DNA of 59,374 nt, counting the filler. It is 5 parts of 5 records of this genome, joined end to end, with 100 filler letters (N's around TTAATTAATTAA, not from the genome) between each part and the next. Parts side by side here need not be neighbours in the genome. Positions count along the whole stretch, not along the records: positions 18,410 to 23,883 come from SRR22947727_3932; 4 more parts are not named here. One strand, given 5' to 3'. Below are positions 1 through 59,374 of the stretch, piece after piece (within the stretch, counting starts at the first letter, position 1; each line of letters starts with the position of its first letter). The translations under genes and the position numbers were made by a program. The notes beneath the pieces were generated by a model. It was given only the letters and a program-made list of their open reading frames with translations, had not been told where the DNA came from and made no database searches.

Positions 1-159
1 CGGGTGATCCAACCCTATTGGTTCGTGAAAGGTGGAGGTCATCTGAATGAAAAAGGCCCCGCCGAGCATCCCGATTGTCGCGTTGTGCATCCCGATCGAC
101 GCGCACAGTGTCCCGACCGGTGCGTGCAGTGTCCAAAAAAGAAGATCAAACCAGATCAC
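1..159 (-). CDS. Possible partial hydrophobic ORF running off the contig end
   Basis: GTG (157-159) overlaps the upstream TGA (GTGA). The frame is open to base 1: MIWFDLLFWTLHAPVGTLCASIGMHNATIGMLGGAFFIQ... Confidence 0.25.
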   Translation of the reverse strand, partial: MIWFDLLFWTLHAPVGTLCASIGMHNATIGMLGGAFFIQMTSTFHEPIGLDHP

Positions 160-1256
160 TCCTGCGGGCGACCTTTTCCTTTGCCACCCTTTCCTTTCAT
201 GCCCTTTTCGCGTCCTTGTCCGCCAACGTGATCAATTTTCCCGTCACCATCGCGATCTTCGCCGTATTCCATTTCATTTTCGAAGTGAATCCCTTCGCGA
301 CGCCCTGCGGACACATGGTCACCGTAGCTTTTACGAACCTCGGCCACCGCAAATCCTTCGTTTGCCTTTAAAAGCGCCGCTTTAATATCGTCGGCACTCG
401 CAGTTAAGGGAAACTCGTCGATCGCCCGTCCGGATTGGCCAAACTCGTCCGCATGAATAAGAACGATACTTGGTTTCGATGGCGATTTTTTGATCGAATC
501 CGCCCATTTTGCATCTTCCGCTGCGTCAGCAAAATCGAGATGAAACCTGCCAATCACGTCTTTATCCGCAAATACAGGCTTCAACGTCCCCTTCACTTTC
601 TCCTGATCTGTCGCTGGAGCAGAAACGAAAAGAAGCAACCGCTGGTCACCCGACGCGACGTTCAGCGCCTGGCGAAACGAATGAAAATCCTGCAACGTCA
701 TCTCATCTTCATTGCCTTTGGGCCGATACGATTTTGCAATCTTCTCCATCGATTCGACCACTCCCTCGGCGTTGGTGTTCCGACCCGCTCCCCGAGCTGA
801 CGCCAAGCCCTGATTGGGACTGCGACCAGTCCTGGAGAGTCGCTCTTCCGCATCGGGAGCGAGAATACAAAACGCAGTATTTTCAAAACGACCGTCTAAA
901 AACGTCCGAATCAAATCCTGATGCGCTAAGCTTTCATACGATTCAAGGCGAACACAAACAAACTTCCGGGACGCTTCAATAAACTCTTTTTTCGAGAACA
1001 AACTGTTCTGCGTATTGGTGTAACCGGGTCAGAACACGCCCGAAATACCGGAACACGTTGCGGCGGCTGCCATGAAAAAGATGGGGCGATTTGATCGAGC
1101 TGCTTCGGCTTTGGCCGTGTCCCACGTGGTATACCACATGATTCCGGCATCCCCGACGGGCTGAGAGCTCGCGCCAATGTCGATTGGCCGCGGTCCCTGC
1201 GCGAATGCAGCCGATGCTGCGAGCGCTAGCAATGATAAGGAGTATTTAATCTTCAT
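156..1256 (-). CDS. Putative secreted thioredoxin-fold selenoprotein, 366 aa, Sec (UGA) at codon 76
   Basis: ORFs 1029..1331 and 156..1001 are in the same frame, separated by one TGA (1029-1031) and 9 sense codons. Joined translation from ATG 1256: signal peptide MKIKYSLSLLALAASAAFA, then WYTTWDTAKAEAARSNRPIFFMAAAATCSGISGVF-U-PGYTNTQNSLFSKKEFIEASRKFVCVRL. This is a continuous thioredoxin-like pattern with U at the catalytic Cys position. Confidence 0.75.
993..1012 (-). promoter_or_regulatory. Candidate bacterial SECIS hairpin
   Basis: mRNA CG-C-AGAACA-GUU-UGUUCU-CG. The apical loop starts with G, 26 nt after the UGA. Confidence 0.55.
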
Positions 1257-1390
1257 ACCCGAACAAACCGGAAAGGCGGAAAATGGTTTCGCTAAATTTT
1301 GAAAAAACGCTTTTCGCAGCAACCTTTCCACCTCCAGAAAATCTCAAATCTCAGACTTTCCTTTCTGTAACTCGTTGCTAGACTTCGCGC

Positions 1391-3292
1391 GTGACATCCC
1401 CTGAAAAACGAAAAATCGCCTACCTGTATTCACGGTATCCTGTTGTTTCGCAGACCTTCTGCGATTCAGAAATGCTGGCGCTCGAGTCTCAGGATTTTGA
1501 TCTCGATATTGCATCGATCAATCCGCCGCCAAACCCGTTTCGGCACGAGCGATTTGATCAACTCGAAGCGGATGTGTTTTATCCACCGACCCCCTCGGTG
1601 TTGTCTCGATTAAAGGAGAAAGCGCAAGCTGACGGCACTTGGAAAAAGCACTTTGGCGATCTCATTGCCTGGCACAATTCGGAATACGGCCCGTCTTTCA
1701 AAGCTGAAATCCGCGCTCGAAACGCCCTCTACTTTGCTGAGATTTTCAAGAAGCGCGGGATTCAACATTTCCACGTTCATTTTGCGAACCGAGCCACGCA
1801 CACGGCGCTTTTCATCAAAAAATGGTCGGGAATTCCGTTCAGCTTTACCCCGCACGCTCAGGATTTCATGATCGATCTGGGAAGCGACGATCTCCTACGC
1901 GAAATGTGTCGCGAAGCAGAATTCGTGATCGGCGTGAGCGATTTCTCCAGCAATCTACTTCGCGAAACGTGCCCGGAATCAGCTGACAAAATCAGCCGAA
2001 TTTACAACGGAATCGACATGAGCCAATTCCCGCAGGCGCCGATTTCAAACACGGGTCCGTTTAGAATTGTATCAATCGGAAGGCTTATTGATTTCAAGGG
2101 ATTTAATCACCTCATCGCTGCGTGCGCTCAGTTGAAAGGACGCCAAATTCCATTTGAGCTCACGATCGTTGGCGAGGGCCCGCTTCGAGAAACGCTTGAA
2201 GCCCAAATTGCAGAACTCAATCTGACCGAAGAAATTAAACTCGCCGGAGTGATGAGCCAGGAGCAAGTTAAAGCAAAGTTGCAAAATTCGGACTGCTTTG
2301 CTCTCGCCTGCATCGTTGATTCCAAAGGTGCCAGCGACATTTTGCCCACGGTTATCACCGAAGCGATGGGCTGCCGATTGCCAATCGTTTCGACTCGTTT
2401 GGTCGGCGTTCCTGAAATGGTGGTTCACGAAAAAACCGGACTCCTCGTTGAACCCGGCGACGAAAAAGAACTCGCTGATGCGCTTGCCGTTTTGCATTAC
2501 GATCGCCGCAAAGCGCGCGCTTATGGACTTTACGGTCGCGAGCGTTCGGAATCGATTTTTGAACTGAAAATCACATCGAATCAACTCATCGAGAAATTTG
2601 AATCGGTCATGCCGGAACCGGCTGATATTCCTGAAAACCCACCGATTTTATTTCTCACTGATCAATTCCCTGTGTCGAGTTCAGCGAATCGTTGGGATCG
2701 CGAATCCGTTCTCGAAGAAGTCGCATATGCCGCCAGCAATCATGCCGATGTCATCGAAGTCATGGCGGCAACGTCAGCACGAAAAATCGATAAGAGAAAC
2801 ACATCTGCAGTTTTTCCCAACTGGGCTGGAGAAATCGAATTTTTCCCCGACGGACTCGTTTTAGAAGCTGAATGGGAAAACCAACCTGAGACCGTTAAGG
2901 AAATCCTCGATTTACGCGGCAAACTGGGATCCGGCATCGACACTGAATTCTTCTTTTCGCAGGCGCGGCGTGCCCTCCATCTTGCACGTGTTACGAAAAA
3001 ACGCGCCACGGCCCGCATTCACTCACTCCGAAGCGACAACGCAGTCTGTGCGTGGATCGTTCATCAATTGACCGGCTTGCCGTTCTCATTCTCGGCCGAG
3101 CCAAATTCGGAGGTCGGATCGAATACACTCGATAAAATATCCGAAGATGCTGTCGCGATTGATCCTCTCGATTTGCGCGAACCGAGTTCTGGCAAACGAC
3201 TGAAGATTGGCCACCTGAAATTAAAATTACCGGGAAAAGGAAATTTCCCAGACCGTTCCGAAGCGTTGGAAAAATGGTTTTCGAATCTGTAG
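1391..3292 (+). CDS. Glycosyltransferase family 4 (WcaL-like) with extra C-terminal domain
   Basis: YLYSRYPVVSQTF, HFHVHFA, SIGRLIDFKG and LPTVITEAMGCRLPIVST motifs. Confidence 0.85.
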   Translation: MTSPEKRKIAYLYSRYPVVSQTFCDSEMLALESQDFDLDIASINPPPNPFRHERFDQLEADVFYPPTPSVLSRLKEKAQADGTWKKHFGDLIAWHNSEYGPSFKAEIRARNALYFAEIFKKRGIQHFHVHFANRATHTALFIKKWSGIPFSFTPHAQDFMIDLGSDDLLREMCREAEFVIGVSDFSSNLLRETCPESADKISRIYNGIDMSQFPQAPISNTGPFRIVSIGRLIDFKGFNHLIAACAQLKGRQIPFELTIVGEGPLRETLEAQIAELNLTEEIKLAGVMSQEQVKAKLQNSDCFALACIVDSKGASDILPTVITEAMGCRLPIVSTRLVGVPEMVVHEKTGLLVEPGDEKELADALAVLHYDRRKARAYGLYGRERSESIFELKITSNQLIEKFESVMPEPADIPENPPILFLTDQFPVSSSANRWDRESVLEEVAYAASNHADVIEVMAATSARKIDKRNTSAVFPNWAGEIEFFPDGLVLEAEWENQPETVKEILDLRGKLGSGIDTEFFFSQARRALHLARVTKKRATARIHSLRSDNAVCAWIVHQLTGLPFSFSAEPNSEVGSNTLDKISEDAVAIDPLDLREPSSGKRLKIGHLKLKLPGKGNFPDRSEALEKWFSNL

Positions 3293-3416
3293 AGTTAAGG
3301 TTCGTCCCCACCATCTCTGTGACCTCGACAGCACCATTGTATCGCAAATTCCTAAATTTCAGCATTGCCAAGCCGCGCCTGACCCTGTTTCCTTGGCGGC
3401 GAGTTTGTCCGTTCAA

Positions 3417-4325
3417 ATGTCCGCCGATTCTTCAACCCAACCCGAGCCGAAACCCTCCAAGAAACAGGTGTTCGGCAGTCGCCTGATCAGCACACTTTGT
3501 TTGTGGGCTTTTTTCGTGATTGCCTTCTGGCTGGCGATCGATTGGCTCTTCTTCGCCATCGCCGGAGTCATCGTACTTCTCGGGCTATTTGAATATTTCA
3601 GCCTCTTTCCAATTATCGGATTTCGGCGATTTCAGTGGCAAACCTACGGCGTCACCATCGCCTACTTCGGGCTGCTATTCGCGCGACACTGGGGATTTGA
3701 GCCCGATTGGCTTGTTGATCTCGATAGCTTCGCCATCGCCGCGCTGGTTATCTGCGTAGTACTCGAACGGCTCCGCGCCCCCATCGAAGGTTTTCGAACG
3801 CTCGATGAAATTTCGGCGACCATCTTTGGATTCATCTACATTGTGATCCTCTTCGCCTTCGTTCCCAAAATCCTGCTGCTCGACGATTTGAAGGACACTG
3901 CAGGGAATTTTTCCGCTCACTTTTATGTTTTGTATCTGCTGATGGTGACGAAATTTACCGACATGGGTGCGTATGCAATTGGGTCGCTCATTGGTCGCGA
4001 TAAAATGGTTCCTCACGTTAGCCCGGCGAAAACCTGGCAGGGATTCGGCGGCGCAATCCTCTTCGCCTTCATTGCCAGTTTCGGAGCCTATTTTCTATTT
4101 GGAGATAAAATTCCGCTGATCACGCCGCTCCACGCATCGATCCTTGCGTTAGCCCTCGCACTCGTTGCGGTTCTCGGGGATTTGGCTGAATCGATTTTGA
4201 AACGCAGTCTCGAAGCCAAAGATTCCGGCCACAAAATGCCCGGCATCGGTGGCGTGCTTGATCTGATCGATTCCGTGCTTTTCACCGCTCCGATTTTGTA
4301 CGTTTATCTGCTGATAATTTCCTAA
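3417..4325 (+). CDS. cdsA: Phosphatidate cytidylyltransferase
   Basis: TDMGAYAIGSLIG, SPAKTWQG, GDLAESILKR...KDSG...PGIGGVLDLIDS signature; directly upstream of dxr. ATG 3417 chosen over the ORF-track TTG at 3393. Confidence 0.93.
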   Translation: MSADSSTQPEPKPSKKQVFGSRLISTLCLWAFFVIAFWLAIDWLFFAIAGVIVLLGLFEYFSLFPIIGFRRFQWQTYGVTIAYFGLLFARHWGFEPDWLVDLDSFAIAALVICVVLERLRAPIEGFRTLDEISATIFGFIYIVILFAFVPKILLLDDLKDTAGNFSAHFYVLYLLMVTKFTDMGAYAIGSLIGRDKMVPHVSPAKTWQGFGGAILFAFIASFGAYFLFGDKIPLITPLHASILALALALVAVLGDLAESILKRSLEAKDSGHKMPGIGGVLDLIDSVLFTAPILYVYLLIIS

Positions 4326-4331
4326 CTTTCT

Positions 4332-5498
4332 ATGTCCGATTCCCCTCCTCCGAAGAAACTCGTCATTCTCGGCTCCACCGGATCGATCGGTGAAAGTGCT
4401 CTCAAAGTCGCACGCGACATCCCAGAGCGGATGGAAGTGATCGGTCTCGCGGCAAATCGGAGCGCCAAACGACTCGCGGAGCAATGCGGTGAATTTTCGG
4501 TAAAAAACTGCTCTCTCACCGACGAATCCTGCGTCGGTGATTTGCGTGACGGACTTCCCAACAATGTAAAAACGGGAGTCGGCCCCGAAGGGATGATCGA
4601 GCTCGCGACCTTGCCAGAGGCTGACATGATTCTCATCGCGATTGTCGGAATCGACGGACTCCGCCCTGCTCTTGCCGCCATCGAAGCCGGAAAAGACATC
4701 GCGGTCGCCAGCAAAGAAATTCTCGTCATGGCTGGTGAAGCGGTCATGACTGCTGCCCGCGAAAAGGGCGTGAATGTTTTGCCGGTCGATTCCGAGCACA
4801 ACGCGATTTTCCAATGTCTCGAAGGTAAAAAATCCGAAGATGTTTCCCGGCTGATTCTAACCGCGTCCGGCGGCCCATTCCGCCAATCTCCTGCTGAGGA
4901 ACTGGCAGCAGTCACTCTTGAACAAGCCCTCAAACACCCGACATGGGAGATGGGCCGTAAAATCACGATCGATTCCGCGACGCTTTTCAACAAAGGCCTC
5001 GAAATGATCGAAGCCCGCTGGCTCTTCGACGTCGAAATGGATCGCGTCGACGTCATCGTTCACCCTCAGAGCATCGTTCACAGCATGGTGGAATTTATTG
5101 ATGGCTCGATTCTAGCCCAGCTCAGCACCCCTGATATGTGCTTTCCCATTCAATACGCGGTGACCTGGCCGGACCGCGTTCCCAACACCCTTGAACCTTT
5201 AGATTTCGCAGCCCTCGCCAAACTCGATTTCGAAAAGCCGCGATTTGATGATTTCCCCGCGCTCAACCTCGCCAAACGCGCTGGTCGCGAAGGCGGCACA
5301 CTCCCCGCCGTGATGAATGCCGCTAACGAAATCGCCGTGGCTGCTTTTCTTGAAAAATCGTTGGGATTTCCCCAAATTTGGGAAACCGTTAATCATGTGA
5401 TGGACGCACACCCTCAAAACCCGAAGCCAACGCTCGATGAAATTATCGCAGCCGACGCCTGGGCCCGAGATGAAGCAACATCGCTGCTTTCGAAATGA
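4332..5498 (+). CDS. dxr: 1-deoxy-D-xylulose 5-phosphate reductoisomerase
   Basis: LGSTGSIG, LPVDSEH, LTASGGPF, HPTWEMGRKITIDSATLFNKGLE. Confidence 0.98.
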   Translation: MSDSPPPKKLVILGSTGSIGESALKVARDIPERMEVIGLAANRSAKRLAEQCGEFSVKNCSLTDESCVGDLRDGLPNNVKTGVGPEGMIELATLPEADMILIAIVGIDGLRPALAAIEAGKDIAVASKEILVMAGEAVMTAAREKGVNVLPVDSEHNAIFQCLEGKKSEDVSRLILTASGGPFRQSPAEELAAVTLEQALKHPTWEMGRKITIDSATLFNKGLEMIEARWLFDVEMDRVDVIVHPQSIVHSMVEFIDGSILAQLSTPDMCFPIQYAVTWPDRVPNTLEPLDFAALAKLDFEKPRFDDFPALNLAKRAGREGGTLPAVMNAANEIAVAAFLEKSLGFPQIWETVNHVMDAHPQNPKPTLDEIIAADAWARDEATSLLSK

Positions 5499-6469
5499 GC
5501 ACTCCAAAATCTGCATCCCACACCGGCCCGGTTCGCATTGGCCTTGACCTTGGCGGCACTAAAATTCTCGCCAAGGTTTTCACCGAGAGCTACGAGACAC
5601 TCGGCAAAGCCAAAACAAAAACCGAAGGCCATCGCGGCGTAAAATCCGGTTTGAAACGGATGGTCCTCACCATTGAGGAAGCATTGGAGGAAGCTGGCGT
5701 ATCAGCCGACCAAATCACCAGTATTGGCGTTGGTTGCCCCGGCCCAGTGAATCCAAGAACCGGCGTCCTCATCGAAGCTCCCAATTTGGGATGGAAAAAC
5801 GTCCCGATCACCGAACATTTTAGCAAAGCCTTCGGCGGAGTCCCCACCGTGATTTGCAATGACGTCGACGCAGGTATTTACGCCGAATACGAAATGGGAG
5901 CTGGCAAAGGCTCCGATTGTGTTGTCGGAATTTTTCCCGGAACCGGTATCGGAGCAGGAGCCGTTGTCGGCGGTCAGCTGCTACAAGGTGCCAAACTTTC
6001 CTGCATGGAATTGGGCCACATCCCACTTGGACTTAATGGCTCATCCCTTGAAACGGAGTGCAGTCGCCTGAAAATTGCCATCGAATCCGCCCGCGCTGCG
6101 TATCGTGGTCTGGCCCCGCATTTGCTGAAAACCTGCGGGACCGATATTTCAAAAATCACCTCAGGAAAACTGGCTGACTCAATTGCAAATGGCGATCTGG
6201 CGATCAAGGAAATCGTCGTAACCGCAGCAAAAACCCTCGGAGTGGGCGTCGCGACTGTTGTTCACCTTCTCGCACCCGATAAGATCATTCTTGGCGGGGG
6301 ATTGGTCGAAGCATTGCCTGATCTCTTCGTTAAACACGTTCGAAAATCCGCCAACGCGCATCTCATTGAAACCTATCGCGACAGCTTCAAAATCGTCGCG
6401 GCAGAACTCGAAGACGACGCCGGCGTGATGGGGGCAGCCGCCTGGGCAGCCCGCAAATCGAGTCAATAG
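5495..6469 (+). CDS. ROK family sugar kinase
   Basis: GLDLGGTKI, GVGCPG, NDVDAG, GTGIGAG and ELGH motifs; no N-terminal HTH. Confidence 0.9.
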   Translation: MSTPKSASHTGPVRIGLDLGGTKILAKVFTESYETLGKAKTKTEGHRGVKSGLKRMVLTIEEALEEAGVSADQITSIGVGCPGPVNPRTGVLIEAPNLGWKNVPITEHFSKAFGGVPTVICNDVDAGIYAEYEMGAGKGSDCVVGIFPGTGIGAGAVVGGQLLQGAKLSCMELGHIPLGLNGSSLETECSRLKIAIESARAAYRGLAPHLLKTCGTDISKITSGKLADSIANGDLAIKEIVVTAAKTLGVGVATVVHLLAPDKIILGGGLVEALPDLFVKHVRKSANAHLIETYRDSFKIVAAELEDDAGVMGAAAWAARKSSQ

Positions 6470-6494
6470 GGTTGATTCATCGAACAGACCCTGT

Positions 6495-6594
6495 NNNNNN
6501 NNNNNNNNNNNNNNNNNNNNNNNNNNNNNNNNNNNNNNTTAATTAATTAANNNNNNNNNNNNNNNNNNNNNNNNNNNNNNNNNNNNNNNNNNNN
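6495..6594. other. Artificial contig spacer
   Basis: 44 N + TTAATTAATTAA (stops in all six frames) + 44 N. Confidence 0.99.
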
Positions 6595-6623
6595 CGTAGG
6601 TTCGAGTCCTACCGGGCCCACCA
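6595..6623 (+). tRNA. 3' end (T arm, acceptor strand, CCA) of a tRNA truncated by the contig start; isotype unresolved, Ile2-like
   Basis: GTAGG-TTCGAGT-CCTAC T arm followed by CGGGCCCACCA. Confidence 0.8.
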
Positions 6624-6670
6624 TCTAATATTTTTTTAAGTTATACTTCAAATTTCTTTGGGGATAATTA

Positions 6671-7975
6671 ATGCCAAATTTAATGAATGAATCTTTTACA
6701 TTGCCATGCGGACAGGTTATTAAAAATCGTGTTTGCAAAGCAGCAATGACTGAGCGTATTGCTAAAGGTAATAATTTAGCTCATCAAGGCCATGTAAATC
6801 TTTACGATAGGTGGGCAGAAGGCAATATAGGTATTCTGTTAACTGGAAATGTTCAGGTTGACCACAAAAACCTTGAGGGACCTGCAAATGTAGTGATTGA
6901 TCAGAATAACTATAAAGAGCAATTTGATGCTCTTAAAGCATGGTCAGCAGCAGGGACAAAAAATAATACACAGTTATGGATGCAAATCTCTCATGCTGGC
7001 AGGCAAACACCTGGTGAAATAAATTCTTCTCCCTTAGCTCCCTCAAATATTGGATTAAAAATACCTGGTAAGAATTATGGCTCTCCAACTCCAATGACAG
7101 AGGAAGATATTCTCGATGTAATAGACAGATATGTTTTTACCGCAAAAATTGCAAGAGAAACAGGGTTTACAGGTGTTCAATTTCATTCAGCTCACGGCTA
7201 TCTTTTATCGGAGTTTTTATCACCAGATATTAATAATAGAACTGATGCCTGGGGCGGCAGTCTTGAGAATAGAGCTAGGATTCATATAGAAATTATTAAT
7301 AAATGCAGAAAAGAAGTTGGTGAAGACTTTCCTATTTCAGTTAAATTAAATTCTACAGACTTCCAGAAAGGCGGGTTTACCTCTGATGAAAGTATTCAAG
7401 TAGCTCAAATGCTAGAAGATTCAGGTGTGGATATTATAGAAATTTCAGGTGGAACATACGAACAACCAAAACTCATAGGTGTGGATGATCTAACTATTAA
7501 CCCAAAAAGAAGTGAAGAAAGAAAAGAAAGCACAATTGCAAGAGAAGCTTATTTTCTTGAATATGCACAAGATATTAGAAAGGCGGTTTCCCTACCTCTT
7601 ATGGTCACAGGCGGTTTTAGAACTAAAGCAGGTATAGAGGATGCCTTGCAAAGTAATATTTGCCAAATGGTAGGCATTGGAAGACCTCTATGTGCAGATC
7701 CTTATTGCATCAAAAAAATGATAGCTGGCGAGATAGAAACATTACCAAGTTTTGAAAAGACTCTTTCATTAGGGCCCTCAATTTTTTCTCCATCAAGTCC
7801 ATTCACCATAATAAAAGTTATTAATGCATTTGGCGCAATGGCATGGTTTTATCAACAAATTAAAAATATGTCTAAAGGCCTAATGCCTAACCATGATCAG
7901 AAACTTTTTAATGCTTTTAGAGCCGATATGAAAGAAGATAAGTTGGCAATTAAAGATTATTTGAACAATAACTAA
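6671..7975 (+). CDS. NADH:flavin oxidoreductase (Old Yellow Enzyme family)
   Basis: KNRVCKAAMTE, QISHAGRQ, HSAHGYLLSEFLSP..NNRTDAWGGSLENRAR. Confidence 0.93.
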   Translation: MPNLMNESFTLPCGQVIKNRVCKAAMTERIAKGNNLAHQGHVNLYDRWAEGNIGILLTGNVQVDHKNLEGPANVVIDQNNYKEQFDALKAWSAAGTKNNTQLWMQISHAGRQTPGEINSSPLAPSNIGLKIPGKNYGSPTPMTEEDILDVIDRYVFTAKIARETGFTGVQFHSAHGYLLSEFLSPDINNRTDAWGGSLENRARIHIEIINKCRKEVGEDFPISVKLNSTDFQKGGFTSDESIQVAQMLEDSGVDIIEISGGTYEQPKLIGVDDLTINPKRSEERKESTIAREAYFLEYAQDIRKAVSLPLMVTGGFRTKAGIEDALQSNICQMVGIGRPLCADPYCIKKMIAGEIETLPSFEKTLSLGPSIFSPSSPFTIIKVINAFGAMAWFYQQIKNMSKGLMPNHDQKLFNAFRADMKEDKLAIKDYLNNN

Positions 7976-8299
7976 TTTTTATTTACTCAAGACTTTTATG
8001 ATTTTATATATGGACACTAAATCCATATTCTTTGATATGTTCTGCCATTCTCTTTCACGGCCACAAGTTCGAGTTTTGTGAATAAGTAAAATAGTTTTAG
8101 GGTTTGAAATTTCATTCCTTGTGTTAAAAGAAAATACTAAAAGCATTAATGTGTGTGCAAATGATTATAAGTAGGCATTTTTTTCATATATTTAGCTAAC
8201 AAGCTCAATGATTTTTTCCAATACTTAATCCTAAATATTCATTTATATTTTAACAACTTACAATTTTAAATTACTTATTTAGGTAGGATAAATTTTTGA

Positions 8300-8328
8300 T
8301 TTACAAAAATAAAAAAAAGGCGTAAATT
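8300..8328 (+). promoter_or_regulatory. Sigma70-like promoter for the GcvT-family gene
   Basis: TTTACA-N17-TAAATT. Confidence 0.45.
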
Positions 8329-8393
8329 TATTACAAATACTTCTTATTATATATAAAAAGAAGATATAAGTTATAAAGCACGGGAGAGCAAAT

Positions 8394-9698
8394 ATGACAA
8401 ATCCAAATCATCCTAACGTCGATCAAAGTGATCGTGTTGTTCCAGTAAATCTAAGACAAAGTGGCAGAACACCCACTGAGTTATTGATCTCTACTCGAGT
8501 AAGAAAATCACCTTTTTGGCATCTATCTCATGAGGCTGGCTGTTGGAGAGCAACTGTATACAACCGTATTTATCATCCAAGGGGTTATGTAAGGCCTGAG
8601 GATGGAGGTGCTATGGTTGAATATGAAGCCTTAGTAAATAGAGTTACCATGTGGAATGTTGCGGTTGAAAGACAAATAAGGGTTAAAGGCCCAGATGCAG
8701 AGGCGTTTACAGATTATGTAATAACTCGCGACGCAACAAAAATTGAACCAGGCAATGGCAAATATGCAATTTTGTGCAATGAAAAAGGAGGAGTTCTAAA
8801 TGACCCTGTCTTATTAAGATTAACAGAAGATGAGTTTTGGTTTTCTATCTCAGACAGCGATCTTTTACTTTGGTTACAAGGCGTAAATGTATCTAAGAAA
8901 TATGATGTTGAAATCGATGAAATCGATGTTTGTCCTGTTCAAATTCAAGGTCCTTTATCTGAAGATCTTATGGCAAAGTTAGCAGGCGAAGAGTTAAGAG
9001 AAGTTCCTTATTATGGAATCTTAGAAACTCAAGTTGGCGGAGCTGATTGTGTTATTAGTCAAACAGGATTCACAGGTGAAAAAGGTTATGAAATATATGT
9101 ACGTGACGCTCACGATAATGCAGAAAAAATGTGGAATGCTGTTCTTGAAGCAGGTGAAGAATTTGGTCTTATGGTTATAGCACCTGCACATCATAGAAGA
9201 ATAGCAGCTGGTATCTTATCTTGGGGACAAGATTTAGATCATGAAACTTCACCTTTTCAAGTGAATTTAAGCTATCAAGTGCCAAGAAACAAAGCTGCTG
9301 ATTATATTGGTAAAGTGGAGCTTGAAAAACAAAGAGCAATAATTGATGAAGGAAAAGCTCCATTTAAAATGAAAATGGTTGGTTTAACTCTTGGTGGCAA
9401 AGAGATTACTGATTATGCACCTGATTTTTGGATAGTAACCAATACGAGTGGTGATGAGGTTGGTTATGTTACATCTCCTTGGTGGTCGCCTGAGTTAGAG
9501 ACAAATATTGCTCTTGCCTGGGTCCCATGGGAGGCTTCAGAGGTTGGAACAGAATATATGGTCAAATTGCCTGATGAATATGCTGAATCACCAGGTGTGG
9601 CTGTTAATGCCAGGATTGTTGATGTTCCTTTTAGAGAATCAGTAAACCCTAACAAAAGAGAAGTTCAAGCAGCAAAAGGTCTAGACTTCGCTGACTAA
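8394..9698 (+). CDS. GcvT/DmdA-family THF-dependent aminomethyl-/methyltransferase
   Basis: QIRVKGPDA, GGVLNDPVLLRL, QIQGP, SQTGFTGEKGYEI, GYVTSPWWSP..IALA; GGGAG RBS. Confidence 0.88.
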   Translation: MTNPNHPNVDQSDRVVPVNLRQSGRTPTELLISTRVRKSPFWHLSHEAGCWRATVYNRIYHPRGYVRPEDGGAMVEYEALVNRVTMWNVAVERQIRVKGPDAEAFTDYVITRDATKIEPGNGKYAILCNEKGGVLNDPVLLRLTEDEFWFSISDSDLLLWLQGVNVSKKYDVEIDEIDVCPVQIQGPLSEDLMAKLAGEELREVPYYGILETQVGGADCVISQTGFTGEKGYEIYVRDAHDNAEKMWNAVLEAGEEFGLMVIAPAHHRRIAAGILSWGQDLDHETSPFQVNLSYQVPRNKAADYIGKVELEKQRAIIDEGKAPFKMKMVGLTLGGKEITDYAPDFWIVTNTSGDEVGYVTSPWWSPELETNIALAWVPWEASEVGTEYMVKLPDEYAESPGVAVNARIVDVPFRESVNPNKREVQAAKGLDFAD

Positions 9699-9708
9699 TA
9701 ATCGTTTT

Positions 9709-9742
9709 TAAAGAATTGGGTCTACCAAGGCTCAGTTCTTTA
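9709..9742 (+). terminator. Stem-loop, probable intrinsic terminator
   Basis: TAAAGAATTGGGTC-TACCAA-GGCTCAGTTCTTTA inverted repeat with G-U pairs, just after the stop codon. Confidence 0.6.
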
Positions 9743-9797
9743 TATTAATCTTAATAATATGTTTCATTTTAATATTCTGCTATGGCAGAATAAATTT

Positions 9798-9872
9798 ATG
9801 AAAATATTAATTCCAATCCTCATCTTAGTCTTCTTATATTCTTGCAATATTCCGTTAGTTCCTTTTATCTAA
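9798..9872 (+). CDS. 24-aa lipoprotein-like microprotein
   Basis: MKILIPILILVFLYSCNIPLVPFI: basic N-terminus, hydrophobic core and lipobox-like LYSC. Confidence 0.5.
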   Translation: MKILIPILILVFLYSCNIPLVPFI

Positions 9873-9886
9873 TTATGTAGAACCCA

Positions 9887-10996
9887 ATGTTCTTTGATCT
9901 AACTATAATTGGTGCTGGTGTTATTGGCCTATCAATTGCTAAATCCTGTTCTGAGCTTGGGATGTCAGTTGTAGTCCTTGAAAAAGATCCAAGAGCAGGT
10001 GAGGGAATCTCTTCAAGAAACTCTGGAGTTATTCATGCTGGTATTTATTATCCAAATGAATCATTAAAAACCAAATTTTGCATTTCAGGGAATAAACGTC
10101 TCTATGATTATGCAAAAATTAAAGGCATTAATCACAACAGAATGGGCAAATTCATAATAGCATCCTCAAAAGACGAGTTAGAAAAATTAGAGAGAATATA
10201 TGAAAAAGGTATTTCAAATTCTGTCACTTTAGACTTTTTGACTAAAAATAAAATGAAATTAATCTACCCTGATTTGAACATTGAAGCAGGAATTTACTCG
10301 CCAAGCACTGGAATTATTGACGTGCCAGAGCTTATTAGTGCTATTGAGGGAGACATACAGAATAATCATGGCCTCATATCATTTAATACTAAATTTATTG
10401 AAGCACAAAAAACTACCAGCGGCTTTGAAGTTTCATGCAATGATGGAAATAATTTTTTAATAAATACTAAATATTTTGTTAATGCGAGCGGTTTATATTC
10501 AGATTTAATTTCACAACAAATCGATGTTTTAGACAAAAAGCATTTTTCATCAATCAAATATGCCAAAGGGCATTATTTTAAATATACCGGCTCTCATCCA
10601 TTTAAAAATTTAATTTATCCACTAGCAAGTGAGTCATCTTCAGGACTCCATATTGGTTTTGATTTATCTGGGCAGATCAGATTTGGCCCAAACATTTCAT
10701 GGGTTGATGATATCGATTATTCTTTTGATGAGTCCCTAAAAGATAATTTTGTAGAAGCAATAAAAAAATATTGGCCTGATATTGAACCAAAAAAACTTCA
10801 ACCAGACTATGTTGGAATAAGGCCTAAGATACAGAACAGAAATGAGAAAATGAAAGATTTTTCCATTATGGGCCCTAAAGACCATGGTGTAGATGGGCTA
10901 ATCAATATTCAAGGAATAGAGAGTCCAGGAGTAACAAGTTGCTTAGCTATAGGTGAATATGTAAAACATATGATTAACTTAACAAATGATGTTTAA
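9887..10996 (+). CDS. FAD-dependent oxidoreductase, L-2-hydroxyglutarate oxidase (LhgO)-like
   Basis: IIGAGVIG, SSRNSGVIHAGIYY, KGHYF, YVGIRPK, GIESPGVTS. Confidence 0.88.
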   Translation: MFFDLTIIGAGVIGLSIAKSCSELGMSVVVLEKDPRAGEGISSRNSGVIHAGIYYPNESLKTKFCISGNKRLYDYAKIKGINHNRMGKFIIASSKDELEKLERIYEKGISNSVTLDFLTKNKMKLIYPDLNIEAGIYSPSTGIIDVPELISAIEGDIQNNHGLISFNTKFIEAQKTTSGFEVSCNDGNNFLINTKYFVNASGLYSDLISQQIDVLDKKHFSSIKYAKGHYFKYTGSHPFKNLIYPLASESSSGLHIGFDLSGQIRFGPNISWVDDIDYSFDESLKDNFVEAIKKYWPDIEPKKLQPDYVGIRPKIQNRNEKMKDFSIMGPKDHGVDGLINIQGIESPGVTSCLAIGEYVKHMINLTNDV

Positions 10997-11879
10997 GCTT
11001 AGCTTTGAATTGATCAAGTATTTCTTCTTCAATAAGATGTCGCATATTCCTAATAATAACTAAATCACTTTTTGGTATAAGTTGGTGCATATATCGTGAA
11101 TTTTCAGCTGACAATACAGGATCTTGTTCCCCATGAATGATTAAAGTTTTTGCCTGAATACTTTTAATTTTTTTAATTCTATTTTTTGATGAAAGTATCG
11201 CCATTAGCTGACGAGCATAACCAAAACCATCTTTCATATCCTTAATTCTATTGAAATTATTAATGGTATCTTCTTTAAATTTAGGCGTATCAATTTCCTT
11301 ACCTTCCATCCCTATTAACCCAACCCATTTTAATTCTCTTTCATACACCTCATCCATAGTGGGATTAGTACTTTTAGATCTGCTTACCATCATATCTCGA
11401 ACCTCTTTTGAGGCTCCATTGTGGGGGCCTGGTACAGAAGCAGTAGAAGCAATTAAAGTATATGTTTTGACTCTTTGTGGATATTTTGCGCATATTATTT
11501 GACTAATCATTCCTCCCATGGACGTGCCTAGAATATGAGCTTCATCAATATTAAGATGATTAAGAAGATTTATTCCATCTCGAGCCATATCATTAAGACT
11601 ATATTCAGGTTTTATTGGGAAACGAAAAAAATATCTTAAATATCCTAAGGTTATAGAGGGCTTATAAAAAAATCTTGAAGATAATCCTGAATCTCTATTA
11701 TCAAATGTTATAGGCCTGAGACCGTTTTTGATAAGAAATTTAATAAGATGTTCAGGCCAGTGTACTAATTGAGCGCCTAATCCATGAACTAAAAGAATAG
11801 GGGTTGCCTCTTCTGGCCCATAGTCCCTATAAAAAATTTTGACTCCATTATTTTCTGAATACCCTTCTTTATAACTCAT
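10974..11879 (-). CDS. Alpha/beta hydrolase
   Basis: LLVHGLGAQ, FDNRDSGLS, GTSMGG nucleophile elbow, IHGEQDP. Start taken at MSYKEG. Confidence 0.9.
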   Translation of the reverse strand: MSYKEGYSENNGVKIFYRDYGPEEATPILLVHGLGAQLVHWPEHLIKFLIKNGLRPITFDNRDSGLSSRFFYKPSITLGYLRYFFRFPIKPEYSLNDMARDGINLLNHLNIDEAHILGTSMGGMISQIICAKYPQRVKTYTLIASTASVPGPHNGASKEVRDMMVSRSKSTNPTMDEVYERELKWVGLIGMEGKEIDTPKFKEDTINNFNRIKDMKDGFGYARQLMAILSSKNRIKKIKSIQAKTLIIHGEQDPVLSAENSRYMHQLIPKSDLVIIRNMRHLIEEEILDQFKAKLKHHLLS

Positions 11880-11965
11880 AAGCTTAGTCTTACATATTTT
11901 AGAAATGCAATACACTGCTTTTTCATATACATTAGATCTTAAATAATAAATACTCTATTTTTTCT

Positions 11966-13336
11966 ATGTTTCAGTTTATAAATTTAATACATTTTATTAA
12001 AGCAAATAAAATAAGAGTAGCTTATGGCATTGGTGATTATGCTATCTGTCTTTATTGGAGTGGAGTTAGCTTATATCTTCTTTATTTTTATACAGATGTT
12101 ATAGGAATTTCACCACTGATGGCAGGTTGGATTTATGCTTTAGGTATAGCTTGGGATGCAGTAACAGATCCTTTTATGGGTTATATGGCTGAAAGAACTA
12201 GAAGTAAAATGGGAAGTTATAGGCCATATATCTATTACGGATCAATACCTTTAGCATTATCTTTTGTTTTACTTTTATGGATGCCACCATTTGAAGGAAT
12301 AATTTTATTTATATTTTTACTGGTAGTAAATTTATTTCATAGAACTTGTTTTACTATTGTAAGTGTTCCTTATTCTTCATTAACTGCAAGAATAACAGAT
12401 GATAGTGATGAGAGAACAAAGCTAACCACTGCAAGGATGCTTGCAGCATCTTTTGGAACATTTTCGATCTCAGCATTAGCATTTCCAATTGTTTTATTAT
12501 TTGGTGGTGGTGAAGAGTCCTTGGGCTTTATTTACCTTGGTCTTATAGCTGGTATTGCAGCAATTATAATACTTGGAATTACTGTATATTTTGTTCAAGA
12601 AAGGCCATTTGAATTTACTAAAGAAGAATTACCAAGTTTTTCCAAAGTCTTAAAATCAGTATCAAGCAATTACCCATTCTGGATAGTTTTTTCTGCAATT
12701 TTAATCTTGATATCCACATACTTGATGTTTAATAATAATTTAATTTATTTTTCTAAATATGCTTTGGGATTCCATGAATACCAAGGTTTAATTCTGGGGG
12801 TTATTAGTGGAAGCACTTTATTAGCAATTCCCTTGTGGGCATATCTAGCAATTAAATTGGGAAAAAAAAATACTTGGATGTTATCTATGACATCTTTATT
12901 TATTGGATTTTCTATTTTTTATTTATATCCAATTTCTGAACTTAGGGAATTGCTATATATTTTAAGCTTTATTGGTTTTGGCAATGGTGCAACTGGGGTT
13001 CTGTTTTGGTCAATGTTGCCGGATACCATTGAATATGGAGAATGGAAGACAGGTATTAGAACAGAATCGTCTCTTTATGGCTTTATGACGTTTGCTCAAA
13101 AAGGCGCTATAGCATTTGCTGCAGTTATATTAGGAATAATATTAACCAATATAGGCTTTGAACCAAATCAGGATCAAACATCAGAAACCTTAGTTTCTTT
13201 AAAAGCCTTGATGTCATTAATTCCTCTTATAGGTGTGTTGATTAGTTTAGCTCTTGTATATTTTTATCCAATTGACAGAAACTTCCATCAAAAATTAATA
13301 GAAGATATAGAAAGTAGAAAGATTAAAAATGCCTAA
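11966..13336 (+). CDS. MFS glycoside-pentoside-hexuronide:cation symporter
   Basis: YFYTDVIG, WDAVTDPFMG..RSKMGSYRPY, MLPDTIEYGEWKTGIR. Confidence 0.92.
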   Translation: MFQFINLIHFIKANKIRVAYGIGDYAICLYWSGVSLYLLYFYTDVIGISPLMAGWIYALGIAWDAVTDPFMGYMAERTRSKMGSYRPYIYYGSIPLALSFVLLLWMPPFEGIILFIFLLVVNLFHRTCFTIVSVPYSSLTARITDDSDERTKLTTARMLAASFGTFSISALAFPIVLLFGGGEESLGFIYLGLIAGIAAIIILGITVYFVQERPFEFTKEELPSFSKVLKSVSSNYPFWIVFSAILILISTYLMFNNNLIYFSKYALGFHEYQGLILGVISGSTLLAIPLWAYLAIKLGKKNTWMLSMTSLFIGFSIFYLYPISELRELLYILSFIGFGNGATGVLFWSMLPDTIEYGEWKTGIRTESSLYGFMTFAQKGAIAFAAVILGIILTNIGFEPNQDQTSETLVSLKALMSLIPLIGVLISLALVYFYPIDRNFHQKLIEDIESRKIKNA

Positions 13337-15332
13337 AATTAAATGGGGAATTATTGGAACTGGCTCTATAGCAAATGCGTTTGCTCATTCAATTAAGTAC
13401 TGTGATCACTCTGAATTAGTTTCAGTCTTTGGAAGAAATAAAGACACCACGGATGAATTCTCAAAGAAATTTAGTATAGACACGCACCTTGATATTGAAT
13501 CATTATTGTTATCAAGTGAAATCAATGCTGTTTATATTGCTACTCCTCATAACTCTCATTATGAATATATTTTTCAAGCTATAAAAAATAAGAAGCATAT
13601 TCTTTGTGAAAAGCCTATAACAATGAATCATATTGAAAGTATGGTTTTATTTGGTCTTGCTAAAGATGCTGAAGTTTTTTTGATGGAAGCTTATATGTAC
13701 AGAACCCACCCTCAAACGAAAAATATTCTTAATAGCATCGAGATACTTAGAAGATCAGAAGAAAAAATATCTATTAATTGCTCATTTGGTTTTAAGGCTG
13801 AAATACCAGAGGACCATAGATTAAGAAATCCTATGATGGGGGGAGGAGCCATTTTAGATGTAGGGTGTTATCCATTATCTATGACTAAGCTATTAGTAGG
13901 TCATATCCTAGACAAACCATATGCTGATCCTAGAAGTATTAAAGCATCAGGAGAGTTAGATATAACAGGTGTTGATTTAAATTCTTCAGCGCATATTATT
14001 TTTACTGATAACATTCAGGCCAATATTTCATGCGCCATAAATGAAGAGTATGAAAATAACTTAGAGATTATCAGTGGTGACTTTAAATTAGAGGTTAGCC
14101 AGCCATGGCATTGCGGTCAATTTCAAGAAGGCCTATCTTCTATAAAAGTTTATAACAAAAATAATCTTATTGAAGAAGTTGCATTTAAAGATGATGTGGG
14201 GCTTTTTACAAGAGAAATTGACCATGCATCAAAATGTATATTAGATGGTAACCTTGAATCAGAGCTAATCTCCCACAATGACTCTCAAAGCATTATGTTA
14301 TGGCTAGACAAATGGAGACAGGAGATAGGAGTAGTTTGTCCATACGAGTCAAAAGATATCTCGCCTATGGTTAAATCAAATTTTTCATCAATACAGAAAA
14401 GGAGCTTAAAAAGCATTTCAGTAGATGGTATTGATAAAAAATTTTCAAAACTTGCTCTTGGCTGTGACAACCAAACTTCAGATATTCATGCTTATGCTAT
14501 GTTTGATTATTTTTACGGAGCTGGTGGAAGAATTTTCGATACTGCCTATATTTATAATAATGGTTTGGGTGATAAGTATTTGGGTGATTGGATTAATTCA
14601 AGAAATCTTCAGAGTGATGTTGTTATTATTGGAAAGGGTGCCCACACTCCAGACTGTAAACCTGAGTTTATAAAGCCACAAATAGAAGAATCATTAGATC
14701 GATTACAACTCTCAAAAATAGATATATATTGTCTTCATAGGGATAATGCTGACATTCCAGTGTCAGAATTTATTGATGCTCTCAATGAGATAAAAACCGA
14801 GGGCTTGATAAATACTATCGGCGCATCTAATTGGGAATTAGATCGTTTCTCAAGTGCCAGGGATTATGCATTAAAGAATAATAAAGAACCTTTTTCTGTT
14901 TTAAGCAATAATTTTAGCCTTGCGCAGATGATTGAACCAGTTTGGCCTGGATGCGTTGCAGTTAGTAATGAGTTTTTAGACTACATCAACAAGAATGAAA
15001 TTAAATTATTTCCTTGGTCAAGTACAGCAAGAGGTTTTTTCATTAGAAAAAAAGAAATCGTAACCAAAGAACATTTCTCCAATCCCTCATTAGAGGAAGA
15101 AAAAAGAGTCTGGCATAGCAGAAAGAATCTAAAAAGAAGAGATATTTGTTTTGAAATTGCAGAAAAGAAAAATGTAGAGCCTATAGAGATAGCTATTGCT
15201 TATGTGGTTCATAGATCACCATTAATATTTCCATTAATAGGCCCAAGAACAGTAAATGAATTAAATAGCTCCATCTTTGGTTCACAAATAAATCTTTCAG
15301 AAGAAGACCTAAATAGACTATCTATAAATTGA
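13329..15332 (+). CDS. Gfo/Idh/MocA oxidoreductase fused to an aldo/keto reductase
   Basis: N-terminal WGIIGTGSIA, ATPH, CEKP, GGGAILDVGCY. C-terminal FDTAYIY, KGAH, IDIYCLHRD, GASNW, IGPR. Confidence 0.9.
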   Translation: MPKIKWGIIGTGSIANAFAHSIKYCDHSELVSVFGRNKDTTDEFSKKFSIDTHLDIESLLLSSEINAVYIATPHNSHYEYIFQAIKNKKHILCEKPITMNHIESMVLFGLAKDAEVFLMEAYMYRTHPQTKNILNSIEILRRSEEKISINCSFGFKAEIPEDHRLRNPMMGGGAILDVGCYPLSMTKLLVGHILDKPYADPRSIKASGELDITGVDLNSSAHIIFTDNIQANISCAINEEYENNLEIISGDFKLEVSQPWHCGQFQEGLSSIKVYNKNNLIEEVAFKDDVGLFTREIDHASKCILDGNLESELISHNDSQSIMLWLDKWRQEIGVVCPYESKDISPMVKSNFSSIQKRSLKSISVDGIDKKFSKLALGCDNQTSDIHAYAMFDYFYGAGGRIFDTAYIYNNGLGDKYLGDWINSRNLQSDVVIIGKGAHTPDCKPEFIKPQIEESLDRLQLSKIDIYCLHRDNADIPVSEFIDALNEIKTEGLINTIGASNWELDRFSSARDYALKNNKEPFSVLSNNFSLAQMIEPVWPGCVAVSNEFLDYINKNEIKLFPWSSTARGFFIRKKEIVTKEHFSNPSLEEEKRVWHSRKNLKRRDICFEIAEKKNVEPIEIAIAYVVHRSPLIFPLIGPRTVNELNSSIFGSQINLSEEDLNRLSIN

Positions 15333-17745
15333 TATGATCTTTTAGCCTAATATCATTTGAAGACGACCCAATCAGAATTTCAAATTTACCTTTTTTGACC
15401 TGCCATTGACGCGTTTCAATATCCCATGTTGAAAAATTTCTTGAATCCAAGCATATTTCTATTTTTTTTGTTTCATCTGAATTTATAAAAGTTTTATCAA
15501 AACCTTGTAATTTTTTTATTGGCTCCTCATTACCACGGTCTGCAAAAGAGATATAACATTGAGATATTTCATATCCCGAATGATTCCCAGTATTTGTAAT
15601 ATCTAACGAAATTGTGAAATTATTTTCAGAGCTTTTGCTGATATGAAGATTTGAATATTTAAAATCAGTATAAGATAAGCCATGACCAAAATGGAACAAG
15701 GGCTCTATTTTATTTTTGTCATACCACTTATAGCCAACAAAAAGCTTTTCATCATAATTCATTTGTAAATTTTCTCCTGGATAGGATGCATACGCAGGAG
15801 TATCTTCAATATATTTTGGAAAAGTTGTTGGTAATTTGCCAGAGGGATTAACGAGGCCTGTTAAGATTTCAAAAAGAGCATTGCCGTATTCCTGTCCCGC
15901 ATACCAGGATTGAATAATTGACTTAGCTTTGTTTACCCATGGCATATTTACTGGAGAACCAGTATTTAGAACAACAACCGCATTAGGATTAATATCTAAA
16001 ACTTGTTCAATAAGTCTATTTTGATCTCCTGGTAAATTAAATTCATTTCTATCATTGCCCTCTGTTTCCCAATCCGAATTAGTTCCTACTAAGAGAATAA
16101 CTTCATCGACCTCTCTAGCAATATTTAGCGCTTCTTCAAGCAAATTAATTTTATCGGGTGGCTGACATCCAATATAAATAGCTGGAAAATTGCCTTCAAA
16201 TCTATAATGTATTTCTATCTGATATGAATTGCCTTTTTCTAAGCATGAAGTACCTCGTTTGGATGATGTGCCATGAGCAAAAAAAGCATCACCGGACAGG
16301 GGATTGCTCCAATTATCAATAATCTGTTTGTTATCGATTAGTAACTTGCTTTTTCCAATTGCAAAGATTTCAAAGTCATGCTCTCCAGATACATCAGGAG
16401 TATAAGTACATGAAAATTTAACTAGAATATCAGGGCTCTCTTGTTCTGCAATTACATCTTTAGCAAAACCTTCAAATATCCAAAATTTACTCCCTGTTAG
16501 GACTTTGCTAGAAATAAAATTATTACCCCCCTCTGAAATATCATAGTATTCGACTAAAAATCCATTTTCTTCTGTAAGTGTTTTATTTATTTCAGGAAGA
16601 TAGCGATATGTATGACAACCTTTTGCAGTTTTAATAATAGTTTTCTCACTGAAATTATTTTGAAACGAGCTTACAGGATGAGATTCGTAATAAGGAACAA
16701 GAGTAGCACTACCTCCCCCAATAATTTGTGCTTTTTCAGCATTAGGACCAATTACACCAATTGATTTTATATCTCTCCTCATTGGTAATATGCCATCATT
16801 TTTTAAGAGCACCATACCTTCTTGAGCAGCATCTTTAAGAATTTTTCTTTGTAATTTTGAGTCATTCTCACTTTCTTGTTTACGAATTGGATTTTCGAAC
16901 CTTTTACAGAAATCTATGACATTTAAAATTCTTTTAACTTTGTCATTAATGATTGTCACTGATACAGTTTTGTTATTTACAGCACTTATTAAATTTGCTC
17001 CCCAAGATTTAGCTGGACCCGGCATTTCCAGATCAAGTCCTCCATTAGCATTTTCAATAGTTTCTCTTGCAGCACCCCAATCACTAACTACATATCCATC
17101 AAAACCCCATTCGTCTTTTAAAACATCAATTAGAAGATTCTCATTAGAGCTGCAGTAAATATTATTAAGTTTGTTGTATGCACTCATAACAACCTTTGCA
17201 TTAGCTTCCTTGATAGCCATCTCAAATGGCAAAAGATAAACCTCTCTTAAAGTTTTCTCATCGATATTTGAACTTACAGTGTATCTTTCAAACTCGGTAT
17301 CATTCCCAACAAAATGTTTAAGGCATGCCGCAATATTCTTTGATTGGACTCCCTTTACATACTCAATTGCAATTTTTCCAGTTAAGAATGGATCCTCAGA
17401 AAAACATTCAAAATGTCTTCCTCCAAGAGGATGCCTATGAATATTTATTGTGGGACCCAATAGAACATCCACTCCTTTAATCTCTGCTTCAGCAGCTAAC
17501 TCTTCTCCTAATAAATTAATAAGATTCAAATTCCATGTAGATCCTATTGATATAGCGCATGGAAAACAGGCGGATGATTTTCCTGAGGTGCCATCTCCTC
17601 TAACGCCATTAGGACCATCAGACATTTTTATATTTGGTACTCCTAGCCTATGAATTTTGCTAGTTTGCCAAGCATCAAATCCACTTAATAAAAGTACTTT
17701 TTCTTCAAGAGTTAAATCTTCTATCAATTGATTTATGTTTGGCAT
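15322..17745 (-). CDS. GH3 beta-glucosidase with PA14-like insert and Fn3-like C-terminus
   Basis: SDGPNGVRG, GGRHFECFSEDP, KHF, VVSDW nucleophile, ETEGNDR, FGHGLSYT. Confidence 0.95.
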   Translation of the reverse strand: MPNINQLIEDLTLEEKVLLLSGFDAWQTSKIHRLGVPNIKMSDGPNGVRGDGTSGKSSACFPCAISIGSTWNLNLINLLGEELAAEAEIKGVDVLLGPTINIHRHPLGGRHFECFSEDPFLTGKIAIEYVKGVQSKNIAACLKHFVGNDTEFERYTVSSNIDEKTLREVYLLPFEMAIKEANAKVVMSAYNKLNNIYCSSNENLLIDVLKDEWGFDGYVVSDWGAARETIENANGGLDLEMPGPAKSWGANLISAVNNKTVSVTIINDKVKRILNVIDFCKRFENPIRKQESENDSKLQRKILKDAAQEGMVLLKNDGILPMRRDIKSIGVIGPNAEKAQIIGGGSATLVPYYESHPVSSFQNNFSEKTIIKTAKGCHTYRYLPEINKTLTEENGFLVEYYDISEGGNNFISSKVLTGSKFWIFEGFAKDVIAEQESPDILVKFSCTYTPDVSGEHDFEIFAIGKSKLLIDNKQIIDNWSNPLSGDAFFAHGTSSKRGTSCLEKGNSYQIEIHYRFEGNFPAIYIGCQPPDKINLLEEALNIAREVDEVILLVGTNSDWETEGNDRNEFNLPGDQNRLIEQVLDINPNAVVVLNTGSPVNMPWVNKAKSIIQSWYAGQEYGNALFEILTGLVNPSGKLPTTFPKYIEDTPAYASYPGENLQMNYDEKLFVGYKWYDKNKIEPLFHFGHGLSYTDFKYSNLHISKSSENNFTISLDITNTGNHSGYEISQCYISFADRGNEEPIKKLQGFDKTFINSDETKKIEICLDSRNFSTWDIETRQWQVKKGKFEILIGSSSNDIRLKDHINL

Positions 17746-17817
17746 GGTGGAATATTAAATGTTTAATATTAAATCCTCAATACACCTTTTCATTAAAATG
17801 CTGTTAGTATTGTCTTC

Positions 17818-18075
17818 ATGATAGAGAGAATAAAAAAATCAGTGATGCTTTTCAATGCTCCAATACAAAGAGTTTATGAGGCTAATAGAGGCACCATTAT
17901 TAGAACTATCATTTATACAATTGGTCACTTTATAATTGCCGCCTCATGCGTAATGTATTTTACTGGCGCAGACTTCTCTGCAGCTATAACAGATGCTATC
18001 GTTGAGCCACTTTTAAACAGTGTTTGGTATTTTGTTTTAGATAAATATTGGGCTAGCAAATACCCAAACAAATAA
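17818..18075 (+). CDS. Small membrane protein, DUF2061-like
   Basis: RTIIYTIGHFIIA..GA..A..VEP....WYF.LDK.W two-helix pattern. Confidence 0.65.
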   Translation: MIERIKKSVMLFNAPIQRVYEANRGTIIRTIIYTIGHFIIAASCVMYFTGADFSAAITDAIVEPLLNSVWYFVLDKYWASKYPNK

Positions 18076-18087
18076 AGAAAAAAATTC

Positions 18088-18116
18088 TTTACAAACATAT
18101 CATTACTGGTTAAATA
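18088..18116 (+). promoter_or_regulatory. Sigma70-like promoter upstream of the riboswitch
   Basis: TTTACA-N17-TAAATA; predicted start about 18122, immediately before the aptamer. Confidence 0.45.
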
Positions 18117-18122
18117 TATACA

Positions 18123-18173
18123 TATCGTGATTTGATCCTATTGCCGCGATGCAAAAAAAGAAGCTAAAACGGA
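18123..18173 (+). ncRNA. SAM-II riboswitch aptamer
   Basis: P1 UAUCG/CGAUG, conserved UGAUUU, UUGC pairing with GC(U)AA of GCUAAAA, and UCC/GGA; lies upstream of a homocysteine methyltransferase. Confidence 0.8.
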
Positions 18174-18240
18174 AGCAGCTCCCAGGGTTTAACTACGATT
18201 AAATTAATTAATAAGATATTCAAGTATTAAGGAGAGGATC

Positions 18241-18309
18241 ATGAAAAGAGGGTTAATAGAAAGATTGAATGAAGGCCCAGTAATTTGTGCTGAAGGTTTT
18301 TTATTTGAA
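18241..18309 (+). CDS. bhmT: Betaine-homocysteine S-methyltransferase, N-terminal fragment (contig end)
   Basis: MKRGLIERLNEGPVICAEGFLFE matches the BHMT N-terminus; AGGAGAGG RBS. Confidence 0.7.
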
Positions 18310-18409
18310 NNNNNNNNNNNNNNNNNNNNNNNNNNNNNNNNNNNNNNNNNNNNTTAATTAATTAANNNNNNNNNNNNNNNNNNNNNNNNNNNNNNNNNNN
18401 NNNNNNNNN
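18310..18409. other. Artificial contig spacer
   Basis: N44-TTAATTAATTAA-N44. Confidence 0.99.
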
Positions 18410-18625
18410 TTCTTTTAAAATAGGATAAGTACAAGGTTTATAAGCTCCCGCTCTGAAGGCATTTATACCTAATAATTTTATTTCTTTAGCAATATCTACT
18501 ATTTCAGGACCTTCAACAGAACACGGACCTGCTATTTTAGTATACTTCCATTCAAAGTTAATACTTTTATCTATTGAGATATTTAATTTACCCTGATTTT
18601 TTAATGATTTAATGTACTCGTTCAT
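18410..18625 (-). CDS. DAHP synthase I-beta/KDO8P synthase superfamily protein, N-terminal part (contig end)
   Basis: IAGPCSVE and FRAGAYKPCT motifs. Confidence 0.8.
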
Positions 18626-19169
18626 TTATATTCTTTTCAGCATTTAAAAGATCCTGTTCACTATGTATATTAGTGCAATTATCTAATATACTACCCACTC
18701 TTCTGCTCATGTAGCCAGATTTAACATGCTCAGCTTTAGTAATTCTAATAGATCCATTTCTAGAACCATCAGGATTAGTTGTAAATAAATCATCATATTT
18801 ATTTTCTACTGCGTATGTTAACATTTCATCCAAAGGTATAGTTCTATCCGGATGATCAGGTTGTATACCTACAACATGGGTAAAATCACTATTACTTATA
18901 CTATTAAATATTTTTACATATACATCGGCTACTTCACGTTCACCCATATAATCTTTAGTTCTTCCTACCACATCCACACCATGAGATAAAGCTATTGTTG
19001 CTGTATCAGTATCTTCTGTAGTTACAATAATAGAAGTAACTAATTTAGATTTTTTAGCGTAATCAATAGAATGTTCTAGTAGGGTTTTCCCCGCTATAAT
19101 TCTTTTATTTTTACCTACTAATCTTTTTGAATCCCCCTTAGCTGGGATGATTGCTAGTGCTTTTATCAT
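18609..19169 (-). CDS. CMP-ulosonate (NeuA/KdsB-type) cytidylyltransferase
   Basis: AIIPAKGDSKRLVGKNKRIIAGKTLL, IVTTED and NIHSEQDL. Confidence 0.85.
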   Translation of the reverse strand: MIKALAIIPAKGDSKRLVGKNKRIIAGKTLLEHSIDYAKKSKLVTSIIVTTEDTDTATIALSHGVDVVGRTKDYMGEREVADVYVKIFNSISNSDFTHVVGIQPDHPDRTIPLDEMLTYAVENKYDDLFTTNPDGSRNGSIRITKAEHVKSGYMSRRVGSILDNCTNIHSEQDLLNAEKNINERVH

Positions 19170-20092
19170 AATTTATTAATTGACCACTTATAAGCTTTTG
19201 TTTGTCCTTCTATTGTCATTCCACCTGTATGAGGAGTACATATAATATTTTGCCCTCTTCTCATTGCATCTATTATAGGTGAATTAATCCAATCATTGAA
19301 TTCATCTTCTATAACATCAGTTCCATACCCACTCAAATTTCCATTTTCAAGAGCATCTACCACATCCTTTTCATTTACAATCTCCCCACGGGACGTGTTA
19401 ATAAGGTACGAATCATTTTTTACTAGTCCAAGTAATTTTTTATTAATCATATATTTAGTTTCTTCATTTACATGAACATGTAAAGAAACTACATCACATT
19501 TTTTAAATATCTCTTCTAATGATGTTTGCTGAATATCAACATATGGATCAAAAATAAAAGTATTAGCTTCAAAAGCTTTACAGAATCTATCCATCATCTT
19601 TCCCAATCTACCATACCCTATTATACCAATATTTAGATCTTTAATTTGGCGACCCATAAATTTAGTATAATCCCATCCACCACTCTTAACATGAATATTG
19701 CTATCAGGTATCTTTCTTAATAAAGAAAGCATTAAACCAAATGCTAATTCAGACGTAGATGGTAGTTGGTTAATTAATTCATAATCATTTTTGTGACATT
19801 GTATTTTTATATTATGTTTTTTACAATAATCTAAATCAATATGATTTAAACCCGTTGAGCATGAATTAATTAAATTAACTTTAGTATTATTGAGTAAATC
19901 TCCATCTATTTTATAAGATTGTTGATTAGGATTACAAATAATAGTATTAATGTTTTCTTCCATTAGAAGACTTCTAACTTGATCTTTATTAGACGTTTCT
20001 AAGTAAAATACAATACCCTTACTATTTATTAACTCTTTAACACCTTTTAAATGTGATATAGGTGTTATGACTGTTATTCTATGATTACCCAT
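19166..20092 (-). CDS. D-isomer-specific 2-hydroxyacid dehydrogenase (SerA-like)
   Basis: STGLNHID, GIIGYGRLG, SLHVH, INTSRGEIV, TPHTGG. Confidence 0.92.
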   Translation of the reverse strand: MGNHRITVITPISHLKGVKELINSKGIVFYLETSNKDQVRSLLMEENINTIICNPNQQSYKIDGDLLNNTKVNLINSCSTGLNHIDLDYCKKHNIKIQCHKNDYELINQLPSTSELAFGLMLSLLRKIPDSNIHVKSGGWDYTKFMGRQIKDLNIGIIGYGRLGKMMDRFCKAFEANTFIFDPYVDIQQTSLEEIFKKCDVVSLHVHVNEETKYMINKKLLGLVKNDSYLINTSRGEIVNEKDVVDALENGNLSGYGTDVIEDEFNDWINSPIIDAMRRGQNIICTPHTGGMTIEGQTKAYKWSINKL

Positions 20093-20814
20093 TGTGGATT
20101 TTTATGTAAAATTTCTATTCTATTATTTTCCTCTTTACCCTCTTCATATAAATCATATAGTTCTTTTATGGGAAGATTAATATCAATATATTCTTTTTGT
20201 ACAAATATTAAATTCCTTTGAGTTCTAAAAACACATGAATATCCCTTTATCTTACCTAATTTAATTAAAGCCCCCATACTAGCCCCCGTATACCCACATT
20301 TAGTATCTCTCCATGTCCAGTGATTAGGGTCATAATGCATAACTTTATTTTCTTCTAAGGATAATTGAGGGTTAAACTCTATTACCATTATTTTAGGTTT
20401 ATATTCTAATTTTTCCCAAATCCAATAATCTTGTCCATCCACATCTATTACTACTATATCTAAATTTTCAGGAACATTATATTTTTTAAAGATTTCATTA
20501 ACGTTATCTGCATTTATAGCCTCCATTTTAATCATAGGCTGAAATTCTTTACTGCTTTGCTTAAATTTAAGTTCACTAACTTCAAAAAATAAACATTCGC
20601 AATTATGTTTTTTATAAAAAAAATCAATATTAGAGGTACCCGCCCCTCCATTATTAATTTGCCCAGCACCAAATTCTACTGCATACCTAGGTGTTATTTT
20701 AAGGTCATTAAAAATAAAATTAATTATTCTATTTTCCCCATCTTGGGATTTATCCTTAAAGCCCTTTCCTTTTAGTCCAGTTTTATATGCTTCTTTTAAA
20801 TCACGTAGTTTCAT
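20074..20814 (-). CDS. FkbM-like SAM-dependent methyltransferase
   Basis: SQDGE, AVEFGAG, IDVDGQDYWIW, PKIMVIEFN, GASMGALIKLGKIKGY. Confidence 0.7.
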   Translation of the reverse strand: MKLRDLKEAYKTGLKGKGFKDKSQDGENRIINFIFNDLKITPRYAVEFGAGQINNGGAGTSNIDFFYKKHNCECLFFEVSELKFKQSSKEFQPMIKMEAINADNVNEIFKKYNVPENLDIVVIDVDGQDYWIWEKLEYKPKIMVIEFNPQLSLEENKVMHYDPNHWTWRDTKCGYTGASMGALIKLGKIKGYSCVFRTQRNLIFVQKEYIDINLPIKELYDLYEEGKEENNRIEILHKNPQWVIIE

Positions 20815-21356
20815 ATTACTCGTATTTTATTTTTTGTTACTAATTTTTCAATATATTCTTTTTCTTTTTTCCATTCATGTTTGCCAGGTACGTCTGATGC
20901 TCCTTTATTACCCCAGTAATGGTTAGATTTACCAAAATCAAAACCAGCTAAGGTAACATTATCATACAAGTCTAAAAAATATCTTATAGCTAAAAAACCC
21001 GTAGTGGGTTTTGAATCAAATACTCTTTTAAACTGTTTGTAGGTAACTTTAATATCTACAAGTTTAGATATTTGGTTAATTTTACCGTTATCTTTAGCAG
21101 TAGTAAAAACTAATGCTTCAGTTAAACCATTAGTAAATGTTTTAACTTTTTTTAAATTTTTAACTAAATAATCTCTGCCATCTGTAGTTAGGGCATAATT
21201 TAAAACCCAATGAGTGCATTTAGTACCCAAATCTTGCTCAAAATCTACTATCCTAAATCTATTAAACCTTACTACTACATCAAAATTATCTATAGTTAAA
21301 CCATGCTTTTTACCCAGAATATTTGAACTATTACCAATTAAAATACACTTAGCCAT
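20811..21356 (-). CDS. GT29 (sialyltransferase-like) glycosyltransferase
   Basis: Sialylmotif L (CILIGNS..G..IDNFDVVVRFN..DLGTKCT), S (PTTGFLAI..VTLAGFD), III (HYW) and VS (HEWKKE). Confidence 0.8.
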   Translation of the reverse strand: MAKCILIGNSSNILGKKHGLTIDNFDVVVRFNRFRIVDFEQDLGTKCTHWVLNYALTTDGRDYLVKNLKKVKTFTNGLTEALVFTTAKDNGKINQISKLVDIKVTYKQFKRVFDSKPTTGFLAIRYFLDLYDNVTLAGFDFGKSNHYWGNKGASDVPGKHEWKKEKEYIEKLVTKNKIRVI

Positions 21357-21969
21357 GATTATTACTTATGACAATAAAATATCTAACTCCCCTATAACTT
21401 TGCCCTTTATCTTCTATACCATCATTCTTTAAAATATCTACTATATTATATTTTTTAGATATGAAAGATTTATATTCATCTAAAGTTGCCCCAAAAGGAT
21501 CAGCTGCCTGGCTTTTATTATCACAGATAGGACTGTACTCAATTACACATACACCATTTTTACTTAAACATGACATCCAAATGTCTAAACATTCTTCGGG
21601 CTTACATGAATGATCAAATGAATTAGTGTATATAATATCTGTGTTACCTACCCATTCGGGTTTAGTATCATGAAAATCCCACTGAATAGTATGAGGATAA
21701 TCTTTAGCAGTTGGAGATATTTCAGTACCTATAACTTCGGGTTTTAAATTTAGGGCATCATAATAATCTATAAAGTACTGTTGTTCTAAACCCCTTCTTG
21801 TCCCATGACATAATATTAAATTGGGTTCAATATTAAGTTCTTCATAAAGATAATTTATTAGGGAACCTAAAGAATTAGGATCTACATAAGAATTATTAAT
21901 TTTTCTTTTATTAGCCTCTATTTGATTTTCTATATAATTGTTATAATCCTTATATTTAAATAGTTTCAT
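21349..21969 (-). CDS. Putative SAM-dependent methyltransferase
   Basis: LCHGTRRGLE, GTEIS, WDFH, DIIYTNSFDHS..P..WMSCL..GVCVIE class I MTase-like pattern. Confidence 0.6.
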   Translation of the reverse strand: MKLFKYKDYNNYIENQIEANKRKINNSYVDPNSLGSLINYLYEELNIEPNLILCHGTRRGLEQQYFIDYYDALNLKPEVIGTEISPTAKDYPHTIQWDFHDTKPEWVGNTDIIYTNSFDHSCKPEECLDIWMSCLSKNGVCVIEYSPICDNKSQAADPFGATLDEYKSFISKKYNIVDILKNDGIEDKGQSYRGVRYFIVISNNHG

Positions 21970-22667
21970 TTTATTTTCTTTTTGTGTGGGCCAGTTTGAT
22001 AAAAGTATTTATTATTTCTACTATCTCCCTGCAAGTAAGTAAATTTGAAGTCATTTTTCCAAGCTATGTAATTAAAGCTTAATTGATCTCTTTTAGAATT
22101 ATATTTTATTTCCTGCCACCAGTCCTCTAAAACCTTCCTAACTTTTTCACTATTGTGGTTTCTTAATAATATAGAATTTTGAGTTAAACCATTATTTTTA
22201 GGATAACCTTCATCAAGATATCTTTGAACCTGATTGTTCATAGTCACGGGGTTATCCTTATAATTTCCATTATTATTGTGGCCTAATTGAATTATAGCAT
22301 TATATTCTCCATAAATGCAATCCCTAGGGTCTAACATATTTTGATTATGGTCAAATACTAAATAATCATTTAAAATATGTCCCTGTGCTGATGAAATTAT
22401 TTCTCTAACATCAGAGATTATTTTTATATTACCATCTATCCAAATGGAAAAATCATAGTCTTGAAGATACCTATGGGGTAAAATTTTATATTTTTTAGCA
22501 TTTCTATTACTATCAGAATATATGGGAGTGGATTTTACTATGTTCCAAAGATTGGATGTAATATCCATATCTGTAAAACAAATATAATCAACCCCATCCA
22601 TTTTGAATTGATCATCCATTAAATCATCATACCCCCCAAATATAGAAGTATAAACTGCTATTTTCAT
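21966..22667 (-). CDS. DUF616/TOD1-MUCI70-like glycosyltransferase
   Basis: VYTSIFGGYD, YICFTD, KILPH, SIWIDG, RDQLSFNY. Confidence 0.8.
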   Translation of the reverse strand: MKIAVYTSIFGGYDDLMDDQFKMDGVDYICFTDMDITSNLWNIVKSTPIYSDSNRNAKKYKILPHRYLQDYDFSIWIDGNIKIISDVREIISSAQGHILNDYLVFDHNQNMLDPRDCIYGEYNAIIQLGHNNNGNYKDNPVTMNNQVQRYLDEGYPKNNGLTQNSILLRNHNSEKVRKVLEDWWQEIKYNSKRDQLSFNYIAWKNDFKFTYLQGDSRNNKYFYQTGPHKKKIK

Positions 22668-23509
22668 CTTAAATATATTTCTGATTTAATAAAATTGGAA
22701 CCTAATTTACCTCTAGGTACGGTATAAGTGGGGGTATAATTAGCTATAGTATCATTAACCCCCGTTTGATTTCCTATGTTGTATTTAGCCCTGGATTTAA
22801 TGTACATTTGAATTCTAATATCTATATGTCTTAAATCTAAAGCTTTTTTAAATGTAAATTCTACATTGGGACTATTTAACCAATAAAACATAGGTAAATC
22901 AAATTCATCTATTTTACTTTGAATTAATTCCTTGCCCTCATTTTCATATCGATTAGAAATTAAAAGAGTCCCAAATTCACCATCACAATGCTCAGATATA
23001 ATCTTATCTCCTAATCTAATTTCTTCATCAGTCCAGTATATTTCCGGTTCTATATTATCAAAAGAATCAAATTGCCAGAATCTAAGAATCTGCTCTAATA
23101 AAGGAGTATCTTCATCTTGTTTATATATTCTATAATGGTCATTAAAAATATCACCTTCAAAATTATCTATATAACCATCTACATAAGGGTTATTTAAAAA
23201 GATAGTTTTAACAACATTAAAGGGGTTATCCCAAGATGACCAATTAGATTTAAATTCACCAAACATATTTTGCAATAACATAGGGGATGGAAGAAGAACA
23301 GTACAATTAGGATACTTTTGCTTAAGTATTCTAGGAAATGAAGATATAATACCCCAATCTCCCACTCCAAAACAAGTTCTTAAAATAATAAATTTTTGCT
23401 CTTCTAAATAATCATCAGGTATGTAAGATGGATCTTCAATGGGAAACCCCAACTGTTCTACTTCACCTACAGGGTGGGTTTGATTATCATATGTTCTCCA
23501 AAATATCAT
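22664..23509 (-). CDS. Hypothetical protein, GT9 (heptosyltransferase)-like
   Basis: IILRTCFGVGDWGIISSFPRILKQKYPN..NNPYVD and IGNQTG resemble GT9 motifs. Confidence 0.5.
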   Translation of the reverse strand: MIFWRTYDNQTHPVGEVEQLGFPIEDPSYIPDDYLEEQKFIILRTCFGVGDWGIISSFPRILKQKYPNCTVLLPSPMLLQNMFGEFKSNWSSWDNPFNVVKTIFLNNPYVDGYIDNFEGDIFNDHYRIYKQDEDTPLLEQILRFWQFDSFDNIEPEIYWTDEEIRLGDKIISEHCDGEFGTLLISNRYENEGKELIQSKIDEFDLPMFYWLNSPNVEFTFKKALDLRHIDIRIQMYIKSRAKYNIGNQTGVNDTIANYTPTYTVPRGKLGSNFIKSEIYLR

Positions 23510-23883
23510 AGCTTATCGTATAAATCATTTTGTTTTTCTTGTCTTTGGATATCCTTAGGGTGATGTAAAAATAACATACCATATTCGGCACCAGATGGGA
23601 TTGGACTAAATGTTTTAAAACCATCTAGCTTCTCATGTACTTTATTTACCCATTTTATTGACGGGTCATTTTTGTATATCCTCCACTGGTAATCAGGCCA
23701 ATTTATCCTATTCATTTCATCTATGCTCCAACCCCATTTATTGATATGTTCTTCAGTTAGCCCTTCTACTGTATTTTCCCTAGGAACTAAAATTACATCT
23801 ACATCTTGTTTGATTATACTATGTAAAGAATCCATTAAATCCTGAGCTGGTAGTTCATCAGCATCAATTTGGAAAATATAATC
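23506..23883 (-). CDS. GT2-like glycosyltransferase, C-terminal part (5' truncated)
   Basis: The frame extends to the contig end as DYIFQIDADE (DxD motif), followed by PRENTV, PDYQWRIY and KVHE. Confidence 0.75.
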   Translation of the reverse strand, partial: DYIFQIDADELPAQDLMDSLHSIIKQDVDVILVPRENTVEGLTEEHINKWGWSIDEMNRINWPDYQWRIYKNDPSIKWVNKVHEKLDGFKTFSPIPSGAEYGMLFLHHPKDIQRQEKQNDLYDKL

Positions 23884-23983
23884 NNNNNNNNNNNNNNNNN
23901 NNNNNNNNNNNNNNNNNNNNNNNNNNNTTAATTAATTAANNNNNNNNNNNNNNNNNNNNNNNNNNNNNNNNNNNNNNNNNNNN
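23884..23983. other. Artificial contig spacer
   Basis: N44-TTAATTAATTAA-N44. Confidence 0.99.
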
Positions 23984-23985
23984 AG

Positions 23986-24062
23986 TGGCGCACCGGGGAG
24001 GATTCGAACCCCCGACCCCTTGATTCGTAGTCAAGTACTCTATCCAGCTGAGCTACCGGTGC
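23986..24062 (-). tRNA. tRNA-Arg(ACG)
   Basis: GCACCGGTAGCTCAGCTGGATAGAGTACTTGACTACGAATCAAGGGGTCGGGGGTTCGAATCCTCCCCGGTGCGCCA, 77-nt cloverleaf. Confidence 0.97.
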
Positions 24063-24134
24063 CGTGCACGACGCTCTAAGCTAGGGCGCGGCGCTTTGCA
24101 AGGGCCGATTATAACACATGAAGCTTTTTAAGCA

Positions 24135-25526
24135 CTATTCAGCATTATCGAGGGTCAACTTTGGCAATGTAAGCCGGAAACAAGCCCCAGCCCCATTCGC
24201 CTCTAAGTATTCTGCGCTGCCGCCATGTCCACGCATCAGTTCTTGAACGATTGCCAAGCCCAATCCGGATCCCCCCCCTGTCGCCGTACCTCGAAACGGT
24301 TTAAAAAGATGCGCCTTGGCTTTTTCAGGCAAACCCGGACCAGTATCGATAACATCAATGATCCAAAACTGTGGGGTCTGCCAAGCTTTTAAAACGATCG
24401 CGCCGCCCTTCGATTGATCCCCAAGCGCCTGACGCGCATTACGCACAAGATTGCTTAAAGCGCGATGCAATTGCTCAGAATCAGCGCGAATGATCAGATT
24501 TTCAGATATCTCAAACCTCACATCGATCGGCAATTGACCTATCGCCATCAATTCGGTTTCAACCACATCCTGAAGCAATGATGTAAGATCAACCTGCCCC
24601 AGAATTGGCGCGGGTTCACTGGCGCGCCCAAAGCTCAAGGTAGTTTCTGCAAGCGTCACGGCTCGGGCCACATTAGCCTCCAATTTTGGCGCAAGCCGCA
24701 TTACCACAGGGTCTTCGCTTTGCGTCAAACGGTCAGAAATCAACTGCACCGTGGTCAGTATATTCCGCAAATCATGGCTGACTTTCGCAACCGCCTCGCC
24801 AAGCTGTGCCAATCGTTCTTTATGATTCAGCGCGTTGGTCAGATTTTTTTGCATACTCTGCAACGCCTGCTCTGCCGCGCGCAATTCTGCGATTCCAGCC
24901 TTCAGCTTGATAATCCGCTGTGCCTCTTCAGGTGCTGTTTGATAATTCTCAATTTGTGCAATCACGCGGCGGATAGGGGCTACGATCATAAAGCGCGTGG
25001 CCACAAAAAGCAAAAGCGCAGCCGCCACGGACAAAAGCGCTGATAAGATCAGAACGCGCTTACTAAACGCCCACATCGCGTCTCTTAAAGGTCCCGTATT
25101 CAAAGTAACTTCGATCAAACTTCCGGCTTTCAGCTTCGGATTACCGATCACCCGCACCACGTCAAAACCGGGTTTGCTTAATCGGCGAAACGCATCGCGC
25201 ACCAGCGCCGTCCATGCCGGTTGTCTGAGATCAAATGTCTGAGACACGGGCGCGGGCAACTCTGATGCCAAGGCAAGTTGACGCGACGAGTCCCGCCGCA
25301 AAACCACATTATAAACGCCTGCATTTAACAAAAGCTCGCGCTCAAGCTCCGCCGAAATCATATCATCCGCCAGCAAAACCAATGATGCAATCTGCGCCCG
25401 CTCAACGCGGGCCATTAAAAAATCAGACCGAAACCGCGCAATGCTGGGGACAAAAATCAACACTTCTGCCAATAGAACAAACACAGTTGTTAATAAAAAG
25501 AATCGTCCTGATAAAGAATTAAACAT
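24135..25526 (-). CDS. Membrane sensor histidine kinase
   Basis: Two TM segments, H-box SHDLRNIL, N-box NLVRNA, DTGPG and GSGLGL. Confidence 0.93.
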   Translation of the reverse strand: MFNSLSGRFFLLTTVFVLLAEVLIFVPSIARFRSDFLMARVERAQIASLVLLADDMISAELERELLLNAGVYNVVLRRDSSRQLALASELPAPVSQTFDLRQPAWTALVRDAFRRLSKPGFDVVRVIGNPKLKAGSLIEVTLNTGPLRDAMWAFSKRVLILSALLSVAAALLLFVATRFMIVAPIRRVIAQIENYQTAPEEAQRIIKLKAGIAELRAAEQALQSMQKNLTNALNHKERLAQLGEAVAKVSHDLRNILTTVQLISDRLTQSEDPVVMRLAPKLEANVARAVTLAETTLSFGRASEPAPILGQVDLTSLLQDVVETELMAIGQLPIDVRFEISENLIIRADSEQLHRALSNLVRNARQALGDQSKGGAIVLKAWQTPQFWIIDVIDTGPGLPEKAKAHLFKPFRGTATGGGSGLGLAIVQELMRGHGGSAEYLEANGAGACFRLTLPKLTLDNAE

Positions 25527-25794
25527 CCCGCCAAAATGCCCTGAACGCTATCATAATAAAGCCAAAATTAAGCATCGCCTGAACCCAATCATGCCAGATA
25601 CGCTTTTGATAAATATCTGAATACGAATTTGACATTGTAAATAGGTTACGAATAACGCAGGTTTACCAGCGATCACAAACAAAGTTTTGCAAAAAGGCCA
25701 CCGCGGCGTTGCAATAGACGTGTAGGAAAAACACAGCAATGCGCGCAGAGGCTCGTAAAAACGCCGAGAAACCAATTTTCAGCATAACAACAGT

Positions 25795-25823
25795 TTGACA
25801 TATCAGTTAAGCGCCCGTATAGG
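25795..25823 (+). promoter_or_regulatory. Promoter of the rpmH-rnpA operon
   Basis: TTGACA-N17-TATAGG. Confidence 0.6.
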
Positions 25824-25879
25824 CGGGGTTTATATTTTTAAAGATGCAGCTGGCATCTGGCAGATACGGAGTCATTGCG

Positions 25880-26014
25880 ATGAAACGCACTTTTCAACCT
25901 TCTAATCTCGTGCGCAAGCGGCGTCACGGATTTCGCGCGCGCATGGCAACAAAAGCAGGCCGTAAAATTTTGAACGCGCGCCGCGCGCGCGGACGCAAAG
26001 AGCTAAGCGCTTAA
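25880..26014 (+). CDS. rpmH: 50S ribosomal protein L34 (not in the ORF track)
   Basis: [44 protein letters not shown]. Confidence 0.98.
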
Positions 26015-26056
26015 CCAGCCTTTTGACTGGCCTGCCCATCGATATGGGGGATTAAG

Positions 26057-26476
26057 ATGTATGGTAAAACCGCGTCTTCATCGCAGGCTATGGCACCTCT
26101 CGTAGATCCAAAAACCGCTCTTGCCGCGCCATTGGGAAAATTGCGCGTGCGAGCCGATTATCTTGCCGCGGCGAAGGCGAAGCGCGTTTCAACCACCGGG
26201 TTTGTTTTACAAGCACGTAAGCGCGTGGAAGCAAGCGCGCACCAGCCGCGCTATGGAATCACTTGCTCGAAAAAGGTGGGCAACGCTGTTGCGCGCAATC
26301 GGGCCAAACGTCGGCTGCGGGCCCTCGCGAACAGCGTGCTTCCGCTCCTAGGCCGTGACGGTTGGGATTATGTTTTAATTGGCCGTGCGCAAGCCACCGT
26401 AAACCAACCGTTTGATATACTGCTTGAAAACTTGCGCTTTGCGTTAAAGAAGCTGCATCAGGGCGAAACCCGATGA
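26057..26476 (+). CDS. rnpA: RNase P protein component
   Basis: GITCSKKVGNAVARNRAKRRLR; follows rpmH. Confidence 0.95.
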   Translation: MYGKTASSSQAMAPLVDPKTALAAPLGKLRVRADYLAAAKAKRVSTTGFVLQARKRVEASAHQPRYGITCSKKVGNAVARNRAKRRLRALANSVLPLLGRDGWDYVLIGRAQATVNQPFDILLENLRFALKKLHQGETR

Positions 26477-26700
26477 CGTTATTGGCCCGGATATTGGCGT
26501 TGCCGATAAAAGGCTATCGATTGATTTTCTCGGCTTGGGTTGGGCGCAGTTGCCGCTTTGATCCCACCTGTAGCGCCTATGCGCTGACCGCTTTGGAACG
26601 TCATGGCGCGCTTAAAGGCAGCTGGCTCACAGTGCGCCGCATCCTGCGCTGCCATCCTTGGGGCCAGCATGGCGTTGATGATGTGCCAGACGCGAAATAA
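26473..26700 (+). CDS. yidD: Membrane protein insertion efficiency factor
   Basis: CRFDPTCSAYA..HG..KG..RILRCHPWG. Confidence 0.95.
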   Translation: MTLLARILALPIKGYRLIFSAWVGRSCRFDPTCSAYALTALERHGALKGSWLTVRRILRCHPWGQHGVDDVPDAK

Positions 26701-26788
26701 CATGAGAGGTAGCAAAAATTTGTCTCTTCTGCATGCCGTCTTCTCTACACGGCTTGCCCCAGCGGTTTCAAACGTCTAAAGCCCAATC

Positions 26789-27613
26789 ATGCTTGATGAA
26801 AACAGTGATATACACCCGCTTTTTGAAGGTGCTCCGAACACCACAGAGTTCAAAAAGCTTCGCAAACGGATCATTCGCAACACCCGCGAAGCTATAGAGC
26901 AATACGGTATGGTCGAGCGCGGCGCGCGCTGGCTTATTTGCCTATCCGGGGGCAAAGACAGCTACACGCTGCTGGCTGCGCTTTATGAGTTGAAATGGCG
27001 CGGCCTTCTTCCCGTTGACTTGCTGGCCTGCAATTTGGATCAAGGGCAACCGGGGTTTCCCCAAACCGTGCTTCCCGCGTTTCTAGAAAAAATGCAAGTG
27101 CCGCATAGAATTGAATATCAGGATACGTATTCAATTGTGAAAGATAAAATCCCCGAGGGGCGCACATTTTGTGCCTTATGCTCGCGCTTACGGCGGGGCA
27201 ATCTTTACCGCATTGCACGCGAAGAAAATTGTAGCGCGATTGTGCTGGGCCATCACCGAGATGATATTCTGGAAACCTTTTTTATGAACCTCTTCCATGG
27301 CGGCCGCTTGGCGTCCATGCCTGCGAAGCTTTTGAACGAAGAGGGGGATCTATTGCTGTATCGCCCCCTCGCTCATGTGGCAGAAGCCGATTGCGAGAAA
27401 TTTGCCAAAGCCATGCACTACCCGATTATCCCTTGTGATTTATGCGGCTCGCAAGACGGGCTTCAGCGCCAACAAGTGAAACAGATTTTGGATGGCTGGG
27501 AACGCAACAGCCCGGGCCGACGGCAGGTGATGTTCCGCGCCTTAATGAATGCCAGACCTTCACATTTGCTGGATCCCAAACTGTTCGATTTCGCCGGATT
27601 AACCGTTAAATAG
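26789..27613 (+). CDS. ttcA: tRNA 2-thiocytidine biosynthesis protein
   Basis: SGGKDS PP-loop, [21 protein letters not shown]. Confidence 0.96.
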
Positions 27614-27860
27614 ATCGGTACTGGCCGAACAAACCCCTTTAAAATCTATCGCAGGTTGGCGGTTTGATGCCAGATGCGATGAAGCCGGCAGTGGCTCCGC
27701 GCTTCAAACAGGCCGCACAACGCAGCTGGCCAAATCTTTCCACTGCGCTGCAAACGCCCTTTAAACGGGTTTAATTATAGAAAATGGGGCTTACACCCTT
27801 GACCTTTTGCCCCGTACTCTGTTGAACCCAGCAGAGGAATTTCTATCGGGAAAATATGTT

Positions 27861-29666
27861 ATGGATGATCAGAATAAGAACCTTATATTGGCCTCAGCGC
27901 TTAGCTTTTTGGTCATTATCATCTGGTTCGTGCTCTTTCCTCCGCCCGAAGCCCCGCTGCAGCCGGAAACACCAGCCCTGAGCCAACAGGCCGATGCCAC
28001 GGACCTAACGCTGCCCGCGGGCGATGAACCGGTGCTCAATAGCAGCCCAACCGAGCTGACAACGGCAGAGACAGCGCCACGCATCGCGGTTGAAACGGAT
28101 CGCCTGAATGGCTCTATTTCATTAATAGGCGGGCGCATTGATGATTTGTCATTGCTGGATTACCGGGTTGATTTAAGTGAAGGCTCACCGGATGTGACCC
28201 TGCTAAGACCCGTTGATGAGCCTGGTGCCTATTATGCGGCCTTTGGATGGGCGGGCCTGTCTGGCCTACAGCCGGGCGATACGCCAACGCCAGAAACGCT
28301 TTGGGCCGTGGACGGCAACACCACATTGCGCGTCGATGCGCCGGTCACTTTGATCTGGGAAAGCCCCGCCGATCTGATCTTCCGCCGCATGATTTCGGTG
28401 GATGAAGACTATATGTTCACCATCCGCCAATCGGTTACGAGCCAAGCGTCACAACCGGTTCAACTGCGTCCCTATGGGTTGATCCGCCGCCATGGCGAGC
28501 CCACGGATTTGAAGAACTTTTTCATTTTGCATGAAGGTTTGGTACGGATGTCAGATGGAGAGCTGGCAGAGGAAAGCTATGATAATTTGCGCGATTATGA
28601 AATTGACCCGCGCGAGGGCACGCATGCGGAACGGATTGAAGTGGCGGCAAGCGGCTGGACAGGGTTTACCGATCATTTTTGGATGACCACGTTGGCGCCT
28701 GCGCCCGGATTGGCGTTCCGCTCAACCGCAAAATATTTTGCATCAGCCGATATATTCCAAACAGAGGTGGTTTTACCGCGCCAGTCATTGGCTCCAGGCG
28801 CCAGCGCCGAGGTAACCACTCAATTTTTTGCGGGTGCAAAAGAATGGGATGCGATCCGCGCCTATGAAAAAGCCGGCGTTGATGGCTTTCTCGACAGCAT
28901 TGATTGGGGTTGGTTTTTCTTTCTGACCAAACCGATTTTTGCGGTTTTGCATTGGCTGAACGCGTTAATAGGTAATATGGGATGGGCGATTATCGGGCTC
29001 ACATTGCTGATAAAAGCGCTGCTATTTCCCCTGGCTTATAAATCCTACGTCTCTATGGCCAAGATGAAAGAGCTACAGCCAGAAATGGAAAAGCTGAAAG
29101 AAGCGGCTGGTGATGACCGCCAGAAACTTCAGCAAGAAATGATGGCGCTCTACAAGAAAGAAAAGGTAAATCCCGCGTCAGGCTGCTTGCCAATCCTGTT
29201 GCAAATTCCAATTTTCTTTTCGCTTTATAAGGTGATTTTCGTCACCCTTGAATTGCGCCATGCCCCTTGGATCGGTTGGATCAAGGACCTGAGCGCGCCA
29301 GACCCATCCTCTATTTTGAACCTGTTTGGTTTGCTGCCCTTTACACCCCCCGATCCCAATTCGATATTGGCGATTATTTCTTTGGGTGTGCTACCCATCT
29401 TATTGGGTATTTCGATGTGGATTCAGCAAAAATTGAACCCGGCCCCCACCGATCCGACCCAAGCCATGATCTTTGCTTGGTTGCCTTGGGTGTTTATGTT
29501 CATGCTGGGCACGTTTGCGAGCGGGCTCGTTGTCTATTGGATCGCCAACAATACGATCACATTTACGCAACAATATCTGATCATGCGAAGTCAAGGCTAT
29601 AAGCCAGATGTCTTCGGCAATGTTATCGCCAGCTTCAAGAAAAAGTCCAAACCGAGCGGCAAATAA
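27861..29666 (+). CDS. yidC: Membrane protein insertase
   Basis: DWGWFFFLTKP, GNMGWAII, GCLPILLQIPIF. Start at MDDQNKN. Confidence 0.97.
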   Translation: MDDQNKNLILASALSFLVIIIWFVLFPPPEAPLQPETPALSQQADATDLTLPAGDEPVLNSSPTELTTAETAPRIAVETDRLNGSISLIGGRIDDLSLLDYRVDLSEGSPDVTLLRPVDEPGAYYAAFGWAGLSGLQPGDTPTPETLWAVDGNTTLRVDAPVTLIWESPADLIFRRMISVDEDYMFTIRQSVTSQASQPVQLRPYGLIRRHGEPTDLKNFFILHEGLVRMSDGELAEESYDNLRDYEIDPREGTHAERIEVAASGWTGFTDHFWMTTLAPAPGLAFRSTAKYFASADIFQTEVVLPRQSLAPGASAEVTTQFFAGAKEWDAIRAYEKAGVDGFLDSIDWGWFFFLTKPIFAVLHWLNALIGNMGWAIIGLTLLIKALLFPLAYKSYVSMAKMKELQPEMEKLKEAAGDDRQKLQQEMMALYKKEKVNPASGCLPILLQIPIFFSLYKVIFVTLELRHAPWIGWIKDLSAPDPSSILNLFGLLPFTPPDPNSILAIISLGVLPILLGISMWIQQKLNPAPTDPTQAMIFAWLPWVFMFMLGTFASGLVVYWIANNTITFTQQYLIMRSQGYKPDVFGNVIASFKKKSKPSGK

Positions 29667-30418
29667 TGGCGACAGTAACGCAAATATGGCGATATCCCAT
29701 CAAATCGCATGGGCGCGAAGCTTTGCAAGCCGTACCACTCAGCGCCGGGAAAACGCTGCCATGGGATCGCCATTGGGCGGTTGCGCATGAAAACTCAACG
29801 GCAGATGGCTCTGTCTGGGTACCATGTCAAAATTTTAGCCGAGGGGCAAAAGCGCCATTATTGATGGCCATAAACAGCCGCTGGGACGCGGATAGGGGGC
29901 AAATGCATATGCGCCATCCCGATTTGCCCGACCTGCAGTTCAACCCCGATGATGCGGACGATCAAAACCGGTTTTTAGAATGGTCAGCGCCGCTTATGCC
30001 CGAAAACCGAGCCAAATCAGCGCGCTTGATCCGCGCCGCAGAATGCGGGCTTACCGACACTGATTACCCCTCGGTCAGCATTGGCAATCTGTCATCGCAT
30101 CGCGCCGTTTCGCAAAAGCTTGGGCGCAATCTGTCTGCGCTGCGCTGGCGTACAAATATTTGGTTGGATGGTCTGGCCCCTTGGGAAGAATTTGATTGGA
30201 TTGGCCGCATTATTGAAATTGGCGAAGTTCAATTTGAAATCTGCGAACGGGTTCAGCGCTGTCTGGCCACCACCGCCAATCCTGAAACAGGCCGGCGTGA
30301 TGCAGATACGCTAGGCATATTGCAGACATGGGATCATCAAGATTTCTGCGTCTATGCCCACGTACTAAACACCGGCACGATCCATTTAAACGATAGCGCA
30401 AAAGCCCCAAACCGATGA
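29666..30418 (+). CDS. MOSC domain protein
   Basis: IWRYPIKS, WDRHWA, RWRTNI, RCLATTANPETG. Confidence 0.88.
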   Translation: MATVTQIWRYPIKSHGREALQAVPLSAGKTLPWDRHWAVAHENSTADGSVWVPCQNFSRGAKAPLLMAINSRWDADRGQMHMRHPDLPDLQFNPDDADDQNRFLEWSAPLMPENRAKSARLIRAAECGLTDTDYPSVSIGNLSSHRAVSQKLGRNLSALRWRTNIWLDGLAPWEEFDWIGRIIEIGEVQFEICERVQRCLATTANPETGRRDADTLGILQTWDHQDFCVYAHVLNTGTIHLNDSAKAPNR

Positions 30419-31065
30419 CAATGACCTTCCCTTTAGCCGAAGCACCCGACGCAGTCCTGCGCGAAAAAGGCCGCCTTTTATTCGCTCAGCAAACCGATTT
30501 TCTGAAAGGTGTTGTAGCGATAGATGGCTTGCCCGCCGATGATCGGATCGAAATTTGCTTTGCCGGCCGCTCAAATGTAGGTAAATCAACATTGATTAAC
30601 GCGCTGACCGGGCGCAAAGCACTGGCGCGCACCTCAAATACGCCCGGGCGCACCCAAGAGATCAACTTTTTCACCGCAGCTGGCAGCCATTATCTGGTCG
30701 ACTTGCCGGGATATGGCTATGCCAACGCGCCCTTACCGGTTGTGGAAAAATGGCAAAGATTGCTCAAAAAGTATTTATCAGGACGGCGTTCTTTGCGCCG
30801 TGCCTTCGTGTTGATTGATGCGCGCCACGGGGTAAAATCGGTGGATGAAGAGATTTTAAGCCTGCTCGACAGTGCCGCTGTTACCTTTCAATGCGTGCTG
30901 ACCAAAGCAGATAAAATAAAAACCCATGAGCAAGAGGCCTTGCTGCAGCAAGTGCGCGGCGCGCTGAGCAAACATCCGGCTGCCTATCCCGAACTTATAC
31001 TCACCTCTTCGGAAAAAGGTATGGGCGTCGAAACATTGCGCGCAACAATCGCAGGCCTCATCTAA
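30415..31065 (+). CDS. engB: Ribosome biogenesis GTPase YihA/EngB
   Basis: GRSNVGKS, DLPGYG, TKADK. Confidence 0.96.
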   Translation: MTMTFPLAEAPDAVLREKGRLLFAQQTDFLKGVVAIDGLPADDRIEICFAGRSNVGKSTLINALTGRKALARTSNTPGRTQEINFFTAAGSHYLVDLPGYGYANAPLPVVEKWQRLLKKYLSGRRSLRRAFVLIDARHGVKSVDEEILSLLDSAAVTFQCVLTKADKIKTHEQEALLQQVRGALSKHPAAYPELILTSSEKGMGVETLRATIAGLI

Positions 31066-31135
31066 GCCACGCGCGCGCAGGCTCTTGCACCTTTTGGAAC
31101 AATCTTAGAGACTGGTGCAATACAAGGTAAATAAG

Positions 31136-32005
31136 ATGAAAACACAAGATATGAACCGCGATTGGATCGCCACAGCCAGAACATTATCCGAAGCCCTGCC
31201 TTATCTGCAGCGCTATGATGACGCGATCGTGGTGATCAAACTTGGCGGCCATGCCATGGGCAGCGACGCGGCAATGGAAAGCTTCGCCCGCGACGTGGTG
31301 CTGATGCAGCAAGTTGGGATTAATCCGATCATCGTGCATGGCGGCGGGCCTATGATCAACACCATGCTGGATAAATTGAACATCCAGTCAGAGTTTGTAA
31401 ATGGCAAACGCGTCACAGATGATAAGGTCATCGAAGTGGTTGAGATGGTTTTATCGGGATCCGTAAACAAGCGCATCGTACAAGCAATCAACCAGCAAGG
31501 TGGGCGCGCCATTGGTTTGTCAGGCAAAGACAGCAATCTGATGCTCTGCACGCAGACAGACCCCGCGCTTGGGCTGGTTGGCACCCCCAGCAAAATTGAT
31601 CCAAGCGTTCTGAAAACGCTTTTTGACAATGACTTGATCCCAGTGATTGCGCCGCTTGGCGCTGGCGAAAAAGGCGAAACCTATAATGTGAATGGGGATA
31701 CCGCAGCCGGGGCGATCGCAGCCGCCTTGAAGGCAGATCGCCTTTTACTGCTCACAGATGTTGCGGGCGTTAAGGATGCAAACGGCAATGTTCTCACCGA
31801 ACTCACCGCCGCCCAAATTCGCCAAATGACGCAGGAGGGCGTGATCGCAGGTGGCATGATTCCCAAAACAGAAACAGCGCTTGCAGCCCTGAACGGCGGA
31901 GTGCGCGCTGTTGTTATCTTGGATGGGCGCGCACAAAATGCCTGCTTGCTCGAGCTGTTCACCGAACATGGCGCAGGCTCTCTTATTCGTGACGCGCTGC
32001 CTTGA
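31136..32005 (+). CDS. argB: Acetylglutamate kinase
   Basis: [27 protein letters not shown]. Confidence 0.96.
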
Positions 32006-32078
32006 TAAAAACCGCGCCGCATAGGGCTGTGCGTCGTGTCAACTCAACAGACGCTCATGCGACAAGCGATACAAGCAG

Positions 32079-32747
32079 ATGAATCCTGCCCAAACCCCTG
32101 AGCGCTTTTTAGAAGTCACGCAGCTGGTGGATGCAACCGGTCTGATGGTTTTAGGCGGGCTGCACCCAGAAGAAACCGATCTGGTCCCCACAGGCTGTAA
32201 AACACTGATTTTGCTTGGCCCCAAAGATTAACATTTCTGGCCTATTTTTGCCAAAAGCCCGGAAAAGGCAGATGGTACACCAGACCCGCTTGACCGGTGG
32301 TCTGAAAGGGTTGTGTCCGATTTGGCAAAGAAGCTAAGCGCGCAGCCCGTCTTTCCATTCGGCGGGCCGCCTTACGCTCCTTTTTATTCATGGGCTTTGC
32401 GCTGCGGAAATATCTTTAGCTCGCCCATCCGCCTTTTGGTTCATCAACAAATGGGTTTATACGTTTCTTTTCGGGGCGCGCTTGCCCTACCATGGCATCT
32501 AGATCTGCCTCAGAGCGGGCCCTCGCCCTGCATCGGCTGTTCGGCCCCCTGCCAAAGCGCTTGCCCCGTCGAGGCTTTTGAAAACCGCGCTTATGATGTT
32601 GCAGGCTGCCGCGCTCATATCAACGGCCCAGACAGTTCAAGCTGCCGCTCGACGGGCTGCGCCGCGCGCCGGGCCTGCCCCATAAGCAAAAACGCGGCGC
32701 GCCCGCACGCGCAATCGGCATTTCACATGAAAACCTTTGAAAATTGA
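32079..32747 (+). pseudogene. Ferredoxin-like (4Fe-4S) protein interrupted by an in-frame TAA
   Basis: ATG 32079 ...LILLGPKD*HFWPIFAKSPE..DPLDRWS.. continues in frame into ORF 32313..32747 (CIGC..CQSACP, C..C..RRACP). TAA at 32229-32231. Confidence 0.7.
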
Positions 32748-33262
32748 GTAAGCGCCTAATTTTAATGCGCCATGCGCAATCCGATGATTTTGAACACTCT
32801 TGCGATTTTGAGCGTCCGTTAAGCGTCCGCGGACAGCAAGACGCCGCGCATATGCGACACTGGTTCCACGCGCAGGGCTACCACCCACAAAACGCTTTGG
32901 TATCAGCGGCAAAGCGTACTGCTGAAACCTATGACTTATTACAAATTGAAAATTGCCACGCCTTTCTTTCAAAAGCTCTTTATCTTGCCCCTGCAACGAC
33001 GCTACTGACTGCTCTGAAAAAGACCACAGGACCCTCAGTTCTGATGATTGGGCATAATTTTGGGATCTCAGATCTGGCCAACCGTTTGCGCAAAGACAGG
33101 TCGACAAACCCAGAGTTCAAAATCTTTCCACCCGGCGCGATCTGGGTAGCTGATCTGCCTATAGAGGATTGGCGCGCTCTCAATTGGGGCGCAGCCAGCT
33201 CAGTCAATTTTAAAAGTCCCCAAGGTGTACGCACGAAGCTGTCAAACGGCCCGCGTCGCTAA
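32744..33262 (+). CDS. SixA-like histidine phosphatase
   Basis: LILMRHAQS, RPLSVRG, S.A.RT.ET, IGHN. Confidence 0.88.
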   Translation: MSKRLILMRHAQSDDFEHSCDFERPLSVRGQQDAAHMRHWFHAQGYHPQNALVSAAKRTAETYDLLQIENCHAFLSKALYLAPATTLLTALKKTTGPSVLMIGHNFGISDLANRLRKDRSTNPEFKIFPPGAIWVADLPIEDWRALNWGAASSVNFKSPQGVRTKLSNGPRR

Positions 33263-33268
33263 CAGCCG

Positions 33269-34036
33269 TTAATGGCCTAAAATCTGGCTCAGGAACAATT
33301 TTGTCCGATCCGATTGCGGGTTTCCGAAAAACTCCTCGGGTTCGTTTTGTTCGACAATTTGCCCTTCATCCATGAAGATCACACGGTTGGCCACTTGCCG
33401 GGCAAAGCCCATCTCATGCGTGACGCAAATCATCGTCATGCCATCTTCGGCCAAGGCAATCATCGTGTCTAACACCTCTTTGATCATTTCTGGATCAAGC
33501 GCCGATGTCGGTTCATCAAAGAGCATAATACGCGGCTTCATGCAGAGCGATCGCGCGATGGCCACCCGTTGCTGCTGCCCGCCGGATAATTGACCCGGAT
33601 ATTTATCTGCTTGTTCTGGAATTTTCACCTTTTCCAGAAAATGCATGGCGGTTTCTTCCGCCTCTTTTTTGGGTGTTTTACGCACCCAAATCGGCGCAAG
33701 CGTGCAGTTTTCTAAAATCGTTAAATGGGGGAATAAGTTGAAATGCTGGAAACACATGCCCACTTCAGACCGAATTTTATCAATATTCTTAAGATCGGAA
33801 GACAGCATTGTACCATCAACCGTGATCTTGCCCTGCTGATGTTCTTCTAAAGCGTTGATACAGCGGATCAACGTCGATTTTCCTGATCCCGACGGACCGC
33901 AGACCACAATCCGCTCGCCCCGATTCACCGTTAGATTGATATCGCGTAGTACGTGAAACGCACCATACCATTTATTCATGCTCTGAATGTCGATCGCGAC
34001 TTCGTCCGAGACGGTCAATTTTGCAGGTTGTGTCAT
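33269..34036 (-). CDS. bztD: Amino acid ABC transporter ATPase (AapP/BztD)
   Basis: [24 protein letters not shown]. Confidence 0.92.
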
Positions 34037-34048
34037 AAAAGCTACCTT

Positions 34049-35335
34049 TTAACGGTGATCGGTTGCGAGCTGTCGCTCGAGCCATTGTGAATATTGCGAG
34101 ATACCATAGCAAACGATGAAAAACAAAACTGCCGCGAAACCAAGCAGCTCCCAATAAATCCCATTCCACTCAGTGGAAGCAAGGATGGGGCCACGGATCA
34201 TTCCGACCAAATCAAACATCGAAATAATCGAGACCAAAGTGGTGTCTTTGAACAGCCCAACGGCAACATTTACAATTCCAGGAATAGAGATCTTTAAAGC
34301 TTGCGGAAGAATAATAAGACGCATCGACTGCGCATAATCCAGGCCCAAACTGCCCGCTGCCTCATATTGCCCCGCTGGTAAAGCGGCTAACCCGCCCCGA
34401 ATAACTTCAGCAATATAGGCCGCCGAAAACAGCGTGATCATAATAATAACTCGCAAGATCAAATCAAAATTGGTTCCCGGCGGCAGAAAATACGCTAGAA
34501 CAACATTGGCCACAAATAACAATGTAATCAGCGGAACGCCTCGAATAAATTCAATGAACACAACACAAATGGTCCGAATAACAGGCAAATTTGACTGCCG
34601 GCCCAAGGCGAGCAAAATCCCCAACGGAACCGATAAAGACACGCAAACGGTTCCTAGAATGATATTCAACATAAATCCGCCCATGTGGCGACTGGGCACT
34701 TCTTCAAGCGCGATGAAATTGCTGAGCGGGGCGCTCAGATAACCGCCCAAATACCAAATGAGTAGCGCCGTGACTGTTGCTGCGAAAAATCCCACCGCAA
34801 ATTTTTGTTTAGCCGTAGCTTGAAAAACCTTATAGCCACCGACAAATCCAAGTAGTCCGACAAGGGGCACAACCACAGTTCCCCCCCAGATCAACCAATA
34901 GGCCAAAAACGGATAAATTACTGTTAAAAGCAGCATCTTACGTGGCAGTTTTGAAAACAGCACAGGCGCGATCGAAATCAATAGCAAGATAAAACTTAAA
35001 CCAGGGCGCCAATATTGTTCGCTTGGATATTTAAATCCAAAAATTAGCTGATGCCACCGCTCGGTCAATACAGAAAAACACCCCCCCCGCTTTCCATCCA
35101 GCACCGCATAACATTCTGCTATAGAAGAGGTGTTCCAAACGCCATTCATCATCCAAGGAATAAAACCAGAGGCAATTTTGTAAATGAAATACAGCGCCAG
35201 CAATGTGAGTATTGCATTAAACAGGGATGAAAACAGGTTCTCGCGCAACCACTTCACCAAACCCGTTTGGCTTGCGGGTGGCGGTGATGGTGAGAGAGGC
35301 GTGTGGCGGACAAAGGCTGTGACTTGCTTGGTCAT
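34049..35335 (-). CDS. bztC: Amino acid ABC transporter permease (AapM/BztC)
   Basis: RGVPLI, AEVIRGG..GQYEAA EAA loop. Confidence 0.9.
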   Translation of the reverse strand: MTKQVTAFVRHTPLSPSPPPASQTGLVKWLRENLFSSLFNAILTLLALYFIYKIASGFIPWMMNGVWNTSSIAECYAVLDGKRGGCFSVLTERWHQLIFGFKYPSEQYWRPGLSFILLLISIAPVLFSKLPRKMLLLTVIYPFLAYWLIWGGTVVVPLVGLLGFVGGYKVFQATAKQKFAVGFFAATVTALLIWYLGGYLSAPLSNFIALEEVPSRHMGGFMLNIILGTVCVSLSVPLGILLALGRQSNLPVIRTICVVFIEFIRGVPLITLLFVANVVLAYFLPPGTNFDLILRVIIMITLFSAAYIAEVIRGGLAALPAGQYEAAGSLGLDYAQSMRLIILPQALKISIPGIVNVAVGLFKDTTLVSIISMFDLVGMIRGPILASTEWNGIYWELLGFAAVLFFIVCYGISQYSQWLERQLATDHR

Positions 35336-35336
35336 C

Positions 35337-36551
35337 TTATCGCCCCTTCAACTTAATCGAATTGTTATAGACATTCATAATCGCTGAAATACCCAGCGAG
35401 ATCGTCAAATAAAACGCCATTAATAGTAAAATTGTTTCTATGGCGCGCCCTGTTTGGTTCAACGTAATACCGCCCAAAGTACCAGTAACATCCATATACC
35501 CCACGGCAATTGCCAGCGATGAGTTTTTGGTCAGGTTCAAATAATTTGAAATCAACGGCGGAATAATTACGCGCAGAGCTTGCGGCAGGATCACGAGGTT
35601 CATAATCCGCCCCGGTCTCAAACCAAGCGAGGCGGCTGCTTCGCTTTGGCCTTTTGACACCGCTTGAATGCCCGCCCTTACGTTTTCGGCAATAAATGCG
35701 CCGGTATAAATCGATAACGCGAACCAAAGTGATAATAAGGATCCACGCGCCCAGATACCGCCTTTGAAATTAAACCCTTTCAATGCCGGGTATTCTAAAC
35801 CAATCGGGTTTCCTAACAGAAAAAACATCGCCAGCGTTGGCACAAATAAAATAGCTAAGCTCGGCCAAAGCACGGGTAGAATAACCCCATGATCAAACAA
35901 AGTTTTGCGCGCGTATCTGCGATAAAAAAGAACCGCAATAAGCGATAAGATGAATGCAACAATTACTATCCAGCCTCCATCATATAAAACCGGCTTAGGC
36001 ATATAGATCCCACGCCCCGTGAAGGCAAATGCATCAAACAGCATTGTCGCTTCTGGATTTTCACCGCGGAATGCACGCGGTTGCGGTAATGCTGCCAGAA
36101 AAACCGCATTAATTATCAAAATCCAGATTAGTACGGGAACATTCCGAAAGATCTCAACATAGACCGCCATAATTTTAGCCACGATCCAATTATTAGAAAG
36201 GCGCAAAATACCGGCAAACACACCAAAAATAGTAGCCATTAAACATCCAAGAAATGCGACCAGTAAAGTATTCAAAACACCAACCACGGATGCCCGCCAA
36301 TGCGTCGATTGACTATTATATTCGATCAAACGCTGGTTAATGTCGTAGCCCGCCGGCTCGCCCAAGAAACTATAGGAAATATTCAACCCAGCCGCAGCCA
36401 AGTTCTGCATCAAGTTCCATCCCAGAAACGCCATCAAGCAAATCAGCACCATCAACGCAAGAAATTGAAAAGTATATGACCGATAACGCTTGTCGTTTAT
36501 CAGCATTGATAGACGGAATTCGGACACGTCCGCTTGGGCAGAAAGTGACAT
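35337..36551 (-). CDS. bztB: Amino acid ABC transporter permease (AapQ/BztB)
   Basis: FRNVP, AENVRAGI..GQSEAA, KNSSLA. Confidence 0.9.
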   Translation of the reverse strand: MSLSAQADVSEFRLSMLINDKRYRSYTFQFLALMVLICLMAFLGWNLMQNLAAAGLNISYSFLGEPAGYDINQRLIEYNSQSTHWRASVVGVLNTLLVAFLGCLMATIFGVFAGILRLSNNWIVAKIMAVYVEIFRNVPVLIWILIINAVFLAALPQPRAFRGENPEATMLFDAFAFTGRGIYMPKPVLYDGGWIVIVAFILSLIAVLFYRRYARKTLFDHGVILPVLWPSLAILFVPTLAMFFLLGNPIGLEYPALKGFNFKGGIWARGSLLSLWFALSIYTGAFIAENVRAGIQAVSKGQSEAAASLGLRPGRIMNLVILPQALRVIIPPLISNYLNLTKNSSLAIAVGYMDVTGTLGGITLNQTGRAIETILLLMAFYLTISLGISAIMNVYNNSIKLKGR

Positions 36552-36618
36552 AAAGGAGGTTCCAGACTTTTTCTAAAATAACGGCGCTTATCTCGCGCAA
36601 TTTTGGAAATAAATCAAT

Positions 36619-36652
36619 AAAAAAAGGGCGCTACAAAAAGCGCCCTTTTTTA
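36619..36652 (-). terminator. Stem-loop between bztA and bztB
   Basis: AAAAAAGGGCGCT-ACAAAA-AGCGCCCTTTTTT perfect inverted repeat. Confidence 0.75.
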
Positions 36653-36660
36653 TCTTTAAC

Positions 36661-37677
36661 TTAACGGAAAGGTGGTGAGTAGATCAAACCACCATCTGTC
36701 CACTTGCTGTTAAGTCCACGTGCTAAGCCAATGATAGTTGCAGCACCGATGTTGTTTTCAAACACTTCACCATAATTGCCGCCTACCATGATCGCCCGGT
36801 GAGCCCACTCAGCATCCAGACCCAACATTTCGCCCAGATTGCCTTCTGTACCCAACAGACGATTTATTTCTGGATTATTTGTACCAGCAGCCATTTCTGA
36901 CATGTTGGCAGTTGTTACTCCCAACTCCTCGGCTGTAATCAACGCATTTAAAGTCCAGCGTACGATATCACCCCAGTTGTTATCGCCGTGGCGAACAAGA
37001 GGGCCCAAAGGCTCTTTTGAAATGATTTCTGGCAGAACCATGTGGTCGCCAGGTGCTTCAAAGTTGGCCCGGTTAGCCGCCAAAGCAGACGCGTCTGTTG
37101 TGTAAACATCACATGCACCGGCAAGGTACTGAGCGATCGCTTCTGAACCCGTCTCAATCGGCACAGGCTCGTAGCTCATGCTGTTTGAACGGAAGAAATC
37201 TGCCAAGTTCAATTCAGTGGTTGTGCCAGTTTGAATGCAGACTGTCGCTCCATCAAGCTCAGTTGCAGAAGCAACGCCCAGCGCTTTTGGAACCATAAAG
37301 CCTTGACCATCATAGTAGTTAACGCCTGTAAATTCAAACTTCAGATCCACATCGCGGCTGAATGTCCACGTTGTGTTCCGCGCCAGCATATCGATCTCGC
37401 CAGAGGCTAAGGCTGTAAAACGTGTCTTACCCGTTGTTGGAACAAACTCAACAGCATTGCCATCACCCAAAACAGCCGCGGCAACTGCGCGGCAAACTGC
37501 TACATCGAAACCCTGCCAAACACCATCGGCATCGGGCTGTGCAAAACCAGGTACACCTGTTGATACACCACAATTTAAAGTACCACGTGCTTTCACGTCA
37601 TCCGCTGTGCCAGCAAATACGCTGCCAGCAGACATCGCTGCTAGGGTAACTGCGCCTAAAACTAAGGATTTTTTCAT
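36661..37677 (-). CDS. bztA: Amino acid ABC transporter substrate-binding protein (AapJ/BztA)
   Basis: Signal peptide, RNTTWT.SRD, YYDGQGF, EIISKEPLGP, GGLIYSPPFR. Confidence 0.93.
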   Translation of the reverse strand: MKKSLVLGAVTLAAMSAGSVFAGTADDVKARGTLNCGVSTGVPGFAQPDADGVWQGFDVAVCRAVAAAVLGDGNAVEFVPTTGKTRFTALASGEIDMLARNTTWTFSRDVDLKFEFTGVNYYDGQGFMVPKALGVASATELDGATVCIQTGTTTELNLADFFRSNSMSYEPVPIETGSEAIAQYLAGACDVYTTDASALAANRANFEAPGDHMVLPEIISKEPLGPLVRHGDNNWGDIVRWTLNALITAEELGVTTANMSEMAAGTNNPEINRLLGTEGNLGEMLGLDAEWAHRAIMVGGNYGEVFENNIGAATIIGLARGLNSKWTDGGLIYSPPFR

Positions 37678-37877
37678 CTTTACCTCTTTCTGATGGTTGT
37701 CCCAAACTGGGACTTCTGATTAGAACGATCTGTCTAACCTAACAAACTAACCTGCGCCAAAGGCCCAAGTGATACCGCAGTGTGACCAATTTTTTACATT
37801 ATCGTCAAGCAATCTATCACCAAAACCATGATTTGAATTGGCTGAAAGCTCTATCACCCACTGGTGCAACCCACTTT

Positions 37878-38585
37878 TCAACCACAGCGTGTAAAAAAAT
37901 CATATGCAGCGAGAAAATCTGACTTTTTCAGCGCGGCATGCGCCGCAGCCTCCTCATCGATTCCCCATTGTTCTTCCTGCCAAATTTCATCAAGCCGGCA
38001 TAATTCCCACGCTTGCTCAGGCTTAAGATGACCTTCTATAACCGCCAAAGCCGCAACCAAACTGCCGGGAAATGTAACCAGATCATGAAAAGCGGTTAAC
38101 TGAAACGCTGAAAGGCGCTGCATCGGCGCTGCCAAGTTCAAAACGGACTCTGCCGCTTGCGTCAGATAGGTCACCCCCGATGTACTGTGTAAAATCGCAC
38201 CATATGTTTGCCCTGCCCACTCTAGCAATGGATCCCATGCCTCCGCTTGTCGCGCGTTTAGCTCGGCCGGCTGCGCCGCGCGATAGCAGAGTAAATCGGT
38301 TTCACCATAAGCCGCCAACATGTTCAAAACATCTTGGAATTGGCGCGTCACCTTATCCAAAGCGGCATTGGCGCGGCGGGTATAGGGCATGGTTTCAGGG
38401 CGAACAGTTTCAACCTGCGCGCGCCACTCTGCGGCAACCGCCTCAGCCAAAGCCTTCGTGGGCAACGCCAAAAGCGTTTTTGCCGGAGTTTTTACCAAGC
38501 GGCCATCGAGCAAGACCGTATAGCCAAGCTCTTGTTGCGCAATTTCAACTTGCGTCCAGAATCGTTTTTGCTGCCAATCAGCCAT
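37878..38585 (-). CDS. ATP12 family chaperone
   Basis: KRFW, LDGRLVKTP, TDLLCYRA, DEIWQEEQWG.D. Confidence 0.92.
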   Translation of the reverse strand: MADWQQKRFWTQVEIAQQELGYTVLLDGRLVKTPAKTLLALPTKALAEAVAAEWRAQVETVRPETMPYTRRANAALDKVTRQFQDVLNMLAAYGETDLLCYRAAQPAELNARQAEAWDPLLEWAGQTYGAILHSTSGVTYLTQAAESVLNLAAPMQRLSAFQLTAFHDLVTFPGSLVAALAVIEGHLKPEQAWELCRLDEIWQEEQWGIDEEAAAHAALKKSDFLAAYDFFTRCG

Positions 38586-38588
38586 GAC

Positions 38589-39251
38589 CTATACTTTCAT
38601 TATTTGAGAAATGAGGCCCGGCAACTCAGACACCGTATGGGCAATATGCGTACAACCAGAAAGCTGATGCGCCTCGTGATATCCCCATGTCACACCAATC
38701 GTGTGCATACCCGCTGCGCGCGCCATATCTCTATCATAACTGGTATCCCCAATCATCACGGCACGGCGCGCCTCAATTCCGGTCTCCAATAGAGCCTGAT
38801 GCAACATGCTCGGATGCGGTTTTGAGGGGTGCTCATCTGCAGTTTGCGTGGTGAGGAAATAAGAGTGCAATCCGCCTGCCTCGAGCAAGGCGTTCAAGCC
38901 ACGGCGCGAATTTCCCGTTGCCACCCCCAAGATAAACCGCGGATCCTGGTGAAACTGCCGCAAAAGGGGTAGGATCCCCGCATAAAAGCCCGGATCTGGT
39001 CGGTCTGCGCGCTGCCCGGCAAAATACTCTTTAAACGCTTTTTCTGCCAAATCACGTTCCCCATGATCGACCTGCGGCACCAAGCGGTAAAACACCTCTG
39101 ACAGCGAAAGCCCGACGCAAGACAAAACATCTTGGCGCGGCGGCATTGGACGCCTGAGCTTGGAAAAGGCGTGGGCCATCGCACCGATAATATGCGCTTG
39201 GCTATCCACAAGCGTGCCATCGACATCCAAAACAATCAAAAACGGCGCCAA
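38589..39251 (-). CDS. HAD-IA hydrolase (phosphoglycolate phosphatase-like)
   Basis: DVDGTLVDS, KPHP, MIGDTSYD. Confidence 0.92.
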   Translation of the reverse strand: MAPFLIVLDVDGTLVDSQAHIIGAMAHAFSKLRRPMPPRQDVLSCVGLSLSEVFYRLVPQVDHGERDLAEKAFKEYFAGQRADRPDPGFYAGILPLLRQFHQDPRFILGVATGNSRRGLNALLEAGGLHSYFLTTQTADEHPSKPHPSMLHQALLETGIEARRAVMIGDTSYDRDMARAAGMHTIGVTWGYHEAHQLSGCTHIAHTVSELPGLISQIMKV

Positions 39252-39254
39252 ACC

Positions 39255-40304
39255 CTACCCCACAAAATCTTCAAACGGATCGTCTTCGATATCATGCGTG
39301 TCCCATTGAAACGTATCCCACGTGCGCTGCATATGTTCGCTTAACTCAGCCGTAAAACTGATTGGTTTTTTATGAACAGGGTGTTCAATGCGCAAAAAGC
39401 GCGCGTGCAGATGCAGCTTACGGCTGATATCGCCGCCCAATTGAGCACCCCAGCCATCGCCTAAATTATCCTGGCTAGATCCTCCATATTTTCCATCGCC
39501 AATAATGGGATGGCCGATTTCCGCCATATGCGCTCGCAATTGATGCGTGCGGCCGGTGATTGGTGCCAAAGCCACCCATGCGCCGCGTTTGGCTAAAGCA
39601 CTGAGGACACGATAATCGGTTAAAGCGCGTTTCGCGCCTTCAACAGAAGCCACATCACGTGGATGAACACAGTGCATTTTTTCGCCCGCACCTTTGGCGC
39701 CATGACCCATAGATTTCACTAATCCATATTTGATAGTGCCCGATTTGGGCGCAGGCACTCCGGCCACTGCCGCCCAGTAAATTTTACGCGTCTCACGATG
39801 TCGAAACGCTTCCGTTAACGCGCTGGCAGCCGCGCGATGACGCGCCAGAACCAAAATGCCCGAGGTATCCTTATCTAAGCGATGCACCAAGCGTGGCTTC
39901 TCATCATGGCCAAAGCGCAACGCATCGGCCAACCCATCCACGTGGCGAGTTTGTTTGCTTCCCCCTTGCGTGGCCAGCCCCGGTGGTTTGTTCAACACGA
40001 TGATATGATCATCTTTATACAGAACAGCATTTTGTATCATCCGAGCATCTTGCGGGCTCACGCTGCGCGCAACCACGGCCCTCGGCTTCAAATCACTATC
40101 GGTTAGGGGAGGGATGCGGATCTCTTGGCCGGCCGCGATACGCGTCGAGGCTTTGCAGCGCTTACCATCAACGCGCAGCTCCCCTTTTCGGCACATCTGT
40201 TCGATGCGTGCTTGCCCCAATTGCGGAAAGCAATGGCGCAACCAGCGATCTAACCTTTGATCAACGCTGCCTTCCTCAACCGTTAGTTTTTGTACTCCGC
40301 TCAT
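39255..40304 (-). CDS. RluA-family pseudouridine synthase with S4 domain
   Basis: HRLDKDTSG, GRTHQLR, HPIIGD. Start at MSGVQ overlaps the crcB stop. Confidence 0.94.
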   Translation of the reverse strand: MSGVQKLTVEEGSVDQRLDRWLRHCFPQLGQARIEQMCRKGELRVDGKRCKASTRIAAGQEIRIPPLTDSDLKPRAVVARSVSPQDARMIQNAVLYKDDHIIVLNKPPGLATQGGSKQTRHVDGLADALRFGHDEKPRLVHRLDKDTSGILVLARHRAAASALTEAFRHRETRKIYWAAVAGVPAPKSGTIKYGLVKSMGHGAKGAGEKMHCVHPRDVASVEGAKRALTDYRVLSALAKRGAWVALAPITGRTHQLRAHMAEIGHPIIGDGKYGGSSQDNLGDGWGAQLGGDISRKLHLHARFLRIEHPVHKKPISFTAELSEHMQRTWDTFQWDTHDIEDDPFEDFVG

Positions 40305-40666
40305 GCCGATACCGCTCGCATTGCTATAAACCCAAGAAAAACCGCCGCCAAAGCGCCTAGAACGCTGCCACATAGATAGGCAAGCGCAAATCCGAACCGC
40401 CCCATATCCAAAAGCTTCAGCAAATCCAACGAAAACGCGGAAAACGTGGTGAAGCCTCCAAAAATGCCCGCCATCAAAAACAGGGGTGCGATCTCACTCA
40501 ACCGACCGGCGAAATAGGCAAAGGCCAGCCCCATCAAGAACGATCCGATCACGTTCACGCTCAGCGTGCCATAGGGAAACGCCACCATCTGCACCAAACA
40601 AAAACGCAAAAGCGCGCCAATGCCGCCGCCACAAGCCACAAGAAGATAAACCATAGTCGTGCTCAT
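40301..40666 (-). CDS. crcB: Fluoride channel Fluc
   Basis: GGGIGALLR, GTLSVNVIGS, GGFTTFSAF. Confidence 0.95.
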   Translation of the reverse strand: MSTTMVYLLVACGGGIGALLRFCLVQMVAFPYGTLSVNVIGSFLMGLAFAYFAGRLSEIAPLFLMAGIFGGFTTFSAFSLDLLKLLDMGRFGFALAYLCGSVLGALAAVFLGFIAMRAVSA

Positions 40667-40702
40667 CCGCTCTGCTCGCGCCAATGTCAAGCCAAAGCCG
40701 GA

Positions 40703-42013
40703 TCACCGATCATCACGCCGACGCGCTCTTAATTTATCAAAATAAGCAATACGCTTTATCAGATCGCGTTCAAACCCCCGCTCAACCGGTTCATAAAACC
40801 GCAGCCGTCCAAATCCTTCTGGAAAATAATCCTGCCCAGAGAACCCATCAGGAGCGTCATGATCATAAGCATACTCGGCGCCATAGCCTTGATCTTTCAT
40901 CAACCCCGTCGGGGCGTTCAAAATATGCTTTGGAGGGGGCAGCGATCCGCCGCGCGAGGCGGCGCGGCGGGCGGCTTTATAAGCGCTATAAATCGCGTTC
41001 GATTTAGGCGCCAACGCCAGATAAGCCACCGCTTGCGCAAGCGCCAGCTCACCTTCCGGGCTGCCCAATCGCTCGTAACTTTGCCAGGCCTCAAGGCAGA
41101 TCCGTTGCGCATCCGGATCTGCCAAACCAATATCTTCGATCGCCATTCGCAATATGCGCCGCCCCAGATAACGTGGGTTCTCGCCCCCCTCGAGCATGCG
41201 TGCCAGCCAATATAACGCCGCATCCGGATCAGAGCCGCGCACGGATTTGTGCAAAGCGGAAATCAAATTATAATGGCCATCGCCCGATTTATCATATTGC
41301 GAAGCGCGTCGGCTAAGACGCTTTGCCAAACCTTCTGCGCTGACCTGCGCCGCATCCGGCCATGACAACGTTTGTTCGACCAAGTTTAACAACATCCGGC
41401 CATCCCCATCGGCCATCGTAATCAACAACTCTTTCGCCTCAAAGGTTAAAGGCAAGTCACGGTTCAAAACCGCCTCAGCCCGCACCATCAATTGCATCAG
41501 ATCAGAATCCGCCAAGCGCGTCAGCACCAACACTTGCGCGCGCGATAAAAGCGCTGCGTTCAGCTCAAACGACGGGTTCTCGGTACTGGCCCCCACCAAT
41601 AAAATTGAGCCATCTTCAATATAGGGTAAAAACCCATCTTGCTGCGCACGGTTAAACCGATGGATCTCATCCACAAATAATAAAGTTCCGCGACCATTTT
41701 TATGCCGCAAACGCGCCGCTTCAAAACATTTTTTCAAATCTGCAACGCCCGAAAAAATCGCGCTGATTTGTTCAAAGAAAAGATCCGTATGATCGGCCAA
41801 CAACCGGGCTAATGTGGTTTTTCCCACGCCAGGCGGCCCCCAGAAAATTACCGACGTCAACTGTCCGGAGGCAAGCATCGCCCCCAAGGGTGCATCCGGC
41901 GCCAATAACTGCGCCTGCCCAATCACCTCATCAACGGTTTTTGGGCGTAATCGCTCAGCCAAAGGAACCGGCCCCTGCGCCGCATCTGCATCGCTGGAAA
42001 AAAGGTCGCTCAT
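40703..42013 (-). CDS. rarA: Replication-associated recombination protein A
   Basis: PLAERLRP, GPPGVGKTT, DEIHRF, SALHKSVRGSD, APKSN. Confidence 0.96.
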   Translation of the reverse strand: MSDLFSSDADAAQGPVPLAERLRPKTVDEVIGQAQLLAPDAPLGAMLASGQLTSVIFWGPPGVGKTTLARLLADHTDLFFEQISAIFSGVADLKKCFEAARLRHKNGRGTLLFVDEIHRFNRAQQDGFLPYIEDGSILLVGASTENPSFELNAALLSRAQVLVLTRLADSDLMQLMVRAEAVLNRDLPLTFEAKELLITMADGDGRMLLNLVEQTLSWPDAAQVSAEGLAKRLSRRASQYDKSGDGHYNLISALHKSVRGSDPDAALYWLARMLEGGENPRYLGRRILRMAIEDIGLADPDAQRICLEAWQSYERLGSPEGELALAQAVAYLALAPKSNAIYSAYKAARRAASRGGSLPPPKHILNAPTGLMKDQGYGAEYAYDHDAPDGFSGQDYFPEGFGRLRFYEPVERGFERDLIKRIAYFDKLRARRRDDR

Positions 42014-43398
42014 AACCGAAACCGCAACGCCAAGCGCCGCGCTCCGCGCAGAACAACGATTTCACCCCGGCCATTGGCCGCTCTTAATCTTCGGTCAATA
42101 TCTTGAAGCTGTTCCAGCGGCTCTCCGTTCACCGCAAGGATCACATCACCAACCCGCAATCCAATCCGCGCGCCCAATGGCCCAGTGTCTAAAATAACAA
42201 AGCCAAAGCTGGTCCAGCTTAATTTATAACGCTCTTGAATAGCAGGATTTATCGTGCTGATTCTAAGCCCTGATAAAATACTGTTTCCAGACAACACAGT
42301 TTCAATCGCTGGCGGGATATTTGGCGCGGCGGATAATTCAACCGTGATCACACGGGCACGACCGTCGCGTAGGCGCGTTATTTCAGCAAATGCGCCTAAG
42401 CCTGTTACGGACAATCGATAAAGCATCTCTTCTGGTGTGGTCACTGCAGCACCATTCACATCCTTGACAATATCACCAATCTGAAACCCTGCTGCGCGAA
42501 ATGGGCTTTGCGGATGTAACTCGGTCAGTAAAATACCTTCATAGGGGCGCAAGCCAAGCGTATCGCTGATATCCGAGGTGAGTGTTTGGGCCTTTAATCC
42601 CGCCCAAGGCCGCTGAAACGATGACGCGCCAGCTCGTGCTTGCGCCACAAATTGTTCAACCAAACTGGCCGGGATTGCAAAGCCGATACCGTTTGAACCA
42701 CCTGAGCGCGTTAGTATCGAGGTGTTAATGCCGATGAGACGCCCCTGCATATCAACCAAGGCTCCACCAGAGTTTCCTGGATTAATGGGCGCATCTGTTT
42801 GGATAAAATAACCGCGCTGATTGCCAATGGCTGCGCCCGAGCGTGCCAATCCAGAAATAATCCCGCTACTGACTGTTTGGCCCACGCCGAACGGATTTCC
42901 AATCGCCAGCGCCAATTCACCAACCTCAACCGTTTCACTTTCTCGCAGCGTCAAAAACGGCAAAACTGGCGCTGCAAGCAATTGCAAAACGGCCAAATCC
43001 GCGTCTTCGTCGCTTAACAAAACCTGCGCCTGATATTCACGCCGGTCCTGCAAAACCACGCGGATTGAAGTTGCTTGGGCCACAACGTGATAATTCGATA
43101 CGATCAAACCATCGCTCGACACCAACACACCAGATCCCAAGGAGTTTTCAATTCGAGGCCGCTGCGCACCAAAGTTTTGAAAAAAATTGCCAAAAAAGGG
43201 ATCATCTGCAAACGGGCTGTGCGCGCGCCTATCCACCTGACGCTGCGCATAAATATTCACCACAGCCGGCGCGGCAGATTTCACCAATGGCACAAAGCTA
43301 AAGGTCATGTCTGCGCGCGATTGAGGCACCCTGTCACCCGCAGTCAGGGGCAGCGCCACCCCGATCGCAAAGAGCCAAAGTAAAATCGCAAAACGCAT
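42010..43398 (-). CDS. HtrA/DegQ-family periplasmic serine protease with two PDZ domains
   Basis: Signal peptide from MRFAILL, SNYHVV, DLAVL, GNSGG. Confidence 0.93.
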   Translation of the reverse strand: MRFAILLWLFAIGVALPLTAGDRVPQSRADMTFSFVPLVKSAAPAVVNIYAQRQVDRRAHSPFADDPFFGNFFQNFGAQRPRIENSLGSGVLVSSDGLIVSNYHVVAQATSIRVVLQDRREYQAQVLLSDEDADLAVLQLLAAPVLPFLTLRESETVEVGELALAIGNPFGVGQTVSSGIISGLARSGAAIGNQRGYFIQTDAPINPGNSGGALVDMQGRLIGINTSILTRSGGSNGIGFAIPASLVEQFVAQARAGASSFQRPWAGLKAQTLTSDISDTLGLRPYEGILLTELHPQSPFRAAGFQIGDIVKDVNGAAVTTPEEMLYRLSVTGLGAFAEITRLRDGRARVITVELSAAPNIPPAIETVLSGNSILSGLRISTINPAIQERYKLSWTSFGFVILDTGPLGARIGLRVGDVILAVNGEPLEQLQDIDRRLRAANGRGEIVVLRGARRLALRFRL

Positions 43399-43479
43399 TT
43401 TTGAACCTTTTAAACAGCCGGCCCTGAAGATATGCGCAAGCGCCAAGGAATTTACAAGATATCTTCTGAAAAACAAAAA

Positions 43480-43501
43480 CCCCCGGCCAATAGACCGGGG
43501 G
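43480..43501 (-). terminator. Terminator after rplQ
   Basis: CCCCCGG..CCGGGGG stem followed by a T-rich run on the minus strand. Confidence 0.6.
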
Positions 43502-43528
43502 CAATTCATGTTCTCAATCGCGCGACGT

Positions 43529-43948
43529 TTAGTCCTGAGCGGCTTCCTCGGCGGCAACGCGGGCTTTGTCCGCCGCGCCTTTTGCATCGACATCACGATC
43601 TACAAATTCGATAATTGCCATTGGGGCCATATCGCCATAGCGAAAGCCAGCTTTCATAATCCGAACATAGCCGCCTTGGCGCTCTTTGTAGCGCGGGCCT
43701 AAAATATCAAAAAGCTTGGTGACATATTGGTCTTCTTTCAACTGCGCGGCAGCTTGACGGCGCGCGTGCAGATCACCCCGTTTGCCCAATGTGATCAATT
43801 TTTCAACGATCGGACGCAGTTCTTTAGCTTTTGGAACCGTGGTTTTGATCTGCTCATGTTCAATAAGCGATCCTGCCATATTCGCCCAAAGCGCTTTACG
43901 GTGTTCGTGAGTCCGGTTTAACCGGCGGTAACCTTTTGCATGACGCAT
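43529..43948 (-). CDS. rplQ: 50S ribosomal protein L17
   Basis: MRH..RRLNR..HRKAL, IKTT.PKAKE, GGYVRI. Confidence 0.98.
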
Positions 43949-44077
43949 GTTTCATCTCCTATATTTTTGCTTTGTCTGGCAGCCGATGCGTGTCAGCCAC
44001 TCTCCTTGGGGCAGATGCCCTGCTTTCCCCGCACAAAGCGGGCATTTAAAAGGGCGGGCGCGACACCCGCCCTATTC

Positions 44078-45094
44078 TTAAAAATTATCTTCGAATTTCT
44101 TTGCCAGATCTTCGATATTATCCGGTGGCCAATCTTCGACATCCATCCCAAGATGCAAGCCCATACCAGACAGCACTTCTTTAATCTCGTTCAGCGATTT
44201 GCGGCCGAAATTAGGCGTCCGCAACATCTCGGCTTCCGTCTTCTGGATCAGATCACCGATGTAAACGATGTTATCATTTTTCAAGCAATTTGCCGAGCGC
44301 ACCGACAATTCAAGCTCATCCACTTTCTTCAACAGCAGCGGGTTAAACTCAAGACTGTCTTCATCTTCATTGCGACCTGCGGATTCTGGTTCATCAAAAT
44401 TCACGAAGATCGACAATTGATCCTGCATAATACGCGCAGCATAGGCCACCGCATCATCCGGCGTCAAAGAGCCATCTGTTTCAACTTTTAAGGTCAATTT
44501 ATCATAATCAAGCACTTGGCCCTCACGGGTTGGCTGCACATCATATGATACTTTTTTGATCGGCGAATAAATCGCATCAATTGGGATAAGGCCGATCGGT
44601 GCATCTTCCATTTTATTTTTATCCGCAGAGACATAGCCTTTGCCGGTGTTCACCGTCAGCTCCATAAACAAGTCTGCCCCATCATCTAAATGACAGATCA
44701 CATGCGACTTGTTCAAGATTTCGATACCTGCGCTGTCAGAAATATCGGCAGCGGTGACTACACCGGGGCCTTTTGCACTGATCGACAGGCGCTTGGGCCC
44801 TTCAACTTCCATCTTCAAGGCCACGCCTTTGAGGTTCAACACGATATCGGTTACGTCTTCGCGCACACCGGCAACCGAAGAAAACTCATGCAGCACGTTA
44901 TCGATTTGTACGCTTGAAATCGCAGCACCTTGCAGCGAGCTCATCAAAACACGGCGCAACGCGTTGCCCAATGTCAATCCAAAACCGCGTTCCAATGGTT
45001 CTGCAACCACTGTGGCCACGCGCGCCGGATCGTTTCCTGGTTTAATCTCTAATTGTGCGGGTTTGATTAATTCAGCCCAATTTTTATGGATCAT
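44078..45094 (-). CDS. rpoA: RNA polymerase alpha subunit
   Basis: [33 protein letters not shown]. Confidence 0.99.
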
Positions 45095-45207
45095 GCGTCC
45101 CTCCATTCTTGCAACTGCCCCATGACCAAATAGCCAGTCGCGCCCGAGGTTAAAATCACGAAGAGAGGGCTGCCTGCGGGCACCCCTCTTTCAAACTTAG
45201 CGCGGGT

Positions 45208-45600
45208 TTATACCCGGCGGCGCTTTGGTGGGCGACAGCCGTTATGGGCCATCGGTGTCACATCGCGAATGGATGTGATGTTAAACCCAACGGCGCCCAA
45301 AGCACGCAAAGCGCTTTCTCGGCCAGAGCCGGGCCCTTGCACTTCGACCTCAAGCGTTTTCACGCCATGATCCTGTGCTTTGCGCCCTGCATCTTCAGCG
45401 GCCATCTGCGCTGCATATGGTGTTGACTTGCGCGAACCTTTAAAGCCCATCGTACCAGCCGAAGACCACGCGATCGCGTTACCTTGCACGTCAGAAATGA
45501 GGATTTTAGTATTGTTAAATGAAGAGTTCACATGCGCAACACCGGCTGCGATATTCTTGGAAACCTTCTTCTTGCCTGCACGGCGAGTATCTCGTGCCAT
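45208..45600 (-). CDS. rpsK: 30S ribosomal protein S11
   Basis: [29 protein letters not shown]. Confidence 0.99.
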
Positions 45601-45615
45601 AATCTGTGCCCTTTC

Positions 45616-45984
45616 CTATTTCTTCTTGCCAGCGATGGCTTTGGCAGGGCCCTTCCGGGTGCGTGCATTGGTATGCGTACGCTGTCCACGAACCGGCAGG
45701 TTACGGCGATGGCGTAGACCACGATAACAACCAAGATCCATCAAACGTTTGATGTTCATCTGTGTTTCGCGGCGCAGATCGCCTTCAACCGAATAACTGG
45801 CGTCAATGTGCTCGCGCACTGACAGTACTTCGGAATCGCTTAATTCATTTACGCGACGCGTTTCATCAATCTTGACAGCTTCGCAAATGGCTTTGGCCGA
45901 AGATAGGCCAATTCCGGTGATATAGGTAAGGGCGACTGGAACCCGCTTATGCGTCGGGATGTTTACGCCGGCGATACGTGCCAC
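45616..45984 (-). CDS. rpsM: 30S ribosomal protein S13
   Basis: GTG start [21 protein letters not shown]. Confidence 0.98.
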
Positions 45985-46177
45985 GTTATATTTCCTTTTC
46001 GTTGCGGTTCCGTAATCCCGGAACCTTTTTTCACAACGTCCGATTACCCAACTTGGCCGGGATCGAAGCTGTCTCAGGTAATCTTGCACATAGAAACGTT
46101 TATCCGCAAAACTCGTTCAGTTCAGAAGTGTCAGCCAGTAAGAGGATTCAAAGACCCCGTCAAGCCCAAACCTTTGA

Positions 46178-46819
46178 TCAATTCAAGATGTTGGCGATTT
46201 CAGATTGCACCTTATCAATGCTGGCAAGACCATCCACCGATACGAGCTTATCATGGGCAAAATAATATCCAAGAAGAGGCGATGTCTTCTTGTAATATTC
46301 CATCAAACGTTGACGCAGGCTTTCCGCGTTATCATCCGCGCGGCGGCTAAACTCGGTGCCGGCACAATTGACACATTTTCCATCGGCAGGCTGAGGTTTG
46401 GTGATGTCGTGATACACTTCACCGCATGACGCGCACGTAGAGCGCCCCGTGATACGCGCCACAAGAGCCACATCATCCACTTTCATCTCAATAACCGATG
46501 CTAATGATTGGCCACATTCTTTCAACAGTACATCCAGCGCCACCGCCTGCCCCAACGTCCGGGGGAACCCGTCAAAAATAAAACCGCCGGCATTTGGCTC
46601 TGACAGTTTTTCACGGATCAAACCGATCACAATGTCATCCGTGACCAAATCCCCGCGCGCCATCACCTCTGCCACTTTTAGGCCCATCTCGCTGCCACTG
46701 CTTTTGGCATCGCGCAACATATCACCAGTCGATAGCTGTACCATGTCACGGGTGTCAACGAGATGTCGCGCCTGCGTTCCTTTTCCGGCGCCGGGCGGGC
46801 CTAACAGAATAATGTTCAT
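46178..46819 (-). CDS. adk: Adenylate kinase (Zn-binding LID)
   Basis: [25 protein letters not shown]. Confidence 0.98.
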
Positions 46820-48177
46820 CGACGTGCAGGTCCTTTTTTCCGACGCGCCTTTCCTTTACCACGCAATTGCGATTTCTGGATAAGGCTTTCATACTGATGT
46901 GCAAGCAAATGCGATTGAACTTGCTGAATCGTATCCATTGTCACCGACACCACGATCAAAACCGAGGTTCCACCAAAATAAAACGGAATGGCAAGTTGGC
47001 CGCGCAGAATCTCAGGTAAAAGGCACACCGCTGCAAGATAAGCTGACCCCAAGACCAGCACGCGGTTCACCACATATTCAAGATGCTCAGCGGTTTTTTG
47101 CCCTGGGCGAATACCGGGAATAAAGCCGTTCTGGTTCTTTAGATTATCGGCCACATCGTCCGGCTTGAAGGACACATTGAACGTGTAGAAATACGCAAAA
47201 AACACGATCATAGCTGTGAAAAAGGCCAGATAAAGTGGCTGGCCGGGGCCAAAATATGCCAAAATGGTCGACATAACTGGGCCGGTTTGCGACCCCGAAA
47301 ACGTACTGACAGTGGTGGGCAAAAGCAGCAATGAACTGGCAAAAATCGCCGGGATCACGCCGGCCGGGTTCACTTTTACAGGCAGGTGCGAATTCTGACC
47401 TTCCATCACCTTCATGCCAACTTGGCGCCGCGGATATTGGATGATGATTTTGCGCAGAGCCCGCTCCATAAACACCACGAAGGCGATTGTCGCGATCACC
47501 ATCACAACCACACCAATAATAACCGCTGGGCTGATCGCGCCAGAGCGCCCAGAGGCAAAGAATTGCGCCAAAGCAGAGGGAATTTCGGCAATGATGCCGA
47601 CGAAAATGATCAGCGAAATCCCATTTCCAATGCCACGGGCTGTGATTTGTTCGCCCAGCCACATCAAAAACATCGTACCGCCCACCAGCGTGATCAGGCA
47701 AGACACGCGGAAAAACATCCCAGGATCGGTAACCAAATCACCTGCTTCCAAGCTGGCCGCCAAGCCATAGGCTTGCAACGTGGCTAGAAAAACGGTTCCG
47801 TAGCGCGTATATTGGTTGATTTTCTTGCGGCCTTGTTCGCCCTCTTTTTTAAGCTGCTCAAGCTGCGGCACCATCGAAGTCATCAGCTGAACAATAATAG
47901 AGGCCGAAATATAGGGCATGATACCAAGGGCAAAAATACCCATCCGACCAAGCGCGCCGCCCGTGAACATGGTGAGCATGCCACCGATGCCGCCCTGCGC
48001 CTGCTCCATAAATTCGCGCAACGCGGCGCCATCAATGCCTGGAACGGGAATAAACGTACCAAGGCGGTAAACCACCAACAGGCCCAAGGTAAATAGAATT
48101 CTGTTCCGCAGATCGGTCGCCTTACCCAAGGCGGCCCAACTGGTGTTTGCGGCCATTTGCTCTACTGCGGATACCAT
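46816..48177 (-). CDS. secY: Preprotein translocase SecY
   Basis: [42 protein letters not shown]. Confidence 0.99.
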
Positions 48178-48287
48178 TTCTATCTCTCTTTATAGCAAAC
48201 GCCGCCAAGAGCGTTTTCCGGCTCGTTGGCGGCGTTATGGAAAACTTCAACCTCTATGTAAGCAGCCCTAAGCGGCTTCACAAGATG

Positions 48288-48767
48288 TTATTCTTTAGTT
48301 GCGGCCACTGGCGCTGCAATTGTCAGGCTGCCACCCGCTTTTTCAACCGCTGCAATGGCAGATTTTGACGCGCCTGTCACGGTAAGCTTCACTTTTGAGG
48401 TCAGCTCGCCCTTTGACAAAATGCGAATTCCGTCCAATTTGCGGCGCACCAAGCCAGACAAGACCAAAGCATCTTCCGACATATCGGCTTTCGCATCTAA
48501 TTTACCGGCTTCAATAAATTTCTGGATCAAACCAAGGTTTACAACGGCAAATTTCTTACGGTTCGGCTTGCTGAAGCCGCGCTTTGGCAAACGTTGATAC
48601 AAAGGCATCTGGCCGCCTTCATACCCGTTAATCGACACACCTGAGCGTGATTTCTGGCCTTTGATACCACGTCCGGCAGTTTTACCCTTGCCAGATCCTG
48701 GACCTCGCGCCACACGTTTCTTCTTGCGTGTTGCACCTTCATTATCGTGTAATTCGTGTAATTTCAT
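48288..48767 (-). CDS. rplO: 50S ribosomal protein L15
   Basis: Start at [27 protein letters not shown]. Confidence 0.98.
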
Positions 48768-48861
48768 GTCGCTTCCCCTTTGCCGGAACTGCCCTTCGAG
48801 CGACCAAAGGGGCAAACACGGCGTTGCAATTGATTCTGTGCCCTCGAAAGGCCACCGGAGG

Positions 48862-48890
48862 CGTATAGACTCAGACCCCCCTTCATGCAA
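48862..48890 (-). promoter_or_regulatory. Internal promoter for rplO-secY-adk
   Basis: TTGCAT-N17-TATACG on the minus strand within the 500-bp rpmD-rplO gap. Confidence 0.5.
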
Positions 48891-49210
48891 GCCCCAGAGC
48901 ACCCAGCATTCAAATCATACTGCCACGAAGCCTTTCGCCGCCTGAAAAGCCTCTGCAGCGCCTTATTTGGACGCTGCCAAACCAAGTCCAACAAAAGTCT
49001 ATAGTTCATGCAAGCAACTTGAATAAGGGTCTAACGCGCCCAATTTCTTTGAACGGCACAAGCGCGTGGCAAATGAAAAAACGCGCGTCGTGCAAGCTTA
49101 CTGGACGGTTAAGCTGGTCAACCGAATATCAGGAGATTCGCCGCGCTCTCAAGAAAAGATCACCGCGGCACACGCCAAACCCGCCACTTTATATCTATGT
49201 CCGCAGAATA

Positions 49211-49239
49211 AAACGCCCCGGGAAGATCCCGAGGCGTTT
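49211..49239 (-). terminator. Terminator after rpmD
   Basis: AAACGCCTCGGGA..TCCCGGGGCGTTTT stem-loop. Confidence 0.65.
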
Positions 49240-49266
49240 CTAGTTTCACTTTTAGAAGGGCGCGAT

Positions 49267-49458
49267 TTAGTTATCGCGTTCTTCGATAATCTCAACCATG
49301 TGCGAGATTTTATTCACCATACCGCGTACCGCCGGGGTATCTTCCAGCTCACGGGTTTTGTGCATTTTGTTGAGGCCCAGACCAATCAGCGTTTGACGCT
49401 GCTTTGCAGGGCGGCGGATCGGAGACCCGGTTTGTTTTACAACAATTGTTTTCGCCAT
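49267..49458 (-). CDS. rpmD: 50S ribosomal protein L30
   Basis: SPI..Q..TL.GLGL.K..RGMV.K. Confidence 0.97.
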
Positions 49459-49469
49459 TCTTCTGGTCC

Positions 49470-50045
49470 TTAAGCTTCTGCGGTTTCAACCGCGCCGGCT
49501 GCTGCCGCGGGCTCATCGCGTTTCAGGATATCAGCAACCTTCTTACCGCGGCGTTGCGCCACCATACGAGGGCTCGATTCATTCACCAGACCGTCAATTG
49601 TTGCACGGATCATGTTATATGGATTTGACGATCCAACTGATTTTGCAACAACATCCTGTACACCAAGCATTTCAAACACGGCGCGCATAGGACCACCGGC
49701 AATGATACCAGTACCCGTTGCGGCGGTGCGCATCACAACTTTACCAGCGCCATGACGGCCCTGTACGTCGTGATGCAAGGTGCGGCCTTCGCGCAATGGA
49801 ATGCGCACCATCTGACGTTTGGCTTGCTCGGTTGCTTTGCGGATGGCTTCAGGAACTTCCTTTGCCTTCCCCTTGCCATAGCCCACACGGCCCTTTTGGT
49901 CGCCAACAACCACCAATGCGGCAAAGCCGAAGCGTTTCCCACCTTTAACGGTTTTTGACACCCGGTTGATCGAAACGAGACGATCGGCGAACTCAGGCGC
50001 TTCATCACGATCGCGACGGCCCCGGTTGTTTTGTTCTCTAGCCAT
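49470..50045 (-). CDS. rpsE: 30S ribosomal protein S5
   Basis: [23 protein letters not shown]. Confidence 0.99.
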
Positions 50046-50057
50046 ATCTTCGTCTCC

Positions 50058-50417
50058 TTAAAACTTAAGTCCACCTTCACGGGCGGCGTCAGCCAAAGCT
50101 TTGACACGTCCATGAAAGAGAAGTCCACCGCGATCGAAATAGCAGTTATCAACGCCTGCTGCTTTTGCGCGCTCGGCAATTGCCGCGCCCACTATGGCAG
50201 AGGCCTCTACGTTGTTTTTGCCAATGATGCCTAAGTCTTTTTCCAAAGACGAGGCAGCTGCCAACGTACGACCATTCACATCATCGATCAGTTGAACGCT
50301 GATGTTTTTATTGCTGCGGAAAACCGACAGGCGCACGCGCCCTGCATTTACCTTACGAAGTTTGTTCCGAACGCGCAGACGGCGCTTCAAGAACAGTTGT
50401 CTTTTGCTACTTGCCAT
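50058..50417 (-). CDS. rplR: 50S ribosomal protein L18
   Basis: [30 protein letters not shown]. Confidence 0.98.
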
Positions 50418-50429
50418 TATTTTGCGTCC

Positions 50430-50963
50430 CTACTTCTTCTTCCCTTCCTTGCGGAAGATAAATTCGCCTTTGTAACGGATCCCTTTGCCCTTGTAGGGCT
50501 CTGGTTTCCGCCATTCACGGATGTTAGCGGCCACTTGGCCTACACGTTGCTCATCAATGCCTTCGATAGTGATCTCTGTTGGCTTAGGCGCCGTCACAGT
50601 TACGTCACTTGGGATTTGAAAATCAACATCATGCGACAGTCCAAGGTTCAACTTCAGAACATTGCCCTGCAACTGTGCCCGATATCCAACGCCCGTGATT
50701 TCAAGTTCTTTTTTGAACCCGGCTGTCACACCCGTCACGAGGTTTTGAACCATTGTACGGCTCATACCCCATTGCTGAAGCGCGCGCTTTGAGCTGCCAC
50801 GCGGGGTAACCGCAACGGCGTTTTCATTTACTGCGATGGTCACATCGTCAGTCGCTTTGAAGCTGCGAGTACCTTTTGGACCCTTCACTTCGATCATCTG
50901 GCCAGATACCGACGCGCTTACGCCCGATGGTAGCTCGACAGGTTTTTTACCAATACGAGACAT
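50430..50963 (-). CDS. rplF: 50S ribosomal protein L6
   Basis: [16 protein letters not shown]. Confidence 0.99.
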
Positions 50964-50974
50964 CCCTGACCCCC

Positions 50975-51367
50975 TTAGAAGACTGTGCAGAGCACTTCAC
51001 CACCAACATTGGCAGTGCGCGCAGCCGCATCCGACATAACCCCTTTCGGAGTTGAGACAATCGACACACCCAAGCCCTGACGGACAGAAGGAATGTCTTT
51101 CACGCCCAGATAAACGCGACGACCGGGTTTTGAAACCCGCTTCAATTCACGAATAACAGGCGTACCATCATAGTATTTGAGGCTGATTTCAATCGCAGGA
51201 TGGCCATCGCTGCCCGTCATGCTTTCATAACCGCGGATATACCCCTCATCTTTCAGCACATCCAAAACCCAAGCACGCAATTTCGAGGCAGGCGTCGACA
51301 CCACTGATTTTCCGCGCATTTGAGCGTTGCGGATTCTTGTCAACATATCGCCGATAGGATCATTCAT
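50975..51367 (-). CDS. rpsH: 30S ribosomal protein S8
   Basis: [27 protein letters not shown]. Confidence 0.99.
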
Positions 51368-51379
51368 AATATCTCTCCC

Positions 51380-51685
51380 TTACCAGCTTGACTTAACCAT
51401 GCCGGGCAGCTGCCCGTTGGAACCCAACTCGCGCAGCATAATCCGACTGACTTTGAGCTTGCGATAATACGCATGCGGACGGCCGGTCAATTCGCAGCGG
51501 TTATGCATGCGGTTTGCCGCGCTGTTGCGGGGCAATTTCGCCAATTTCAAACGCGCTTTGAAACGCTCTTCCATTGGCAGATTGTTATCATTCGCGATTT
51601 CTTTTAGCGCAGCCCGCTTTTCGGCAAATTTTGCCACCAGGCGCGCACGTTTCTTTTCGCGTTCGATCATTGCTTTCTTAGCCAT
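51380..51685 (-). CDS. rpsN: 30S ribosomal protein S14 (long, Zn-independent type)
   Basis: [17 protein letters not shown]. Confidence 0.98.
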
Positions 51686-51706
51686 GTCTAAACTCCTTTT
51701 CGCGGA

Positions 51707-52270
51707 TCAGCTGTTGAAGGGCATGTTGAAATGGCTCAACAGCGCCTTGGCTTCCGCGTCGGTATTTGCGGTGGTGGCGATGACAACGTCAAAACCCCAG
51801 TTTTCATCAACCTTATCGAAATTAATCTCTGGGAAAACGATATGTTCTTTAATTCCCAGCGCATAATTCCCGCGGCCATCAAAACTTTTTGCAGACACTC
51901 CCCGAAAGTCGCGGATACGGGGCATCGCAATCGTGATCAACCGGTCAAGAAATTCATACATCCGCGCGCCGCGCAGCGTGACTTTCGCACCCATTGGCAT
52001 TTCTTCACGCACCCGGAAGCCCGCGATAGATTTCTTTGCCTTGGTGATAACCGCCTGCTGACCAGCAATTGTAGACAGATCCGCTTGTGCAGATTTGCCT
52101 TTCTTACTGTCTTTAACCGCCGCCTTACCAGCACCGATATTCAGAACAATTTTGTCAAGGCGTGGAATTTGCATATCGTTTTTATATGCAAATTCTTCTT
52201 TCATCGCGGCGCGGATTTTTTCATCATACAATGCGCGCAAACGGGGGGTGTAATCAGCAGTATCAAGCAT
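51707..52270 (-). CDS. rplE: 50S ribosomal protein L5
   Basis: [21 protein letters not shown]. Confidence 0.99.
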
Positions 52271-52574
52271 CGATCACGTCTCCTGTAGTTTTAGCGAAGC
52301 GCATTTTTTTGCCGTCTTCAACTTTGAATCCGACGCGCGTTGCTTTGCCATTGGCGTCGATCAAAGACAGGTTAGACAGCGCAATCGGCATCGCTTTGGG
52401 CAAACGTCCACCCTGCGAGTTTTGCGTTTGCTTGGTGTGGCGGATCGAAACATTGATCCCCTCAACAATTGCCTTTGAGGCAGATGGATCGACAGAAGCG
52501 ATGGTGCCTTCCTTGCCCTTATCTTTGCCGGCAAGAACGATCACTTTGTCACCCTTACGAAGTTTCGCAGCCAT
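52263..52574 (-). CDS. rplX: 50S ribosomal protein L24
   Basis: [17 protein letters not shown]. Confidence 0.98.
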
Positions 52575-52942
52575 TACAGCACCTCCGGGGCAAGTGAGAT
52601 AATTTTCATGAAGCTTTTGGCGCGCAATTCACGAACCACTGGCCCAAAAATACGCGTACCGATCGGCTCGCCGCTATTGTTCAAAATTACAGCAGCATTG
52701 CTGTCAAACCGGATAGCGGTGCCATCTTCACGGCGGACCTCTTTGGCGGTTCTAACGACAACGGCTTTACGCACATCGCCCTTTTTCACTCGACCGCGCG
52801 GGATGGCTTCCTTTACCGAAACGACGATAACGTCGCCTACGGATGCGTATTTACGCTTGGAACCACCCAACACTTTGATGCACTGTACCCGGCGTGCGCC
52901 GGAGTTATCAGCTACATCCAGATTGGTTTGCATCTGGATCAT
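52574..52942 (-). CDS. rplN: 50S ribosomal protein L14
   Basis: [23 protein letters not shown]. Confidence 0.99.
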
Positions 52943-53015
52943 TCGGTTTCTCCCGACCTGTGGGGGGCTTTCACCTGTTCCCCAGGGTTTCGATTAAACT
53001 AAAAGGTCTTTCGGC

Positions 53016-53246
53016 TTACGCCTGCAGAACCTCCCAGCGTTTGGTTTTGGACTTTGGTGCACATTCGATAATCCGAACCGCATCGCCGACCTTAAAAGTA
53101 TTATTTTCATCATGCGCCCGGTATTTTTTTGATTTCCGGATCGTCTTTTGCATAACGGGGTGCTTAAAACGACGCTCAACAGATACAGTAACCGTTTGTT
53201 GATTTGCGTCACTTGTCACAACGCCTTGTAAAATTCGTTTGGGCAT
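53016..53246 (-). CDS. rpsQ: 30S ribosomal protein S17
   Basis: GVVTSD, HP...K....KKY.AHDE, SKTKRW. Confidence 0.98.
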
Positions 53247-53249
53247 TGC

Positions 53250-53462
53250 TTAGGCTCCCTGCTCAGCGGCCGCATTGGCTGCTTTTTCGTTCAAGATCGT
53301 TTTGACACGAGCCGCGTCTCGCTTCACTGAGCGCATACGGGCTGTATTTTCAATCTGCCCTGTAGCCTGCTGAAAGCGCAGGTTAAAGGCCTCTTTTTTC
53401 AGACCTGCCAGCTCATCACGCAGCTGGTCCGGTGTCTTATTTCGAAGTTCATTGGCGTCCAT
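53250..53462 (-). CDS. rpmC: 50S ribosomal protein L29
   Basis: [23 protein letters not shown]. Confidence 0.97.
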
Positions 53463-53562
53463 CGCCTTATTCCTTTTCTACATCACCAGAAGGCCCCAAT
53501 GGGTTACCCTTGCTCTAGTGGACAAAATAACAGGCCCCCGCAAACACAGGGGCCAGCTAACA

Positions 53563-53748
53563 TTACCAATCTTCGCGGATGACGACTCTTGTCTTAATAG
53601 GCAATTTCATCGCCGCCAATCGGAGCGCTTCCTTTGCCACAGAATCATCGACCCCGTCAATCTCAAACATGATCCGGCCGGGCTTTACCTTGGCCGCCCA
53701 GAAATCAACAGAGCCTTTCCCTTTACCCATCCGAACTTCGGTTGGCTT
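53563..53748 (-). CDS. rplP: 50S ribosomal protein L16, C-terminal part (5' truncated)
   Basis: [46 protein letters not shown]. Confidence 0.97.
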
Positions 53749-53749
53749 T

Positions 53750-53849
53750 NNNNNNNNNNNNNNNNNNNNNNNNNNNNNNNNNNNNNNNNNNNNTTAATTA
53801 ATTAANNNNNNNNNNNNNNNNNNNNNNNNNNNNNNNNNNNNNNNNNNNN
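53750..53849. other. Artificial contig spacer
   Basis: N44-TTAATTAATTAA-N44. Confidence 0.99.
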
Positions 53850-54278
53850 ACCATCACACCAAACTTCCCAACCTAAACCCCAGGCACCGACTGTAGGATT
53901 CTCCCAGTCATCTTCTACAAAACGAATATCATGCAAATCCATGTCAATTCCTATAGCGGCTAAACTGCCTAGGTATAATTCCTGAAAATTCACAGGGTTA
54001 GGCTTCATTATAACTTGGAATTGATAATAATGTTGCAACCTGTTCGGATTCTGACCATATCTGCCATCGGCAGGCCTTCTGGAGGGCTGAACATAAGCTA
54101 CATTCCATGGCTTACATCCTAAAGATCTCAAAACTGTTGCAGGGTGCAATGTTCCTGCCCCAACTTCAGTATCAAAAGGCTGTAAAATTACACACCCCTG
54201 ACTTGCCCAATAATTTTGTAAAGCAAGGATTAACCCTTGGAAGGACTGTACTGATTTAGTTTTATTTTTCATTTCCAT
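53850..54278 (-). CDS. glyQ: Glycyl-tRNA synthetase alpha subunit (3' truncated)
   Basis: [41 protein letters not shown]. Confidence 0.97.
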
Positions 54279-54341
54279 AACACAGGGTTCTGATTTTTTA
54301 AGTTAGAATGAACCTAATTAGAAACACATAAATTTCAACCC

Positions 54342-54566
54342 TTAAGGTTGGTGTATTTCATTAGATAATCCTGCAAGTTTGAACGCAGCGACTGCATCTT
54401 CAAAATCATCATCCAAAACCATCAAACGTCTCGGTATGATACCAATGGATCCTTCAATTATACTAACATTCTCATCCATAGTGAAAAATGGTATATCAGC
54501 TTCCTTCAATATAGCTTGCGCATAATTTAAAGTTGCCATATTTACAGTTTTTAGTATTGGGGTCAT
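54342..54566 (-). CDS. DUF2007-like small protein
   Basis: A.LKEA.I..F.MDEN.S..EGSIGIIPRRLMV; usual position divergent from ispB. Confidence 0.75.
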   Translation of the reverse strand: MTPILKTVNMATLNYAQAILKEADIPFFTMDENVSIIEGSIGIIPRRLMVLDDDFEDAVAAFKLAGLSNEIHQP

Positions 54567-54671
54567 TATAAAACTTAATTTATGCCCTGCGACAGCAAAA
54601 GCTCTTGTGGGTTAGTAAATGTAACACTAATAACATCAAATTACTTTTTAAACACCCTTAAAGGGGCATAT

Positions 54672-55685
54672 GTGAACGTCCAACCACAACTAATAAAAAA
54701 AATAGGTCTAAGTCCCGCGGAAAAACTCTGGGAAATGGCTGCTAATGATATGGCAGAAGTTGACAGCTTGATTATAGAAAGAATGCAAAGTCCCGTAGGT
54801 TTAATTCCTGATCTCGCTAAACATTTAATTAGTGCAGGCGGAAAACGGTTAAGACCACTATTGACCGTGGCAACATCCCTAATGTGTGGATATGAGGGGA
54901 ACAGTCACCACAAACTTGCTGCTGCTGTAGAGTTTATCCATTCAGCTACACTCCTTCATGATGATGTAGTCGATGACAGCGCACTTAGAAGGGGTAAAAA
55001 ACCAGCCAATCTACTGTGGGGAAACAGCCCTTCAATTCTTGTGGGTGATTTTTTATTTGCACGAGCTTTTAATTTAATGGTTGAAACTAATTCAATGGAA
55101 GCACTTAACATTCTAGCAAATGCATCCTCCATAATAGCAGAAGGAGAGGTTAGACAGCTTGCATCTTTAGGAAGCATGCAAATAGACGAAAAGTCATATA
55201 TGGAGGTTATATCAGCAAAAACTGCTGCATTGTTTGCTGCGTCTACTGAAGTTTCAGCTGTTATTACATCGCAATCTGCTAAAAAAAGAAAAGCACTCCA
55301 TGATTATGGTTTAAAAATCGGCCTCGCGTTTCAACTCGTCGACGACGCACTTGATTATAGTGGGTTTGAAAGCAAATTAGGTAAATCAGTAGGAGATGAT
55401 TTCAGGGAAGGAAAAATGACTCTTCCCGTTATTCGTTCTATTGAATTTTCAAATCATAAAAATGATAATTTTTGGCACAGGGTAATAGTTGAAAAGAAAC
55501 AAAAAAATGAAGACTTTAAAAAGGCAGTGATATTGATCCAGAAATCAAAAGCTCTTGAAAGCACTATGGAATTAGCTCGTAAATATTCTCTTGAAGCAAA
55601 AGAGCTACTTGATGTTTTTGATGCCAGCCCCTGGAAGACTACTTTAGAGGAATTAGCAAGTTATATTGTTGAGAGAGCAAGTTAA
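54672..55685 (+). CDS. ispB: Polyprenyl diphosphate synthase
   Basis: GGKRLRP, LLHDDVVD..RRG, FQLVDD, GDDFREGKMTLP. Start uncertain (GTG 54672 after AAGGGG). Confidence 0.92.
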   Translation: MNVQPQLIKKIGLSPAEKLWEMAANDMAEVDSLIIERMQSPVGLIPDLAKHLISAGGKRLRPLLTVATSLMCGYEGNSHHKLAAAVEFIHSATLLHDDVVDDSALRRGKKPANLLWGNSPSILVGDFLFARAFNLMVETNSMEALNILANASSIIAEGEVRQLASLGSMQIDEKSYMEVISAKTAALFAASTEVSAVITSQSAKKRKALHDYGLKIGLAFQLVDDALDYSGFESKLGKSVGDDFREGKMTLPVIRSIEFSNHKNDNFWHRVIVEKKQKNEDFKKAVILIQKSKALESTMELARKYSLEAKELLDVFDASPWKTTLEELASYIVERAS

Positions 55686-55699
55686 AAATTATAACTAAC

Positions 55700-56752
55700 T
55701 TACTGGGATTTATTTTTATGCTTCAGAATTATATGTCTTTTAGTATAGCACCTTACAAAAACAGCTAGTAAAGTTGAAATTAAGAGTACCCACATAGAAA
55801 TTCTAATTTCTTTAACCACCAAAAATAAAATCGAAGATGAAAAAAATATTCCTGCACTTAGGTATGTTAAAGACACCTTAATGTGACTTTCATTATGAAT
55901 AATTAATACTTGATACAAATGCTCTTTGTGTGCCGAAAAGAAATTTTCTTTCAGCCGCAACCTACCTATCATAGTTATAAAAATATCAGATAATAATGGA
56001 AGAATTAAAATTGGGCCTATATACAAAAGATCAGGGTTATCTGTTTCTTTAACCAATAATAATGCGGATAATGAGAAAATATAACCAGTTAACATCGAAC
56101 CAGTATCTCCAGCAAATATTTTCGGATTATTGCTAAAATTAAAAGGTAAAAATCCAAGTAAAGCAAAACACAGTATAAGCCCTAAAATGAAAGAATTTAA
56201 GGCTCCTGTGCCAAATGCAATAATGGCCAATGTAGCTGAAGCTAAAAACATAAAACTAGCCATTAAACCATTAGCGCCATCAATAAAGTTTATACCATGT
56301 ATACAAACAAAAATCCACAAAACTGACCCAAATAATCCAACTAAATATGGTAAAGTAATTGAACTAAAAAATCCTGGTAATATAATTACAGGACCCATAG
56401 CGAGGACCGTTATAATTGCAATAATCGTAGTTATTATAAATTTATACTTCACACTTATTTCAAAAATATCATCCAGTAGTCCCAAAAAAGAAACTATAAT
56501 AGCGCAGATTAAAAAATAAGGTAAATCCTCAGACAATTGAATTTCAGGAATAAAAATATTGACTAAAATTAGTGATAATCCAATTGCAGCAATTATTCCT
56601 AACCCTCCACCAGTAGGACTTGACTTATAATGAATTGATCGATGATTGGGGTTATCACTTAAATTTACAACTACCATAAATCTGCAAATTACAAATGATA
56701 GAATAAAGCATGCAAGCCCAATATAAACTATATCTGAATACGATGATGCCAT
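55700..56752 (-). CDS. MraY/WecA-like polyprenyl-phosphate HexNAc-1-P transferase
   Basis: PTGGG, LGLLDD, NFIDGANGL, FAGDTGS, H.EHLYQ. Confidence 0.9.
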   Translation of the reverse strand: MASSYSDIVYIGLACFILSFVICRFMVVVNLSDNPNHRSIHYKSSPTGGGLGIIAAIGLSLILVNIFIPEIQLSEDLPYFLICAIIVSFLGLLDDIFEISVKYKFIITTIIAIITVLAMGPVIILPGFFSSITLPYLVGLFGSVLWIFVCIHGINFIDGANGLMASFMFLASATLAIIAFGTGALNSFILGLILCFALLGFLPFNFSNNPKIFAGDTGSMLTGYIFSLSALLLVKETDNPDLLYIGPILILPLLSDIFITMIGRLRLKENFFSAHKEHLYQVLIIHNESHIKVSLTYLSAGIFFSSSILFLVVKEIRISMWVLLISTLLAVFVRCYTKRHIILKHKNKSQ

Positions 56753-57592
56753 TTACGTGTCGCCCAACAAAGTAGTCTCACACCACCAATCAGGAGCTTT
56801 GGACCTAATCGAATTAGCTGCCATTAAAGATGCTTCTTTATCCTTAAAAATCCCATAGCATGTTGGACCTGACCCAGACATTCGTGCGAGGCAACACCCA
56901 GCTTGATCATTTATAAGGCTCAAAACATCTCCTATAATTGGCTCCAAGGATAAGGCTGGAACTTCAAGGTCATTTCGTCCATTTATTGCTCTAGAAAGTA
57001 AAGTTCCCTTCTCCATGACTGGTAATGATAAATCAGTTTTAACAAACATTTCATCAAAAGCCTTAAAAACCTTTGCAGTTGAAACGCTCACTCTAGGGTT
57101 AACCAATACCGCATTTAATTGCCCCAAACCAGGTATGAGGGATAAATTTTCACCTATGCCGCTCATTTGTGCAGTCTTTGAAAACAAACAAACTGGGACA
57201 TCAGCACCAAGAGACATGGCTACTTCAACGTTCTCAATATTAAGAATACGCAATACTGCAGCTGCATTTGCACTTCCTCCTCCAATACCTGCTGCTATAG
57301 GTAAGTTTTTTACTAATTTAACATGTTTCGGACTACTACCTGTTACTCTTAATGCTTGAATTGCTGAGTTAGAATTATCCTCATTAAGCATATGTCCAAA
57401 TGGACCAGAAATTGATATTTTATTATCTTTGGAGGGCTCGATTGAAACCTTATCGAAGATATCAGAAAATACAACAAGACTATTTAATGGATGATACCCA
57501 TATTGAGCATGAGTAATATCATTAATTTTAGCACCCACATGAAGCGTTAAATTAATCTTTGCCCTTGCTTGCTCTTCATGTTTATTCGCCAC
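56753..57592 (-). CDS. ispE: 4-diphosphocytidyl-2-C-methyl-D-erythritol kinase
   Basis: AKINLTLHV, KNLPIAAGIGGGSANAAA, LGADVP, MSGSG. Confidence 0.96.
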   Translation of the reverse strand: MANKHEEQARAKINLTLHVGAKINDITHAQYGYHPLNSLVVFSDIFDKVSIEPSKDNKISISGPFGHMLNEDNSNSAIQALRVTGSSPKHVKLVKNLPIAAGIGGGSANAAAVLRILNIENVEVAMSLGADVPVCLFSKTAQMSGIGENLSLIPGLGQLNAVLVNPRVSVSTAKVFKAFDEMFVKTDLSLPVMEKGTLLSRAINGRNDLEVPALSLEPIIGDVLSLINDQAGCCLARMSGSGPTCYGIFKDKEASLMAANSIRSKAPDWWCETTLLGDT

Positions 57593-59295
57593 TATGATTT
57601 AGCTCCAATGCCCTGATTCTGATATTGAAACTGGCCCTTTAGTTTTTCAACTATATAATTCTTTTCTTTTATAGTTGGATTGTAATTTAAAGCTCGCTCC
57701 CACTGGTACATTGCCTCTTTTTTTCTTTCGGTAACCCAATAAACATCCCCTAAATGATCTATTATTGTTGCAGAAGTTGGTGACATCTCCACAGCAACCT
57801 CTAGATGAAGCTTGGCTTTTTTTAAATCTCCTAGCTTATAATAAGCCCAACCCAAGCTATCAATTATTGCACCATTATTTGGACTTAATTCTACTGCTTT
57901 TTGTATCATCTCCAAAGATTCTGATAGATACTCTCCTCTATCAATCCATGTATAACCTAAATAATTTAATGCATCAGCATAATTAGGGTTGATTGATAAA
58001 ACTTTTTTAAAATCATCTTCTGCTTTATCCCACTTACCAACTCTTTCATAACAGATGCCCCTAAAATATAAGGGTTGTAGGTTAGCTTTTAATTCTTGAT
58101 CAGTCATTTTTAGAATTAAGTCATTATAAATAGGTAAGGCTTTAATATAGTTTTCACGAATAATATATGCCCTTCCCAAAGCCTCCATAGTAACAGCCAT
58201 TGACTTATCAGTATTAAGTTTTTGTAAAATATTAAATGCTTTTAGATCAGATTTTTTGTTTAAATATAGGTTCGCAGCGGCTAGCTTAGCCGAAATATTA
58301 TAGATCGATTTATTTGAAACATTTAAATAAAGATCTAAAGCCTCTGATGGGCGTCTAGTGTTTTCAAGTAACTCCCCAAGCCAGATAGCTGCTTTATCAT
58401 GACTGGGGTCCAGGTCTAATGCTAAGCGTAATAGAATCTCTCCTGCATCGCTTGAACGATTTGCAACGAAAAACCAATAAGAGGGCTCTGTTAAAGATCT
58501 AGCTGCCTCTTGTACCGCTGTTAATCTAATATTACTCAGCTTTTGAGACTTCAATAACTTTATGTAGCTTTCAACTGGACCTCCACCACGAAGATTATTT
58601 TTATTTGAGTAATGCTCGAGCTCAAGCAAAGCATCTTTATTTCTATTTATAGAGCTCAAGAATCTGGCTTTAGATAAAATATACTCTGTCTGAAGTTGCC
58701 CGCTATCTTCGACAAGTTTAAATGCTTCTAATGCTAGATCTGAATCACCAATTAAGCCTTCAGCTTTTGCAATTTGTAATTGTCCTAAGTTTTGAAAATA
58801 AACGCCGCCTTCAAGAGATAAAAACTCTTCGCGAGCTTTAACAATATCGTTTAGTGCGACATAATTCCAACCAGCTAATAAACCCATAACAATACTTATT
58901 GTCACCTCATTAGCTTCATGAGTTAAATACTGAACTGCTGTTTCATGAAGTCCTTGGGAGAAGGTTTGTTGTCCCAACACAAAATTACTTAAAGGATCAT
59001 TTTTATCTTTTATATTGATAATCTCAGCATGCTGATGAGCCAGAGGTAAATTATTAGCAACTATCGCAGAACTAATAGCTTTTTGACCTAGAGAAACTTC
59101 ATAATCAGAATATCTAAAAGCAGTAGTTAAATAATCAGATCTAAACTGAGATTCTTTAATTCTACTCGCATAGCTACCAGCTAGAAAGCTACTAAATACT
59201 TTATTCTCAGATTGATAAGGCTGAAGGCGTGCTGTCGTGCAAGATGTTAATATTAGAAACGACACGCATAAAGCAGAAATTTGCAATTTAAACAA
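57592..59295 (-). CDS. TPR-repeat lipoprotein
   Basis: Lipobox LTSC; ALNYLGY, IIDSLGWAYY and DHLGDVYW TPR repeats; usual neighbour of ispE. Confidence 0.88.
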   Translation of the reverse strand: MFKLQISALCVSFLILTSCTTARLQPYQSENKVFSSFLAGSYASRIKESQFRSDYLTTAFRYSDYEVSLGQKAISSAIVANNLPLAHQHAEIINIKDKNDPLSNFVLGQQTFSQGLHETAVQYLTHEANEVTISIVMGLLAGWNYVALNDIVKAREEFLSLEGGVYFQNLGQLQIAKAEGLIGDSDLALEAFKLVEDSGQLQTEYILSKARFLSSINRNKDALLELEHYSNKNNLRGGGPVESYIKLLKSQKLSNIRLTAVQEAARSLTEPSYWFFVANRSSDAGEILLRLALDLDPSHDKAAIWLGELLENTRRPSEALDLYLNVSNKSIYNISAKLAAANLYLNKKSDLKAFNILQKLNTDKSMAVTMEALGRAYIIRENYIKALPIYNDLILKMTDQELKANLQPLYFRGICYERVGKWDKAEDDFKKVLSINPNYADALNYLGYTWIDRGEYLSESLEMIQKAVELSPNNGAIIDSLGWAYYKLGDLKKAKLHLEVAVEMSPTSATIIDHLGDVYWVTERKKEAMYQWERALNYNPTIKEKNYIVEKLKGQFQYQNQGIGAKS

Positions 59296-59316
59296 AATTA
59301 ATTCCTAGTTTTAATA

Positions 59317-59373
59317 TCACATATTAGGATAATTTGGTCCACCCCCACCCTCAGGAACTGACCATATAATATT
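59317..59373 (-). CDS. Electron transfer flavoprotein-ubiquinone oxidoreductase, last residues (5' truncated)
   Basis: NIIWSVPEGGGGPNYPNM* is the characteristic ETF-QO C-terminus. Confidence 0.85.
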   Translation of the reverse strand, partial: NIIWSVPEGGGGPNYPNM

Positions 59374-59374
59374 T

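Follow-up and report, generated by a model that had tools for sequence, protein, structure and literature searches.

A TGA-interrupted gene of marine Verrucomicrobiota and Planctomycetota that probably encodes an exported selenoprotein with two thioredoxin-like domains

Thioredoxin_7/DsbH-type proteins use a CxxC or CxxS motif, and DsbH and DsbD-gamma are periplasmic. A selenocysteine (Sec) within a Thioredoxin_7-like domain is found in the Trx7/PDZ selenoprotein NF041199, for which Table 1 of PMC13188914 gives the motif CxxU and PMC2398784 the GOS name 'putative secreted serine protease MucD'. Three selenoprotein families from marine metagenomes that have no assigned function, GOS_A, GOS_B and GOS_C, are described as well, and of these GOS_C has a Trx-like fold (PMC2398784). 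The bacterial SECIS (bSECIS) of the E. coli fdhF type lies within the coding sequence just 3' of the UGA, and in the model set out in section 5 of PMC13188914 it has a loop of 3-9 nt whose first two positions include G, a stem of 4-16 bp, a spacing of 16-37 nt and an energy of -7.5 kcal/mol or lower. With regard to the phyla treated here, the main text of PMC5029168 and of PMC5330540 leaves Verrucomicrobia and Planctomycetes unmentioned, PMC1794560 names Planctomycetes once, in passing, and PMC4807772 reports full selA/selB/selD sets in some Planctomycetes, a Rhodopirellula included. In the literature on the genera that carry the gene described below, the word 'selenoprotein' was absent among the matches listed.

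The gene studied here lies on the minus strand of the window, that is, the whole stretch of DNA analysed (59,374 nt). The initial annotation had joined two listed ORFs across an in-frame UGA into one gene, and the sequence tests run on this proposal (conserved TGA, Sec/Cys pairing, one frame, stops and fold) bear it out. We put the probability that one gene here encodes an exported selenoprotein of 366 residues, with the UGA at codon 76 specifying selenocysteine, at roughly 0.87. Its features are as follows.

156..1256, minus strand: full proposed selenoprotein gene, 366 codons (159-1256) plus the terminal TGA (156-158)
1197..1256, minus strand: predicted Sec-type signal peptide, residues 1-20 (basic MKIK, hydrophobic core, A-F-A before Q-G-P-R-P)
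807..1145, minus strand: thioredoxin-like domain 1, about residues 38-150, carrying C68 and U76; redox-active by prediction, model pLDDT 85.5
1053..1055, minus strand: Cys68 codon TGT, proposed resolving partner of Sec76 (C-x7-U); Cys in 64/64 aligned full-length sequences
1029..1031, minus strand: in-frame TGA, codon 76, almost certainly read as selenocysteine; present in 80/80 loci and the window, aligned with Cys in 5 homologues
993..1013, minus strand: codons 82-88 (ACG CAG AAC AGT TTG TTC TCG), almost without synonymous variation
993..1012, minus strand: SECIS-like hairpin, 8-bp stem with a one-base bulge, apical loop G-U-U (1003-1001)
339..704, minus strand: thioredoxin-like domain 2, about residues 185-306, without Cys or Sec at the active-site position
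231..263, minus strand: invariant acidic loop G-E-D-R-D-G-D-G-x-I-D, residues 332-342; possible Ca2+-binding D-x-D-x-D-G loop
159..230, minus strand: low-complexity Gly/Lys/Arg-rich C-terminal tail, residues 343-366, pLDDT <65

Comparison of the window protein with NCBIfam yielded no fitting model, and the only one touched was NF041199, with 11.7 bits against a cut-off of 300 and 64/390 profile positions covered. The two proteins are alike in that Sec sits in a Thioredoxin_7-like domain, but the CxxU motif of NF041199 (Table 1 of PMC13188914) differs from the C-x7-U-P-G-Y found here, and no PDZ or protease part was detected by Pfam in the window protein. At E<=1, neither the model of GOS_B (NF041374) nor that of GOS_C (NF045500, UxxC) was matched. 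GOS_A, for which NCBIfam has no model, is set apart by its description, PMC2398784 listing 2 Sec and 155 Cys sequences, in contrast to the Sec-dominated set found here. No row that fits was seen in the 2026 catalogue of 119 families (PMC13188914).

Direct reading of the minus strand confirmed that the two listed ORFs are one frame interrupted by an in-frame TGA. From the ATG at 1256-1254, 75 sense codons (MKIKYSLSLL...) lead to the TGA at 1031-1029, past which the frame reads P-G-Y-T-N-T-Q-N-S-L and enters the 281-aa ORF (156..1001); the TTG listed as the start of this ORF (1001-999) is codon 86 (Leu) of the joined frame, which is closed by the TGA at 158-156. The initial annotation had also remarked that this TTG is without a ribosome-binding site, which is correct by eye, but as evidence the remark fails, since the upstream ATG at 1256 is likewise without an obvious Shine-Dalgarno sequence; a promoter scan found nothing. 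Residues 1-20 have the make-up of a signal peptide, form a helix (3-17) in the structure model and resemble the N-termini of most homologues, which also end in ...AQGPRP, suggesting that the product is exported. The C-terminal tail differs among homologues in both length and sequence. Just ahead of it, G332, E333, D334, D336, D338, G339 and D342 of the acidic loop are unchanged across 26 sequences; we take the D-x-D-x-D-G pattern to resemble EF-hand loops, and it is from this likeness that a putative Ca2+ role is suggested. When 604 flanking ORFs from 80 related loci and the window were clustered, no family apart from the gene's own two pieces occurred in more than 13 loci, so that genomic context yields no lead on function. 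A search of the 59-kb window for further TGA-split genes returned only antisense or implausible ORF pairs.

The initial annotation had proposed a tBLASTn search for homologues with a conserved TGA and conservation on both sides, and this is what the search returned. TGA stands at the homologous codon in 80/80 related genome loci as well as in the window, with no TAA, TAG or sense codon at that place, and the tblastn alignments of the 80 loci cross the TGA from query residue ~1 to ~343, the protein being strongly conserved on either side in two phyla, a pattern well beyond what chance would give. The loci comprise 47 from Verrucomicrobiota, 32 from Planctomycetota and 1 unlabelled record; among the carriers are Oceaniferula spumae and Stieleria marina, both represented by complete genomes, and also Rubritalea profundi. 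It had further been asked whether homologues occur as two genes with varied stops, and none do: the internal codon is always TGA, whereas at their 3' end these genes use different stops (TAG in 29, TAA in 28, TGA in 22 and 1 open).

Homologues with Cys at the UGA site, which the initial annotation had also called for, were found among distant relatives. Among the 150 representatives listed, six are full-length proteins in which the site is covered; five of them (P0130, P0145, P0179, P0180 and P0198) read C-x7-C, with a Cys aligned to the UGA, while the sixth (P0149) reads R...S, having lost both Cys68 and the residue of site 76, where it has Ser. Another six of the 150 are N-terminal fragments that end exactly at residue 75. 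One further database protein, P0015, is 340 aa long, comes from a metagenome contig of 1277 bp and is written with W at this position. This protein is ~70% identical to Rhodopirellula-type loci, all of which have TGA at the site, and since metagenome gene callers tend to translate TGA under a Trp-reading table, its W is most simply explained as a TGA translated in this way. Placing the UGA at a catalytic Cys site proved right as to position, residue 76 being at the N-terminus of helix 1, but not as to a U-x-x-C motif, because the second position is Tyr (U-P-G-Y). A CxxC-type dithiol motif (or UxxC/CxxU) is absent, and the sole conserved Cys nearby is that at -8. Taken together, the sequence evidence indicates that the internal UGA of the 366-residue protein is almost certainly read as selenocysteine.

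Downstream of the UGA, the coding sequence is constrained at the RNA level. In a codon alignment of 64 sequences, codons 82-88 had a normalised codon entropy of 0.14, below that of every other among 312 seven-codon windows, whose mean is 0.87 with an sd of 0.11; only 6/175 columns fell below 0.25, namely codons 75, 82, 83, 84, 85 and 87, and elsewhere the alignment was near saturation. This segment coincides with a hairpin that spans 17-36 nt past the UGA and contains the listed TTG start. Hairpin cells were paired in 92.4% of cases (79 sequences), compared with 22-64% for slid partners, and nearly all variants of the 20-nt core sequence adopt the hairpin as their minimum-energy fold. Further copies of the motif were sought in the window and the loci with a narrow pattern that does not cover the TTCGCG variant: 59 sources had a single match, 22 had none and no source had two. 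Compared with the bSECIS of the fdhF type, the hairpin is alike in its place within the coding sequence, loop G, spacing and stem, and it agrees with three of the four model constraints quoted in PMC13188914: the loop is 3-5 nt (GUU, or AGUUU/GGUCU with the closing pair counted as loop) with a G at position 1 or 2 in 79/79, the apical loop lies 25 nt past the UGA, and the stem is 8 bp in 79/79 sequences. The core is weaker than the model's -7.5 kcal/mol, with a median minimum energy of -4.8 and 0/79 sequences reaching that value, which is reached by 43/79 when the 48 nt after the UGA are folded. Single-sequence folding of the region gave a z-score of 0.00, RNAalifold predicted no consensus structure for the 79 sequences, and double compensatory changes were seen at none of the hairpin pairs; since the hairpin sequence is almost frozen across two phyla, covariation cannot be shown. 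Rfam has no family for the hairpin: a gathering scan of the whole window detected no SECIS family, and 930-1080 gave no match at E<=10. Given the weak energy and the null folding tests, the case for the hairpin rests on its pairing potential and on synonymous-site conservation. It most likely acts as a bacterial SECIS that recruits SelB.

The initial annotation had likened the joined sequence to a thioredoxin domain, and structure prediction agreed. The full-length AlphaFold (AF2) model (pLDDT 90.5, pTM 0.86) has two thioredoxin-like domains, and in the first of them residue 76 follows strand 59-63 and directly precedes helix 77-87. Both the AF2 models and Foldseek, which matched many thioredoxins with a probability of 1.00, give a thioredoxin fold (beta-alpha-beta/beta-beta-alpha) in which helix 1 has the redox residue at its N-terminus. 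Pfam Thioredoxin_7 (PF13899) aligned across the Sec site (residues 41-113) with E=0.0039 and 17.7 bits, under its gathering score of 27. The best structural matches of domain 1 were DsbH-domain, ERp19/TXNDC12, AGR2/AGR3, Chlamydia DsbH, DUF255-type and DsbD-gamma folds (TMq 0.57-0.72, rmsd 2.6-4.3 A, probability 1.00), with TMq 0.61-0.72 for DsbH-domain proteins, ERp19, AGR2 and Chlamydia DsbH; sequence identity was 10-23%. Unlike Thioredoxin_7/DsbH-type proteins, the window protein would attack with Sec, has Tyr at the second position and carries its proposed partner Cys in an inserted loop at -8. Domain 2 shows the element order beta-alpha-beta/beta-beta-alpha in the model and belongs to no Pfam family. 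When the whole protein was searched with Foldseek, tandem-Trx proteins were matched with a probability of ~1.0 (QSOX1 Trx1-Trx2, calsequestrin, PDI and ERp44), in which, as here, a redox-type domain is followed by a redox-inactive Trx-like domain. However, TM to these eukaryotic proteins was only 0.19-0.35 and identity 7-14%, so that the resemblance is architectural only, the domain packing differs and common descent is not implied. A profile search of PDB sequences, for which an alignment of 42 rows was used, found nothing at E<=1. The predicted architecture goes beyond a single thioredoxin domain, as it comprises two such domains and, in addition, the conserved acidic loop D-x-D-x-D-G.

Genes for the selenocysteine machinery (selA, selB, selD and tRNA-Sec) were found nowhere within the 59-kb window, and when the E. 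coli proteins SelA, SelB and SelD were run by tblastn on the window and the 80 loci (668,605 nt), there was no match, although ~8 kb per genome is too short a span to be informative. In 1/80 loci (L026), ARAGORN detected a tRNA-Sec 1.5 kb upstream of the family gene, which scored 70.4 bits with Rfam RF01852 against a gathering score of 47.

Three other explanations were weighed against the selenoprotein reading. UGA 76 might be read through without selenocysteine, a near-cognate tRNA inserting Trp or Cys with the help of the hairpin and of UGA-C, a leaky termination context; the protein would then be full-length yet no selenoprotein. The base following the UGA is indeed C in 79/79 sequences, P0015 is written with W, and the window showed no Sec machinery. 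Against this, the homologues that replace the codon use Cys (5/6) and never Trp, and if Trp or Cys were intended, some of the 80 loci, given their saturated synonymous sites elsewhere, would be expected to read TGG or TGY, yet none does. The hairpin, moreover, follows the position and loop-G rules of a bSECIS, one carrier contig does have a tRNA-Sec, and the W of P0015 is most simply a TGA under a Trp-reading table. We regard read-through as improbable. Nearly all public annotations imply instead two genes, a 75-residue secreted peptide for which the UGA is a genuine stop, and a protein of 281 residues starting from TTG 1001, 119/120 best relatives being the 3' ORF alone and six N-terminal ORFs stopping at residue 75. 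This arrangement would split a thioredoxin fold between strand 1 and helix 1, whereas the Cys forms are full-length single ORFs. Real stops vary, but this one is always TGA and always in frame, and the 9 codons from the TGA to the supposed start are conserved as protein. The TTG itself is a Leu codon that is replaced by CTG, which is outside the usual bacterial starts, in 17/64 sequences. We therefore judge two genes to be very unlikely.

It is also conceivable that the gene is a pseudogene, that the TGA is a sequencing or assembly error, or that UGA is reassigned lineage-wide (tables 4 or 25). The window has abrupt switches in composition, which could mean a composite assembly, and the accessible part of PMC13462651 describes UGA-to-Trp reassignment in some Verrucomicrobiota. 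However, the switches are at least 5 kb away from the gene, and the same TGA recurs in 80 independent assemblies, complete isolate genomes included. TGA also terminates 15/49 Pfam-supported ORFs in the window and 22/79 family genes in which a stop is reached; its use as a normal stop in the window excludes a code change. This group of explanations is hardly credible, and the selenoprotein reading is retained below.

The family is common to marine Verrucomicrobia and Planctomycetes, and its database entries are almost all truncated hypothetical proteins. As had been anticipated, standard gene callers miss the selenoprotein: 119 of the best 120 database relatives are the 3' fragment alone, and the 512 representative clusters at 50% identity are almost all held as truncated 'hypothetical proteins'. 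A search of a 5.8-billion protein set with residues 21-110, with 28 candidates, brought up one protein, the Cys form P0130. There is also a distant second subfamily, starting 'MDRSFLS...', which appears to be cut at the same place.

The biochemical role can be outlined from these data by inference. The hairpin 17 nt past the UGA would recruit SelB with Sec-tRNA(Sec), and the signal peptide probably directs the product out of the cytoplasm, where it would fold as two thioredoxin-like domains in a PDI-like 'a-b' arrangement. Sec76 lies where helix 1 of domain 1 begins and would correspond to the Cys that attacks in a CxxC thioredoxin. Its likely partner is the invariant Cys68, 8 residues upstream in the inserted loop; in the course of a redox cycle of the thiol/disulfide (or peroxide/sulfenate) type, the two may become linked as a selenenylsulfide. 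Domain 2, which is without a redox residue, probably binds the substrate, and the D-x-D-x-D-G loop close to the C-terminus is a possible site of Ca2+ binding. On balance, we lean towards regarding these proteins as an undescribed, near-always-Sec family, perhaps confined to the PVC superphylum, of exported PDI-like two-domain oxidoreductases with a C-x7-U-P-G-Y motif, where CxxU or UxxC would be usual, and a near-constant SECIS.

If confirmed, the finding would extend the list of known selenoprotein families and subfamilies of prokaryotes, at present roughly 119, by a widespread one and correct hundreds of truncated database entries. It would also point to a blind spot in discovery, as searches seeded with Cys forms struggle with families that are nearly all Sec, and would miss this one because close Cys forms are nearly absent, if that holds true. 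The combination of Sec at helix 1, Tyr at the place of the second Cys and a partner Cys in a loop would offer a natural experiment on selenenylsulfide chemistry. If the reading is true, the protein would be among the commoner selenoproteins of marine PVC bacteria, and free-living marine Verrucomicrobiales and Pirellulaceae would, if this is confirmed, invest selenium in a redox protein that they export, a point of relevance to oceanic trace-element demand.

The initial annotation had read two listed ORFs as one exported, thioredoxin-like selenoprotein split by an in-frame UGA, and both its coordinates and its description of the split proved correct. Read on the minus strand, the gene at 156..1256 is a single frame of 366 residues with the following layout.

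1256-1254, minus strand: start ATG of the joined frame, opening 75 sense codons
1031-1029, minus strand: in-frame TGA, codon 76, as read from the sequence
1001-999, minus strand: TTG "start" of the listed 281-aa ORF (156..1001), equivalent to codon 86 once the two ORFs are joined
158-156, minus strand: terminal TGA, closing the 366-residue product

Downstream of the internal TGA the frame continues unbroken as P-G-Y-T-N-T-Q-N-S-L into the 281-aa ORF, and the N-terminus of the joined protein is typical of a signal peptide (MKIK, a hydrophobic stretch, and A-F-A before Q-G-P-R-P).

The DNA of relatives was collected by an alignment-driven scan using one genome per species, which matched at least 600 stretches, and the best 80 of 177 relative-encoding stretches were examined. 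By record title, 47 of these loci are from Verrucomicrobiota (including Verrucomicrobiales, Akkermansiaceae, Roseibacillus, Rubritalea and Oceaniferula), 32 from Planctomycetota (mainly Pirellulaceae, with one Phycisphaeraceae) and one from an "uncultured bacterium". In most of them the tblastn matches cross the stop, beginning near residue 1 and ending near residue 343. A strict motif could be placed in 75 of the 80 loci, with TGA at the homologous codon in all 75, and a looser motif gave TGA in 80 of 80 and in the window, with conserved protein on both sides as the initial annotation had anticipated. The context around the stop is nearly frozen (...R-P-I-F-F-M-A-A-A-x-x-C-x-G-[IV]-[SP]-G-V-F-TGA-P-G-Y-x-x-T-Q-N-[SG]-L-F...). 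The rival arrangement, in which homologues occur as two separate genes with varied stop codons between them, was absent from these loci: the internal stop is always TGA, while the stop that closes these 80 genes varies (TAG in 29, TAA in 28, TGA in 22, and one beyond the contig end). In the window, 15 of 49 Pfam-supported ORFs end in TGA, and the following cluster, being intact under table 11, serves as a control that the standard code applies there.

43529-52270, minus strand: ribosomal-protein/secY/adk/rpoA cluster (L5, S8, L6, L18, S5, L15, SecY, Adk, S13, S11, RpoA, L17)

Since terminal stops vary and TGA closes many window ORFs, TGA is an ordinary stop in these organisms, and the comparison argues that the TGA at codon 76 is under selection to remain TGA in two phyla.

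When the joined sequence was searched against 5.8 billion clustered proteins, 496 relatives were recovered at E<=0.001. Among the best 120 of these, 119 were 235-317 aa long and matched no more of the query than its 3' 61-77%, and nearly all such fragments among the matches listed start at the same M/L-F-S-x-K-E-F. The sole site-spanning relative among those 120, P0015 (340 aa, encoded on a 1277-bp contig), has W at the site. Since the Rhodopirellula-type loci to which it is about 70% identical all have TGA at the Sec codon, this W is probably a TGA translated by the gene caller under a Trp-reading code. HMMER, run exhaustively over 1.84 billion representatives, recovered 512 proteins at E<=0.001, of which 282 reached E<=1e-10 and 43 reached E<=1e-30; six of the best 150 are full-length proteins that span the site. 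Five of the six (P0130, P0145, P0179, P0180 and P0198) have the expected Cys at the Sec position together with a Cys eight residues upstream (C-x7-C), and in the sixth, P0149, both residues are gone (R...S). From this joint presence or absence in full-length homologues, the sole basis used here, we infer that C68 and U76 may work together. The initial annotation had named Trp or variable residues at the site as a sign of sequencing error; the loci show an invariant TGA there, and five of the six full-length proteins show Cys. Six N-terminal fragments stop exactly at residue 75 (P0197, P0207, P0212, P0226, P0237, P0245), and a search with residues 21-110 found, among 28 candidates, P0130 alone, indicating that public protein sets contain hardly any full-length forms. 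A distant subfamily at about 30% identity (P0183, P0189, P0201, P0202, P0256, P0175, P0167) lacks the G-E-D-R-D-G-D-G loop and begins M-D-R-S-F-L-S..., with P0167 starting six residues earlier; these starts fall a few residues past the point that corresponds to the Sec codon, and the subfamily may likewise be cut at a recoded UGA.

Constraint at the RNA level was evaluated by aligning 64 distinct full-length genes codon by codon. Synonymous codons were near saturation almost throughout (for example, four to six codons in Ala, Gly and Arg columns), except at codon 75 (TTC in 63/64) and codons 82-88, where ACG (60/63), CAG (61/61), AAC (61/61) and AGT (48/48) were followed by TTG/CTG only, TTC (60/61) and the Ser codons TCG/TCA (43/44, with one TCT). 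Normalised codon entropy in seven-codon windows reached its minimum of 0.14 at codons 82-88 (mean 0.87, sd 0.11, n=312), and all six of the 175 eligible columns with entropy below 0.25 lie within codon 75 and codons 82-88. A candidate hairpin was located in this region.

1012-993, minus strand: candidate hairpin, 20 bases, 8 pairs, one bulged base, G-U-U loop

For nearly all sequence variants, folding the core to minimum energy yields this hairpin, including those in which TCG becomes GCG (Ser to Ala) and a different base is bulged; pairing in 79 aligned sequences reached 92.4% of cells, versus 22-64% with slid partners. The consensus bacterial SECIS (bSECIS) model quoted in PMC13188914 covers loop size, stem length, a spacing of 16-37 nt, a loop G and an energy of -7.5 kcal/mol. 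By that account the hairpin resembles a bSECIS in loop size, stem length, spacing (25 nt) and a G among the first two loop positions (loops AGUUU in 61, GGUCU in 15, AGUCU in 2, AGGUU in 1), but differs in stability, with a median core energy of -4.8 kcal/mol and none of 79 sequences reaching -7.5. When the 48 nt after the UGA were folded, -7.5 kcal/mol was reached in 43 of 79. Further results also speak against a stable structure: RNAalifold predicted no structure for the hairpin region, Rfam gave no match to it, the folding z-score was 0.00, and no pair changed on both sides in the 79 sequences. The putative structure therefore draws its support from the potential to pair and from strong conservation of the RNA, and none from covariation.

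Profile searches gave only a sub-threshold Pfam match to Thioredoxin_7 that spans the Sec position (17.7 bits versus 27, E=0.0039) and a trace of the NCBIfam Trx7/PDZ selenoprotein model (11.7 bits versus 300). An AlphaFold2 model from a 42-row alignment (pLDDT 90.5, pTM 0.86) contained the following parts.

N-terminal: signal-peptide helix
Strand 59-63, with residue 76 directly before helix 77-87: thioredoxin-like domain 1
Residues 67-68 and 71-72, domain 1: short inserted hairpin holding C68
About residues 150-165: low-confidence linker
About residues 185-306: thioredoxin-like domain 2, without Cys at the active-site position
C-terminal: disordered Gly/Lys/Arg tail

In the predicted structure the fold is that of a thioredoxin and the recoded residue occupies the catalytic position, bearing out the proposed UGA at the catalytic Cys site. 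By Foldseek, the whole model resembles tandem-thioredoxin PDB proteins (the QSOX1 Trx1-Trx2 fragment, calsequestrin, PDI, ERp44 and ERp57; probability about 1, TM 0.19-0.35). Domain 1 modelled alone (pLDDT 85.5) resembles the DsbH-type domain of Brucella Bab1_2064 and a Methanosarcina DUF255-type domain, as well as ERp19, AGR2, Chlamydia DsbH and DsbD-gamma (TMq 0.57-0.72). The loop G-E-D-R-D-G-D-G-x-I-D at residues 332-342 is invariant, and we take it to resemble a Ca2+-binding D-x-D-x-D-G loop.

A quick maximum-likelihood tree, built from 64 full-length rows, places the window gene as sister to L001, from an uncultured Verrucomicrobiales MAG (86% identity, SH-aLRT 99). Phylum labels change three times on the tree, at least two changes being forced by well-supported branches, and the two phyla are interleaved; for example, Planctomycetota L026, L029 and L031 group with Verrucomicrobiota L024 and L033. 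This may reflect old paralogy or duplication, inter-phylum transfer, or binning errors. Paralogues do occur within one genome, since L006 and L038, two contigs from a single MAG (isolate ERP117304_co3_220), each carry a family copy with an in-frame TGA (64-65% and 57-58% identity to the window protein, respectively). Gene neighbourhoods are unconserved, the commonest neighbour family, the gene's own two pieces aside, occurring in 13 of 81 sources.

No sel genes were found in the window, where the only tRNA is a tRNA-Arg, and E. coli SelA, SelB and SelD, used as tblastn queries, had no match in the window or the 80 loci, a result expected because only about 8 kb per genome was searched. In locus L026, from a Planctomycetota MAG, there is a tRNA-Sec 1.5 kb upstream of the family gene, which may be an integration site adjoining the selenoprotein gene.

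L026, regions 2379-2471 (the tRNA-Sec) and 2067-3533: tRNA-Sec, then tyrosine-recombinase-like ORF, then family gene 4001-5083

Complete selA/selB/selD sets are reported for some Planctomycetes, including a Rhodopirellula, in PMC4807772; for Verrucomicrobiales, the literature search found no comparable report.

The window itself is compositionally uneven. G+C switches at 6480, about 24000 and 53750 in sharp steps (within about 300 nt), from about 0.51-0.55 in 1-6480 and 24000-53700 to 0.24-0.40 in 6500-24000 and 53800-59374; the composition around the selenoprotein gene continues no further than the first 6.5 kb. The switches could mark foreign islands of large size, or an assembly that is composite or chimeric. 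At 53805-54278 (minus strand), an ORF for the alpha subunit of glycyl-tRNA synthetase matches only profile positions 1-132 of 278 and ends at a composition switch, and this cut gene favours a join of unrelated sequence there. The tRNA-Arg (ACG; 23986-24062, minus strand) lies exactly on the boundary of low-GC and 0.50-GC blocks, either as a classic island insertion site or as conserved sequence where assemblies join. An ORF run at 18609-23509 (minus strand, 0.28 G+C) looks like a surface-glycan island, with matches to CTP_transf_3 (CMP-sugar-type cytidylyltransferase) and 2-hydroxyacid dehydrogenase, and with family-29 sialyltransferase-like and TOD1/MUCI70 glycosyltransferase-like ORFs, both families unusual in bacteria.

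Overall, one frame, TGA in two phyla, Cys homologues, RNA constraint and the fold support the selenoprotein interpretation, and we put at about 0.87 the probability that 156..1256 encodes a selenoprotein. The hairpin would recruit SelB with Sec-tRNA(Sec), Sec would be inserted at codon 76, and the signal peptide would export the product. Sec76 would then attack a substrate disulfide, sulfenate or peroxide, C68 would resolve the intermediate as a selenenylsulfide, and the redox-silent domain 2 would, by analogy with the b-type domains of PDI, hold the substrate. We give this specific redox mechanism an even chance.

Table 1 of a 2026 review counts 119 prokaryotic selenoprotein families and subfamilies (PMC13188914); in the part of that table covered here, no family was seen with the same motif or domain make-up. 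NCBIfam selenoprotein models, including Trx7/PDZ, GOS_B, GOS_C, VPGUxxT and deep-Sep, gave no match above cut-off. The marine metagenome family GOS_A, for which no model exists, is reported in PMC2398784 as 2 Sec and 155 Cys sequences, unlike this Sec-dominated family. The literature search, which also covered selenium use in Verrucomicrobia, found no paper on such a protein; the S9 Table of PMC4807772 lists selenoprotein candidates from two Planctomycetes, and this protein might be among them. Recoding here follows the canonical mechanism. What appears undescribed is the family itself, together with its C-x7-U site and PDI-like build. Cys-seeded searches are the chief discovery route for selenoproteins, according to PMC13188914, and the near absence of close Cys forms would explain why this family has been missed so far. 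The finding is relevant to selenium biology and to how genomes of marine PVC bacteria are annotated (the superphylum that includes Verrucomicrobiota and Planctomycetota).

Follow-up and report, generated by a model that had tools for sequence, protein, structure and literature searches.

The contig at positions 18410-23883 of the window (the whole stretch of 59,374 nucleotides that was analysed) carries, as the last three of its nine genes, those for a DAHP-synthase-like enzyme, a 2-hydroxyacid dehydrogenase and a cytidylyltransferase, which probably make an activated acidic sugar. No description of this three-enzyme route to such a sugar was found in the literature. The fuller explanation has about an even chance of being correct, taken jointly in all its parts: the contig would come from a low-GC marine bacterium, or from a large phage of one, and hold part of an operon for surface glycans, the last three genes would form a self-contained cassette for a CMP-ulosonate, and the GT29 enzyme of the operon would be the likeliest transferase. 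The link between the cassette and GT29 is weaker than the cassette pathway itself. The initial annotation had read the contig as an operon for making and transferring a possibly non-sialic ulosonic acid; the observation on which it was built is confirmed and its overall interpretation is partly supported.

Genes of the contig

The stretch is a single complete contig of 5474 bp with 28% GC. Artificial joints of the form N44-TTAATTAATTAA-N44 abut it on both sides (18310-18409 and 23884-23983, no strand), thus the adjoining sequence in the window represents unrelated contigs and not genomic context. The contig is filled by nine minus-strand ORFs, g1 to g9, and all the eight junctions overlap, by 4, 4, 4, 8, 4, 19, 4 and 17 bp when each ORF is taken from its first ATG. 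This agrees with the earlier description of nine same-strand genes with overlapping starts and stops in an operon truncated at both ends, g1 and g9 being the ORFs cut by the contig ends. Chance ORFs are excluded, since the ORFs tested all have many conserved relatives. No phage hallmark gene was found on the contig. The nine family assignments made initially were all recovered, g4 and g6 as leads only and without an HMM match. Judged from sequence, the family evidence is strong for the GT29, DUF616/TOD1-MUCI70, 2-hydroxyacid dehydrogenase, cytidylyltransferase and DAHP-synthase-like proteins, and the calls of g2 as GT9-like and g1 as GT2 are based on a fold or a homologue.

The g1 gene (23506-23883, minus strand) encodes a small GT2-type glycosyltransferase of which the contig end leaves the last 125 aa and removes the N-terminus. 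The fragment by itself gave no significant Pfam match. Its homologue in Flavobacterium phage immuto, a 207-aa protein annotated as GT2 (72% nucleotide and 59% amino acid identity over 127 aa), matches PF00535 at 5.5e-7, and g1 matches phrog_37334 at 2.6e-4. For the 281-aa product of g2 (22664-23509, minus strand) nothing was found in Pfam, NCBIfam or PHROG profile searches. Its AF2 model (pLDDT 82.5) points to a GT9-like glycosyltransferase of GT-B fold: the top Foldseek match in the PDB is the GT9 structure 3tov (E 4.5e-6), WaaF and WaaC are also matched, and TM is 0.53-0.56. It has 881 relatives at E<=1e-3, with 65-96% identity among the 120 listed, and some relatives carry a SAM methyltransferase fusion. 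The 233-aa product of g3 (21966-22667, minus strand) is a glycosyltransferase-like protein that matches PF04765 (DUF616, currently named TOD1_MUCI70) with 54.9 bits against a cut-off of 21.4 (E 1.1e-14) and phrog_26101, 'glycosyltransferase', at 4.6e-19.

Language-model neighbours suggest a putative class I SAM methyltransferase of 206 aa for g4 (21349-21969, minus strand) and a putative FkbM-type methyltransferase of 246 aa for g6 (20074-20814, minus strand); HMM family searches (Pfam, NCBIfam, PHROG) were empty for both and the two identities are taken as leads only. The atlas neighbours of g4 score 0.95-0.99, with a class I SAM methyltransferase cluster at 0.98; Methyltransf_11 clusters are among them, as are several of mainly viral membership, and tblastn of phage records gave no match. 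In the case of g6, a cluster in which 28% of the members have FkbM-type PF05050 scored 0.97, the third-ranked neighbour is a named FkbM domain protein, and a hypothetical protein of cyanophage S-SM2 is 32% identical. The six genes g1 to g6, with the small GT29 enzyme encoded by g5 among them, would assemble and probably methylate an oligosaccharide.

The DAHP-synthase-like enzyme

The g9 gene (18410-18625, minus strand), cut by the contig end, retains only the first 72 residues of its product, an Arg-less PEP aldolase (KPCTYP) that resembles type-Ibeta DAHP synthases and has a full length of 269 aa. The fragment alone scores 18.8 bits, under the Pfam cut-off of 25.5. These 72 aa share 99% identity with the beginning of P0051 (269 aa), and the properties of the synthase were taken from that protein; the identity covers just the part in the window. 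Relatives of P0051 match PF00793 at 1e-48 to 1e-55. Type Ibeta DAHP synthases (P. furiosus 1zco, T. maritima 1rzm) are the best sequence match, with 6e-53 for the P. furiosus enzyme and 1.5e-20 for KDO8PS. The synthase shares with them the Cys/His/Glu/Asp metal site, the PEP-site motifs and the form of a catalytic barrel without added domains (about 265 aa), and in the family alignment the four metal-ligand positions (C35, H216, E242 and D253), the PEP-site motifs GTRN and LLKRG, and KPCT are invariant.

It differs from them in that KPCT(Y/F)P stands in place of KPRTSP, with a 6-residue insertion after it, and CLRGVVGMPSYRH in place of CERGIR, with a second insertion. KPCT[YF]P is present in 144 of 147 close relatives in place of KPR(T/S), which we take to be the E4P-phosphate motif; the roles of the KANRS motif and of the metal ligands are likewise assumed from the literature. 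When an unbiased HMMER search was made of 1.84 billion representatives, KPR[TS] occurred in 129 of the best 150 matches and KPCT in only 5 (four found by regular expression and P0321 by eye). Six synthases from related loci, eight close-family members and P0318 make up a 15-row clade (SH-aLRT 100), separate from the type Ibeta enzymes and located in glycan rather than aromatic amino-acid loci. By these sequence criteria the synthase belongs to a clade of its own, made up of metal-dependent enzymes resembling type-Ibeta DAHP synthases. The members score 235-261 bits with DAHPS models and 87-104 bits with KDO8PS models (KDO8PS cut-offs 242-314), and the match to PF03102 (NeuB-type) is marginal only.

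It is very improbable that g9 serves the shikimate pathway as an ordinary DAHP synthase and lies by chance beside glycan genes. The top PDB matches are DAHP synthases and the source records call the relatives '3-deoxy-7-phosphoheptulonate synthase', but the presumed phosphate-binding Arg is gone from nearly all the relatives, none of the four full-length members reaches any curated NCBIfam DAHPS or KDO8PS cut-off, the linkage with a cytidylyltransferase and a dehydrogenase is kept across phyla, and no aro genes were seen nearby. The low scores and the loss of KPR(T/S) bear out the initial view that this is not a plain shikimate enzyme. As the first step of the preferred CMP-ulosonate pathway, an Ibeta-fold synthase altered from KPRT to KPCT, with two loop insertions and without the arginine that would hold the E4P phosphate, would join PEP to another aldehyde, one that probably lacks the usual kind of phosphorylation, and yield a 3-deoxy-2-ulosonic acid. 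The gene families, the motif change, the clade and the linkage of the cassette genes are observations, and from them we infer the substrate, the product, the order of steps, the role of the dehydrogenase and the pairing with GT29. The heptulosonate, Dha- or Kdo-like sugar and its O-methylation suggested in the initial annotation stay candidate assignments.

Dehydrogenase, cytidylyltransferase and their linkage with the synthase

The first gene of the cassette, g7 (19166-20092, minus strand), encodes a 308-aa D-isomer-specific 2-hydroxyacid dehydrogenase (PF02826, 3e-45; PF00389, 9e-7). It matches PDB 1wwk at 6e-35, the R (NTSRG), E (DVIEDE) and H (TPHTGG) positions being aligned, and its orthologues in loci L004, L008 and L003 are 60%, 42% and 66% identical, the last being an edge fragment. 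The substrates of D-2-hydroxyacid dehydrogenases are 2-oxo or 2-hydroxy acids, and an open-chain ulosonate is a 2-oxo acid. The enzyme could act, as a second step, on the 2-hydroxy/2-oxo-acid group of the precursor or of the product, a role for which we know of no precedent. The g8 gene (18609-19169, minus strand) encodes a compact 186-aa cytidylyltransferase resembling CMP-ulosonate synthetases, with 56 bits for PF02348 (cut-off 22.6, E 6e-15). In Foldseek its AF2 model (pLDDT 85.4) finds the CMP-Neu5Ac synthetase 6ifd first (E 2e-13, TM 0.84), and synthetases for CMP-Neu5Ac, CMP-Pse, CMP-Kdn or CMP-Kdo account for all of the best 40 PDB fold neighbours. The g8 protein falls far short of the curated equivalog thresholds (PseF 50.6 against 205.7; KdsB 33 against 155), and its orthologues in L003, L004 and L008 are 73%, 69% and 43% identical. 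This NeuA/KdsB-like enzyme would couple the acid to CMP in the third step.

The search for related loci used the patterns AGAYKPCT and RWAPD[LI]MM and gave six; motif conservation among them is therefore partly circular. In five of the six, from different phyla, a CTP_transf_3 domain adjoins the synthase or lies one gene off; in L007 the domain forms part of a GT2 fusion protein about 650 bp downstream. The dehydrogenase also adjoins the synthase in five, and in L005 and L006 it is fused with the cytidylyltransferase into a protein of 570-572 aa, which implies consecutive steps. Wza/Wzz and an ABC exporter surround the cassette in L008 (gene order GT2-dehydrogenase-cytidylyltransferase-synthase), and Wzm/Wzt and rml genes in L006; from their gene content, the related loci are surface-polysaccharide loci. 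L005 carries NeuB with its own cytidylyltransferase fusion beside the cassette; the cassette therefore forms a pathway of its own rather than serving NeuB. The linkage, the fusions, the glycan setting and the NeuB of L005 together make a dedicated CMP-activated ulosonate pathway, without NeuB or KdsA, a well supported prediction. The conserved linkage that the initial annotation had treated as decisive was found for the three cassette genes in glycan loci of several phyla; GT29 was found in none of the six (tblastn and Pfam).

Two other uses of the cassette have to be weighed. The dehydrogenase could reduce the 2-keto group and the cytidylyltransferase activate a 2-hydroxy acid or non-glycosyl moiety, giving a non-sugar acidic decoration and no glycosyl donor. 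The known substrates of the dehydrogenase family and the fusion of the two enzymes would fit such a scheme, but the activation carried out by the best 40 fold neighbours of g8 is in every case at the anomeric hydroxyl of an ulosonic acid and we know of no precedent for this chemistry, so that it is quite improbable. Improbable to a lesser degree is a non-orthologous route to a known sugar nucleotide, likeliest CMP-Kdo or CMP-3-deoxy-heptulosonate from DAHP, with nothing chemically new. The fold and the PEP/metal site of the synthase are those of DAHPS and KDO8PS, g8 resembles KdsB and NeuA, and RCKT1, a GT29 enzyme of plant RG-II, probably transfers Kdo (PMC12168206). Against it, the synthase has neither KPR(T/S) nor KANRS and is much nearer to DAHPS than to KDO8PS, in the PDB matches and in the models (235-261 against 87-95 bits); the Kdo pathway has no place for a dehydrogenase that is conserved and in some loci fused; and no SIS isomerase (PF01380, KdsD-like) or HAD-type phosphatase was present among Pfam matches in the scanned ORFs of the related loci (E<=1e-4), although a phage Kdo block has KdsD.

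The GT29 enzyme and comparison with known systems

The g5 gene (20811-21356, minus strand) encodes a minimal GT29 (sialyltransferase-family) enzyme of 181 aa without a membrane anchor, which matches PF00777 with 81.1 bits (cut-off 23, E 1.2e-22) and aligns over residues 3-180 with ST3Gal-I (PDB 2wml, 1.1e-11). The sialylmotif positions L, S, III and VS are invariant or nearly so among 20 family members. A motif scan of 185,579 GTDB species genomes did not find this subfamily. Known GT29 members use CMP-ulosonate donors, and no other family on the contig is known to have such donors, which makes GT29 the likeliest candidate to transfer the cassette product; we know of no bacterial or phage GT29 assayed so far. 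The longest contig listed is 50,094 bp both for P0034, a GT29 relative, and for P0187, a synthase relative, a hint only.

The initial claim that GT29 transfers the cassette sugar is not borne out by the related loci or the genome scan; what recurs beside the cassette is a small GT2. It directly adjoins the cassette in four of the six loci, L005 has it close by on the other strand, and in L007 it is joined to a cytidylyltransferase domain; the cognate transferase may therefore be other than GT29. It is possible, though on the unlikely side, that such a glycosyltransferase moves the CMP-ulosonate and that GT29 uses CMP-Kdo, Neu5Ac, Leg or Pse made elsewhere, in a mosaic glycan island. No counterparts of g2-g6 were found by tblastn in any of the six loci, and against the L008 order these genes resemble an insert between GT2 and cassette; GT29 genes of huge phages go with ordinary NeuB or KdsA pathways. 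On the other hand GT2 enzymes are known for the use of NDP- or polyprenyl-phosphate-linked sugars and not of CMP-ulosonates, g1 had no tblastn match to the cassette-associated GT2s, and eight overlapping junctions argue for a single co-translated unit.

The proposed pathway shares its logic with the NeuB-NeuA-sialyltransferase route to CMP-Neu5Ac, Leg and Pse, i.e., PEP and aldose condensation, CMP activation by a CTP_transf_3 enzyme and CMP-ulosonate-dependent transfer, and NeuA-type enzymes are the best fold matches of g8. It differs in that the synthase is of the DAHP_synth_1 family and a 2-hydroxyacid dehydrogenase is added, without NeuC or an aminotransferase; a true NeuB pathway coexists next to the cassette in L005. 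With the KdsD-KdsA-KdsC-KdsB route to CMP-Kdo it shares the synthase superfamily and the match of g8 to KdsB models over the first ~105 residues, whereas KANRS and the isomerase and phosphatase families are missing as described above. Like ST3Gal-I, RCKT1 and bacterial GT29-like proteins, g5 has the four sialylmotifs, but it begins right at motif L, without anchor or stem, and sits in an operon of overlapping genes. Bacterial GT29-like genes, mainly of marine alpha-proteobacteria, have already been published (Petit et al. 2018, PMC5811610), and the substrate of plant GT29 enzymes is given as Kdo, perhaps also Dha, rather than sialic acid (PMC12168206). Blocks in two huge phages combine mini-GT29 genes (206-249 aa) with ulosonate synthases, methyltransferases and GT2: LR756508 has four around a NeuB, and LR756500 has one located 7 kb from KdsD-KdsB-KdsA, the KdsA being of KKANRS type. 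The g5 protein shares only 26-31% identity with their GT29 proteins, and the phage blocks use NeuB or canonical KdsA, whereas the contig has the KPCT synthase. LPS-type glycosyltransferases are also numerous in the 147-180 kb genomes of pelagimyophages (PMC7029224), whose host-recognition regions are glycosyltransferase-rich.

The KPCT synthase family

The nine minus-strand ORFs of the contig at 18410-23883, numbered here g1 to g9 in the order of transcription, occupy its whole length and overlap by 4 to 19 bp at all eight junctions. All nine gene-family calls of the initial annotation were recovered, with the strength of the evidence varying from gene to gene, and its description of an operon truncated at both ends holds, as the contig ends cut the first and the last genes. 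The last gene, g9 (minus strand), is a fragment of 72 aa which matches the N-terminal part of P0051, a relative of 269 aa, at 99% identity, and the full-length properties of the synthase are taken from relatives such as P0051. This 269-aa family gave 181 matches, those listed having 72–99% identity over the g9 fragment, and the mean column identity of 16 full-length members is 82%. Full-length relatives match PF00793 at 4.5e-50 to 2.8e-55, and the g9 fragment alone stays under the cut-off of this model (18.8 vs 25.5). Among solved structures the synthase is closest to the DAHP synthases of type Ibeta (P. furiosus 1zco, 6e-53), and KDO8P synthases are far weaker PDB matches (1.5e-20). C35, H216, E242 and D253, which we take to be the metal ligands, are invariant and align with the P. 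furiosus enzyme; GTRN and LLKRG are also invariant.

The family differs from DAHP synthase in two loops. The KPRTSP loop of DAHP synthase, whose KPR(S/T) presumably holds the phosphate of erythrose 4-phosphate, is replaced by KPCT(Y/F)P, with six inserted residues after it, and CERGIR is replaced by CLRGVVGMPSYRH with a second insertion. It was found that g9 itself carries KPCT and lacks KPR(S/T). KPCT[YF]P is present in 144 of the 147 close relatives, and no motif match was obtained in the other 3. A HMMER search of 1.84 billion representatives gave 5620 matches at E<=1e-3, and among the best 150 of these, in which the motifs were read, KPR[TS] occurs in 129 and KPCT in 5 (4 by regular expression, P0321 by eye). 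None of four full-length members reached the curated NCBIfam cut-offs for DAHP synthase or KDO8P synthase; the four score 233–261 vs 267.75 for the DAHP synthase model TIGR01361 and 263–284 vs 335 for NF006421. The KANRS motif of KdsA is absent from the family and TIGR01362 scores 87–95 vs a cut-off of 314. The NeuB model PF03102 gives marginal matches (1e-5 to 1e-8), secondary to PF00793, and no SAF domain was found in the 269-aa family. As a separate observation, P0321, a distant KPCT-type relative of 345 aa, keeps the canonical CERGI loop and its C-terminal extension has a weak SAF-domain match (E 0.0023), a NeuB-like architecture.

A quick maximum-likelihood tree was built from 65 rows, namely 8 of the 16 aligned family members, 6 proteins from related loci and 51 representatives (all 16 of at least 240 aa without KPR[TS] and 35 random canonical ones). 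The family groups with the locus proteins and P0318 in a clade of 15 rows (SH-aLRT 100), and a branch with support of 82 separates all KPCT rows (17), along with 4 more Arg-less rows, from the rest. The canonical enzymes of this tree are interspersed with nine additional rows that are Arg-less or unmatched, and the arginine loss is therefore not unique to the KPCT clade. KPCT synthases are a third branch of the PEP aldolases, in which the phosphate-binding arginine of DAHP synthase is lost. Relatives of the KPCT synthase are abundant in marine metagenomes.

Linked dehydrogenase and cytidylyltransferase genes

In the contig the synthase forms a cassette with two further genes of the minus strand. 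The first, g7 (308 aa), encodes a D-2-hydroxyacid dehydrogenase (PF02826 at 3e-45, PF00389 at 9e-7). Its top PDB match is P. horikoshii phosphoglycerate dehydrogenase (1wwk, 6e-35), with which its Arg, Glu and His positions, presumably the catalytic triad, are aligned, and no NCBIfam equivalog cut-off was reached. The second, g8 (186 aa), is a CTP_transf_3 protein (PF02348, 56 bits vs a gathering threshold of 22.6) whose sequence alignment with KdsB, NeuA and PseF is limited to the first ~105 residues. It gave no equivalog match to KdsB, NeuA, PseF or LegF (PseF 50.6 vs 205.7, kdsB 33.1 vs 155.2). The best 40 PDB fold neighbours of the predicted g8 model (pLDDT 85.4) all belong to the synthetases of CMP-Neu5Ac, CMP-Pse, CMP-Kdn or CMP-Kdo, the top match being 6ifd with a TM of 0.84. 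The CMP-Kdo synthetases among these neighbours would suit a cassette that reaches ordinary CMP-Kdo, or a derivative of DAH, by a non-orthologous route, and the missing KdsA motif of the synthase speaks for another product; we regard such a route as improbable.

When 185,579 species genomes were scanned with the synthase alignment, the patterns AGAYKPCT and RWAPD[LI]MM led to six loci, which are therefore pre-selected for these motifs. Four are in single-cell genomes of Bacteroidetes (L004), Pelagibacteraceae (L005), another alphaproteobacterium (L006) and Synechococcus (L008), one is in an Elusimicrobia bin (L007), and one is a 3-kb contig binned as Nitrosopelagicus (L003). L004 has the order dehydrogenase, cytidylyltransferase, synthase and GT2, with identities of 60% to g7, 69% to g8 and 71–77% to the synthase (71% by tblastn with the g9 fragment, 77% for P0051). 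L003 has an edge fragment of the dehydrogenase followed by cytidylyltransferase, a 206-aa protein, synthase and GT2. In L008 the order is GT2, dehydrogenase, cytidylyltransferase, synthase and ABC exporter, on a contig with HisRS, Wzz and Wza, and by its gene content L008 is a cellular polysaccharide locus. A SAR11-type variant in L005 (6213-10846) and L006 (3176-7818) consists of a cytidylyltransferase-dehydrogenase fusion protein of 570–572 aa, a MR_MLE protein (enolase superfamily), a second dehydrogenase and the synthase; GT2 directly follows the synthase in L006 and lies close by on the opposite strand in L005. In L007 a 502-aa GT2 with a weak CTP_transf_3 match (11549-13057, E 3.4e-5) lies ~650 bp downstream of the synthase. 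That the cassette supplies a non-glycosyl acidic decoration appears very unlikely.

Thus in five of the six loci the cytidylyltransferase adjoins the synthase or lies one gene off, with CTP_transf_3 close by in all six, the dehydrogenase is adjacent in 5/6, and the two are fused in 2/6. The third-branch synthase is tied to both partners in surface-glycan loci of cyanobacterial, SAR11-type and Bacteroidetes-labelled single-cell genomes and of further metagenome bins. The initial annotation had made a non-shikimate role depend on conserved linkage, and the linkage of synthase, cytidylyltransferase and dehydrogenase is indeed conserved (5/6 loci). A plain shikimate role is therefore rejected, and it is hardly credible that g9 is such an enzyme, its kinship with DAHP synthases notwithstanding. 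L005 also encodes, a few kb from the cassette, a NeuB which has a cytidylyltransferase-aminotransferase fusion of its own, and the cassette is therefore a separate pathway in this locus. No SIS isomerase or phosphatase family was found among the Pfam matches in the six loci at E<=1e-4.

Some features of individual loci should be mentioned here. The L004 cassette is flanked (855-3418 and 7712-10762) by genes for SAM synthetase, S-adenosylhomocysteine hydrolase and two UDP-glucose dehydrogenases and for a 1016-aa PEP-utilising (PPDK-like) protein, which suggests that SAM, uronic acids and perhaps also PEP are supplied locally. The L006 synthase has KPAT in place of KPCT, and in L007 a ParE toxin gene lies between the synthase and the GT2/CTP_transf_3 fusion.

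The mini-GT29, its neighbours and the origin of the contig

The GT29 gene g5 (181 aa, minus strand) passes the PF00777 gathering threshold (81.1 bits vs 23), and its residues 3–180 align with pig ST3Gal-I across the sialylmotifs L, S, III (HYW) and VS (H-x4-E). These motif positions are invariant or nearly so in 20 family members, and G8, N9, R30, N32, G120, H146, Y147, W148, H160 and E165 are invariant in all 20 sequences. As g5 begins at motif L, it is without membrane anchor or stem. The 181-aa protein is a minimal anchor-free form of the animal sialyltransferase fold and thus convenient for enzymology. In marine metagenomes its family is represented by 50 or more clusters of ~181 aa. A motif scan of 185,579 GTDB species genomes from the GT29 alignment, which is blind to distant GT29s such as those published from marine proteobacteria, gave 5 pattern matches and 0 relatives of g5, and recovery of the full locus via GT29 failed with it. 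Hypervariable glycan islands are often absent from genome bins, which could also account for the empty scan. Bacterial GT29-like genes from marine proteobacteria are already in print (PMC5811610), and plant GT29 enzymes are described as acting on Kdo and possibly Dha (PMC12168206).

Readable GT29 contexts other than the contig come from two uncultured huge phages alone. In the 484-kb phage LR756508.1 four tandem mini-GT29 paralogues of 210–249 aa (8513-13334) lie around NeuB. A GIY-YIG endonuclease is also found among these GT29 genes, with GDP-mannose 4,6-dehydratase, epimerase, GT10 and GT25 close by upstream. In the 462-kb phage LR756500.1 a 206-aa GT29 shares a block on one strand (12900-23335) with KdsD-like (SIS-domain), KdsB-like and KdsA-like genes; the cytidylyltransferase is full-length and the synthase motif is KKANRS. 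A KpsC/S-type Capsule_synth protein, GT2, GT4, two methyltransferases, a pyruvyl transferase and a sulfotransferase are encoded in the same block. Mini-GT29s of prokaryotic style thus occur next to three kinds of ulosonate supply route, which fits the pairing of GT29 with the cassette without proving it. The longest contig is equal for some GT29 and g2 matches (26,358 and 24,724 bp) and for one GT29 and one synthase match (50,094 bp), each being a hint only. On the other side, none of the six cassette loci (0/6) has a GT29, g2, g3, g4 and g6 are likewise without counterpart there, and judged against the gene order of L008, g2 to g6 look like an insert between GT2 and the cassette. It could be possible that the contig is a mosaic island, where the GT29 uses another CMP-sugar and a different glycosyltransferase handles the cassette product, a reading we consider rather unlikely.

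The remaining genes, all on the minus strand, encode three glycosyltransferases and two putative methyltransferases. The contig-cut C-terminal fragment g1 (125 aa) is GT2 by its relative in Flavobacterium phage immuto, a 207-aa GT2 (59% protein, 72% DNA identity) that sits within the glycosylation block of that phage. No HMM match was found for g2 (281 aa) in Pfam (E<=0.1), NCBIfam or PHROGs, Glyco_transf_9 included. The top PDB neighbours of its model (pLDDT 82.5) are GT9 proteins (3tov at E 4.5e-6, TM 0.53–0.56, then WaaF and WaaC) at 10–12% identity, and g2 is therefore a GT-B enzyme with GT9 resemblance in fold alone. Its relatives P0214, P0239 and P0275 (473–476 aa) carry a C-terminal Methyltransf_24 domain (E 1.6e-5 to 9.2e-5), and this fusion to a SAM-methyltransferase domain points to a functional tie of the GT-B enzyme with methylation. 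The product of g3 (233 aa) is a TOD1/MUCI70 protein (PF04765 at 1.1e-14), which we take to be the former DUF616. Neither g4 (206 aa) nor g6 (246 aa) has a HMM match in Pfam or NCBIfam; their language-model neighbours, clusters of class I SAM and FkbM-type methyltransferases respectively, many of them viral, are leads to their function. The PHROGs search of the contig proteins gave family matches for g1, g3 and g7 alone.

The contig may come from a cell or from a phage. The closest relative of g1 belongs to a phage, the atlas clusters nearest to g4 and g6 are mostly viral, g6 has a homologue in cyanophage S-SM2 (32% identity), and for g2 relatives the longest contigs given are 135–178 kb, the size of pelagimyophage genomes; all of these point to a phage. 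Pelagimyophage genomes are rich in LPS-type glycosyltransferases (PMC7029224). Pointing to a cell, the cassette occurs in the clearly cellular loci L008 and L006, no phage hallmark gene is present among the nine ORFs, and the empty GT29 scan could stem from the gaps of genome bins at glycan islands. Against phage records the whole contig matched over g1 alone, g2 and g4 gave no match, g5 matched one huge phage (31%) and g8 gave two weak matches. P0051 found only host-type DAHP synthases (35–41%, in phage-labelled records) and KdsA-like genes there, and these matches do not settle the origin. The BFVD fold search with g2 gave GT-B/GT9-like phage and giant-virus proteins alone, at 8–16% identity, and is uninformative on origin.

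The window is made of contigs chained by artificial linkers (6495-6594, 18310-18409, 23884-23983 and 53750-53849, no strand), each 44 N, TTAATTAATTAA and 44 N, and the stretch 18410-23883 coincides with a single contig of 5474 bp and 28% GC. Flanking window sequence was ruled out as genomic context, the neighbours being other contigs across these linkers. Two of them (1-6494 and 23984-53749) have ~51% GC and bacterial core genes, among them rpoA, secY, yidC, dxr and argB; the two others (32–35% GC) have a DmdA-like gene, a GH3 glycosidase, ispE and a WecA-like gene. The sharp GC contrast, ~51% vs 28–35% in the remaining three among at least five contigs, suggests either that the draft bin mixes two or more organisms or that the genome is unusually heterogeneous. 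The next contig (51% GC) has a minus-strand tRNA-Arg (ACG) at 23986-24062, two bases inside it, and an assembly break at a tRNA is typical beside a variable island. A neighbouring low-GC contig encodes at 8394-9695 a 434-aa aminomethyltransferase-family protein whose top model is DMSP demethylase, with 264 bits vs a cut-off of 410. The genes beside it encode an OYE-type flavoenzyme, an L-2-hydroxyglutarate-oxidase-like protein, a GPH sugar symporter and a GH3 glycosidase.

Candidate pathway and its product

Acidic keto-sugars such as sialic, legionaminic and pseudaminic acids and Kdo shape the recognition of cells and viruses, and to our knowledge all known routes to them start with NeuB or KdsA. 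We give about an even chance to a pathway in which the Arg-less synthase, the dehydrogenase and the cytidylyltransferase make a CMP-sugar, which the GT29 transfers. The synthase would condense PEP with an aldehyde that is not phosphate-held in the usual way, the dehydrogenase would work on a 2-hydroxy- or 2-oxo-acid group of substrate or product, and the compact cytidylyltransferase would form the CMP-sugar. The GT29 may then move the activated sugar onto a glycan made by the other three glycosyltransferases, and this glycan may be methylated by g4 and g6. The identities of substrate and product and the sequence of the steps are our inference. The cassette consists of three soluble enzymes and its product is directly testable; if new, it would be an extra sugar in the ocean cell-surface repertoire and may be a determinant of phage receptors. 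Full-text searches of the literature gave no description of the KPCT synthase clade, the cassette or the g5 GT29 subfamily.

A bolder proposal, which we consider a long shot, is that the KPCT cassette is the first pathway for a 3-deoxy-ulosonic acid that is CMP-activated and either dicarboxylic or non-classical in some other way, with the mini-GT29 as its transferase. It would then be a lead to the biosynthesis of Dha and to its nucleotide form, both given as unknown in plants (PMC12168206). The acid could for instance be a Dha-like 3-deoxy-heptulosaric acid, for which PEP and a non-phosphorylated aldehydo-acid would be the precursors, and the distal carboxyl end would be where the 2-hydroxyacid dehydrogenase works. 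If true, the cassette would be a marine bacterial or phage parallel to the Kdo/Dha/O-methyl-Kdo chemistry of plant RG-II, a chemistry which prasinophyte scales share.
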